Origin: Girardia tigrina | Taxonomy: Eukaryota | DNA length: 57,448 nucleotides | Direction of reading: 5' to 3' | Assembly (NCBI GenBank): GCA_001938485.1 | Contig: MQRK01194127.1 | Span: forward strand, 1-57,448 | Shown here: one piece after another, positions 1-57,448 of the stretch | Layout: the number at the start of each line of letters is the position of its first letter | How positions within the stretch are numbered: position 1 is the first letter of the stretch | The notes under the pieces: model-generated | Told to the model about the DNA's origin: nothing | Databases searched by the model: none | Seen by the model: only the letters and a program-made list of their open reading frames with translations | Translations under genes and position numbers: made by a program

Positions 1-450
1 TTTTGCCTAGCAACCCATAGTAACATATACTCCTTAGCAAGAGGGCTATCCAATGGAGCAATAAAAAGGCCCTTAGCAACGGTTGCCATGGCAACGGTCA
101 CCTAGCAACCGAGATCAGGCTACTGGCCCTTAGCAACGGTCCTTAGCAACCGTCACTAAGGTGATCGCGACCGTTGCCGTGGTAACGGTAACCCCCCGTG
201 GGACATCGCGGCCGTAACTAAGGTGATCGCGACCGTTGCNNNNNNNNNNNNNNNNNNNNNNNNNNNNNNNNNNNNNNNNNNNNNNNNNNTGGTAACCGCG
301 ACCGTTGCCATGGTAACCGCGACCGTTGCTATGGTAATCGGGACGGTTGCCATGGTAACCACGATAACCCATACCGTTGCCATGGTTACGGCTAGGGGAG
401 GGGGTGTATGCCGAATGCCCATTTTCCCCCTACTAATCAGTTATTCTACT
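1..450. repeat. GC-rich array of GTTGCCATGGYAAC palindromes and TAGCAAC half-sites (partly 21-bp period); possibly the end of a transposon TIR
   Basis: Motifs at 82-95, 173-186, 304-317, 325-338, 346-359, 376-389; contains an N gap. Confidence 0.75.
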
Positions 451-530
451 GGAGTGCTAAGGAAATATTACTTATTGACTATCTTGTCAAGGAAAGACTT
501 TCGATGGAAGAAATAAAAGCAGCTGTCGAT

Positions 531-691
531 AATTAGTTCCTTTGTTGAAATTAGTTCTTTTGTTGAAATTAGTTCATTAGTTGAAATTAGTTCCTTTGTT
601 GAAATTAGTTTATTTGTTGAAATTAGTTATTTTATTGAAATTAATTCATTTGTTGAAATTAGTTCATTAGTTGAAATTAGTTCAGTAACCC
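531..691. repeat. 18-bp tandem repeat (GTTGAAATTAGTTCMTTT, about 8.5 copies)
   Basis: Unit starts at 544, 562, 580, 598 and onward; ends in GTTCAGTAACCC. Confidence 0.92.
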
Positions 692-1237
692 TAATAATTG
701 TGTTAAAAATATACTTTTGGTGTCATGATTGATATCGAACCTAAAAATGGTCTTGTTACATCTTTACATGAAGTGCATTCAACTTAAAGGAAATTATCTA
801 GAAAATGAGGAAACACTTTCTCAATTTCCTCTTTATTTCGCGTACATTTTAGAACCCCATCGTATTTTGGAATATTGAAACCACATCTCAAATGTAATCG
901 ATTCATATGAGTATAATCATCAATAGAGTACAACCATCATTTGACAAAATTATAAGCACAAAATCAATCAAACAGAAATAAGTAATTGAAAGTCAACGCG
1001 AAAAATTGCTATTTATTTTTATCGTTCCAACAAAATGCACAATTTCCTTCATTGTTTATTGGTTCAATAATCGATATTCAGTACTGAAAATCAATGTGTA
1101 TAGATAATAAATTAATAGCCACACATATACGTACAAATCGATTGTGTATAAATATAAAATACAAATATTGATTCAGATAAAATATAACGATAATAATAAC
1201 TATAATCAATAAGGAAGTACGGCGAGTCGCGATCGGG

Positions 1238-1447
1238 TCAACCCGACCAGTCTTTGGCTTCTTTGAAGGGGCCCCAACCGTGAAAACATCGCCGGAAATT
1301 ATTAGATTCTTTCTTTTTCTGGGTGATCTTCAACTGGCGCGTCTGATTGGGCTGTATTCGCGCCATGTGCTCTTGGTACAGCTTCGCTGCTTTCAAGGAC
1401 AATTTCTTCTCGACGTCTGATGTGCGGTTTCCGAACCAGAGATAGAT
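1238..1447 (-). CDS. FLII: Flightless-I exon 11 (terminal)
   Basis: [21 protein letters not shown]...[22 protein letters not shown]. Confidence 0.92.
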   Translation of the reverse strand: MYLWFGNRTSDVEKKLSLKAAKLYQEHMARIQPNQTRQLKITQKKKESNNFRRCFHGWGPFKEAKDWSG

Positions 1448-4369
1448 CTAGAGACAAACGGAGATTTAATTACGATCCGTGATCGTCTATTCTTCTTCAG
1501 TGTGTACCTGACTGCCGGTGTCGAGTAACATCACGTCTTCATCCGCTAAATCGTCCTGACAAAAATCACTACACTTCTCACTGGCACAAAAGAATCCCTG
1601 TTCATTGGACAACCGGAATAAACGTGTGAATTTCATAAACTCCGCCTCGTTATCGTAAGGCTTTCTACCACCAAAAGCAAGCCAGAATATATCGGGTTCC
1701 TCTCCCTCTCTAACCGTTGTAATCATCTCTCCATCCTGTCAATTTCAACTTTATAATTTGGAGCAAGTCAATTTTCAAGTACTACTTTGAAAATGTCATT
1801 GGCGATTGTTGCCAACACTTCGTTATAATTGGAATCGGAATTTTTACCAATCCAGCAGATCACTTGGTCTTGTTCTGTGTTTGCTAAACCAGCAGGAATT
1901 TTGAGAATGTAATGGAAACAAGAATTCAAGAAACTAATCATCGGTTTCACCTGAAAATCACGACAAGAATGAATATTTTTCTGAGAAAATATTCTAAATC
2001 GAAAGAATAATACCAAAAGTTTGACCGAAAATAGTACTGAAATTCCATATTTAATGTGAAACTCCGTGTTATGTAATAACTCCGTGTTATCCCTCGTTGG
2101 TAATATTACTGTGAAATCCGTAAATATCGTCCCTTATAAAGTTAATATGATTAAAATATTGTTTTTTCAGTATTTAACTGGTTAATCAATAAACTGCGCC
2201 ACGCTTTCAAAATTTATAGTCAATCATCAAATGAATTAAAAACAGCCTATGGCGACAATAAGTTGAAAGCAAAAGACAAGAACCATTTGGAAATTAATAA
2301 TTACAGCTTAATTAAAATATAAAACCACTATAGAAATTGGAAAGATGACGCTATATTTCCTCTACTGAAAAAATACTGTGTTTCATGCGTTCACGAATCA
2401 GATAATTGACTCATTTGCCAGATTTATATAATAAACAAATTTGGAATGGAAATCAACAGACAAAAAAGCAAAGTAATGGTTTCAGGAAACTATAACAACG
2501 AGGTTAAACTGGAGATTTTCATTGAAGGGGAGAAGCTGGAACAAGTAAAGAGTTTCAAATATTTAGGTTCTACAATCACAGAGAATGGGGGAAGCGAATA
2601 ATAAATCAGAAGCTGGATTGGTATTGCAACAAGCGCAATGATTAAACTTAGCACAGTTTTTAATCTCAAAGAAATCCATCTGAAGAGCAGATTAAAGATC
2701 ACTAAGGCTGTTGTCTGGGCAACACTCCTCTATGGATGCGAGAGTTGGACAATAAATCAGAAGAGTATGGATAGACTTAAAGCGTTTGAAATGAAGTGCT
2801 ACAGGAGAATGCTGAAGATCACGTGGAAAGAAAAGAAGACAAATGAATTTGTCTGGAGAAGAGTGACAGAAATACTGGGTAAAAGACCGGAATCAATAGA
2901 AGAGATCATCAAGAAAAGGAAGCTGAAATTCCACGGTCATCAAATAAGAAAAAAAGCACTAGCAAAGGTTGAGGGAAGAGTTGAAGGAGAAAGACCAAGA
3001 GGAAGAACAGAGGCAATGGATAGACGATTTAAAATAATGGACTGGATTGAGTATGGAATGTCTGAGAAAAGAAACTACAAATAGAAAGATGTGGCGAAGG
3101 CTTGTTTATAATTGGGTGCATCCACGGCCCAGCGGCTAAGGTCAAAAGAAAAAAAGAAGAATATTGTCAGAGGAATATTTCCGGAAATCGTATTTAACTT
3201 TAGGAGCTGTATTTGTTGTAGAGTGGTACCTTTCCTGATCATGTTGAGAGAATGACATTTTCAATAAGTGAAGTATTCTGAGATCTGTTTTAATTAAAAC
3301 GAGTTATTGTTAATTATACCTTATTTCATTGAATAAGCGGTTCATTTAAATGATGAGTAGTCAACCTAATTTTGAAACTGAAATTTGTATAAGACTTCAA
3401 TACGCTTTCATAACTCTTCTTTTAGATGACTTTCAATCCTTTTGATATATAATTTGTCCAAGTTTTAAAATTGTAAACTTTGATGAGATAGAAGAGAGCT
3501 AAAACAATATCAAAAAAGACTTGTGTATTTGAAATCAGCATAAAAATCTATAATACTAATCACATGTAATCAATAAATATGACTTTAGACTGAGCAATAA
3601 ACATTTTTTAGCCGACAGATAAAAACACGGATTTTCGCTAAAATTGTGAAGTAACTGTTTTTTTGTCTGGAAAATTTAAAACTAGATTTTAAAATTGAAA
3701 ATAATACATAAAAAATATTAAAATGGTAAATTATTTAACATTTTTCATTTACCAAATACCTCCAAAAATTTTCTTTGCACTTTATGAGCCGAAAATATTT
3801 GACTAAAATGTATTGCGTAAAATTCCGGTAAATGAACTAAGGGTTTTATCATTATTTTTAATTTTTATTATAATGGACAAAAAAATTTTAATCTTTTTGT
3901 GGAATTACGATTTTTTTACATTTTTTACACTAAATTTACGTGGCAAACACTTGGCGAAAAAAGCTCTTTCTATTTTTTTGCGAAAACATTTTTTATACAT
4001 TTCTGGCATAACATCGGGTTGTAAAACGTTGGTCGAAAAAACGGGTTTTCACTTTTTGGCGAATTAACGTTTTTCATAATTTTGGCACAAAAAAAGTTTG
4101 AAGTTTTTTTTTTGAAGAAAAAAAAATGGTTTTTTCACATTTTTGGCGAAAATCAGTTTTTTTTTCGCTGGTAGGCGAATAAACCGACAGCCTAGGCTGA
4201 GACACTTCCTCTGTAGCACGTTGGGATTATTCAATCAAATAAGAGATATAACCTATGCTAATCATGTCAATCTAAAAATTTGGCTCAGTAAATTCTTCGA
4301 CACCAAACTAGTCGATTCATGACAAAATGGCGTAATCGAGAGGTATAAGTATATGTTGTGAACAATGAT

Positions 4370-4412
<43 letters not shown>

Positions 4413-5602
4413 GGATCAAACAATTTCACATTTATGCTTTGTCAAGGTAACATTTCACAGTAATTTCACAAAAAAATTTTTGCTTTTTTTATTCAGTTCT
4501 GAGTTACAGTGTTAAAAATGGAAGTCAACAAAGAAAAAATTCGGTACATTTTACAGTTTTTATTCGATAAAGGCGAAAATGCAAGCCAGGCGGCTGTTAT
4601 TGTGAATAGTGTTTATGGTGCCAATACTGTAACAACTAATTACACGCAATTTCGGTTTCGTCGATTCCGTGGAGGCATTTTTAATGTTAAAGATGCACCT
4701 CACACAGGCAGGCCTATCGTTGAAAATGTCGATATAATATCGGCAATGATCGAAGTTGACCGGCATGTTAGTAGTCGTAGCATCGCACAGGAGCTGAAGA
4801 TCGACCACAAAACGGTTTTAAACCATTTGGGTAAAGCAGGATTCATAAATAAACTTGATGTTTGGGTTCTACGCCAATTAACACAAAAAAACATGATGGA
4901 TCGAATTTCCATCTGCGAAGCCTTGGCCAAACGAAATGAAATCGACCCATTTCTTAAACGAATGGTTACTGGGGATGAGAAATGGGTCACATACGAAAAT
5001 ATTGTACGAAAACGATCGTGGTCAAAACACGGTGAAGCACCTCAAACGGTCACCAAACCAGGACTAACGACCAGGAAGGTTCTACTGTGTATTTGGTGGG
5101 ACTGGATATGAATCATTTATTATGAGTTGCTTCCGTATGACCAAACACTAAATTCAGATCTGTACTGTCAACTGGACCGTTTGAAGATAGCAATTGATGA
5201 GAAACGACCAGGATTGGCCAACAGAAGAGGTGTTGTGTTCCATCACGACAACGCCAGACCAAATACGTCTGTAGTGACTCGCTAGAATCTCAGGGAGCTT
5301 GGTTGGGCAGTTTTAATGCATCCACCATATAGTCCGGACCCATATTACCACCTTTTTCTCGCATTTCAAAATTTCCTGAGTGATAAGAAATTGGGGTCAA
5401 TAGAAGATTGTGAAAATCGATTACTACAGTTCATCGCCAATAAGGACCAAGACTTCTACGAAAGAGGCATTATGAAGCTACCTTCAAAATGGCAACTAAT
5501 TATACAACAAAACGGTGCATATTTGACTTCAAGAGGACAATCCGAAACATGTTAAATAAAGTTTTGAATTTCACACTAAAATAATGGACTTCTTTTTCCC
5601 CA

Positions 5603-5658
<56 letters not shown>

Positions 5659-8600
5659 NNNNNNNNNNNNNNNNNNNNNNNNNNNNNNNNNNNNNNNNNN
5701 NNNNNNNNNNNNNNNNNNNNNNNNNNNNNNNNNNNNNNNNNNNNNNNNNNNNNNNNNNNNNNNNNNNNNNNNNNNNNNNNNNNNNNNNNNNNNNNNNNNN
5801 NNNNNNNNNNNNNNNNNNNNNNNNNNNNNNNNNNNNACTGTAGTTCATCGATATTCTTTTCATGAGGACGTCCAGAAATGAAAGACTGTTAGATTTTTCA
5901 ATTTCACAAGTGTATTTCATGTTTGGGTGTAACCCATTCATAAATTTTAAAAACTACAGTACACAGGTGTTTCGAAAATCCTCTGATACTGGATTATACA
6001 GTGGTCCCAAAAACTTTTGTGACCCTAATTATAACAGAACTATGGTAAATGAACTAGTGCATAGAGTATGGAATTTATATTCCTCATATGGGAATGTGGA
6101 CGATGGTTTAAACGACCTTCAAAATAGATTAGAAAAGAATTGCTACAATAAAAATTATGTAAATAAGCTAATTAAAGATGCCATTGACTCCATATTTAGG
6201 AAATCAAATAATAAAAGTCACAACATAATCGAAGTTCCAAATAACACTGAGAATTTGTTAAACATCNCCTTAAAGATACCATTTTCTGAGGGAGCAAAAG
6301 ATTTCAAAAATTCATTAATGAAAAGAACTCCTTCAATTTTTAAATTGAAGGTAATTTTTACCACAAATAAAGTTTCTGGTTTCTTTTCAAATAAATCAAA
6401 AACTCCATTGAGTATGCAGGCAAATATAGTATATCAGTTTAAATGTCACAAGTGCGAAGCCTTGTACATTGGAGAGACAAACCGTCACCTTCGAACTACA
6501 ATTGCTGAACATACTCAATCGAGTCGAAACAGTTTCATTCTTAATCATATATTGAATTGTAGGGATCGAGAAAATATAGGGAGTGATAAGGAATTTAGTG
6601 TTTTATGTAAAAATTTTGACAATTATAAGGAGAGGATAATCACTGAAAGCATCACTGAAGCATTGTTAATTAAGCATTATAAACCATGCTTAAATGTTCA
6701 AAGTGATTCCTCAAATTATATTAAAATATTTTAATTCTTAGTTTTTTTTGTCTTCTGTTTCTTTTAAGTTTTCTTCTTTTTTTGTCTTTTTGAATAAATA
6801 ATTAAAATTTTGAATATTGATTTTTAGACGTTTTTTCTTGTTATTTTTTTTAATTAAAAAAATTAAAATAAAAAAAGCCTTAAATTGAGTATTGTGTAAC
6901 AGTCTACCGCTATATAAAAGGGACTCAAATCTGAAATTTCAATTAGTCAACTGAAGATGCCAATATGGCGAAACTAGTATTGCAAAATAAAAATAAATGT
7001 TTGGAAAAATGGCTATTTTTTGTTTTATTAACCCGATTGCCATTGGAATTAATTGAAATATATATATATAATACATGGGTGTAATAAGATCATTTAAATG
7101 TTTTTTTAGAAAACAGTAAATACTCAAAGTGCTGACGTTTATCAATTCAGGAATTTCCGTTTTTGATGCATACAGAAGTCTTACTTTAAAAGATGTTTTG
7201 CTGTTAACGTAAATAAAATTGGTTACGTGATGTTTAAAGCATATATTTCTTTGATATCTTCAACAAATTGATTTTTAGTCGCTAGAGAGTCATCGAATAT
7301 ACATATATGTCCATCTTCAAAATTATATTGTATTACAACTGAGCCGGATAGACTAACAATCTTTCTCATTTTCTTGGTACATCCAGTATTTTGGCAACAA
7401 TAAGTATATGTCGTCGTCACCTTGTTATATTTTTTATCTCACTGAATCCATATTCGACTTTCATCATTATAACCAACTCCTTCATATGATTACCATTGGT
7501 TTACCGTTCGTTTCTTAATTTCTTTCGTATTATTATTGTTATCCATTCATAGATAAATTTTAATCAATTTTTAATACTGTAAATAAATTTAAAAACTAAT
7601 TAATAAAAAAAATCACCGATTTAAAATATATTATCTATAAATTTTTATTATTTTAAAAAATTGGAAAGAAAGTTGAATTATATTTAGCGTAAAAAATTGT
7701 AAAAATATGTGCGTAAAAATTGTAAAATTAGCGTATGAATTCTAGTAAGCCCGAAATAAAAAAATCAACTAGAGCGATGTCAAACGGTGAAAGATTTTCT
7801 GAGAGTCATAATGACCCTAAATGTGATTGTAATAAAAATTCAAATGAGAATTGTCTCAATGTTCTTAATGTATTTAATATGAAAAAATATCAATTTAATA
7901 TAAAATAAGTATAATCAAAACAAAAAAAATTTTTGGTGTACAAGCTTTTATAATTTGTCATATGTTTGCGGTTCTGTATCTATTTCACCCACTTCCCACA
8001 TTTTTTTGACTGAATTATCAAAGTCTACTAGGCGAAAACTCGCTTTCTATTTGCATTTAGATGTAGCAAATTTCAAAGCCTACTACTGAAGAAAACATGA
8101 GAACGACACTTTAATTACTTTTGCGGTCAAACTAAAGGCGGTAGATGAGCAGTGACAGTGAAAAAGTGTATTGCCACCTAGAATACATCAGTCCTGAAAG
8201 TTTCATGTCGCTAGGTGAACGGGAAGTGGGTGAATTTTCGATCGCAAGATTTGATGCATCCAGACAGACAAACAAATGAAACGTAATAAAAGCTTGTAAA
8301 AATGCTTTTAAAATACACACGTTTGCAATTCAGCATGTCACCAAGAAAGATGTTTAAATAACTATGAATAAAAATAATACATTTGGAGTCTATTTGCATA
8401 ATAAATTAAGATGTTTTTCAGATTAAATACACATTCTTTTATTTTTAATTGAAAAATTGTCATATTAAAGTGAAAAATTATCATATAGTTAGTGAATTCG
8501 TCAAAAATTGACTAGTTCACGAATACGGCAAAAAGTTGCCGAAAGATCAATACTTTTTTACCGACATCGACTTCAATAATTTAGTAATTTTCTTGCAAAA

Positions 8601-11600
8601 TTCGAGTCTCATTCTACAATCCTGCTCAAGATGTGAATTAATTGTTAGAATAAAGTTAATTAAAATAATAATTTGTAAAATTAAAAAATTGTAGAAAAAC
8701 AAACGAATCAATTGAAAACAAAGACAAAAGAATCCAACCTCAATTGTACGGGTACATAGAGCATTTCCGTTCTCTCGTAAATAATACATTTCAATCCGTT
8801 TTTTCCTCTGCTCACTGTACCGATCTTGATATCGACCGAGATGAATAACAAATCGATGCTGGAAATGTGCCAAAAATGTCGATATTTCCTGCTGCTGAAA
8901 CATACGCTTTGTTTCAACTTTCCTCAAAGAGTCCTTGGAGCTGCTCAAATCATTTATTCCACTGAATTTGATTTCCATTTCCTTCTTAATTGAGAAATTG
9001 AACTGTAACCACGGAATGTCACTGGCTTCTCGACCTTGCCAGAAATAAATGACAGTTTGAATGCGACTATTTTCATCATCGGTGTCTTCATTGGTTTCTT
9101 CGTCTTCTTCAGGTATTTCCCAATATTCCGCGTGGACAATGTAACTATCTTGTGTAAAGAAATGACCGACCCATTTATCTTCCACAAGGACCCATTTGCG
9201 ATTTACGTAAATGAATTGTTTTATTCTAAATGGATTGGCATTGGTTATTTTATCATCATTTTCTACTAGATCTTCATTGCATTCTTCCATAATTGATTTT
9301 GCTTCCTCCCATGACATAGGCTTTTCACGAGGCATAAAAAATGCCCTAGAAGATTAATATAATAAATTATATTTTAATTTCATCTTCTTGAACCTCATAT
9401 CAATCTTCATTTTATCTTTTTCTATGATTTCATTAATGTCCACTCCCCTTTTCCTTACAGATTCAACAGACCGAGTGAAATCGACCGCGCATGTGTCGAC
9501 CCAGTCACAAAATTGCATCTAATAAATCAGAGATAAATGACAATATTCCCAAAGAAAAAAAATATTTAAATAGATAAAATGTACTTTAAATATCTGAGGT
9601 TCAGAAGACTGACAACAAACTGTTGGAATTCGGCGAATAGTTTTAGGTAACAATTCCAACAACTCGTAAGCTAATTTAAGACCGGCGAACTTCAAAAATT
9701 TTGGCGACATATCTCCTAACCAAACAAACAAATCACCATTCGAATCGAGAATATAAACATGTTTCTCTTTGAGCACAGATTTGACGAGCAAACCATTTGT
9801 CAGTTCAACCTTAGATAATAAGTACTTTAAATAATATTGATCTATAAATGATATTGTATACTTGATAATCTACATCAATACTAAAAGATTTTTCCCCAAC
9901 GAATTAGAAATATCTTCCAAATTTGAGAAAGAAACAATGATACGCATAAGAAAAATCGTCTATTTTTATTGCCTCAAAAGTGGAGTTGTATAGTAATCAT
10001 TTTTCAAAATTTTAAATGTCAGTTAATTTAAAAAATAATAACAAATTAAGATGTCAATTTTAGACTCTGTTCGAATATTTGGAATCATAAAACACCTAAA
10101 AATATCAATTGACCTTCTTTTAAGAAAGACAGACACGACCAAAACAACATACAATCACATAGAAAATACAATATACATCGTATCAATTAAAAACATTCTT
10201 TACAACACCCTGTATTAAAGTTTTCTAATTTTAGGAATACTTTATATTCAAAGAACTATTTATATTGATGGAAATTACAATTTATTGTTATATCATTATA
10301 TTTATTTATCTAGTGCTTTAATTTCTTTTTTTATGCATTTAATTTATAAAATAGCAGTAACTCTATGTTGAGATATGTTATATTGATGATCCAATTGGAT
10401 CATATTGTACTTAAAAGAAGTTAATAAAACTTATAACTATAACACTTGAACAGCTAGATAAATAACTAGTTATGTTTTGAGTACTATCTCTGATTCTATA
10501 GAAATTTTCAATTTAAAGTTTTAGATGAAGAATTTTGTTCAGTTCCAATGTACTATTTTTTTAGAGAAGTTCCATCAGTAACGAAGCATGTGGATTTCGT
10601 AGAATTAATAAATACAGAATTAATATCAAGTTTTCATATTTCAAAACATTACTGATATTGAAATAAACAATGAAGTAGTGCTTCTTTCAACGATCCAGTG
10701 TTAATGAAAATAAACCAAATGACTTCTAATACTTTGTCAACAAAATATAATATAAAACCAGATCTGAACCGCTAGTAACCGAATCAATGCACAGACACAA
10801 TCGTATGTCAACAGTACTCAAACGGTAAATATGATCAACTTGGTCCAATAAAGAAATTTAAGCCAATTATAAAAAATAGAAAATTGACGTTTTTGTGTTG
10901 ACAATCCAAAAATCAGTTTTCTATGTAAACGAGAATCGACAATTGATTGATAGCGATTGTTGCATCTTTGCACTTTTCATCTCAACGAGCACCATGACTT
11001 ATAATGTCTTTACACTGCACTTTTGGATTTATTCGTGATCATTTCTACAGTCTCTCGTTGATTCGTTTTCAACCGTATTTATTAGTGACACCGTCAAAAT
11101 GATAGAAAAATATTTTGAACATAATCATAAAAAATATTAAGAATTTCAAAAAATTAAAATATTCCATATTGAAAGAGACATTAGGTTATAATACTGATAA
11201 AGGTATTTAATGAAGAATCGGTAGCGATTGGTACGGACGTTCAGATGCAGTCGATGCAGCGTACAGAAATGAAACACATTGTATTTATAACGTAGGCAGC
11301 ACCGCTATTAATTCAAAAATTATTTATAAAAGAAGGCATTAGTATTTGACAAAAAAAATTTTCAGATCAAGAAATTGTTTTCAGTGCTGCAACATACCGC
11401 CCTTAGAGCGTCATTTACTAATCGGTCTGGTGGTGCAAAAGACTTATTTGTATAGTTAAAGAACGATTCAATGAATGTTTTCAATATTAGCTATTGATTA
11501 GTATTGATATTAAATTCTTCAATCGTTAAATACTTGGAACGTTTGATATTTTCTTTCTTCAGTTCACGAATATTTAATCTGACCATTTAAAAATCACATT

Positions 11601-14600
11601 ATTTAATGTTTAATATTTCAAATTTCTGTTCAAAATAACAAAATTATATTTTTTAACTCTAAATGTTTCACAAAGTTTATGAAAAAGTTAAATAGAAAAG
11701 AAAAAATAAACGAATTTAAAATTTAGGTATGTAAAACTCATAAATTTACTGCAACTGACTCTTATTACCCATTGACCAAGATGATCTTTCTCTAATATCC
11801 TGTTTTGATATTAAATTCCAGTTCAAAGAATTTTTTATCTTTTTGTGAAAAACATTTCGCTGTTTTCTTTTAGTTCTTCATTTTAATCAAATTCCTTACT
11901 GTGTCATTATTTATCAGGTTACTTAACCCTTTACTGACTATTGATGCCATATGGAATCATAATATATATCAGACTTGTATAGCCATCTATGAATGAATAG
12001 GGATAACATTTTTTATTTAGATCGATAAGGAAGATCGATAAGAAGATATATTTGTTGTCTATTAAATTTTTACTCTAATTACTTTACTGCTTTCGCATAT
12101 ATTTTACTACATACTTTTGGTGTGTTTAAATTGATATTCTTAATTCAGCCAGGAAAGGGTTAATAGCCATAAATCGCTGTGAGCAAGATCTCAGCTGTTG
12201 ATAAATGCTTAAAGGTTTAGTAACTGTGTTGAATTCTTGTATTGAATTTAGTGTACATTTTGGCATGATCATGGAGCAAATAAAGATAAAGCATCCATCG
12301 TAGGAGATCAACAGTTTATAAATATAATGGCTGAAAAGAGTATCATCCTCAGTTAAAATAGTTATCAGAAGACTGGAACTTTTTGCCTTCAAAAAACACA
12401 GGACTCTACACAACATCAACAAGTGATTATGCAGAGAAATACAAAGATTGTACGAATAAAGGGTTGGTTCAAAGAGTTTTGAGTTCTTTCTTCTAATTAC
12501 AAAAATAAATTTGATGAACTTGATATTATCAGGAAATGATTGAATGATAATATGTATCCAAAAAATAAGAGAGCAATATTAGGAAAATAATGGATAACAT
12601 TAGATCAAAGATAAGGATGAGCGAGAGCGTATTAAAATAGCAAAAATGTCATTTTTGAAGGTTTTCAAAGATTCAAAATTACCAGTTGTAACAACATCAA
12701 TGTTAATATAATGTAAGCCACATATAAATTGTATGTTTTACAGTCAAATGACAAACTGATTGCACAATGAAATCGAATCTTGTGTATAAATCGGATTATT
12801 ATGGGCATCGAAAATTATACTTCGGAAAGATAAACCGTTATCTTATACTAAGGATAAATTTCTGAAGCAATTCAAATGTTCCGAAGATTTAACCTCTTAT
12901 ATATTTCAAAAATATCTATTTTTATTCTCCAAACGCATTTCGATTCACACGATGAGATGTTGTGTTGAATATTATTAATGATCCCACATTGATTAATATC
13001 CACAATTCGAAAATCCAATTTCAATTCACTTTCAATATTTATTTTTTTAAATTAATTTTATCTGTTTATTAACAAAATGACAATAAGGTTTGTTTCTTTT
13101 GTATAATTTTAATTTGAAAATTAAAGCCCTTTATTTTTTTTCATTTCTAGATGACTCTAAAGACTTTACAGCATTACCACTTATAAATAATAACTGATTC
13201 TTTCATTTATACATAAAAGTCAAATATTGAAAATATTAGGTCCAACACAATAATGGAAAAAAATCACAATCAAATAAATTAAAATTTAAAAAATAATGGG
13301 ATTTTTTTTAAAAACAAAAGATTCTTAGAGCAACAGATAATCTTTTAAATTTAAAAATCATATCTCAGTCATTTAAAATTGAAAATATGTTTTATAATAA
13401 ATCACCTACTCCTTTGAGTTTGCGTTCGGACGTTGTTTATCAGTATACGAGTTATGGGTGCAATGCCACAAACACTGGAGAGGCTGTTTGTCCTTTCTGC
13501 AAACGAGTCAAAGAACACGCTTATAATGGGGTAAGAGTAATATTGCTGAGCATTGGAAAACTTATAAATGTGATTTGAAAATAAATGATTTCAAAATTCT
13601 GTGCAAGCATTTTAAAAATTATTTGCAGTGTAGTGTGAGGCTTTGTTAATAAGATCAAATTAACTCCCACCAATTTGTCAAGAGTTACCTTAACGTAATC
13701 GATTACATAATCATCAATTCCACATATATATAAGCGGTAAAAAAGATAAAAATCAGTAAGACCGTCGAAATATATTATCACAAAAAATATATTTTGAAAT
13801 GGTGTATATTTTGTTTTTATAATAAATTAAAATACAAATTATTATGATAATTAAAATATTTCTCAAATAATATAAAACGATCTTAAAATTATCATATTCA
13901 TTAGAATGAAGTGTTTAATCCAAGTTACCTGCGGCATTTCAAGAAAACCTTTTCCCAGTTTCACATCATACAGTATTGGCAAAGATGGTTTCCAATCGTT
14001 TGAAACTTTTTCTTTCGGTGAAATACTCCAATCAAAAGAGTTGTTATTTTCTGGATCTTCGAGACTTTTTTTAAATTCATCACTTTCAGATTTTTCTCTT
14101 TCAATAAGAATTTCACTTTGACCTTTACGTTCACATTGGTTAATATTATCGGCCAATAATCGACCTTTTGTTTGAAGCATTAAGCGACTTTTACTTCCAA
14201 ACCACAGATAAAGACGAGCAGGTGACTCATCGTAAAGATACACAAATTTACTGTCAAGAAATTCTGGTGAAGGATAAAGAGAATACGTTGATATACTTTT
14301 ATCAGCACCAAACAGCCTAGAGTAAAATAATAAATTTAGGGACCATTTATAAAAACTAATTAATTACGAAAATAAAAAAACGACAAATACAAATGAGTGA
14401 AATCAAAATAAACGTATAAAACATTTAACAATTATGTGTTACTTTTATAAAAAGTTAAGTACTAAACAGGATGGGGAAAAGTAGGGTTGTAGTTGTTTCA
14501 CAATTTGTTAATGTTTTTGATTAACTTATACCACTTTCTTTTTTTTACAAAAGAGTTATAAAAAATGTAAATTGCATACATTCAAAATTTAATCTACAGC

Positions 14601-17600
14601 AAAATATTTGAATCAGAAATAATAAAACCTGACACAGAGAATCATAAAATTGAATACAAAAGAAAAACTTAAAAACTACTAAAATGGTGACCAGATACTT
14701 TCCAATGCGAAAAATACTCAAGTAACAAATTGCTCATAAGGAAAGTTGCCCATCAGAAAACTTACCCTTTAGGAAATTTGGCCGTTTCAAAAGTTATTCG
14801 TAACTATGGCACGGAATTTAATGACCTTAAAAATCAAAAAAATGACTCTATGTTATTTCCTCTCTTTCCGGATGAGATATTATTTTGTTCTTCCCCTCTG
14901 CCAATAGTCTCCACCGTCACCAATCCACCGCAGTCACACCACTGCGCCACCCACTCTGCTATCAATGATTATTATTATTATTAATCCATTTATCTTTTAT
15001 TATTAGTGTTAGTAGCATGTGTGATATTGTCGATATTTGAATATTTCAAAATAGTCTGACAAAATAGTCTTTTTCCCCCTAATTCACGTTTGTTTTTTGT
15101 GTTAACAAAAAAACAGACTGTGGTTTAATTTGATATTAATTTGATTAATTTAATAGGCTCTCCATTCATCACTACGATTTTCAAGAAGTTCAACATAATA
15201 ATTTGCCGGTGAAGTCGTGGTGTCAACAAATCCAAAAACCCTAACCTTAACCCCTAACTTTAACCCTTAACCCTAACCCTAACAGTTCTTTTCCCCTATA
15301 TTTATTTTTTTACACCGAATTTTTAGTTAAAAAGTATTTTTTTAACCTATAGGAGAAAAAAGACAAGGCCCCAAAATTCGAATTAATATTTAACACAAAA
15401 ATGTATAAATATAAAAAACATATTTTCAAAAAAATCTTCATTAATTAAATTTTTTACCTCGTCAACTTAATTAATTTTGTTTAAATTATTATTTAAAATA
15501 TTTTCCTAATTTTAATTTATCATATTTTATAACTTTTATTGAAATTTTAATTTATTCAAACTTGTTAATTGTAGTAACATAAAATCTTAAATAGTTTTTT
15601 TTATTTTATAATCTTTTATAACTTTTATCAATTTTTTAAACAAAATTAAATCTTAAATAAATAATTTTATTTTGAGAAAAATTTTATCGCTATGTGTAAT
15701 TATTAAAACACTATGTATTTTTTATTAAAAAGCTAACTATTTTATTCAATAAATTCTAAGATAAAAATTTATTTTCCCTAAGTAAAAAAATTAGACATTA
15801 AGTAAAATAATATATAATGCTATATAAAAAATATGAAATTCTAAGTAAAAAACTAAAAAAGATAAATAAAAAATGCATAATCCTAAGTACAAAATACAAA
15901 ATTTTAATTAAAATATCCAAAGTTAATGAATGAAAATAAAAAGATTATTTTTTATCCTTTATCGAACAATTAGCCTTGGTTAGTCTACCACACTTCAATT
16001 TTTCTCCAATATCCACATTTCTAGCAACATCATGCAGTTTACAAAGACAGGTTCTAATTGAAATGCCAACAACATGCTTGCAGTTATAATTTTGAAAAAA
16101 TGCTGGACAGTCGAATACTCTTTCGACTTACTTTAGCTTTTTCTTTAAGAAATGTGGTTTTCCAAACATTGAAAGCACGTTTTTTAAATTACTCGAAGGT
16201 ATTCCAACACAGTAAATATTTTTCGTCAATAACAAGGTGGTTTAAATTTCCAGATGGAACGAAATATTCAACTGTTGTATCGAGATCTTCCAACAGCAAA
16301 AATTTGCTAATCTTGGCACATTGATAAGAACTGGTCCAAACACTTAAAGGGTTACTAGGCTATATCACAAATGTCTTCATATCTCGTTCATAAGCTTTCG
16401 ATCAGTTGGTAATCATCTCAAAAATAACGACGAGAAAACGAGGAGAGACAATCGTTCACGTAAAGTTCCCTCTTCTTTGATCAATCGGTTAAAACTCTCT
16501 GAAGCATTGTTGGTATCCTTCATACCAAGTGTTATTCAATAGTAGCCACTCATTATTGAAATAGTCGACAAATTTTAGGAAATCTTTTTTTCCATTTTTT
16601 AAGAAAACGAAGTGATGCTTTTCCAAAGATTTTAGAAGACTGGGACAACTATAACTTATCGATGTCTTCAAAAACAGGTTTACGAAAATTTGTAATAACC
16701 ACTGCTTGTACCTTTTTATCACAAGCACGAATCATATGAACCCAACACATTATAATTTGATAATTATTGAAAAGTATAATTATTGGTTGTGATAAAAAAG
16801 TATTGTTTTCATGATCGACTTCTTCATCACTCTCATTATCACTGTGCTCGTAATGAACAATTATTCTAATATAAAAAAAATCATAATCTGATTCAGGAAC
16901 TTTTTGTATTTGAGTATTCCTTTTAACTTTTCTAAACTTATTTTTGGCGTTTCTTCTTTTTCCCTTTTCGATTTAGAAAATTCCTTAAATAAATTATTGA
17001 TGGGATTTTTTTCTTTTCAATTCCTCGCTGATGCAAAATGTCAAATTCTCTTAGGCTTAATTCCACCAGTTCATTTATAATATTTTGGACATCTTCAGAA
17101 AAAAAAGATTTTTGGAAGAATTTCCATCGTGACTCATCACTAGCTCGAAATAAGATTAGCTCAACACCAGTAGAATCATCTAAGAGATAAATGTCGGCAT
17201 CACATTGCTTAACATTAAACTTAGCTAAATTGCACCTAAAAAACCGTTTCTCTCCTTCCGTTTTATTCTTATAGGAATGGCTCCATAATTTTTCTTCATT
17301 AATTGTATTTAGTGCTTCTTCACGTAACTTAAAACGAAAATCTTTATCTGAGATGCGAAACCTGTTAGTCATTCTTTTCTTTCGACTCATGAACCATTAT
17401 TTTCTAGTGGTTTTATTCTTTTGGCAAAGTGCTCATTTGGATGTTCAGGTTTTTACATTTCGCCGTCTTTGTTGCATAACTATGCGGGCTGTAGGAGCTT
17501 GTAGTTGTTTGTGCTACGAGGGTAATTAAGGTCAATACATTCTCTGAAATGCTTATTTCTTATGATGATTGATATTCATGTATTTGTGTTAAGTTGCTTG

Positions 17601-20600
17601 CCATTTTGTTAGTCTGCACGATTTATCTGGGAATTTTTATTATTAATATTAAAATTATTGGTTAAATTGTAGAAACTTACACTTAAAAAATATGGCCAAG
17701 TTTGAAAAAGTACAGTAAATATCATTTTAACCAAACATAATAGAATTTCAATTTAATAATAAAGGATTGAATTTTTTTTAAAGAACAAAAATTAAATTTC
17801 ATCAAACATAAATTTTCTAATTGACACTTACAATTGTTTGGTTATTACTAAATATACACAACAAAGTCGACTAATGTTGTTTTTTAAAATAAAAGTATTC
17901 GTTTTGCTGATTAAAAGATTAAAACAGATTTTTTTATTTACTGATTGTTTTTAACAGATATTTTTTAATTTACTGAGTGATTAAATATTAAACTTATAAT
18001 TATTGCTTTTTACTTAGAAAATAATAATTTACTGATGTAATAATTATAAAACAATGGATTCGTTTTAGTCTACTAAGCGTTTTATTAAGAATACTCAGCT
18101 TTTTAATAAAAAAAATACATAGCATTTGAATTAAAATACTTAGAGCTTAAATCATTGTCTTTTATTTTAAAGAATTTTGATAATTTTTAATCAATTTTTA
18201 ACCAATATTAAATTTTAAATAATTTTCGATTTTGGACAAATATTTATTATTTTAAATTCGAACTATTAAATAAATTATCTGGTGGATTTGAAAAAAATAA
18301 TGAACTCATATTAAGAGTGATTTTTTTTACTTTAAAATGTTAAAATTTGGACTGTTTTTTTGATTTTTTAGAAAGAAATATAAACTCATTTTAAAATATT
18401 AATAATTCGATGTAAACTTATTGGAAGTAAATTCAATTACAAATAATTTTATAAATATTTAAAAGAAAAATGATTAATTAAATAAAGGAAATTGGCAAAA
18501 TTAATTTCTATTTTAAAACGAAAAGCGAAAATATTAATGATATGAATCTGTTTAAAAGGATAATTACTAAAGAAAAGGATATTGTAATTAATATTATAAT
18601 TTGTGCAATATTATTAATAATTTTTTATCAAGACAGAAATCTGAGTTAAATGATGAAGACAATTTAAACGCTACTAACATAGGACAAACTAATATAACAA
18701 AATCAAAATGTATTGTAATAATTTTATAGTTTAAAATAATAATTCTTCTAAATATTTATTTAGTAAAATAATTTCAAATTTAAAATGTTTTTCTAAAAAT
18801 TTGATCATTTTAAAATACAACTTGACTGGACAGAGACAATTAACCTTTGGTACTTCTCGTTACAAGTGATACCTCTATGTTTGTCAAAGTTTCTTTATGC
18901 ACCTTGGCAAATAATATCTTGGTAAATAACGTGAATGTAAGGTGATTAACTCAGATATTTATTATTTTATTTTTTAAAAATAACATGTGAAAATCGCTCA
19001 TAACTTCCTAGGCTTACTCATGTTACTTAGAAAAGTGAAAGAAGCAGTACAAGATCCGGGATCTGAGACCCGTGCTGAAGAACTCCAAACTGAGTATGAG
19101 GAATAAGAAGAAAGTAAACAACGCATGTATATTCTCCGTAGTCTACTACGGCTGTGAAAGCTGGAGAACTGCGGACAAGAACACTATGAAATTGCATGCC
19201 CTTCATAATCTATGCACGCGCATAGTTAGGAAGAAACACAAAATTGAAAAGATCCGTATGGACATCTTAGACATTTGACTCCCACATCCCATGGATATTA
19301 TTGCGAGTAAACGGCTTACTTTCCACAGTAAGAAGGAAACTTCAGAGGAGTACGAGACAATCAAACAAATCTGGAAGGGAGAAATACAAATGTGGAAAAA
19401 GATCAGTGGGAGAAAGAAGCAATCAATTTCGGAATGTCTTCGAGTGGACATACAGTGGCTATTTGGGGATGATGCGGTGTATGGAGATTTCATTAACCGC
19501 ATCATTCACAGAGATCGTACTGTATCGAGGGAAACATACATAAACTCCTTAATTCGACCAGGAAGACTCAATAGGACAAGAACAACTGTACCGAAGCTGA
19601 TCAACGAGAGAGACAAACGTCACCAATGTCCAGTAGAAAGATGCTACAAGGAGTTTGCCGAAAAGAAGGAGCTGAACAGACACATGAAAAGGGACCACAC
19701 GGTTTCCGCTTCCGCTAATCCTGATCAGTTCAATGAGATACAACAACAGCAATTGCCATTCCCATGTATACTATGCAAAAAGTCGTACAAAACGAAGGGA
19801 TGACTAACCAGGCACCTCTACTGGGATCATAAATTGGAAAACCGACAATGACACCAGCGCAAACCAGTACAACCACAGAAGAAAGAGTCGTAGAAAACCT
19901 CAACATTCCAGGCAACCAGATTCAATCCGTAACGGACCCCCCGACTATCTCGACGGCGGTGGAAGAAGCGATATGTACTGAAGAAAGACATCTGACTTTT
20001 AGGATTGCAGATCTAACTGCAAGGGGGAGTTCAGATGTCCCTTTCGCGGCTGTACGAAGTCCACGAATACAGCCAAAGGTATGCAGAACCATGGCTATAC
20101 AACCCATGGGTGGTCGTTTCTCACAGGGAACTCGAAAAGATCTCGGAGACCGAAACTATCCGACCCCGTAGGAGGACTATAGGGTGGCTACTAGTGATTC
20201 TTTAGTTTGGGTGCACCCTCTAAAGAGCCTAGAGGCTCAATACCATTCGAAAGAGATGGGAGGCGCACAAGATTTCGTTATAAAGAACATATACACATCA
20301 GTATCTACTCATCTTTTTTTATAATTTTAACAATTCCATTGTCTCCATAATTTTTTAAATTTCCCGAAAAATGTCGGAGAGATGTAATGTATAACAATAT
20401 ATAAATATATAATCAGAGTCATAATATAGTATACATTAATAAATTTCTAAACTCATAAAAACAATTTTTAAAAGCTTTATTCACGAGTTTATGGTTGTCC
20501 AGTGAGCAGTAGATTATCACATTTAGTACTCAATGATTACATAAAATAAATAACCTACATTTATCGCATAAAAAATTTATTTGCATTTATAAAAAAATTA

Positions 20601-23600
20601 ACATACAATTTTAACGGAAATAAATATATACCTATATAACTTTCTACGATGTGGTTTGTCCTCGCTTTTCATGAACCCAGATTCACCATGACAACCTTCA
20701 AACACTGTGATTTTTCCATCAAAGAGTGCGAGAAATTCTTCACTCTCGTCTTCCTGTTCAATTCTTTCACATCGACAATCGGCACACAAATAATTCCTAA
20801 GATTAACCGCGTGGACGGCAGCACACGTTACTTTGTCCAATGATGCTTCCTTGCCAATCCAATAATAAATGGAATAGAAAATACTGTTGTGAGCTTTTTC
20901 ATCGACATTTGTATGTAGAATTATATAACAGTCGCCATTATAAAAAGTTCCAAAAGTGAGTTCCTCATTGACTTTTCTGGGATAAAATTCGTCAATTTCC
21001 CAAATTTCTATGCCAGGTATTACACCCACATCCTAAAATTGTAAAGTTCTATTCAATTCATTGCAACAAATGATTTTTAAATAAAATAATTCTTCAAATC
21101 CTAATTATTATCAGACACCTTGACAAAATTAAACAAGCTGGATCATATCTTTAGTCATTTTTAGAGCAATACCCGAAGAAAAAGAAGCCAGAAGTAAGAA
21201 AGTTAAATGACTGAATATGTGGTAAAAGCTAATTTGCATCCATCAAAAATGATTTTCATCTTTGTGTGGGTTTATTAAGGAATTACTTTTTAACTTGTTC
21301 CATGTGATCAAATAATAACAATGCACAAGAACTTTGAGCAACTTCATAAACTCAATGCGAAAATTTAAGAACAAATATCCCAGTTTGACCAATGGAAAAG
21401 ATGAACTATTTTGTTGTGCGACCCCTCATTCTGTATTAAATTTTGTCGCAACCCATTGGTAAATAATGAACTTTTTTAATCAACAGTGGAGTTACAGGGA
21501 AATAAAATAAATTTTTTAAGCACGGTTTTATTTATGTATATAGTGATGTCTATAGAACTAAGTATAGTTTTATATTACACTTGATATAGTGGAAATTCGA
21601 TGGCAAAGAGTATCTTTTGATAATGGTTTTTTTAATCATTACCATATTTTTCTCCATGCATAATTGATGTCATTTTATTGCCGCGGAATGAATAGGCGAT
21701 TCTCCAATTGTATGAGGTTTTAAATTTTTCGCAATTAAATACGAAACTTCTAAGGATGCCAGAAAATAATTTTCAGGGACCGATGTATAAGTTTTCAGAA
21801 ATGTATTTTGATTTTTCATGACCTCAGCTCGTTTCTTAAAAAAATGTTTAGGATTTACATAATAAATCGTTATGCTTAGTTTCCAAATATCTTTTTTTAA
21901 TTTGGCAGATTTGGTGCTTTCGTGTGCCAGTTTTTCATTACAATTAACACACAACGGATATTCGATCCCTTAATATTTTAATTTAACTTTTTTTGTAAAA
22001 ATTAAAATTAGTTAAAAAAGTTAGATTTAGAAATTAAAAATAAGTTAAAAATTTAATATAAAAATACAAAATTAATTATTTCATTTAATTAATAATTTAT
22101 TATTACAGTACTCATTGAGTTATTTGAACTCTCAGTTATTTGAAGAAAATAGTAAAATTTTTTTCAAAATGATTTATTTTTCCAAATGATTTAATGGCAT
22201 TTTTAAAATGATGACATAATTTTCATAATTGAGTTATTTGAACCTTTTACAAATCCCCAAGGATTCAAATAAATCAGCGGCTACTGTAATATTATTAGAA
22301 AAAAATAGGAAAGCTATGAAAATAAAATTTAAATTAAAGTTGATATAAATTAATGTGATGCCTATTTTTTCAGCACGAAAAAGGTTTTTCTATGGCCTTG
22401 TATTTTTGTATTGGTAAATAAATTTCTTCAAATTTGGTGACCCCCAAAAATCTGTTTGCGACCCCTTGTTTGCACACCACATGTCATTCAAAAACGCTGC
22501 AGGAAATATAGTTTAAAATTATTCATTATGTATTTAAAATTAATTATTTGTTTCGGTCACCTACAGTGACAAATGCTGATTATGTGGAAGAGGTCATAAA
22601 CTGCTTTCTGAGAAAACAAACAACGCACTATCTATGAAAACAGAATCCAGAAATTTATAAAAGGTTTCGTGACAGTAAAAAATCATGTTGGCCACATGAT
22701 TCATTAATAAATTTTACTTAAAACCCTACAGGAATTTTTGAAAACATTTAACAAAATCTGTTCAACTTAAAAAGAACAATTAAACTTAATTCAAATTATA
22801 AAAATAATAAATCCAATAATTAAATAAAAATCGAAATACTTCTTCGAATAATCTACTGTAGTCCAAATTTGGTTTAGCAATAGCATCCTGCCATCTTTTG
22901 GCGGACAATAATTTCTCTTCTTTTTCTCTTTCTTCTAAAACTGCATCTTTATCTTTAGCCACTTTTTGCATTCCCTCTAGTACACGTTTACTATCGCTAC
23001 TTTTCTCACTTGAGTCTTCCAATTTTTTTCTTCGTAATCTACGAATTCTTGAAGCAGTATCCTTAATACAATTTGAAATTTAATTCGAATTTCATACATT
23101 TTTTTAAAAAAGAAATAAAAATTTCGAAAGATGCAATGTAAAAAAATTGAACTAAATTAATGCAATTGATGAATATGCAATCTTTGAATACGATTTTCTA
23201 ATTAATCACCTATTTATTAATAAATGATTGAAAACTGATATTTCATATTGAAATGAATAAGCCACAAGCGAGAAGTGAAAACATGGATAGCTTGACCGAA
23301 AGACTCTCTTCATGTTGTTATTCATCGGTCTTTCGGTGATTCATTCAACAGATCTATTCTAAGAGCACCGATGTTTATCAACTATCAACATCTAGTTTCA
23401 AATAAATATACTTTCACAGTTCAAATGATGATTTGTTTAATCATTCACGAAAATTATACAGAAATGCAAACACAATATTTGACAAAATAAATATCTCTTT
23501 AAAGAAGTTATAATATTATAAGGTACATTTTGAAGCACTAGAGCAGACAAACACGAGAATTGTTTCACTAAAATTGTCCGCAAATAAAGAATGTGCAATA

Positions 23601-26600
23601 TGGGCGCCAATAATGATGAGGAAATATGGCAACCTCAGCATCAGTCCGAGTTTGAACCATTTGATCAATCTGTCCATTAAACGATGCAAGATTATTTTGT
23701 CTTTCATTTAATCAATCAGAAAATACAAGAATCAAAATTGTGCATAACAGATGCAAATATTGTCAAATTAATCGATTTTGCTGATAAAAATTTGTTTGTT
23801 CGTCTATAATTTTAAACCAGAGTAATTATTTTTTTCGTAATTATTTATATTATTTTGTGTATTAGTCATTTCTAATTTATTATCATCAGACTATCATCAA
23901 TCAAATATATCCAAAATAATCTATGAAAAGTTCATTTTTACGTTAAGCAATTACATTCTTACTGTCTGACAGCGAAGAATATCAAATTTATGATTTCTAT
24001 TAAAGGCATAACTGGATAAATTTATTTATTGATAACACTAAAAATAATATTTATATATAATGCAATAACTTTGTTATATCCAAGTATATGATATTAAAAC
24101 ACTAGACTTCGATTTCAATCAGAAAAAAATAATTAAGAGCACTAAAACCACTCACACAAATCCGAATGTACGTTTTGAACCAATGTTAATCTTTGCCACT
24201 TCAGCTTCATATACAAGCATCAGTCATAATACTACATTCTATGATTTTGAGGTCATCTTATTGATCCTGTGGGTTTCATTATGTAGTACTGTAAATGGAC
24301 ATGTGGTATTTCGTTTAATTCCTGATATAACTTAAATAGAAAGTACATTATTTCCTCCTTGTTTATTTCTGACTGGCATGCTCCAATAATCCAGTGATCG
24401 TACACCATCAGTTTCGTTTTAGATGGACTGATCGGAATATTTTTAAGATTCTGGATGAGACTTTAGATGCATCTAGAGAAATAAAAGCTTGTGTAGAGAT
24501 TGTAATCACTTTTTCCCTGTGGAAGAATTAACTGATGATGAGGACGAAGATCATACAGAAATTCATGACATTGCTGGCGACGTAGATCTGTTGGACCTTG
24601 TTTTTTCGTGGAGAAAACGTCAACTGAAATTCGATTAAATTCTACAAATACCTCGACAGTATATCCAGGAAAAGTGTGAGTTGCTTCTTGGAGAAATCTA
24701 TCACTTGCCTCTCAAGATATTCGATCATTTTGGGAAGAAATTATTCGTTTGTTTAAAGAAAACCGTGAGTTAAAAGCTAGACAAAAGATTGAACACTCAT
24801 AAATTGATACATGGAGAACTGAAACAATTTTTTGTGATACTAATGTTGTCATGCTATCACATTCTCCCAGTAAGCAGATGTAGTGGGAGAGAAGTGAGGA
24901 TGCCTGTTACCATTCGCTTCTTAAAAATAAAAATGGCTACATGCAGGAGATAATAATCAATTGGATGCTACTGCTCACAAAAATACTTTCATTCCTTGAC
25001 CTGACAAAAAAACATTCTTCGTTAGGAAATCTTCGAAAACATTTTTCTGACAAAAGCATTGTACCGAATTTTGGGACAATGTGGATTAAAAATATTTCTT
25101 AAATGGAAGTCCGTACGTTTTTGGTTCACAATTTTAACTTTGTGCGATTTTCTAGGCACAACATCGATGTCTCACAAGGCGGAAAAGTAATCAGCAAAGA
25201 ACTATATTGACCACAAGTATATTTTGTGACATGGTATCAGTTATTCCTTTTCATCCCCTTTAATTTAATTTAATTTAATCGCACGATGATTTAAAGATTG
25301 TATTCACCTTTTCTGCGTTTAGCAGCCATCAAATTCGCTGTGCAGTATGTTACTACAAAGGCCAAATTTAAGTATATTTAGTGTATTGTAACTCTCAATC
25401 ATCTTGCTTTAGGACATACCCAACTTGCACAAAATATCTTAATGGTGCATGTTTTTTGGCTTATTATTGTACATGAAAAAATTAGCACTCTAATAGTGCG
25501 GTACATATTTTTATCTCTGTATTAGATTGGTTATCGAATTAATCACATCCTTTACTTAGAGAATAATTATATTTTTAAGTTTTAACTCGAGAGGCAAACG
25601 TTTGAGATGGTTCGTGTGTAGAAGATTAAATAAATTATTAAATTAGTATTATTAAAATTATTTTAAGAAACACTAAAGGCTATTACATTTTCAAAAGCCT
25701 AAAAAAACAATCAGAATATTCAAAATATCAATCAACCACTTAGGTAGGACAGACATCACTATAAAACAACATTACAATTCATATAACTTAAAATTAAGAT
25801 AAAAAATCAAAGTATTTCTTTGAAACAGGGAAATCAGTTTCGAATCCGAATATACATTTTTCTGAAATAATGTCATGTATGAAACATGGTTAATCTAACA
25901 GTTACTCAGTAGATTGTTATTTATGTGACAATTTAGTACTATATTATAAGAAATTATATTCATGATAAGGCATAATTAATTAGATATAAGATAAATACAA
26001 AACACATTTCGATATTGATACGTCTTGCCATGAGGTAAGGCTATGAAAAGAATACCAATATTGTTCTCAAGCGGAAAATAAACTAATTTTTGTCGACATC
26101 ACTTCAAGTTATAAACAAAGTGAACTTCCAAATTGTGCTAAATCAAGATACATTGGAGTTTTAAAATATCATTTTTTTTGTTATTTTTAAGAACTCTAAT
26201 TTGGTTATCACCACTTTTATTATTATCACAATTCGAATTATCTCTAGGACAATTCACAACAAACTTTCATCAGTTGACATAGAGCCAAAGTAATAAGATT
26301 TTAGATTGATTCGTTTTAAAAGCTCGAAAAAGGATTTCCATTTTATACAATTAAATTATTTTTATCGTTACATGATTATTTTATACATTTTTAGAAATTT
26401 AATATTTTAATATATCTCAATATAAAATGTACTTAAGAGAAATTAATTTAATGATTTAAATTTTCAATTATTCGAATTAATAATTTCATCTAAAATTTTA
26501 CTAAAGAATTTATTTTTTTGACAAATATTGATTTAATTGATTTGAAAAATTTTGTTTGAATCTTTTCACATTAATAAAACTATTGGGTTGATTAGAAAAT

Positions 26601-29600
26601 TCTTGCGCTTTTTATGAATAAACAAAAGTTGGAAAATTCAAATTTGAGCTTTAAGAAGGTTTCGCATTATGTAACCTATTGCAATGTTAGTATTGCATAA
26701 TCCGCATAATCTTCGTGATTTTGATCAAGAACGTCGAAAAATGGCCGCCGCTTCTTTTCACTTATTTCCTCTATCGACTGACTGGTTTGTCAGCATCGTC
26801 ACAGGTGATGAGAATGGGGTTCAATACAACAACATTAAACCCCAAAGTTCCTGATTGAATCTATTCAAAAATCTTGTGCATCTAAAGCTACCTATCCAAA
26901 GCCTGATCTACATCCGCAGTCTTATCTTATTTTGTCCATATGATGCGACACCAATGGCTTACTCTCTATGAACGTCTTCCAAAAACCAAAAGCATCACCT
27001 CTGAGCTCTAATGTGCGCAATTGGACAAATTATCCACCAAGATAAAGAAACTGCGGCCTAACAATGGGTCAATTAGATTCCTGCACGACAACGTTCGACC
27101 ACAAGTCACTCTGATAGCGCACAAAAGCTGCTTGACCTGGACTGCGAGATCTTTATCCATCCACCCTATATCACAAGCTTGTCACTATCAGACTTTCATC
27201 TGCACCGACCGTTAACCGATTCTCTGGTCACACAATCGTTCAGCAATAATACTGAGTTGGAGATTCGGATGAAATCCTTCTTAAAATCAAGGCTTGCTGA
27301 ATTTAACGCATATGGTATTCATGTTCTCCCTGAAAGATTGGAAAAAGTGATTGACAACGATGATGCCTATTTAGATTATTTCTGGTGATCTCACATCCAG
27401 ATCCGAGCTCTTGTTAATAAATACTGTTTTGTTTAGCTATTTCGTTTATCATATTCCTCAGTTATGATATCTAATTTTTAAATGCATGTTTTTCTCAAAT
27501 GCAAAGATGAGAGATTAGCTTTACATCTATTGATCTTAAAAATATTATCAAACATAAAATACATATAATAAGAACAATTATATTATGCAAAATAAATAAT
27601 TTTTATCTCTTAAGATACTATAGACTCAAAAGATAATAATTAAGTAATTACAATTAATCCAACAAAAAATTGTGAATCTTAAAACTTCATCACTAAAAAA
27701 CGTGACATACCTTTAGAGAAACTTCTTTTGATACTGCTTTTGGTGGGGCTCCACGAGCCAACTGCATTTGTGTCTCAAGGGAAAAATCAATGTTGTAAAA
27801 TGCATATTTTGATTTGGTATCATTTTCGCCGAGTTTAGGTGGCATTTTTAGGTTGGGATTGTTATCAATGTTGAAGGTTATTAGGGATTCAATGAGGACA
27901 TTTATAGCGTCTGGCAGGGTTACAAGCTTGTTCATTCGCAAATTCAAGTGTTTGAGTTGCCCACACCGACACAAGCCTAAAATATGCATATCATATCACT
28001 GATCAAAGAAGTTCTACATTAATAAAACTATTTTTACTGTTGTTTAAGAGTACAGACAATAATTTTGTAATTTATATATTTTTTCAACTTTTGCAATAAA
28101 TATTAAACCAATATCAGAACAGTAGAAATATGTAACAACGATATTATGGTTGAGTCTTGGAGACCCGTATAACATTCACAAAATTTCAATATTTTGAAGG
28201 AATTATCAGGGCAACTGTTAGCTCCAGTTATTGAAAAGTATAGCAACGTTGCACAAATTTCTTGAGAAATACGCTCATCTCAAAATGGCACGGGTCAAAT
28301 AGACCCAACTGTGTGATTGTCGGATTAATAATAGTAATGCATAAGATGAAAATTTAATTAAATTGTCGAATAAATTTCATTAATAAGTAACTGATCTCAT
28401 GAGTTTCAAACCCGTTACCTGCAAAAACTTACTATAACATATGAGAAATTACAAACAACATTTTCTTGATTTACTTGAACATTTCATAAAAACACTAGCT
28501 ATGTTATGTTTATATTTTTAAAATCTTTCTAAATTTACATTTCTATGACTTCCGGTGACATTTTTATATAATCTAACGTCACTCTTGACTCGATGTCCTT
28601 TTCTTATAAAAGATCGAAAGTGTTACCATGTCTATTTTGTCTGCCTTCTTTTCTAAGTCCATACTTCCCATCTACTACCTTCAATTTAACAAACCTACCA
28701 TTATGCAAGTCACATGAAATTTTAAATACAAATTCAAACCCCTTAAATGATCACTTTCTATTTTCCAAAAAATATGAACTGGTTAATATTATAATGTATG
28801 TCAAACAAAACTCATCCATTAAAAAAATATATTTTTAAAGTAATATACTTCGACGGATAAACCTTTATCCATAAATCACTTATTAATCTTTGGTTTGCTT
28901 GTATATATTTCTAGTCTGGTAAACATTAGACTGAAATTATTCGAATAAATATATGATAAAGTGCATTTTAAAAATTGTTAATATAGAACATGTTTTGATC
29001 AGCATTGATCATCATCAGCTATTAATTAGTGTTTGATAGTGTTTAATTAAACTGATTAAATGGTAACAAAAATAAAATTAATTGATTTTATTGGACAAAA
29101 AAAGAATTATTTTATTTATATATATACCGTATTACTTCGATTTACCGCGGCGGCGTTTATTTTAAATGCTGAATCGAAGGTGCGGTGTTAAATCTAAGGC
29201 AGCGTTTATTCGAGGGCGGTGTTTATTTCAGAAATTAAAAAAATTAAAATTAAAAAACTTTATTCAAAAAAATAATAATTTGTTTAAAAATACACAATAT
29301 TTTCGCTTATTTTTTTATAGAAAAGAATGCCGAGCAAACGATCTTATGACCTAGCTTTCAAACAGAGAGCAAAACACAATCTTACTTTTAGATATATTAT
29401 ATTATAAAGTATGATTGATTGTATAATTGTACTTTTTAATGCGGCGTTAAATCGAAGTAATACGGTATATATATATATATATATAATCATTATTATTATT
29501 ATTAATTATGTAAAAAAAATTTTAAAGACACAATTTGAGACTGTAGTGAAAAATTATATAAATACTTTTGGAAGATAATTTTAAAGATCAGGATAGTGTT

Positions 29601-31612
29601 TTTCTAAATAATTTTAAGGAGATTGGTGTTAAATTATATTGTACTAAAACACTGAATTTCTCCTTCATATTACATATGCTAGAGTTTTGAAAAACTTTTA
29701 AAATATGATATTAAAGCAGTAAATAATGAATGAAATTTAAAAATTATGTCACCATCTCATAAAACTCAAAATATGTTCACCAATAAATCTATTAGACATT
29801 TAACTTATATTTTTTATATATATCTAAATGCAATTGACGTGATGCAACATACATTTAATAGATTGTCCGTAATCTCAATTTAAGAACATCGTCTGAAAAA
29901 ATGATAATAGTAAAACTACTGATCGTAGGAGAATGTGTCAATGTGATATCAAAATTGATAATTTGAAAATCATATACAGCATTTGGATAGTTATTAGGTG
30001 AAATTGTCGTGTGAGGTGTTTTAATTAGATCATGTTATCCTAAAATCAATGTTTAAACGCCAGTCTCAACCAATTTTTGTGAGAATGTTTTATTAGCATA
30101 ATCTCATTCAACCGATGACATAATTTGCATTAATTAGTCAGTGAACTAACAAAGACAGATGATTATTTTATTATAAACATATTTGAAAATGAATGAGTTT
30201 CGTTTTTTATAAAATATTTTTGGTAAAATGATGAAATAAATAGCATACACAAGTAGATAGACCCTAAAAATATTATAAAATAAACAATTGAATATCTAAA
30301 AAGCCTTTATTTTCTGAAATACTAAATAAAAATGCTTTACGAGAATAAATATTTCGTAATATAAGATCGACAAGATGGAAATTGAGGTTTTGACTCGATT
30401 TTACCAGACAAAAAGGTGTGACACACGAGTTATTATTTCAAATGCATAAATAATTTACATTAGTATAATAATTTCATTCAATATCCTTTGATACGAAAAG
30501 CCGTTGAAAAAATTACTTCCAATTGTCAATAAAGATTAATTGAAGTTAAATATTACATAAAATTATAAAATAAGTAAAAACAATTTATAAATTAGAAAAA
30601 GACACTCACCTTCTGGGATATTTTCCAACATATTTTCCGAAGCGCTGAAAACTTCCAAATTACTAAGTTTACCAATACCAGGTGGAATTCCATTGAATGT
30701 CAACTGATTGTTGTCAATATAAAGCTTTTTTAATTTTGAAAGACGAGTAATAAATGAAGGTAAACTGCACAAACGATTTCGACTTAGATTTAAAATTTCT
30801 AAGTTCGGCCAGCAATCGACAAGGCCACTTAATTCATCAATGTCATTTCCACTTAAGTTGAGTTTCGTTAAGCTGGCGATTTCGTATACAGATTGGGGGA
30901 CTTTTTGAAGGTTGTTATCAGAAATATCAAGATCTTGAAGGCATTGCAATTTGTCAAGATCAGAAGGTATCGTGTCTAAACGCCTAGAGGTGTTACTGAG
31001 CAATAAGGTTGTCAATTTTTTAAGTCCGCTAATTGATCGAAGCTGAGATACTGTTAAAGGATTATTAGATAAATTTAATGACTGTAAATTGGGCATCCTA
31101 CGTAAATTTGTAGGAAACCCAGTAATTTGATTGTTGCTCAAATCAAGTATCATCAAACTAACACAATTAGCAAACAAATCTTTGGGAACGGTTTGTATTT
31201 GATTGTCACTGAGATTGAGTACCAATAAAGATTTGGCATCAAACAATCCTTTGGGAACTTCTGTCAACTGATTGAAACTTAAATCAACAACTTGTAAATG
31301 AGGATTATCGAATAATTTATCCGGTAAACAATCACCAGTGATCTTATTTTTTCGAGCATTAAAAACTCGTAAAGATTTTAATTCTGTACACCAATCACCG
31401 GAAAGTTGTTGGATGTTGTTTTTACTAACAGATAAGCGTTGAAGTTGAGTAAGCTTTTCAACGCCTTTAGGAATCTGATCAATCCCAGTTGAGACGAGTT
31501 TCAACCATTGAATGCGAGTCATGTTACTGAAAGCCGCACTACAATCATGGTCGTTGATCTCAACTGAGGACAAGTCTATTCCAAGAAGAAATTGAGAAAC
31601 AGATTTAGACAT
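1238..31612 (-). CDS. FLII: Flightless-I (N-terminal LRRs + gelsolin repeats), complete spliced CDS, 11 exons: 31612-30610, 27976-27711, 23061-22840, 21032-20632, 14316-13929, 9809-9585, 9518-9394, 9345-8739, 1950-1786, 1735-1508, 1447-1238
   Basis: All junctions are GT..AG with consistent phases. Total 3840 nt = 1279 aa + TGA. Recognisable FliI motifs: [102 protein letters not shown]. Confidence 0.96.
1508..1735 (-). CDS. FLII: Flightless-I exon 10
   Basis: EGEEPDIFW...[12 protein letters not shown]...[19 protein letters not shown]. Confidence 0.93.
1786..1950 (-). CDS. FLII: Flightless-I exon 9
   Basis: TTTCAG acceptor, [12 protein letters not shown]...ICWIGK; the donor could alternatively lie 3 nt further on. 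Confidence 0.88.
2400..3160 (+). mobile_element. 5'-truncated RTE-like LINE (RT C-terminus)
   Basis: [46 protein letters not shown]; internal stop near 2600; A/GAA-rich tail. Confidence 0.88.
4374..4410. repeat. (TA)n microsatellite
   Basis: Direct; further tracts at about 5607-5658, 38993-39033, 46803-46828. Confidence 0.9.
4411..5608 (+). mobile_element. Mariner (D,D34D) transposon, defective transposase about 4518-5555
   Basis: [28 protein letters not shown] motifs; stop at 5109-5111 and frameshifts; right TIR ...CCCCAACCT; (TA)n on both flanks. Confidence 0.93.
5837..7065 (+). mobile_element. Penelope-like retroelement fragment (RT C-terminus + GIY-YIG endonuclease + pseudo-LTR)
   Basis: [13 protein letters not shown]; [30 protein letters not shown]; [13 protein letters not shown]; downstream TATATAAAAG (6911-6920) and a hammerhead motif. 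Confidence 0.9.
6948..6982 (+). ncRNA. Minimal type I hammerhead ribozyme motif (Penelope-type)
   Basis: CAA-CTGAAGA-T-GCCA ATA TGGC-GAAA-CTAG-TA-TTG: core boxes, stem I CAA/TTG, stem II GCCA/TGGC, palindromic ACTAGT. Confidence 0.75.
8739..9345 (-). CDS. FLII: Flightless-I exon 8
   Basis: GHFFTQDSY...YFWQGREAS...RMFQQQE...ALCTRTIE. Confidence 0.93.
9394..9518 (-). CDS. FLII: Flightless-I exon 7
   Basis: [19 protein letters not shown]...KMKIDM, between 66-nt and 48-nt introns; not in the ORF track. Confidence 0.87.
9585..9809 (-). CDS. FLII: Flightless-I exon 6
   Basis: [15 protein letters not shown]...LKLAYEL...EPQIFK. Confidence 0.9.
11927..12159. mobile_element. piggyBac-type MITE
   Basis: TTAA|CCCTTTACTGAC ... 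GCCAGGAAAGGG|TTAA. Confidence 0.75.
13350..13790 (+). mobile_element. Decayed Penelope-like GIY-YIG fragment
   Basis: [28 protein letters not shown]...RVKEH parallels the 5862..6734 ORF. Confidence 0.7.
13929..14316 (-). CDS. FLII: Flightless-I exon 5
   Basis: LYLWFG...INQCERKG...[15 protein letters not shown]; CTAG acceptor, GTAACT donor. Confidence 0.92.
15238..15283. repeat. Degenerate (CCTAAC)n telomere-like tract
   Basis: ACCCTAACCTTAACCCCTAACTTTAACCCTTAACCCTAACCCTAAC. Confidence 0.7.
15350..18370 (-). mobile_element. Decayed Mutator-like (MULE) element
   Basis: Minus-strand fragments IMCWVHM (~16740), [14 protein letters not shown]-like [17 protein letters not shown] (~16060-16110); inverted similarity between ~15700-15760 and ~18075-18130; boundaries approximate. 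Confidence 0.72.
19050..20280 (+). mobile_element. 5'-truncated non-LTR retrotransposon with C-terminal C2H2 zinc fingers
   Basis: [18 protein letters not shown] (RT C-terminus), then [39 protein letters not shown]; stops and frameshifts. Confidence 0.8.
20632..21032 (-). CDS. FLII: Flightless-I exon 4 (gelsolin repeat 1)
   Basis: [13 protein letters not shown]...[10 protein letters not shown]...IYYWIG. Confidence 0.94.
21400..22480 (-). mobile_element. hAT (Buster/Charlie-like) relic
   Basis: [19 protein letters not shown]...[20 protein letters not shown]; GCGACCCC subterminal motifs; boundaries approximate. Confidence 0.8.
22106..22286. mobile_element. pogo/Tigger-type MITE nested in the hAT relic
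   Basis: TA|CAGTACTCATTGAGTTATTTGAA ... TTCAAATAAATCAGCGGCTACTG|TA. Confidence 0.7.
22840..23061 (-). CDS. FLII: Flightless-I exon 3 (linker)
   Basis: [13 protein letters not shown]...[12 protein letters not shown], phase 0/0. Confidence 0.9.
24430..25240 (+). mobile_element. Heavily decayed piggyBac (PGBD-like) transposase
   Basis: Acidic TDDEDED start, [21 protein letters not shown] remnants across frames. Confidence 0.6.
26581..27420 (+). mobile_element. Decayed mariner
   Basis: TATTGGGTTG terminus; [18 protein letters not shown]...[17 protein letters not shown]. Confidence 0.85.
27711..27976 (-). CDS. FLII: Flightless-I exon 2 (last LRRs, linker)
   Basis: TTTTAG acceptor, [11 protein letters not shown]...FYNIDFSL, donor GTATGT. 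Confidence 0.93.
29127..29465. mobile_element. Tc2/pogo-type MITE with TA target duplication
   Basis: TA|CCGTATTACTTCGATTTA ... TAAATCGAAGTAATACGG|TA. Confidence 0.9.
30610..31612 (-). CDS. FLII: Flightless-I exon 1 (start codon, LRR domain)
   Basis: ORF 30563..31612 of tandem LRRs; donor AG|GTGAGT at 30609; in-frame TAA directly before the ATG. Confidence 0.95.
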
Positions 31613-31662
31613 TTAATCACACAGTTATATTAAAGGATATAAAAAGTTGTTTTTTGTAAAAA

Positions 31663-31752
31663 TTAATTGGTTTCAATCGCTTGATTTTCTTCTGAAATAA
31701 TGCGACGTTTGGATTCTTTAGAAATATTTGCTCTTAGTTTTGTAACACGATC
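31663..31752 (-). CDS. SNAPIN: Snapin exon 3 (terminal coding part)
   Basis: ATTTCAG acceptor; DRVTKLRANISKESKRRIISEENQAIETN-TAA resembles the Snapin C-terminus and completes a 135-aa protein. Confidence 0.85.
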   Translation of the reverse strand, partial: DRVTKLRANISKESKRRIISEENQAIETN

Positions 31753-34700
31753 CTGAAATGATTTTGAAATTAAACAAAATATTTTTATAAAAGAGCGAAA
31801 TATTTGATAACACAACATTGGCATTATAAACATAGAGCTTTACCGATTATACATAGTGAAGACTTAATGATATAGTTACAAATATTTAATATTTATTTTT
31901 AAATACATTTTAATAAAATTATTAGTGTTATAGGAAAAATAAATTTTAAAAATCCACAATAATACCTTGTTTCTCGAAATATAAGACACTGCCTTTGATT
32001 AATTTTGATAGAAAAATTACCAGTAGTAATTACTTATACTAGCATATTTTCGAAATTAGAAATTAAAAATAGACAAAAATAAGAATAAAAATCACAAATA
32101 AATTTATTCTTCAACATAAATCTCATCTTCCATAAAATATTCATTTTCATAACCATTTAAAGCTTCTTTGTGGTCATCAATCGAACACAAGTTACATGCT
32201 CTTAATACTTGATAATTAATTAGAGCATAAGGTTTTCTTAACAGTATCAGGTGATATTTTATATTTTACTGTGTAACTTTTTTCTTTTTTGGTTCATGAA
32301 GGGATGAAAAATGATTAATTTAAAAACAAATTTTTTATAACAATTTTTAAAATTTACATATTTTTTTGAAATTATCAAATAAAATATTTTAAAAAAAATG
32401 GTAGGTCTTATATTAATGGATGTCTTATATTAATATTCCCAAAAATATCTTTAAATTTTGGACTAAGTCTTATACAGGGAGATGTCTCATATTTGGAGAA
32501 ACACGGTAAGATACTCACAAAGAAGTATCTTATTTAATAAGATAAACGTTTTACTTTATCCCATCTTTATACCAACCTATACATCATGTAATAAAAAAAT
32601 ATAACAACCAAGTCATTGGAAAAGCATTTATAAATCAGTTCATCCTAGAGAATAATTCATCATATTATTGAGCGATTATCAGCAATAATTTAATAAATTT
32701 TGCATATTCTTGACATTTCTGAAATCTTTATTATATGAAAGAATAGTGTCTGGGAATTCTGTAAGTCATTCACAATCAAAATGTACGATTGATATAATAT
32801 TCGATTAATGAATCTTCATGGACAACTGAAAACAAAAATATATCGCTAATGTAATATTAAAAAATCAGATGAATTGAGAGTGAAAATGTGAGACAATAGG
32901 ATAAAATGCTCTCATGAGACCTGTCGATGCAAGAGCCAGTTATCAATTGGCAGTAAAGGAAGTTAACGGGTAGATTTTAGCGTAATAGAGAAGCAACAGC
33001 GGAAAGACCATGTTCTTGTTACTGCCGACTGATTTTCGCACCCGATTTACATACAATACTTGAATTTACATTAACAAAAAAGTAAATACTTGATTTGATC
33101 CGATTGATTTTTAAACTGATATTATTATTTGGTTGTTACAAAGAAAAATGAAAATACAATAAATATTTAACTGTAAATAATAATGGTTATGTAACAGTGA
33201 TCAATGCGATCAATTTTAACAACATAAAACATGCTTTTAATACAAATGTAATAAATACATATGATGAAAAAACCACATTCAACATAGCGCGAAATGCTCG
33301 TTTATCGAGATTGATAAGGAAGAGATCACACTTTTGCAGACGCATTCATCAGATATGGATATAATGAAATAGCAATTTGGACATGGAACTGTGATAAAAT
33401 AGAGTCTTTTGAATGTATTTCATTATTCAACTTAAAAGAATCGATTAATATACATAAATGACTTCCACATATTATTTTGTCTCTAAAAACGAGCTTATTC
33501 CAATCAACAAGTAAGCAGAATATAAGCACAATCTTCTTATCTAAAAACCAATTTGAATTATTGGCAAATATAAGGAATTGTAAGGATGCAAATATGAATT
33601 TGAGACTTAATCAAAATGAATAATAAATAGTGCAAAACAAATCCCACTATTTATTAATACATCAACTTAGCAAAACAAATCCTACGGGAAACTGAAATAT
33701 CTCGAATGTAAAAAAACTAAATAAAGTCGATTGTTCCTAGATTTATCCTTGTAACTGAGGACCTCGTTTTCTGAGTGACAAATTAAAGTGAACATGAAGG
33801 ACTATAAAAGTACTCAAACGTATTTGACGATGATCTTAATTTGAAGATAATCGTTTGATTCATTTAAAGTGAAACCAATGGTACACTATTCAATGAATCC
33901 CTCACCTTTTTGTCTGAGACTTTAACAGTTAATAATAGTAAGACTATTTGCAGGTTAAGCATTATTTATATAACACTGTTTCTCGAAACCGCCAAGTTCT
34001 ACCACATGATTGCTTAAATATTATCTCTTAATAATATGTCAGTTGTTTCGTACAAGTTACTTTGAACAGTGTACTTTGAACATACAAAAATAAGTCAAAA
34101 TATAATGCCAAAAGATTTATCAAAAATGTTTTCGAACGAAGGCATATTTATTCTTACAAATATTTATTTAATTAATAATAAGATAGTTTTTTATTGTAGA
34201 TGAGTGTTTTAATAAATTAGAATAATATTTTAAAATTGGACTTCGATAGTAATAAAACGACTTTATTCTCATGTCTGAACTTGGTGACTAATTCGTTATC
34301 CTTAGATATATTTAATATTTTAACATTCAAGAATTAAAGGACACTTGAAGTTTATAATTACATTAATTGTTAAATTCCAAATATTCGGTTTGTTGAAAAA
34401 TAAATAACACAATAATACTAATGACTTTAGAAGTTACTGAAAAATTACTAAATAAATAGTTTAATAAGCATAAATAATGATATTCTTGTTGTAATAATAA
34501 TGCTTCTTTAATATTAACTCAACGTGTACGGAGTCTATTTAATAACGTAAAGGACGGAGTGGGGAAACTTGAGTCTCCCAAACGAAAACATTACCTCATA
34601 ATAATAAATAAGTTAATAAATGATTGCAACTAATAGGTTTTTATTCAGGATTTATCTAAATTGAAAAGAGAGAAAGAAAAATTTTAATGATATTATTAGG

Positions 34701-37700
34701 TTGGAACGAAAGTTTTGTCCGCTATTTAAAAAAAATGTAAATAAATTTGTAAATTTAATTTTGCTTTATATGGATTTTATGTATTATATATTCTTAGGGG
34801 CATTTTGATAAAATATTTTAGGAACAAGTTAAAATGTCAAAAAAGCGTGAAGAAATCCGCAACTTGATTTTACTCGAATTCAAACCTGGAAGTACAGCAG
34901 TGGAAGTGTCTAAAAGCAGGCCGAGATTCTAAGACTAAAAGAGCATGCTTTCGATTGTATGCAAAATTACGCTCCGCAAATACGCATCTTAAAGACAAAA
35001 GGTGTTCCTGACACTCAATAACCATTGATTAACGAACGTTACATCGTCTCATTGAAGCAAATCAGACCCAAGCAACGTGTGAACTGACTTCTGAACTTTA
35101 AACTTACCCTATTACTATTAATCGAAACCTTTAAGAAACATAAACGTGGTCAAAAATAAACTCAATGATATTGAAAAAAATCGGTGAATTAACAATTGTT
35201 TTTGGCCATTGCAAAAATTCAATTTTATTGCATCGCAACAGATTTGGACATGCGATAAGAAGTGTCTTGTCTACGACAACCAGAAACGCAAAAACCAATG
35301 GCTGAGTCAAGATCAACTTTAAAAATGGAAGCCTTGAAGTGATCCGAATCAAAAAAATGTGATGTTGTGTGTTTTGTGAATGGTCCAACTGAGAACTCCT
35401 TTCACGCGATCAAACCATCACTGAAGTTTCTTGCACCCACTTAGACCTTGTTTAGGCCTATTTGTGTGTTCATGGTATCAACAAGACAACGCTAGACTTC
35501 ATGTTTCTCGCCTGACGTGTTAAAACTTGGTAGAATTGAATTGGGATGTTCTGAAACACATACCATATAGCCCAGACGTTGCTACATCCGATTATTATTT
35601 TTTCATCTGACTTGAACATTTCCTTCACCGACATCGCTTCATTTAAGAAGAACACTTGGAACAAGCCCTTCAAATTTTTTTCGACATCTAAACGCTATAG
35701 TTTTACCACCGCGGAATTTTCTTGTTGCAGTCCCTCTGGGAAAAAATAATCGACAGTAATGGCGATTAAATTAATGAAAACGACCCCTTGTTATTGTAAA
35801 AATTTTATCTTTAATAAAATTTTAATTTACTGACAATACTTTCGTCCCAACCTAATACTTATGAAAAAATAATCTTTGGCGAGTTCATGCCTCCATTTCG
35901 TTCTCCAAGCGTTAAAATTTTGTAAAATACATATGATTGATAGATGTTATACTATTAGCACAAGATTGTATAGAAAATCTATCCAGTCTTCAAAGACCAC
36001 ATGTCACCACAAAATTTTATGAAAACTCATGTCCGAATAGATATAAAAAATACGTCTGAAAATGAAAGAAGTTATTGAAAACAATGAGAAATCCATTAAT
36101 CTTGGTTTAATATGGCTAAAATATCTATGGATATTCTGTCTTAAATCTCAAGAGACGTTTTACAAAATTGGAAAAATAAATACTTAGGTTAATTATTTAA
36201 TATTTAATCCACTATTATATTTATTACTATTCACACGAAATAGTAAAGAAATATGGGTTATGGAAAATCGAAACGTAATACTTGAAGTGACACGAGATAC
36301 TCAGATTGTTGACTCTGAAATTTAAAAAGAATACAGCGATTTATGGAGCTAAATCCTTATAATTTGGGACACACAATCTTTACATATTGACAAATTATCA
36401 ATGAAATATGTAAACATTCAATAAATTTGAATGATGATAAAAACCACTTGTGGTAACAAATGATAAACATCCCTAATTGCTCGATTCTGGGAAAACATAC
36501 TAGAACTCAGTCAAGAAAATGAATGTCATTTCATTTATAAAATAGCATGTTCAATATATAATAAGGAAGGAAGACAAGAAAACGTGTTTTGAGAAATAAT
36601 TCTCATCATCAGGTCCTAGTCCTTTGTGTATCAACATAATATGAGACACTAAATGAATCGAAATGTCAATTCCATTCCCATTAAGGAATCCTCTACGGAT
36701 CCCTTAATTGTCAAACTGAGAATGCACATTGGTCAGTTGTCGATTGTTTCGATCATCAAAGGTCTCTTTGTCATTTAATGGTCGGGACGATAGGAAAACC
36801 AAATCAATATCTCAGTTAGACAACTGATAACTGAAACTAATCCCTTGTGATAAATTTTTATTTTGTGCTATTTATTATTTGAAAAAACTTTAGTAAATGG
36901 GTATCATATAACTAATCTACAAGGAGCGCCAAAATATCTGCAAAGCGAATTTAATGCGCAGATGTAAGAGATAAAATCCAATTTTTAAACAATGATTTTA
37001 CATATTATGAAAACAAATTGATTTACTTTTTTTGATTAAATATAAACAATAATTGATAAAAATCTTTACATCAAAAACATTACCGACCGTTTCCGTGTAA
37101 AATTGACTCGAAAAAATCAAATTCAAAAAATGAAGTCAATAGAAACCGAATCAAATAGAAACAGCACACAGAAATATCAACACTGATCAATAGAGAAACA
37201 AAAGATATCGCACAAGACAACCCGATCAATCAATGTTTATTTGAGAACAATGATCTGTTTCAAATTTCAAAAAATTATCGATTATTTTTCAAAATGAAAG
37301 AGAAAAGTAAACAAATAATAAATTCGATAAAAATGATAAAATTGTGTAAATATTGACACAACGCAACCGATATTCACTATTATTATTTGATTAAATTATA
37401 TCAAACATTAATTTAATTTTAATTACCGTAAAATCATTAATATAAGATACGGCCTTTATGATGATAAGAATAGACTTATTTTGTTTAAGGCTCTTTTTAA
37501 AACTTAATGAAATACGACTTTTAATTTATTTAGCAAATCCTAGAGAGCAAATCCTATTGGTAAATTTGGTTTGTAAAGAGAAAAGATAATCATTATCATA
37601 ATTACACAAAATATCAGAAAATCATACAAAATTATATGTAGTCACATGTTCCTATAATAATAATGGATCTAGAGCAGGAACAAGACTCTTCAACATCGGA

Positions 37701-38988
37701 GATTCTGGTGTTCGCATTTGGAAAAAGGAAAAATATCTACTTAAAAAGATAAACCCAAACAAAAGAGCAAGACTTGGACAGTGTACATATTACACAGAAA
37801 TTAAAGATAAACTTATTGATTGCGTTAAAATTCTTCGAAATAATAAAAGGACGTAAAGAAACTTATTTTAAATGTTATCAATATAAAGAACAATAATTTA
37901 TATAAATTGTATAAAGAAATAATAAGGCCGAAACGGTTGCTTCCTTTTCCATTAAATTTGACTTTTTAAATTCATGAATCGCCATGAAACTCCAAAACGA
38001 TTTGTTAAAGGAAAAAGTTGAAGTTTGAAAACTTTAAAAAACATCAGTTGAGTAGAAATGTTTCTCATAACTAGTAAATCAAAATTAATTTATTTTCATA
38101 TCCATTTTGTATGCGGGCAGAACTCTATTTGGCCAACAGAATTTTTTTCGTTATCTTTTGTAGAAATGAAAATTACTATTACATTTTTAATCAATTTATT
38201 TTGTTATTAGTAACTATTAAAATCTTTTGTAGAAGGGAAAATTTTCATACAAATCAATTTACAACTCAATTTTGCCATTAAATAGTCATTAATAACACAA
38301 TAAATTTATTATAAAGCGTGGAAGGAAGAAAAACAAAACATTTCTATTTAATACAGTTTAAACATTCGTAAAACGATTTTTCGCAATACAAATTTTTTGA
38401 TTTAATAGTTTGATCAAATTTTCGGTATCCAGAAAATTGCTCCCCAAAAATTTCTCCCTATAAAAATTACTCCATAAAAAACTTGGTTTGGGTCACGATT
38501 AGGGATAGAGTAACGGTTTTGGGGCTGTAGGTAAATTTATTTAAATTTAAAAATTTACACCCTATACTTTATACATTGATATTATATTTACAGTTATTGT
38601 TTACTATTAAAATTCACCATCTTGCTAGCAATTACTTTGCAGAGCACTTGTACGGAGATCAATTTTTGGAGAGCAATTTTATGTAAATCCCATTTTCACA
38701 TAATCATTTATTGTCATCGAAAATGAGTAAATGTACAAAGTTTGAAGAAAATTGATTGAGTAAAAGCTTTCAAAAATAGGTTTCTAAGTTCCATGGATAC
38801 ACATATAGAAAGCAAGTCAATATGAAGAATGAAAAAATGTCGATAAAGTTCCATTTTGCTTCGATTAACCAGTAAAATTTAGAATTAACTTCAAAGAAAC
38901 AAAAGATATCAAAATAAATACGACGGGTTCGGGAAAAAATGGATTTAGGGTCATATGATTGTTAGGTCTGTAAATATATAAATGATAA

Positions 38989-39036
<48 letters not shown>

Positions 39037-42000
39037 CGTTGTGAAACGTAATTTCTTGTGAAATATCTAAATCTGTAAAATAAATCACTTAACTTGAAAG
39101 ACATTCAGTGAAGTGTATCACGAATAAATTGAAATTTACGGAAAATGTTTCTAAATTTATTAATCGATATCTGATTTCAATAAGCACTATTATATCTACA
39201 TGTCAACAGTTACCAGTTGTTTATTAGCAAGAAAATCTTGGAGCTTATAAAGTTTCACGATGGTTTTACATCACTAGTTTAGAAATACAATTGGAAAAGG
39301 TGCATAAAATTTTACAATTGATGTAACAAGACAAAATACGCGAAGGTTCTTTTTATGGGTTACTGAACTAATTTCAACAAATGATCTTAAAATCCCCTTA
39401 AGTCTAACCCTTAGTTTAAATCAAATCATTTGTTGAAATTAATTCTACTTCCCCTTTTTATTAGCTTACTTTCTATATCGGTATGTATGTATCCATGGAA
39501 TTTAGAAACCTAATTTTGAAGGCTTTTTACTCAATCAATTTTCTCCAAACTTTGCACACTTCCTCGTTCTCGATGACAATTAATGATTAAGTGAAAACTT
39601 GATCAAAATAATAAAATCAAAAAAATAGTTTTTACAAAAAAAACGATTTACGATTATCCGCAAATGTTCAAACTGTATTAAATGGAAATATTTTGGTGTC
39701 TTCCTTCCACGCTTTATAATAAATTTATTGTGTTATTGATGACTATTTGATGGCAAAATGGAGTTGTAAATTGTTTTGTATGAAATTTTGCCTTCTACAA
39801 AGAAGATTACAAAAAGAATTCTGTTGGCCAAGTAGAGTTCTGTTGGCCAAGTAGAGTTCTGTCCGCATAACGAATGGCTATGAATTTTTTTGTGATTTAC
39901 TAGTTTTAATTAAGATTCGACATTGGGACAGTTTACTAAATAATTATTTTTACTAAAATAGAAAATAATAAATAAAAAATTATATTAATACTTGTTGGGA
40001 GCGTTGTTGAGTTCATAAAATTTTGAATTTACAATCTGATCAAATTAATAATTAAACAATTACATTCCGTAAAACATTGTTATAGATATGTTCAAATAAG
40101 ATTTTCAGAAATTTAATGTAAAAATTAATTTATGTAAGAAATAAATTAAATTTTACGGCAGGTTTATTAAAAGATTTATGCAAAGATTTATTATGAAGTA
40201 AAAAAGTTAATTTTAAATTTGATGAAAATATTTAATTGAAATAAAATCAAAAGAAATATAAAGTTTAATATTTTACTTGCGAAATGAAAATAAACTAAAC
40301 TATTTTACCACGTTTTTCTTAGCTTGGTTTCTTCTCTGTCTGGAACAAATCTTGCGATTGATTTTTCGACCACTTTCAGTCATCCAATTGAGCTGAATTT
40401 TTTATACAGGCTTGCTTCCGATGACAATACATTTACTTTACGGATGTACGGAAAAAATTAATAAATTGAACAAATATTGTGAAAATCAAGTGATAATTAA
40501 GTGTATAAGTATTAAAATTAGGTTTAAAAATTATTTTGAAATAAACTTGCTTTTATTAAAATAAAACTTTGTTACTTTGGTTTTATTATCATTTCTGTTA
40601 TTCGAAATCAATCGAAAGATTTGAATTCCTAAATGATAACTAAAAATAGTAAAATAATATTNNNNNNNNNNNNNNNNNNNNNNNNNNNNNNNNNNNNNNN
40701 NNNNNNNNNNNGATCATTTCTATGCCCCACGTTTTTGGTTAGGTATAAAATTTCTCACATGTCTAGAAAAAAATTATTTTCCTCTTTTTAGTGCATTGGT
40801 AATGCTTGAAAAACGTGGTTGTTTTTATAAGAATTGTTTTTTATTAATAATATTATTTGTAACTTTATTTTACACGATTAAATCGAAGTAAATTAAAAAT
40901 GTAATTATAATTTTTTGGGGAAATTGTAATTGGAATCAAAATACAATTGTAAAACAATTAAATCGACTTAAATGAAAATGCGATTTTAATTTTATTTTGG
41001 AAAACATAATTATTAATGGAAAAATAATTTTATTTTTTTATGTAAAAAAAAGGATAATTTAAAAGTTGTTAAATTAAACGAAATTGCGATTTTAATTCTA
41101 TTTTCAAAATATTATTTTATTAAATCCAAAGTAATTTTTAAAACTATTATGAAAACGAAATGAAAAATGCTATTGTATAGAATTGGGAAATTTAATTGAG
41201 AAACAGATAAATTTAAAGGTACAATAAAATTGAAATTTAATAAAAGACGCAACAAAATCTTTGTGACAAAATTTTAATAAATTCACTTTATAATTTTTTA
41301 TTAAAAAAAGTATAGAATTTTAATTCGTAAAAATAGAATAACCATATTTATATTTATATCAATTCTTATTTATAATGGTCTGTGTAAAAAGAAAGTGCAA
41401 AAGTTCCTCGGAAATATTTGTTTAAAAAACTCAAATTGTGATAGAAATAAAGTTTTGTGTTAATGTCAACGTCTTTTGATCAAGAGCCCAATAATACTAA
41501 AAACAATAATGAAAGAGAAATAAATAATCATGAAAAATAAATACTAAAAAATCGATAATAATAAATGATAATTCTCAGTTGAACAAATAATTAAATAAAC
41601 ATTAATAAAGTAATAAATATAGCCAGAACCTGAGAGTTCTGGAGGATATTGTTGATGAGCGTCAATCTCCGCTTGCAGTTGTTCAATTTCTTGAGATATG
41701 GATCGATATTAATGGGGACTGCGAGATTGTCACTTATATCGCTTAAATCTGAATGATGTGTCGATAATCAAATCTTTCTTTCCCTAACACAATCTCGTAA
41801 AACTCTTCCGTTCTATCTCCGATGAAAAACTTTTTCTTTCAATCAATTTTCTTTATCAATACATTTTAAATGATTAATTATTATTTTCCCGAAAAAAAAT
41901 GTATGTGTAACTTTAAACGTGTGTCGGACATTTGTTTTTCAACATTATCTTCGTTTAATTTTGAACTTATTTAACAAATTATTTTAATTTAATTTAAAAG

Positions 42001-43577
42001 AAAATCTTTTTTTAATATTTATTATGAGTAAAAATTTGATAATAGGTTAAATAATTCCAAAAAATCTATTTTAATATTTTTTAAATAATTTTATTTATTT
42101 TTTCCAGTTAATATTTGATGACTTTTAAATATTTAATCAATTAAATATTAAAATTCAAAATTTTGTGATCTTTCTAAAATCATAATAACAATAAAATAAA
42201 AATAATAAATAAACTAATAAATAAATGATAATTAATTTAAAATATTAAAATCATTAGAAACAAAAAATTAAAATAAAAAAACAAATCATGATCATAAAAA
42301 TTATTTAAATTTTTAATAAAATATCGGTTTTTCTAAATTTTCAAAATCGAATAATGAAAAAATTAATACATCTTAATAATTTAAAAAATTGATTTCCATT
42401 CTAAGAAAAATATTTTAATAAATAACAAGAATATTTAAAAATGATCATATATTAACTGAAAAAATTAATAAAAATTATTTTAAAAAATATTAAAAAATTT
42501 TAATTAGAATTTTTTGAATTAATTAACTTATTATTGATTTTTAAAATAAATAAAAATTAATTAAAATTATAAATAAATAATAATAAATAAAAAAATAAAT
42601 TAAAAAAGTCTATTTCAGTTTTTTTTAATATTTTTAAATAATTTTTATTTAAATTTTAAATATTTTTTTTTAGTTTTCAGTTATTATATGATATTTTTTT
42701 TATTTTAACCTAATTCTAAAAATACTGTTTTTTTTTAATTTTGAAATATTCTTTTTTTTATTTTTTAATTATTTTGTTTTTTTTAATTTTTTTCAGTTAT
42801 TATTTTAAAATCTATTTTTATATTCTTTCAAAATTTTCATTTTAGATAATTTTATTTAAAATATCAATTAATGAAAATAATTTATTAAATATTTTTTCAA
42901 AATTAATAAAATAGAAATTATTTATTTTAATTACTTTGTTTTTCTTTTAATACTTAATAATTTTTTTATATTTAATATAAATTATTTTTATATATTTCTA
43001 AATATTCATTTAAATTTTAAATATTTTTTTATTTTTATTTAAAGATTTTCTAAAAAATCTGATGATTGAATATGTTTCAAAGTTTCATACTTTATCATTA
43101 GCAATGTTAATTATTTTTATTTAATTAATTATGTAATTCTCTGTTGGAATCATTCTATTATTTTTAATAAATTATTATTTATTTCATTATTTTAAATATT
43201 AAAATTCAAAAAATTATGTGAGCTCTACAAAATCCTAATAATAATAAATAAATAATAATTAATTAAAAATAATAAAATATTTCAAACGGAAAATAATAAC
43301 TTAAAATAAAAATAGAAAAAACTTTTCTTGATCGAAGAGAGAACGAACGAAAGAACGTTTTAAAAAAATTTGCGCTACTTTTCGCTAATGATTCTATTTG
43401 ATTTCTCAATTCGATTTGACTCGTTCGAATTTCCTCAACTTTTTTATCGGTTTCGATAATACTTGGTTTCAACAATTTCAAGAGACTCTGTGATAATTTC
43501 GATTTGATTTCCTGTTCGTTGAGTTCTGAATTGGTATTTCGATCTGAATTCAATTCCTCATTCAAATTATCCGACAT
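31663..43577 (-). CDS. SNAPIN: Snapin / BLOC-1 subunit 7, complete spliced CDS, 3 exons: 43577-43379, 41748-41630, 31752-31663 (135 aa)
   Basis: Spliced product ...LLKPSIIETDKKVEEIRTSQIELRNQIESLAK|NL...IDPYLKKLNNCKRRLTLINNILQNSQ|DRVTKLRANISKESKRR... parallels the Snapin family pattern (LRPAVQQLD..VRESQVELREQI..LDPYVKKL..VNNILQNAQERLRRL..AKETARR). GT..AG junctions, phases 1 and 0. Confidence 0.92.
34696..35855 (+). mobile_element. Near full-length decayed mariner with both TIRs
   Basis: TA|TTAGGTTGGAACGAAAGT ... ACTTTCGTCCCAACCTAA|TA; PYSPDVATSDYYFF remnant near 35560. Confidence 0.88.
38069..39905. mobile_element. Foldback-like element with long imperfect inverted arms and nested MITEs
   Basis: AACTAGTAAATCA / TGATTTACTAGTT ends; ~38110-38420 is inverted to ~39600-39870; ~38695-38820 is inverted to ~39460-39600. 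Confidence 0.85.
39357..39453. mobile_element. Small MITE
   Basis: GGGTTACTGAACTAATTTCAACAAATGAT ... ATCATTTGTTGAAATTAATTCTACTTCCC. Confidence 0.75.
41630..41748 (-). CDS. SNAPIN: Snapin exon 2
   Basis: TTCAG acceptor; IDPYLKKLNNCKRRLTLINNILQNSQ; donor CAG|GT. Confidence 0.92.
43379..43577 (-). CDS. SNAPIN: Snapin exon 1
   Basis: 5' part of ORF 43263..43577; donor GTAGCG in phase 1 matches exon 2. Confidence 0.9.
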
Positions 43578-45940
43578 TCATATAATTCAAAAAATCAAAA
43601 AACGATATGAAGCTAAAAAAATAGTTGGTATAGCAATTTTCAGAAAAACGAAAAAAAATTATGAAAATAGATACGCAGAAAAAACAAATTGCAAATTAGA
43701 AATTACCAAATCCAAAAATTTAAAATATATTTAGGAAAGATTTCAAAAAATCGATTTCATTACTTTTAATTTGAAATAGTAAAACAAACAAATTTTTTTA
43801 TAATTTGTTCATTTGTAATGTCAATATTTCAATAATGAATAGGAAAATAAATCTCGTGCGAAATTGAACTTTATATTTTATTTCATATCTGAAATTATGA
43901 CGAGTTAGTAAATTTTTATTTTGCTGAGAAATGTAGAATAAAAGAATGTGAGGAATAAAATAGTGAGTACGCATTTTTTCTAAAACATGAAATTTTATTA
44001 AATTTAAATAAAAATTTTTCAAGTTAAGATGAAATAATTTTTTTGATTCAAGTAGAACAGATTAAATGAAATTTGAGGCCGTAGATGTATATTTCCTGCT
44101 TTTGTAATTTTTATAGGTGTACTTTATTTTTGTATTTTTAAGAACGTCCTTTTTATCTGTTTAATTTTTTGACTGAACCTTTTAATCGTGTCATTTTTAT
44201 GGTGTACTTTTAATTTATGTTGTTTGGGATTAAAATATAAAATTTAAAATTTTTGATACTTAACATCAATTTTAAGTTTTAAATATTTTAAATTGTATAA
44301 GTTGATTTGAGTGTGCTGAAATGGTAATTTTAATTCTCCCACCCAGTTGGAAAATGGGTGCTTTATTGTTTTTAAGGACACTAATTGGATTTTCAATACA
44401 TTTATTGAGTTTCAATACAATTTGAGTTGCCTCGAGGACAATTCTCCACAAAACTTTTGTAGCTTGTCATCGTTCTAATAATAAACTAATAAATAAATGA
44501 TAATTAATTTAAAATATTAATTGATAACTTTTTAATTCATTTTCTAAACGTCTTAATATTCAAACAAGTTTAAATTACAATTTCATTAAGGGGTGGGTTT
44601 GTGATGAACTCATCTGTTGAGTGCAAGTACCCCTTAGCTCGACTGACCCTGTACCATACTGCATACCGTCGGGGATATAACTGATCGTAAACATAAAATA
44701 GTTACCGTGGAATGATAGCATTTGTAAATTATAATGCAGGCCGCATCTAGCCTAACAGGTCCGGGGTTGTTCAATTCGACTTTATTCATTACTCGCACAA
44801 TGCAGAGAAAAGAATTTAAAATATAAAAAAGTATCTATATCCGCGATATATAGTGAACGCAAAAATTCAAATCGTCAAAAAAGTTTATTGATTATTCTAA
44901 CAAAATTTAGTCCGGCATTTTTTGTCATTACTATACATAATTTTTGCAATTAATTCCCATCAAACTCAAAACAATCCGAAATCTCATCGATGCAATTTGA
45001 CTGAAATGTCTGACCAAATGGAAATCTGAGAGAACGTTGTGTTCTCTCTACTGTAGTTTTTGAGTTTGATGGGAAGGCTAAAATTGAGTTGATTGTATTG
45101 AGTGTGAGAAGTTTCATCTCAAAGATTAGCTTTTGGTGTGCTGTTAGTTGTCATCTATATCATATGTCTCCGTTACCTTGTAAAGTACGGAACGATAGAG
45201 AAAACATATCGTTTTCTCAAATGGTAATTGATAGCTGCCAATGATTGGTTTGCGAGAATGAGATTGATTGCATTTAGTGCATCTCTCTTAATTTTAAGGA
45301 AAAGTGAAATAAAGTTATTTTCATCCAATAATTTATTGGATAAATNNNNNNNNNNNNNNNNNNNNNNNNNNNNNNNNNNNNNNNNNNNNNNNNNNNNNNN
45401 NNNNNNNNNNNNNNNNNNNNNNNNNNNNNNNNNNNNNNNNNNNNNNNNNNNNNNNNNNNNNNNNNNNNNNNNNNNNNNNNNNNNNNNNNNNNNNNNNNNN
45501 NNNNNNNNNNNNNNNNNNNNNNNNNNNNNNNNNNNNNNNNNNNNNNNNNNNNNNNNNNNNNNNNNNNNNNNNNNNNNNNNNNNNNNNNNNNNNNNNNNNN
45601 NNNNNNNNNNNNNNNNNNNNNNNNNNNNNNNNNNNNNNNNNNNNNNNNNNNNNNNNNNNNNNNNNNNNNNNNNNNNNNNNNNNNNNNNNNNNNNNNNNNN
45701 NNNNNNNNNNNNNNNNNNNNNNNNNNNNNNNNNNNNNNNNNNNNNNNNNNNNNNNNNNNNNNNNNNNNNNNNNNNNNNNNNNNNNNNNNNNNNNNNNNNN
45801 NNNNNNNNNNNNNNNNNNNNNNNNNNNNNNNNNNNNNNNNNNNNNNNNNNNNNNNNNNNNNNNNNNNNNNNNNNNNNNNNNNNNNNNNNNNNNNNNNNNN
45901 NNNNNNNNNNNNNNNNNNNNNNNNNNNNNNNNNNNNNNNN

Positions 45941-46195
45941 TTCTCTTGCTGTCCTAGCAGAATACCTTCAGGAAGAGTGGCGCAATATTCCTCTGGACTT
46001 CCTAGCAAGTGTCGTCAACTCGATGCCAGATAGAGTGAAAGAGGTTATAAAATGCAAAGTACACTGTACAAAGAATTAAAAATTCATTAATATTATACAT
46101 TCTATTTTTTGTAAATATATCATTCGTTTAAAAATTCTCATAATCTCTCATTACTGCAAACACACCGGTGGTCGGTGACTTTTGGTAGGGCGGTG
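45941..46195 (+). mobile_element. 3' end of a Tc1-like transposon (remainder probably in the N gap)
   Basis: LQEEWRNIP...SMPDRVKEVIK...TK; terminus ...ACTTTTGGTAGGGCGGTG|TA. Confidence 0.85.
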
Positions 46196-46802
46196 TATAT
46201 ATATATATACATATCCTTTTTTATTCAATTCAAAATTGAACAATTAGGGTCTTCTTTTGACAATTTAAACAATTTTTTACAATTTCCTTTACCTTTTTCC
46301 TGATATCATCCATATCGAAGTCATCATTTAAATAATTGTAAACTTTCTTCCTACAAACGTGACAGCATTTTTTATATCTTCCATAAATTCAGTTCTTTTG
46401 ATTCCCGGGATCATGTTTTTGTTATCCCTTGTTGTCACGATATCATTTTTCAGGTAACCGGACAATTCAAAGCCTAACATTTCATCACGGACTATTCGGA
46501 GCAGGAATTTTTAATACATATGAAAACGGTAAAATATATAATTTATAGTGTTATTAATATTATATTTTTAATTCAAAAACTAAAGTAATAATTATTTGAT
46601 GTATATAAGCAAGCATTCTATACAATTATAAATGTTATACTTTTAGTTTAGATTTAATAATTATAATTTATACCATAATTAAATAAAAATACTTTTTGAT
46701 AAAAATAATGACCTGAAATAGACTTTAAATGACATGAAATAATAAAAACAAAGTCAGTCTACTTTCGTATTTTTCCATTCTTTTTATTAGCTTGCTTTCT
46801 AA

Positions 46803-46833
<31 letters not shown>

Positions 46834-46834
46834 T

Positions 46835-47035
46835 TAAGTAAAACAGAATTGTGGTAAATGGACTAGTGCATAGAGTATGGAATTGATCTGCCTCATATGG
46901 AAATGTGGACGATGGTTTAAACGACCTTAAAAATAAATTCGAAAAGAATGGCTACAATAAAATTTACGTGAATAAGTTAATTAGAGATGTCATTGACTCC
47001 ATATTTAGGAAATCAAATAATAAAAGTCATAACAT
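46835..47035 (+). mobile_element. Second fragment of the same Penelope-like family
   Basis: Close nucleotide match to ~6030-6225 (CTAGTGCATAGAGTATGGAATT...GGAAATCAAATAATAAAAGTCA). Confidence 0.88.
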
Positions 47036-47039
47036 GAAA

Positions 47040-49819
47040 TGTCACGACCCTTTTGTTCATAAAAATTTTAAATGCTCAGAGCCCCCAGTGGCTATTAGGG
47101 GTCAGCCACAACTCTATCTGAAATTATAACTTGAGGCAATGTTATGCATTGGGCCTACGAGACTTATGGCACTGTTGTTCGTCAACTTAAAGGAGAATAA
47201 GTATTTCATTAAAGTCAATTGTAGGCTCGAGAACCCCCTCTTAACCTCATAACTTTAATATGGCATGTCAGTTATAACTTCTCTTTATAATTTAACATTA
47301 TAGAATCGATCGTCAACAACTTTTCTTGATAATATTTCAGCTTATCATTTAACATAATAATATCATTTATAATACTACTATAATACCTATAACATTATCC
47401 TAATATTACCATTCTCAGTATTATCATTTAACACAATTCTATAGTTGTGAATTTACTCATTCGATTTTATCTCAAATATCAGAATAATCGCAAAACTACC
47501 TCTAATGAGACCGTGAATTTCACATAATTGAATTAAATTTTAAAAAATCGTATAACTCATATCTCGTAAAATAGAATTCAACTTCTTGTCGTCGAGAATA
47601 AATAATATTTACAAAATTTTGTCAGATAAATTCAATGACAAAAATAAAATTCAAATTATAAAAATCCAACGATAATCAATTATCTACAATTCGGTTTTTA
47701 AATTCATTTGTTTAAAAAGTCCCAGTTTCATCTCTACCTTTGAGCACATTTTCAAAAAAAATTTAAAATTACTTAGGCTAAGATTTTAAATGGAATAGCT
47801 GTATGGATCTGTCCACAGAACAAGTAATTCATTCTAATCAACTTGTCTTATTTCACCAATTTTATCTTTATATTCAATGTACATCAACAGAATTAGCGAT
47901 ATTTTCTCGATATGTTTTTAAACTCATAATAAATCAGTTCATGCACTATAATTTAAACTTCCTATTTATGTCAATCAATTATAATCGAAGAATTTCGTTC
48001 ATATTTATCAGATAGTTCATCAATCCACAACTCCATAGTTATATAATTCAAAATAGTTACTTAGCAAATTTACTCATGTTAATCGATCACTACAAAAAAT
48101 TCTGTTTATATTCGTAAGCATACAACTTAATCACCATAATTAATAGTTAGTAACCAACTTATAACACTAATAAAGCGATAACTAAAATTGTAAATTAAAT
48201 TATATTTATAAGGAAAATTGTATCGTCTTAAAAATTCTTTCTTAAATGCTTGGTCGTTCGACACGGGTGAACTCGCGGTGCCGCGTCATCGGAAAATAAT
48301 TCGTTGCAACTCCCTTGAAGAAACGACTCGAGAGACACTGAAATCACCTCTACGAGGATCGGGTCTGTGTGATTCCCGACATTTTTCCACTGTGCGTTTG
48401 AACGCAAATTATCTCGGGGCATGGACTATGAGGACGGCGGCGGCGACGGGGTTGACGAACGGTACGGCGACTTTACCCTGAAACTACGGTGAACTGACTC
48501 TATATTATTAATATCGGTTACACTCTCAAATCGAACACTGAAATAACTGGGCTGATAAAATAAAGACAAGAAACATTATAAATAAAATAATTTATTGCGT
48601 CGAAATAAAATAAATAACCAAAACCATATTCATAAAATGCTGAAAAATTACAGTATACGTGTGGTTTCCCGGAGGTTCGTTCGATAGTTCGTTCTCGTGT
48701 AGAATACTTCTTTCGTCGGCGCGTCGTTCGGATGAAGCGCTCGTTCCTTCTCGTAGTTACTGTGTCGCGTTGAGGAATCGTCCTAGCGTCGAATCTTGTC
48801 TTCAAAGCCGGTTCTCGTCTCGGGTTCCGTTCGTACCTTCCTCTCTTTCGTCGTGGTTTACTCTTCTCCTCTTCGTCTAGGTTCTCTCGCAAGTATACGT
48901 CGTATTCAGTTTCTCTTCGGGTTTTTTCTCGTTGGTACTGCTCAAGATGATCGCGTTTTAAAATGTTCAAAATTATGCGCTGGAAATTTTGTAAAAAATG
49001 TTCGTCGTAAAAAAATGTTCTGAAAACTGTGCGTTTGAATGTTATATTTATAACAGTCATCATCTCACCTATCGGGGTGTGCTTTGTCGTGGCCTCTTCT
49101 GATTCGCTCTTGTTAATAATTTTGGGCCTCATTTGTCAGGACTGTCGTACCATACAATGACTGCTTGTCACGCGGTTCTTTGTCACAGATGATTCAGAAT
49201 TAATCATCGCGTGTTGTTATTTTTCGCTTTGTGGGGCCTGACTCATGGTAAGTTTTTAATTAGCCTTTGTTCTTTTAATTAATTTTGTATATCTTCGCAG
49301 GGGTATATCTCTTCAGGGAAACGCATCAAGGTCTTGCGGGTGGCCTTCAGGAATTCGTCTTCTTCGGGGCTACACGTGAAGGGTCTGTTGACCTCATAAC
49401 GTTAACAGCTCGTCCAGTAATTAACTTTATCATTTTCTGTCTGGTTTTTTAATTAATTATTTTTCTTTTAGGGTTAGTAACTTTTCAGGAGAATACATCA
49501 CAACCTTGTGGGTCCTCTTCAGGGGTTGGCCTCACAACGGGCTATACGTGGAGGGTCGATTGTTTGATTCCTTTCAACGGGTAAGTTTTTATTTGATATT
49601 GCCTGATTTTCCTTCATATTGTATTTACAGTTCCAAGTGCGGTGTCTGCGACTTATACTCAAACCGTGAGGGGTTCAGGGCAATAGCATAACTTTTATTG
49701 GAGATTAAATATATGTATTACATAATAATATTTTCTTTTTTCTTTTGTTTATTTTTGTTTTGTGGGTGTTTTTGGTAATGTGTTTTTGAACTGAGATTTA
49801 AGCGATAGTGGACGCAACA
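47040..49819. mobile_element. LTR-like insertion (TGT...ACA), possibly a long solo LTR
   Basis: Starts TGTCACG just where Penelope homology stops; ends GCAACA; flanks TGAAA/TAAAA (4/5 match); CpG-rich interior; no gag/pol motifs seen. Confidence 0.4.
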
Positions 49820-50010
49820 TAAAAGCTAACACGTTATATATCATATATGAAAAGATGTGAGAAAATTAATTGAGTAAAAAGCCTTCAAAAAGGTTTATAT
49901 ATATATATANNNNNNNNNNNNNNNNNNNNNNNNNNNNNNNNNNNNNNNNNNNNNNNNNNATATATATATATCGAAAATATAATTTGATTAAAGCTTTTTT
50001 TTATATAATT

Positions 50011-50052
50011 ATTGGACATGTTTCGATGTTTACATACATCATCATCAGCAAT
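50011..50052 (-). ncRNA. Minimal type I hammerhead ribozyme motif (Penelope-type)
   Basis: Minus strand ATTG-CTGATGA-T-GATGT ATGTAA ACATC-GAAA-CATG-TC-CAAT: stem I ATTG/CAAT, stem II GATGT/ACATC, palindromic ACATGT, GUC triplet. Confidence 0.82.
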
Positions 50053-51219
50053 TTTCGAATGTTTAGTATATGAATATTGAATTGTTTGAATAATACATTT
50101 TTAAAAGATACATTTACTCTAAAATGTAACGAAGAAATTAATTATTATTATTTATCAAAGTATTATTGGGTAATAATGGCAAAAAATATTTTAATTAAAA
50201 ATTTTAAGTATTGAAATAACCTTACTTTGCCCATTCTGAATGTTAATTGATGGGTTGTAGTGTCAAGGTTGTAGCTAAGATCGAGTATTAAAAATGGTTT
50301 AAATCAATTTTGTTTTTGACTGAAAATTCAAGGCCAGTAGTTCACGACCACACTAAAATCTTGCGGCCTCTTAAGGATTAAGAATCTCGAGTACTTCATT
50401 TTTATAATTTAATTATTTTATTACTTCTTTCTAAACATGGTAACTTTGTAAAGAAATGAGACATATGATTTGTTATACATGATAATTTGAATTTGTTTTA
50501 TGGGAGGAATATTTTGAGTGAAGTATTGTATTATATTTCACACACTGATTTTTTTGAGTTTTAACTCCAATTCCCAGGCTGTAGATTGATTATTTTAGTA
50601 TTTTGTAATTCGTTTTATTCAGACAGAATTTCAAATTAAAAAATTTCATTTTATTAAACTAAAATTAAAATTCGATATTTTTATGAAAATGATTTATTAT
50701 TAAATAAAAATTCACAACTCAACAATTTATGAAATTTATTTATTCTTAAAATAAATTAAAAATGTAATCATTATTTAATTAATAAGAATTTCAAATTTAA
50801 TTTTTTTATCAATCAAGAAGGATGTTTAAGTACGAATGTTTATAGTAAGGATTACATTACGGATTATTCAATTTGTGATTTTACAAAAAAAATTTAAACA
50901 AGGTATGACCTCTCAATACATATAATAATTACAGTGTAGAAGATGACAGTTAATCCGTCGAAATCAATAAACAATTTCAATTGGCTTTTGAATTTCAATT
51001 TCAACGATTTGCCATTTTTTCAAATTTATTTATAATTACACTGTATTTTGTTATTTATCAGGAACAAAAAACCGATTTAAATTAAAAATTTTACATAAAT
51101 TAATGTACAAAATAATATTTAATTTGTTTATCTGCGTCAAAACCATTATCCTTTGTAACAATGATTATTTGAATTATTTAGCACTTGTTCGTCTGTATTT
51201 TAAATTTTACATCTTCAAG

Positions 51220-51576
51220 ATGGAAAATAAATTCATATTCGCTGACAGACACGGATTGATATGTCGAATAAAGTCTTCGAATAAAGACGTACCGAAACCT
51301 ACAGAAACTGTTCGAGTCAGAACGAATTCAGTAACGGAGACATCAAATGATAGACAATCGTTCGGTAGCAGTCACTCCACTGATAACGCTTTGAGTGCAT
51401 CATTGGAAAATCTCACTCATATTGCTTACAATGAGATTAAAAAGAATGAATCGTTTTTCAATGGATTATTTTATGACAACTCAAATGGTTTGCATCACAA
51501 GAAATCTGTCACAATCCTCGAACCAAACGGCCACAAGGTCAGCCCAGTCAAGTTGATCAAGAAGCAGAAGGCTATT
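51220..51576 (+). CDS. Probable coding exon of an unidentified host gene (Ser/Thr/Asn-rich)
   Basis: Clean 119-codon frame MENKFIFADRHG...KKQKAI with coding-like composition in AT-rich flanks; AG immediately before the ATG; GTTAGT donor. Confidence 0.6.
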
Positions 51577-52161
51577 GTTAGTTATTTGGGCTTTATAACA
51601 GTTCATATATGATGATTGATTTGTGCTAATGGGGTTTCGTTATTGATTCTTTAGTTTTAATCTAAAAATATTTTGGAAAGTTTATTTTAACCATATATCA
51701 ACTTGGTGTCACTAATTCGAACCCATTCGATTGAATGTTATATGAAGTTAATAAAATATTATATTTTTATAATCTTGCAAAATACCAAATGTTTCTCGGC
51801 AGATACTCTTATTATTTTTGCATAAATGTAATGATATGAAGTTCTCTCTCAATAATAACATTTTCAGATCCATTTTTTAATAATTACACAACTAATAAAA
51901 TAGGCTTAGTTTTATTTATATTGATAATTGATTTAACTCTACAATAATACACATCAATCGATAATACGAGACAACCCCAAATATGCATGGAACAGTATCA
52001 ATCTCTTGGATACTAATGGTTCAGATTTAAGTGAATCAAATTAATTCCTTACTCAACAAATAGTCTCATGATTAAAATCAATCGAAAACTCTGGTAAATA
52101 TTCAAGAGTGTGATATGTATATGATATATGGTGCACTGTAGAATTAAAATCGTACTTAATA

Positions 52162-53910
52162 CAGTAGAACTTTGTTATAACAGACTCGCTTATAACGGAC
52201 CTTCGGTTAGTACGGACGAATATTTTAGTCCCGGCAAAATCATGCTACTTTCAATGCAATATTTGTCTTATATTAAGGACTATGTTATATCGGATTTTCA
52301 GTTATAACATACCAATTTGGAAGTCCGCAGAAATAAAATACACCTGTTAGTACGGATGTTGCATTGTATGTGTATGTATGTATTTTCATTAGATGTAAAA
52401 TTATAAATATTTTTTTGATCTTTCTGTCTCCTTAATAAATTTTGAATGCAAAGAATTGAAAAAAATTAAGTATATCATTAATTTTATTAATATAATCAAA
52501 ATAATTCAATACGACAAACTCATTTTCCCTATAGAATTAACCAATATTTATGTTTTTTTCTTAATTAGATTTTTTAAAATTATAAATTCTTTATTACTTT
52601 AATTTTCATTTTGTTTTAAATATTTATTTGTACTGTTAAAAAGCAAGTAATTTAAATTTTTAAATTTAATTTAATTAAATTAATCAATTTCAGCATTAAA
52701 AATTTATATGTTCTCTTATTTTATTCTTGTTGGTATTCATACAATGAGTGATAATCACAGGCTAACTTCTTTTACTTTAGAGTCAAAAAGCAGATTATTC
52801 GTGAAATTGAGTCAGGAAAAAAACAAACAGCTGTTTCAGCAAGTCTAAAGTTCTCCAAACATACAAAGGGTTAATTCTATTTTTCAAGATCGTGACAAAC
52901 TACACCATGCCTATGAGTCAAATCACAACAATAACAGCAAAAGAATGTGCAATGCTATTTTTGATTATGTTGCAGAGACTTTAGTCAAATAGTTTACCAA
53001 GGCTCGCTCCCATAACACTACAATCAATGGTTCTTTAATTCGTAAGAAAGCCCAAGATTTTGTCAAATTGTTCAAGCACAAAACATTTCAGTATAGTGGT
53101 GGCTGACTGGACAGATTCAAAACTCGCCATAATATTGTCTTTCGTGATATTTGTGGAGAAGCAGCAGCAGTTAATGAAACTTTTGTCACAACCTGGACTT
53201 CAACTCACCTACCGGATCTTCTTTTCCCTTTTGCAACCTGCGATGTATTCAACGCTAATGAAGCGGTTTTATTCTTCCGTTTACTTCCAGACAAGACTTT
53301 GTCTTTTAAGGGCGACCCATGTCATTGTGGTAAGCAAAGTAAAGAGCCTATTACTGTTAATAGTGTGTACAAATATGGACGGCTGCAAAAAGTTGCCGTT
53401 GTTTGTGATTGGGAAATACGAGCGTCATAGATGCTTTTATCAAAAACGTTTATGAGGAAAAATATGTCTGAAGATGACGAGCGAGGTGCTGCTTCCATTC
53501 TAACTGTAAGTGATGCCATGTCAGCTATTTCAACTTTACGTACTTTTCTACTTGGTGCGTGCAATAGTGATACTGCTCAGGAACATCTTTCTATCGAGTC
53601 GTTTTTCTTGCAAAGATGTCGGTGAAAGGTGCAGTCGAAGTTAACAGACTTTTTAAACCCAAGCAGAAATTTTAAATTTTAGGTAACTGAAGTTTAATGT
53701 TGTTGTATATGCATCGCTAACGTTTTGAAACTATAAATTTTGAAATGTGACGTCAGTTATAAATAAAATTTCAGATGTCAGTTAATAAAGGTTTTTTTTA
53801 TACTTTATATTTTATTTTAAAAAATTGACGGTTTACATTTATAACAGACCTTGGTTAATACAGACAGTTTTTTACGGTCCCATGAAGTCCGTACTAACGA
53901 AGTTCTACTG
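52162..53910 (+). mobile_element. pogo/Tigger (CENP-B-like) transposon, internally deleted and decayed
   Basis: TA|CAGTAGAACTT ... AAGTTCTACTG|TA; MSDNHRLTSFTLESK, FKTRHNIVFRDICGEA, VFNANEAVLFFRLLPDKTL, KLPLFVIGK. Confidence 0.92.
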
Positions 53911-54364
53911 TAATTAACGAAATAATTAAAATATTATCTCTGTAAAAATAATCAACTAATACAATACATAATATTTCCTGCTAGAACTATTTAAGTGATT
54001 TGTCCACTGAACGAACAAAATTTTTCAAAAAAATATTAATGAATATTCTGTATTTAATTACAGAAATATAACAGCTTTATAACTGATAAAGTTATTAAAC
54101 CTCATTAAAAAATAAATTATAACTATGAGAGGTTAGTTTTAAGTTTCGCCAAAATAGTTTATTATTTTTTTTAATTTAAAATTTAAAAGAAATAAAATAA
54201 CAATTAACATATTTTAATAAAAGTTATAGAATAAGTTAAAAAAATTTTAATTAACGGATTAATATTTTCAGAAATAATTTTTTTAATAAAATGGTTATTG
54301 TAAATTTAAATTAATTAGTTTTATGATTAAGTTTCATAAGAATGTAAAATTTGGTTACATTAAA

Positions 54365-54785
54365 AATTTGTAAATTTTTTGTAAAATATAAGATTATTTA
54401 AGGTTTAAATGTTGTAAAATTTTTGTAAAAAATATAAGATGATTTAAGATTTAAATATTGTAAATTTTTTTGTAAAAAATATAAGATGATTTAAGATTTA
54501 AATAATGTAATTTTTTTTGTAAAAAAATATAAGATGATTTAAGATTTAAATATTGTAAAAATTTTTTGTAAAAAATATAAGATGATTTAAGATTTAAATA
54601 ATGTAATTTTTTTTGTAAAAAAATATAAGATGATGTAAGATTTAAATATTGTAAAATTTTTGTAAAAAATATAGGATTATTTAAGATCTATATATTGTAA
54701 AATTTTTGTAAAAAAATATAAGATTATTTATGATCTAAATATTGTAAATTTTTGTAAAAAATGTAAGATTATTTGAGATTTAAAT
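54365..54785. repeat. AT-rich minisatellite, ~46-48 bp unit, about 9 copies
   Basis: Recurrent TTGTAAAAAATATAAGATGATTTAAGATTTAAATATTGTAAA. Confidence 0.9.
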
Positions 54786-56434
54786 TTTCTTATATTTTCA
54801 AAATTTAATCGAAAAATTTAATGAACTAATTTTGGGCGAAATAATTGAAGTAACAAGAAATTTATTTAAGTATATGAATTGTGAATATTAATAAATTTTT
54901 GTGGTGTTAAATTATGACTTTAGAATGTGATAATAATGAAAGTGGCATAAACGCCACTTACAATAATTTTTATCACTAAAAAATCTTTTACTATAATATC
55001 AAATTTTAGAATCATTGAATATAATAAAATATTTACATAATATAATGTCTTTTTTGAAATCTTGATTTGAAAATGTAATAATATTTTTCTTCACTTCTGT
55101 TGCAATCACCATCTTTTATCAGAAAAATAAATGTACGCGATGTGCCCAAAACGTCGGTGCTTTTACTAAGAAAGAAATTGAATGGAAAATCAAACATTTC
55201 AACAGAAGAGCGATTTACATTCCAACACTGTTGCTTGCACTGATTTTTTTCACAGATTGCATTTTTGAAGAATTCTGAGGACTGATCCCGCTCTTTCTCC
55301 CCCTCTTTCCACAGATATTCAGCACATGCTAGCTGTTTGACACGCAATTGTTTCTTTATATACATGAAGATGTAAAATCTCTGGGAAGAATGGTCTAATA
55401 GCTTAAATGCCCTTTCCTCCTGTGAATTACTGCATTATATTAGAGAATCTACATGGAAATTTAGTATTCTTTTCATTGAGCAAGTTGGCATTTACTCACA
55501 AGATCAGAGTAATACCATGGCCATCCAGCAAATGCTAAGAATCATGCATTTTATGTGGGATGTTCCTACACTCTTAATCTTGAACTTGAATTTTCAGGAA
55601 ATTTCCATTCACTTGATTCACATGTTTTCTTCTAACAATAAATGTTAAATGCATTGCAATAAATGATTATTTTACATCACATTTTCTGACATATATATTA
55701 CTAAAAATATTCCTTATTTTATATCTATGTATATTTTAATTCCAAGTATTAATTGTATTAGTTAAAAACAGATGGTGGAGATTCTTCAACCATAAAGTTG
55801 TTTAAAGTAGATTTTTCCCGATATTTTTATGTATTCATCTATTATCAAATTGTTTTCACTTTCTATAAAATAATTATAGCAAATAACACAAAAAGCATAA
55901 ATGGTAAATACAAAACTAAATTCTACAGAAAGGGAACAGACACAAAACTGTATAAAACACTCAACAGTTTCTGTGATGAAAAGAATAAATGTGATTTTGT
56001 CAAAAGTGGGATACATATAATTTAGTCCTGATCTTCAGGTTTTATATTAAATCATAAGGATTTGAATATTCTGAAGAAAAGAATAAACAGGAATATATTC
56101 TTAGATCAAAAATTTTAAACGGTGCAAAAAAGAACATTAGATAAGGAGTGTGATAAAAATAAAGCGATAAAAATGATAGTGAGGATCACGAAAGTAAATA
56201 AATCGTGAAAGTGCCGTATTCTTAGGGCTTTGTAAAATGTAAACATCAGTTGATTAATTGCCTTGATAAAAATTCACAAATTATACCTGTCTCATCAAAA
56301 GTGAATAGATTTTTCTCGATGAAATCGAAAACTGATTTGTGAATATTATATGAAGTTAGTAAAATATTATATTTTTATAATCTTGCAAAATGCCAAATGT
56401 TTCTCGGCAGAGACTCGGTAGATACTCTCATATG

Positions 56435-56700
56435 TGAGATAATATTTTATAATTTTTTATGTCAAGGATGTCGAAATTTGTACATTTGAGAGATACAGTC
56501 ATTTCGCACTCGTATTAGTGAGCACACAGGTACAAGTCAAGAGAGTCAAGTCTATGGCCATTTGATGTCGTGTCAGAATAGAGAATCAATCAAATTAAAA
56601 GAGGAATTCTCTTTGGCGGTTTCGAATTTTATACGCATTTGAAAGACAATATTGCGAGTCATTATTGATCAAGTACCTTAACCCCTTTAATAAATATTAA
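56435..56700 (+). mobile_element. Decayed Penelope-like GIY-YIG fragment
   Basis: LYNFLCQGCRNLYI*E...FRTRISEH...LLIKYLNP. Confidence 0.65.
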
Positions 56701-57448
56701 AAAGAGAAATAGTTTCAATGTTAAATTTTTTTTATTTAGCATTGTTTTTAATCTTTGATGTTCACATTTCGTAGTATTATATATATTTATCATAGTAAGT
56801 TTAAAATTTTTATTAGTATGTATTTTTTCATTTAAAATTAAGTTTTTAACATAATTTTAAAATTTAAGATTTTTCACTAATTGTTTTAAGATTTCTTGCG
56901 CTTCTTGTTTAATATCAATTTTAAAATGTTATTCTAGTATAAACTTTGGAGTTTTGTGAGTTTTTTGGTAATTTCTTTTCAATCTTAAAAAATAAATATA
57001 AAATAATTTGTAAAATGGATTTTTTAAAAAAATATAATTAAATTATTTCAGTATTTTTTATTAAATGATTAAGAATAAATAATTATATGATTTTAATTTC
57101 GTAAATAAATATAGCATAAAATATCTTTTAAAGTTATTTTTAGTCTTCGAATGATTTTAAAATCATTAACTATAATTTTTTTAATAATTTCATACGATAA
57201 TAATTTTTACCATGATAATAAATTTTTTACAATTCTTTTTGTTTATAAATAAATACAGGGTGCGGTAGCTATTTGAGAACAAAATGACATAAAGTTCAAA
57301 AAATGAATATACAACAGAAAAATAACATATATTACAATTTAAAATTTTACATATATTAACACATACATAAAGGACTACATCATTCAATGAAACCGCCATT
57401 AGCGGCAATAACGGCCTCTACACGTCGTCGAAACCGACTGCAGGCAGT

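What the first reader, a model, noticed from the sequence alone, without database searches (positions are those of the whole stretch)
31580..31760. Candidate Snapin-Flightless-I dicistronic/operon-like unit: Snapin stop only 50 nt before the FLII ATG
Seen: Snapin's terminal exon lies about 9.9 kb beyond exon 2 and ends (TAA 31665-31663) 50 nt upstream of the FLII ATG (31612) on the same strand. The spacer TTTTTACAAAAAACAACTTTTTATATCCTTTAATATAACTGTGTGATTAA has no AG, so there is no cis or trans splice acceptor between the ORFs. It has no AATAAA, only the weak AATATA and an ATTAAA overlapping the ATG. It is not a multiple of 3 and ends in a TAA in frame with FLII, so a simple readthrough fusion is excluded. 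There is little room for a separate 3' end plus promoter. Inference: both ORFs share one exon (31752-30610), so Snapin mRNA probably continues through FLII. Known context: flatworms have SL trans-splicing and some operons, but these need an acceptor AG. From memory (please verify), Drosophila Snapin is on a dicistronic mRNA with a different partner. I do not know of a described Snapin-FLII pairing.
Basis: partly seen in the sequence, partly recalled or inferred. Interest (0 to 1): 0.92.

Follow-up and report, generated by a model that had tools for sequence, protein, structure and literature searches.

The report
Conserved flatworm Snapin–Flightless-I dicistronic mRNA
Flatworms appear to make two unrelated proteins, the small vesicle-trafficking protein Snapin and the large actin regulator Flightless-I, from one shared messenger RNA; fruit flies do the same with Snapin and a different partner gene, but I found no description of it in flatworms.

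Summary
Snapin's last exon (31752-31663) and the first FLII coding exon form one exon, with 50 nt between stop and ATG. The same shared-exon layout occurs in a close relative, in flukes and in tapeworms (spacers 1-141 nt, no conserved frame). Intron-free transcript contigs from four parasitic flatworms carry complete Snapin followed by complete FLII. In S. mansoni the published spliced leader sits 5' of Snapin, not of FLII, and supplies Snapin's AUG. Flatworm Snapin ORFs are almost free of internal Met and depleted of out-of-frame AUGs. Their start codons have a pyrimidine at -3 (6/6), and 5/5 with their own AUG are overlapped by a short out-of-frame ORF. Best reading: a mature dicistronic mRNA in which ribosomes that skip Snapin's start scan on to FLII. 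This is the mechanism shown for Drosophila snapin-hemK2. Not shown: any transcript from this species, single-molecule reads, or FLII translation from the dicistron. A second spliced-leader event at the shared exon is not excluded. A 50-N gap lies inside Snapin intron 2. Verdict: a new, deeply conserved member of a known kind.

The parts
43612..43660 (-). U-rich tract and AG 35 nt upstream of the Snapin ATG; candidate spliced-leader acceptor or 5' UTR boundary (inferred)
   Evidence: leaders are joined at the equivalent place in S. mansoni and S. solidus
43567..43581 (-). 4-codon out-of-frame ORF starting 4 nt before, and overlapping, the Snapin start codon
43379..43577 (-). Snapin coding exon 1 (ATG at 43577, T at -3); one internal out-of-frame ATG at 43561 opening a 3-codon ORF
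41630..41748 (-). Snapin coding exon 2, no ATG in any frame
31753..41629 (-). Snapin intron 2, nominally 9,877 nt, with a 50-N gap at 40662-40711 and transposon remains
31663..31752 (-). Snapin terminal coding segment (29 aa plus TAA), 5' part of the shared exon
31613..31662 (-). 50-nt inter-ORF spacer: no AG, no ATG, no AATAAA, no stable fold
30610..31612 (-). FLII first coding segment (LRR domain, 334 codons), 3' part of the shared exon
1238..27977 (-). Remaining FLII exons, approximate: 27977-27729, 22983-22840, 21032-20631, 14327-13866, 9818-8736, 1998-1789, 1723-1241; stop at 1240-1238
1055..1060 (-). AATAAA about 180 nt after the FLII stop, likely 3' end of the whole unit (a second one at 1017)

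Best explanation
One transcript starts upstream of Snapin, is cis-spliced through Snapin exons 1-3 and all FLII exons, and is polyadenylated after FLII. The result is a mature dicistronic mRNA (shown at contig level in four parasitic flatworms, inferred here). Its 5' end carries a spliced leader in S. mansoni (shown) and probably S. solidus and L008; here this is inferred only. Some ribosomes start at the weak Snapin AUG and make Snapin. Others pass it, by leaky scanning or by translating a very short out-of-frame ORF that straddles the Snapin start and then resuming scanning. They cross an AUG-poor stretch (439 nt AUG-free here) and start at the FLII AUG. The translation step is inferred from sequence signatures and from the Drosophila precedent; it was not measured.
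For: Shared-exon layout in window, L001, C. daubneyi, S. solidus and E. granulosus genomes. Intron-free contigs with Snapin then full FLII: L007, L008, L009, S. mansoni L010-L018 (Pfam). L009 segments map to separate exons of the S. solidus genome. 84 of 123 S. mansoni blocks have a contig of 5 kb or more, which with a 4,167-nt CDS and about 470 nt of 3' UTR should reach into Snapin exons 1-2 (inference). L010 begins with the last 24 nt of the published S. mansoni leader, whose AUG is Snapin's only in-frame start. Internal Met: 0 in six of seven Snapins, 1 in L008, against 1.5-1.9% in FLII; 0 in 498 further residues from other gene models. Out-of-frame ATG in exons 1+2: 14 seen, 26.3 expected from codon shuffles, P about 0.001. 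The depletion lies upstream of the shared exon, where it would be needless if FLII had its own 5' end at exon 3. Base at -3: pyrimidine for Snapin 6/6, purine for FLII 6/8. Overlapping short ORF at the Snapin start in 5/5, shuffle product 0.005. Drosophila snapin works this way.
Against: No transcript from this species was found. Logan contigs are de Bruijn assemblies, not single molecules, and the tool reads the longest contigs first, so overlapping monocistronic mRNAs could hide in them. L008 has 6 AUGs other than the Snapin start between its Snapin start region and FLII, one in frame and 103 nt from FLII; S. mansoni has 6 in the variable N-terminal part. The FLII AUG context here and in C. 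daubneyi is not strong (T at -3). No single species is individually significant in most AUG tests, species are related, no monocistronic Snapin control was available, and the overlapping-ORF pattern was noticed after the fact.
Confidence: 0.7

Rival explanations
1. The exon-3 acceptor is dual-use: cis-splicing gives Snapin mRNA with FLII as a long untranslated tail, and leader trans-splicing at the same AG gives the mRNA that makes FLII.
For: Sharing of acceptors between cis- and trans-splicing is extensive in parasitic flatworms (PMC12582326). The 5' part of the shared exon has no ATG in 8/8 species. Contig assembly could drop a short leader branch; 39 of 123 S. mansoni blocks have contigs under 5 kb that I could not read.
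Against: The three leader or leader-like 5' ends seen are all on Snapin exon 1. AUG and Met depletion extends through exons 1-2. The acceptor is phase 0, so the leader's AUG would open a 12-29 codon ORF in Snapin frame ahead of FLII. The same paper finds cis-splicing rare at acceptors that resolve operons.
Confidence: 0.15
2. FLII has its own promoter inside Snapin intron 2, with a non-coding exon spliced to 31752, and Snapin is polyadenylated within FLII exon 1 or intron 1 (overlapping monocistronic genes sharing an exon).
For: The intron here is about 10 kb. AATAAA at 30311 lies in FLII intron 1. Drosophila dicistronic loci often also make monocistronic forms (PMC4528330).
Against: The homologous intron is only about 90 nt in E. 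granulosus. Transcript contigs run through Snapin exon 2 into FLII. It does not explain AUG depletion in exons 1-2.
Confidence: 0.07
3. The mRNA is dicistronic, but FLII is made by ribosomes that reinitiate right after finishing Snapin, or by internal entry, helped by the very short spacer.
For: Spacers are 1-50 nt in seven of eight species, and stop and start nearly abut in S. solidus.
Against: No conserved sequence or stable structure around the junction (z-scores -0.6 to 1.6; alignment). A 141-nt repetitive spacer is tolerated in L001. AUG depletion reaches hundreds of nt upstream and the Snapin start is weak.
Confidence: 0.06
4. A Snapin-FLII fusion protein by readthrough or splicing, or an assembly artefact.
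For: Several public gene models fuse Snapin to FLII. The ORFs are in frame with an open spacer in S. mansoni and E. granulosus. A gap lies in intron 2 here.
Against: Spacer length modulo 3 is 2,0,0,1,0,1,1,0 across species. Transcript contigs keep the stop. The junction itself is gap-free and recurs in independent assemblies.
Confidence: 0.02

Closest known systems
Drosophila snapin-hemK2 (CG9958-CG9960) dicistronic mRNA (Wall et al. 2005, PMID 15951443, cited through PMC11892635, PMC2978622 and bioRxiv 10.1101/2024.01.29.576963)
   Same: Snapin is the first cistron, lacks internal Met and has a non-consensus start; the second ORF lies on the same mature mRNA.
   Different: Partner is FLII (about 1,300-1,400 aa, many exons), not a methyltransferase. 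The mRNA is leader-capped in at least some flatworms, and the leader AUG can be Snapin's start or open an overlapping ORF. Leaky scanning is shown in the fly, only inferred here.
Green algal bicistronic mRNAs (PMC11892635)
   Same: Short first ORF, short spacer, no conserved frame, weak first start, AUG depletion before the second ORF.
   Different: Different genes and kingdom; mechanism tested in vivo there.
Flatworm operons resolved by spliced-leader trans-splicing (PMC12582326)
   Same: Same-strand genes under 300 nt apart, often annotated as chimeric models. The upstream Dbl-like RhoGEF gene in flukes and tapeworms may relate to Snapin in this way.
   Different: Those operons have a 3' end and a leader acceptor between cistrons. 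Here the two ORFs share an exon, four of eight spacers have no AG, and the leader seen is on the first gene.

Membership tests
Dicistronic mRNA translated by leaky scanning (Drosophila snapin/stoned type) | Two complete, separate ORFs on one spliced transcript | tested here: met
   Met at contig level in four parasitic flatworms; inferred for this species
Dicistronic mRNA translated by leaky scanning (Drosophila snapin/stoned type) | Single molecules span both ORFs | not testable with these tools
   Only short-read contigs available
Dicistronic mRNA translated by leaky scanning (Drosophila snapin/stoned type) | First ORF lacks internal Met and is AUG-poor | tested here: met
   0 internal Met in window and 5 of 6 others; out-of-frame ATG 14 vs 26.3; L008 is an exception
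Dicistronic mRNA translated by leaky scanning (Drosophila snapin/stoned type) | First start codon weaker than second | tested here: inconclusive
   Pyrimidine at -3 for Snapin 6/6, purine for FLII 6/8, but both are T in this window; no flatworm consensus was measured
Dicistronic mRNA translated by leaky scanning (Drosophila snapin/stoned type) | Second ORF translated from this mRNA and sensitive to added upstream AUGs | not testable with these tools
   Needs reporter or ribosome profiling
Spliced-leader-resolved operon (Snapin to FLII) | Acceptor AG with pyrimidine tract between the cistrons | tested here: not met
   No AG in spacers of window, S. solidus, L008, S. mansoni; L001 has one AG 21 nt before the ATG
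Spliced-leader-resolved operon (Snapin to FLII) | Leader on the downstream gene's mRNA | tested here: inconclusive
   Leaders seen only 5' of Snapin; shorter contigs and reads could not be inspected
Spliced-leader-resolved operon (Snapin to FLII) | Room for 3'-end formation of the upstream gene | tested here: not met
   Spacers of 1, 13, 15, 15, 25, 30, 50 nt without AATAAA
Snapin/Pallidin family (upstream ORF) | PF14712 above cut-off | tested here: met
   Window exons 1 and 2 and four transcript ORFs
Flightless-I | N-terminal LRRs followed by gelsolin repeats, grouping with FLII orthologues | tested here: met

The most novel reading that the evidence does not exclude
This is an obligatory dicistronic mRNA kept since the common ancestor of this flatworm lineage, flukes and tapeworms, left unresolved although these animals have leader trans-splicing. 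The Snapin:FLII ratio is set by a short ORF overlapping the Snapin start, in some species opened by the leader's own AUG. Snapin became a first cistron independently in flies and flatworms.
Probability: 0.4. Interest if true: 0.82.

Novelty: new member of a known kind. Interest (0 to 1): 0.64.

Why it matters
Flatworm polycistrons are described as resolved into single-gene mRNAs by trans-splicing; this would be a conserved exception that is translated as two ORFs. It explains why public gene models of at least eight flatworm datasets fuse Snapin to FLII or to the upstream RhoGEF, or omit Snapin. RNAi against either gene in planarians or schistosomes would knock down both, so phenotypes and expression values need care. 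Snapin as first cistron with different partners in flies and flatworms is a testable case of repeated evolution. mRNA reporter transfection exists for planarians (PMC9606109), so the mechanism can be tested directly.

Tried and rejected
Homologue search with Snapin exon 1 found nothing (word-based, length-limited, so uninformative). N runs were not filled or looked up. Internal acceptor at 31691: not conserved in L001. Readthrough: frame not conserved. Structured element at the junction: none. Rfam: no hit in the window. Dbl-like RhoGEF upstream of Snapin: no tblastn hit in this window. Outgroups: no Snapin near FLII in Capitella (26 kb locus) or in an insect-like contig with under 800 nt upstream; the nemertean look-up failed. 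No early-branching flatworm was retrieved. Literature: no paper held has snapin+flightless+operon; none relevant for snapin or flightless with planarian; the 2025 flatworm operon paper names neither gene, but its tables use anonymous IDs and are cut in the held copy, so the pair may be listed there unnamed. Wall et al. 2005 itself was not held.

Full report
Observation. On the minus strand the window holds a three-exon Snapin ORF (43577-43379, 41748-41630, 31752-31663; 135 codons) and a complete Flightless-I gene from ATG 31612 to stop 1240-1238, followed by AATAAA at 1060. Snapin exons 1 and 2 pass the Pfam cut-off separately. Exon 3 is by far the best terminal-exon candidate among 219 (68 vs 23). 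The 50-nt spacer has no AG, ATG or AATAAA. No splice site separates the Snapin stop from the FLII start, so they share the exon 31752-30610. A 50-N gap at 40662-40711 lies in intron 2; it was left unfilled.

Organism. The FLII LRR region groups with two unnamed relatives (87% and 84% identical) as sister to flukes plus tapeworms, support 100/99. It is a flatworm. A planarian is my guess from the AT-rich, large-intron genome; a monogenean is not excluded.

Conservation. A contig of the 84% relative has the same last Snapin exon (27/29 residues) 141 nt before FLII. In the fluke Calicophoron daubneyi the three Snapin exons precede FLII with a 30-nt spacer. In the tapeworms Schistocephalus solidus and Echinococcus granulosus the spacers are 1 and 15 nt. 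Snapin segments also sit inside fused public gene models of Spirometra, Sparganum, Paragonimus, Opisthorchis, Taenia and Schistosoma intercalatum. No Snapin was found near FLII in the annelid Capitella. Spacer lengths modulo 3 vary, so no fusion protein is conserved.

Transcripts. Public assemblies of sequencing runs give intron-free contigs with a full Snapin ORF followed by a full FLII ORF: two unnamed flukes (L007, 13 nt; L008, 25 nt), S. solidus (L009, 1 nt) and S. mansoni (L010-L018, 15 nt). L009 segments map to separate genomic exons, so it is spliced RNA. S. mansoni FLII is on contigs in 123 blocks, 84 of them 5 kb or longer; by length these should extend into Snapin exons 1-2 (inference). 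L010 starts with the last 24 nt of the published S. mansoni leader, and the leader AUG is the only in-frame Snapin start. L009 starts with 11 non-genomic bases ending in GTATG, joined at a genomic AG upstream of Snapin. L008 starts with a leader-like stretch, judged by resemblance only. These are short-read contigs, so they do not prove that single molecules span both ORFs.

Translation signatures. Internal Met is absent from six of seven flatworm Snapins and from 498 residues of other models, against 1.5-1.9% in FLII. Out-of-frame ATGs in exons 1+2 number 14 against 26.3 from codon shuffles (P about 0.001; related species, so overstated). In this window the only two extra ATGs lie within 20 nt of the Snapin start and open 4- and 3-codon ORFs; 439 nt without ATG follow up to FLII. 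All out-of-frame ORFs that could be followed to their stop are 2-19 codons. The base at -3 is a pyrimidine for Snapin in 6/6 and a purine for FLII in 6/8. In 5/5 species where Snapin has its own AUG, a short out-of-frame ORF overlaps it; in S. solidus this ORF starts at the leader AUG. The product of shuffle frequencies is 0.005, but the pattern was noticed after the fact. The junction has no conserved fold. L008 is a partial exception, with AUGs close to FLII.

Mechanism. Most likely (0.70): a mature dicistronic mRNA, with FLII made by ribosomes that bypass the Snapin start through leaky scanning or a short overlapping ORF and then scan on. Shown: layout, conservation, spliced contigs in relatives, leader position in S. 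mansoni, AUG depletion. Inferred: the transcript in this species and the translation route. Main rival (0.15): leader trans-splicing at the shared exon's acceptor gives a separate FLII mRNA; such shared acceptors are common in flatworms (PMC12582326). Lesser rivals: own promoter in intron 2 (0.07), reinitiation after Snapin or internal entry (0.06), fusion or artefact (0.02).

Known systems. Drosophila snapin is the first cistron of a dicistronic mRNA with hemK2/CG9960. It lacks internal Met, and the second ORF is translated by leaky scanning (Wall et al. 2005, as summarised in PMC11892635 and PMC2978622). The flatworm unit meets the two features of that class that could be tested cleanly; the start-context test was inconclusive in this window. 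It fails the spacer features of a leader-resolved operon (PMC12582326). I found no paper on a Snapin-FLII pair in the library searched. The library lacks most subscription journals, and the 2025 operon survey uses anonymous gene IDs, so absence is not proven.

Verdict. A real, deeply conserved feature: a new member of a known kind, with possible variant features (leader-capped dicistron, leader AUG used as Snapin start or as overlapping ORF). Interest 0.64; 0.82 if the most novel reading holds.

Noticed in passing
L006 6896-9964; L019 7481-8700; proteins P0294, P0295, P0401, P0426, P0427: In flukes and tapeworms a Dbl-like RhoGEF gene lies just upstream of Snapin on the same strand and is often fused to it in gene models. 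This suggests a RhoGEF to [Snapin-FLII] operon. No RhoGEF match in this window.
   Followed up: partly
L010 22-24; L019 8685-9045: Snapin has no ATG of its own in S. mansoni (leader AUG is in frame) and none in the open part of E. granulosus exon 1, where it is unannotated; it would need the leader AUG or a non-AUG start.
   Followed up: partly
L001 269-409: The close relative has a 141-nt spacer expanded by a short tandem repeat, ATG-free, with one AG 21 nt before the FLII ATG. Its Snapin last exon is 27/29 identical in protein despite many synonymous changes.
   Followed up: partly
L006 14428-14497: In S. solidus the Snapin last exon is also open in the FLII frame up to the FLII ATG; the Spirometra gene model uses that frame.
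   Followed up: no
window 34694-35857: Tc1/mariner-like element of about 1.16 kb with 38-nt terminal inverted repeats, in Snapin intron 2.
   Followed up: no
window 38057-39917: Long imperfect fold-back with nested inverted arms (up to 94 nt, 94%) around a TA run, in Snapin intron 2.
   Followed up: no
window 4509-5111, 5862-6734, 2638-3084, 19291-20171, 21670-21954, 53060-53455: Transposon remains: mariner transposase, GIY-YIG (Penelope-like), probable LINE fragments, zinc-finger ORF, DDE fragments (those without Pfam hits are judged by eye).
   Followed up: no
window 51220-51575 (+): Probable coding exon of an unidentified gene on the opposite strand, no Pfam hit.
   Followed up: no
window 30610-31612: The FLII LRR region is one 1-kb exon here and in two relatives, whereas flukes and tapeworms have several introns in it.
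   Followed up: no
window 42001-43000: Snapin intron 1 is extremely AT-rich (GC 8.9% in this kilobase).
   Followed up: no

Follow-up and report, generated by a model that had tools for sequence, protein, structure and literature searches.

A predicted dicistronic Snapin–Flightless-I mRNA in the planarian Girardia tigrina, with leaky scanning as the probable route to the second cistron

In a 57,448-nt stretch of the Girardia tigrina genome (contig MQRK01194127.1 of GenBank assembly GCA_001938485.1; henceforth the window), Snapin and Flightless-I (FLII) are encoded by non-overlapping open reading frames (ORFs) on the same strand. Given that the Snapin stop lies 50 bases before the FLII start and that a single ATG follows the Snapin start on the spliced model, both proteins likely come from one mRNA. 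From these gene models we consider it probable that Snapin and FLII share a dicistronic transcript, on which FLII would be reached by leaky scanning past the Snapin start.

Snapin is modelled as three minus-strand exons (43577-31663) joined across GT-AG introns and encoding 135 amino acids plus a stop codon (408 nt; Table 1). Exons 1 and 2 matched the Pfam family PF14712 (Snapin/Pallidin) above its cut-off and the best matches were named Snapin, while the exon-3 peptide is similar to aligned Snapin C-termini and completes the end of the core alignment. The junction across intron 1 is borne out by 21 of the 22 intron-less copies that we fetched, and the phase-0 position of intron 2 recurs in two arthropod-like Snapin loci (L039 and L041). 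The reading frame has no internal Met, as the first-pass annotation had claimed; the interval 41630..43581 that it gave for the gene covers exons 1 and 2, with exon 3 and the spacer 9.9 kb further on. FLII is present in one copy in this genome (about 1,250 aa, spread over about 30 kb); its ATG at 31612 falls at residue 1 in an alignment with trematode FLII, with which the protein clusters in a tree (support 99/96). A Pfam scan of 49 of the 92 listed ORFs revealed neither a same-strand operon partner upstream nor a gene within intron 2, and 17 longer ORFs of that intron gave no Pfam match. The same scan of 49 ORFs returned just two transposon remnants.

Table 1. Features of the Snapin–FLII locus (positions in the window)
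Feature	Position	Strand	Remarks
Candidate 5'-UTR intron or outron acceptor AG	43613..43614	-	after T run, 35 nt before Snapin ATG
Micro-uORF M-N-V-G-stop	43567..43581	-	opens 4 nt upstream of Snapin ATG, overlaps it
Micro-ORF M-R-N-stop, out of frame (+1 frame)	43550..43561	-	at +17, built from Asn6-Glu7 codons
Snapin exon 1, coding part	43379..43577	-	PF14712 E=5.5e-9; ATG at 43577
Snapin intron 1	41749..43378	-	1.6 kb, very AT-rich, atypical donor
Snapin exon 2	41630..41748	-	PF14712 E=2.6e-7; zero ATG
Snapin intron 2	31753..41629	-	9.9 kb
Snapin exon 3 incl. stop codon	31663..31752	-	one copy in genome search
Intercistronic spacer	31613..31662	-	50 nt, no ATG, no AG
Flightless-I (FLII), LRR + gelsolin repeats	1241..31612	-	full length, about 8 exons

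To quantify the scarcity of ATG, we counted this triplet on a spliced model made up of 100 nt of upstream sequence, the Snapin coding sequence and the 50-nt spacer. The count confirmed what had been read from the letters: one ATG upstream of the Snapin start (43581, position -4), the start itself (43577, +1), one further ATG (43561, +17) and then the FLII start at 31612. The ATG-free run after the +17 ATG measures 439 nt, against a longest gap of 171 nt among 108 control gaps. The proposed comparison with codon-shuffled sequences bore the depletion out, with 1 ATG observed against a mean of 4.5 (P(<=1)=0.032), as did a comparison with control exons of the same genome (3,819 nt in 11 segments, including BLOS1 and BLOS2), which predict 8.4 ATGs in 457 nt where 1 was observed (P=0.002). 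The BLOS1 and BLOS2 exons themselves contain 10 and 3 ATGs, respectively, in about 230 nt each. When out-of-frame triplets were ranked, ATG was the most depleted of all 64, and its reverse complement was not depleted. Other null models gave a range of values: P=0.022 for shuffling the residues of the whole protein, P=0.02 for exons 1 and 2 alone (1 ATG against 5.8 expected), P=0.014 for residues 27-106 (0 ATG-capable residue pairs against 3.0), P=0.070 for residues 2-106 and P=0.12 for exon 1 alone. A further residue-based value (P=0.008; 0 ATG-capable pairs against a shuffle mean of 3.5) came from the 98-residue core (residues 27-124), whose first residue is the start of the Pfam match and was chosen after we had seen that both ATG-capable sites lie N-terminal to it. 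The depletion is thus real but moderate, with P values that vary with the null model. We rejected avoidance of ATG through synonymous codons: synonymous recodings of the protein carry 1.3 ATGs on average (P=0.55), and the scarcity is therefore seated in the amino-acid sequence rather than in codon choice.

Comparison with homologues separated two properties that had been treated together. Depletion of ATG in all frames goes beyond that of other Snapins: the core has 2-8 ATG-capable residue pairs in all 28 orthologues (mostly from less AT-rich genomes) against 0 here, and not one of 55 homologous cores has zero. By contrast, the lack of Met is unremarkable, being shared by 6 of the 28 orthologues (no internal Met) and by 29 of the 55 aligned cores. 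The rule put forward in the first-pass annotation, that a first cistron has no in-frame AUG, consequently fails as a diagnostic, and we rejected Met absence as a marker of dicistronic Snapin. A scan of metagenomes yielded 20 Snapin loci, none of them shown to be from a flatworm, in which FLII adjoined Snapin in none and HemK2 lay beside it in 2. With a processed copy as query, a word-indexed search for homologues found no close orthologue, and a crowded and hence weak search for fused Snapin gene models returned one nematode protein and no Snapin–FLII fusion.

These observations bear on the alternative that Snapin and FLII are independent, tightly packed genes. In that case a spacer poly(A) signal would end the Snapin mRNA, FLII would be driven by its own promoter within intron 2 or exon 3 of Snapin, and exons 1 and 2 would lack ATG through chance together with the low Met content of Snapins. 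The spacer does contain two poly(A)-signal-like hexamers, both among the variants enriched in planarians: AATATA (31631) and ATTAAA (31617), of which the second overlaps the FLII ATG. However, AT-rich DNA is expected to contain hexamers of this kind by chance, and many occur in Snapin intron 2. Likewise, Snapins without Met are common, several of the depletion P values are only 0.02-0.07, and an FLII 5' UTR composed of exon 3 and the spacer would account for the last 140 ATG-free bases, yet the all-frame depletion is lacking in all 55 homologous cores and in the BLOS1 and BLOS2 exons of the same genome. A 50-nt gap also sits poorly with independent genes in a 1.43-Gb genome with kilobase-scale introns at this very locus. 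We consider this alternative unlikely.

A second alternative, absent from the first-pass annotation, draws on flatworm operons, whose genes by definition lie at most 300 bp apart and for which spliced-leader trans-splicing is the normal means of resolution (PMC12582326, PMC8629364, PMC5832876). Here, one precursor would be resolved by joining a spliced leader at 31752 or 31691, yielding an FLII mRNA without Snapin exons 1 and 2. The 50-nt gap fits the operon definition, and spliced leaders exist in planarians (although we found no triclad leader sequence in the literature text). Cis and trans splicing often use the same acceptors, so the cis acceptor of exon 3, behind a 9.9-kb intron, is one candidate; the other is an acceptor-like site inside exon 3, after which the next base is 31691, 79 nt upstream of the FLII ATG. 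Both end in TTTCAG, in line with the Macrostomum motif [T/C]TNCAG. A candidate polycistron is also listed in S. mansoni, where FLII (Smp_165930) follows Smp_165920 at a distance of 15 bases and has an SL-trapping count of 36.5. This signal is nevertheless weak, the filtered RNA-seq column giving 0, and the upstream model is annotated as dbl-related, not as Snapin. At our locus no acceptor AG lies between the Snapin stop and the FLII start, AGs being confined to exon 3 and its cis acceptor. Moreover, the flatworm leader ends in AUG and at 31752 or 31691 would open uORFs of 30 or 25 codons, so that FLII translation would in either case depend on leaky scanning or reinitiation. The ATG depletion of exons 1 and 2, which lie before every acceptor able to release FLII, would be left unexplained. 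Trans-splicing of an operon is thus, in our view, an improbable account of the locus.

We next consider how scanning ribosomes would meet the start codons of an intact dicistronic mRNA. With T at both -3 and +4, the Snapin start has a weak context; of 12 tubulin/Arf control starts from the same genome, 10 have A at -3. The FLII start likewise has T at -3, as with HemK2. The candidate acceptor upstream of Snapin is the sole AG in the ~180 nt preceding its start. The first-pass annotation had read the two micro-ORFs as a possible design for leaky scanning or reinitiation, a reading that found no support. The -4 ATG also has T at -3 and is present at that place in 4 of 18 processed copies, although this test is weak because the copies are pseudogenes. 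The +17 ATG, kept in 14 of the 18, occupies one of just two places where the Snapin protein can form an ATG at all. Selection on these elements is unsupported, and both give the impression of being tolerated, not designed. A strongly structured, IRES-like element in the spacer was also rejected, with a folding energy of only -5.5 kcal/mol over 101 nt.

None of the 22 processed copies carries exon 3 or FLII. We rejected these copies as a record of the 3' end of the transcript, since not one of them reaches beyond exon 2. A genome search for a second copy of exon 3 plus the spacer found none. Half or more of the words of the stretch occurred in 13 of 20 sequencing runs (runs among the 20 with small shares were left out). 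Of 114 words sampled from exon 3, the spacer and FLII exon 1, a 0.99 share occurred in four runs that we guessed to be RNA; coming from one sample and from runs whose kind is guessed, this share is a weak hint in favour of a joint Snapin–FLII transcript.

Taken together, we favour the following scenario. A single promoter upstream of Snapin would drive a transcript from which the introns of both genes are spliced and in which the poly(A)-like signals of the spacer are often bypassed. 43S complexes would encounter three close AUGs in weak context (-4, +1 and +17): part would initiate Snapin, part would leak past all three, and part would translate a micro-ORF of 3-4 codons and then resume scanning. 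Ribosomes not engaged on Snapin would scan about 440 AUG-free bases to FLII. Selection for FLII output may have cleared Snapin of Met and of residue pairs that form ATG (YV to YL, NA/NV to NS, DE/DD to DK), and a minor monocistronic Snapin mRNA with its 3' end near the spacer may coexist. Against this scenario count the T at -3 of the FLII start, the two poly(A)-like hexamers of the spacer, the spliced-leader reads on S. mansoni FLII and the absence of exon 3 and FLII from all 22 processed copies. A stronger version, which we advance tentatively and regard as somewhat doubtful, is that FLII is made only as the second cistron of a Snapin–FLII mRNA that is never resolved, bypassing the trans-splicing of the phylum; that the need for an AUG-free path has altered conserved residues of Snapin in all three frames; and that Snapin was recruited independently as lead cistron in arthropods (with HemK2) and flatworms (with FLII). 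If true, flatworms would have polycistronic expression at the level of the ribosome rather than of trans-splicing, for which we found no report in the full-text literature (the supplementary operon list of PMC12582326, which may bear on novelty, was outside this coverage). A protein sequence would bear the mark of selection acting, in every frame, against one nucleotide triplet, and Snapin would have served repeatedly as lead cistron with differing partners. In practical terms, RNAi aimed at either Snapin or FLII would in this worm affect both genes, and gene callers would overlook the first ORF.

Among known systems, the Drosophila precedent invoked in the first-pass annotation is real: Snapin-CG9960 (CG9960 being the HemK2 methyltransferase) and stoned are dicistronic mRNAs (PMC11892635, PMC4528330, PMC2276209, PMC12444909). 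Drosophila Snapin is likewise a first cistron without internal Met and with a poor start context, and scanning is the presumed route to the second ORF. In contrast, the partner here is FLII (HemK2 of this genome does not have Snapin upstream), the depletion of ATG extends to all three frames, and the dicistronic mRNA is predicted from genome sequence. The proposal of leaky scanning or reinitiation to FLII is supported as regards the depletion, the weak Snapin start, the AG-free spacer and this precedent, and not as regards the in-frame Met rule or the uORF design. The arthropod-like loci L039 and L041 differ further in having a stop-start overlap where the flatworm Snapin–FLII pair has a 50-nt spacer. 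Flatworm trans-spliced operons also comprise same-strand genes less than 300 bp apart, with S. mansoni FLII again downstream in a close pair, but our locus has no acceptor AG between the ORFs and shows a first-gene AUG depletion that trans-spliced operons do not need. The KSHV ORF35-37 mRNA (PMC3561293) has dual uORFs, and a very short uORF that overlaps the first start codon, as at Snapin, can route ribosomes downstream by reinitiation; its AUG is strong and positionally conserved, whereas the -4 AUG here is weak and labile among copies (pseudogenes, and hence a weak test). Finally, leaky scanning has been shown with long reads and reporters at green-algal bicistronic loci (PMC11892635). While ORF2 starts there are typically strong and the FLII start is not (T at -3), these loci share with Snapin–FLII a short first ORF, a weak start, few AUGs in any frame before ORF2 and a short inter-ORF distance.

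Joined through GT-AG introns, the three Snapin exons encode a 135-aa product whose stop codon lies 50 bases from the FLII ATG. The junction between exons 1 and 2 was confirmed by intron-less processed copies on 21 of the 22 same-genome contigs examined (besides the window, the genome search gave 25 matches on 23 contigs), and an intron occupies the position of the exon 2-3 junction in two arthropod-like Snapin loci. In the search of this AT-rich, 1.43-Gb genome, FLII is single copy. The best named matches of both genes come from flatworms (Macrostomum for Snapin, Clonorchis for FLII), and FLII was placed in the tree as sister to three trematode-like rows (support 99/96); these matches mark the DNA as that of a flatworm, probably a triclad planarian given the size and AT-richness of the genome.

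Features of the Snapin-FLII region (window coordinates)
Feature	Position	Strand	Evidence or remark
Snapin exon 1	43577-43379	minus	above-cut-off Pfam Snapin/Pallidin match
Intron 1 donor	43378-43373	minus	atypical (GTAGCG); splicing shown by processed copies
Snapin exon 2	41748-41630	minus	above-cut-off Pfam Snapin/Pallidin match
Snapin exon 3	31752-31663	minus	peptide completes conserved end of Snapin core alignment
FLII (Flightless-I)	ATG 31612 to about 1241	minus	whole-length alignment to trematode and fish FLII
FLII LRR region	30563-31612	minus	one exon, about 334 codons
Probable divergent gene	51228-51612, 55376-55648	plus	strong start context; no match in Pfam scan

Downstream of its LRR exon, FLII has multi-kilobase introns full of transposon remnants. 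The probable real gene on the opposite strand lies some 7.6 kb upstream of Snapin. Elsewhere in the genome, BLOS1 (L057:1483-2160) belongs to another very tight pair: a few tens of bases at most separate the end of its last exon from a convergent gene on the opposite strand, putatively EF-hand-like from reading the sequence.

Along the spliced Snapin-FLII model, ATG occurs only at -4 from the Snapin start (M-N-V-G-stop), at the start itself (+1), at +17 (M-R-N-stop) and at the FLII start, with 439 ATG-free bases between the last two. Our recount agreed exactly with the first-pass annotation for Snapin and the spacer, and the depletion it reported held against a codon-shuffled expectation (mean 4.5 ATGs vs. 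1 seen, P(<=1)=0.032). Control exons of the same genome, with 70 ATGs in 3,819 nt, predicted 8.4 (P=0.002); these were 11 stop-free segments (seven of FLII, two of HemK2, BLOS1 and BLOS2), leaving out two stop-containing FLII segments and one near-duplicate BLOS2, and their longest gap without ATG was 171 nt (n=108 gaps). Among the 64 out-of-frame triplets ATG was depleted most, and CAT was undepleted. Depletion was also found in exons 1-2 alone (1 ATG vs. 5.8 expected, P=0.02) and in residues 27-106 (P=0.014). Recoding the same protein with the genome's codon usage gave a mean of 1.3 ATGs (P=0.55), meaning that the depletion resides in amino-acid order.

An out-of-frame ATG requires N, D, H or Y followed by E, D, A, V or G, or an A-ending codon followed by C or W. 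Snapin has two such ATG-capable pairs, both within its first 26 residues, and residues 27-124 (the core) contain neither a pair nor a Met (shuffle mean 3.5, P=0.008), with the core start fixed at the Pfam match start after the locations of both pairs had been noticed. The signal is weaker over the whole protein (2 pairs vs. 6.2, P=0.022), residues 2-106 (P=0.070) or exon 1 alone (P=0.12). Comparison with orthologues upheld the depletion: 28 well-formed cores, picked from 58 matches, held 2-8 pairs each, and pairs plus Met reached zero in none of the 55 cores spanning at least 70 core residues, many of them redundant vertebrate isoforms (minimum 2, median 7). Three columns that are ATG-capable in 15, 18 and 20 of the 28 orthologues read DK, YL and NS here. 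By contrast, the absence of internal Met, earlier invoked as a rule for first cistrons, carries little weight, as it recurs in 6 of 28 orthologues and 29 of 55 cores are Met-free. L037, a single example of an intron-less Snapin that no ORF follows, had 6 internal ATGs vs. 6.9 expected.

Under general scanning rules, T at -3 favours leakage past a start. All three Snapin-proximal ATGs have T there, against A in 10 of the 12 starts recovered for tubulin and Arf genes of this genome (from 60 loci, with two near-duplicates); T at the FLII and HemK2 starts weakens this contrast. Either micro-ORF could be a source of ribosomes reaching FLII. The -4 uORF terminates beyond the Snapin start, like KSHV uORF2 (PMC3561293), and the +17 ATG sits at the limit of about 17 nt up to which downstream AUGs compete with the start in yeast (PMC9743702). 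Their design, which had been suggested, finds no support here: the -4 ATG, part of a T-rich tandem unit, occurs in only 4 of the 18 processed copies whose 5' end could be aligned. The +17 ATG (14 of 18) is what the common Asn codon yields at one of two possible sites. The copies are non-independent pseudogenes and so a weak test of conservation. Because both close within four codons, we read them as probably tolerated.

The copies form a dispersed intron-less exon 1-2 family (L002, L003, L005-L024; larger stretches L025-L036) with 67-90% identity across the aligned part. Among themselves, but not with the window, they share flanks of about 80 nt on the upstream side and as much as about 650 nt on the downstream side, and their Snapin cDNA piece is fused to an unrelated ORF fragment; the family may be a chimeric retrogene that was amplified, or a mobile element that picked up Snapin. 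L033 carries, further downstream, what we take to be a ubiquitin-like stretch.

Spliced-leader trans-splicing into exon 3 could instead free an FLII mRNA, as close flatworm gene pairs are resolved in this way and one acceptor often serves both cis and trans splicing there (PMC12582326, PMC8629364, PMC10899757). S. mansoni FLII (Smp_165930) is listed as the downstream member of a candidate polycistron, 15 bases behind the dbl-related Smp_165920, and its spliced-leader count is low (PMC5832876); the name Snapin is absent from the 10,408-row gene table of that study (supplement 3), and one might speculate that Smp_165920 hides a Snapin ORF. We nevertheless consider this route unlikely. The spacer contains no AG. 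A leader could be joined only to the acceptor of exon 3 itself or further in, at AG dinucleotides of that exon, of which TTTCAG, 79 nt upstream of FLII, is the best candidate. Flatworm leaders terminate in AUG (PMC12582326, PMC8629364, PMC10899757), which at these two sites would open a 30- or 25-codon uORF, and the route needs no ATG avoidance in exons 1-2, where depletion is nonetheless seen. AATATA and ATTAAA, two hexamers enriched as poly(A) signals in planarians (PMC5068929), occur in the spacer and make a Snapin-only mRNA possible. Cleavage directed by them would fall on the FLII start or immediately beyond it and leave no intact, acceptor-bearing FLII end. An independent FLII promoter seems similarly improbable. 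One sample has four runs, their kind guessed to be RNA, that contained 0.99 of the 114 words sampled from exon 3, spacer and FLII exon 1; this hints at a transcribed spacer and is compatible with one mRNA as well as with overlapping UTRs.

We favour, on sequence grounds, a putative Snapin-FLII dicistron that probably works in the manner of the one known from flies. In Drosophila, Snapin takes the first position on a dicistronic mRNA that it shares with the methyltransferase CG9960 (PMC2276209, PMC12444909); its ORF is described, at second hand, as poor in internal AUGs, with the second ORF relying on leaky scanning (PMC11892635). FlyBase cites the case as resumption of scanning and states that scanning does not fit most fly dicistrons (PMC4528330). 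In two arthropod-like metagenome loci (L039:71-1224, L041:209-1325) Snapin is directly followed by HemK2 with stop-start overlap, and there are fused Snapin-HemK2 gene models (P0152, P0156), of which one is named as a beetle's. These cases carry the linkage seen in flies beyond Diptera. Among the papers listed in our literature search, with the operon tables of PMC12582326 outside its scope, none reports a Snapin-FLII pair or a leaky-scanning dicistron in flatworms. Unlike in Drosophila, the putative partner here is FLII, and HemK2 of this genome has no Snapin upstream. Compared with known dicistrons, this probable member would bring FLII as a new partner and a new phylum, together with an unusually complete ATG depletion in all frames.
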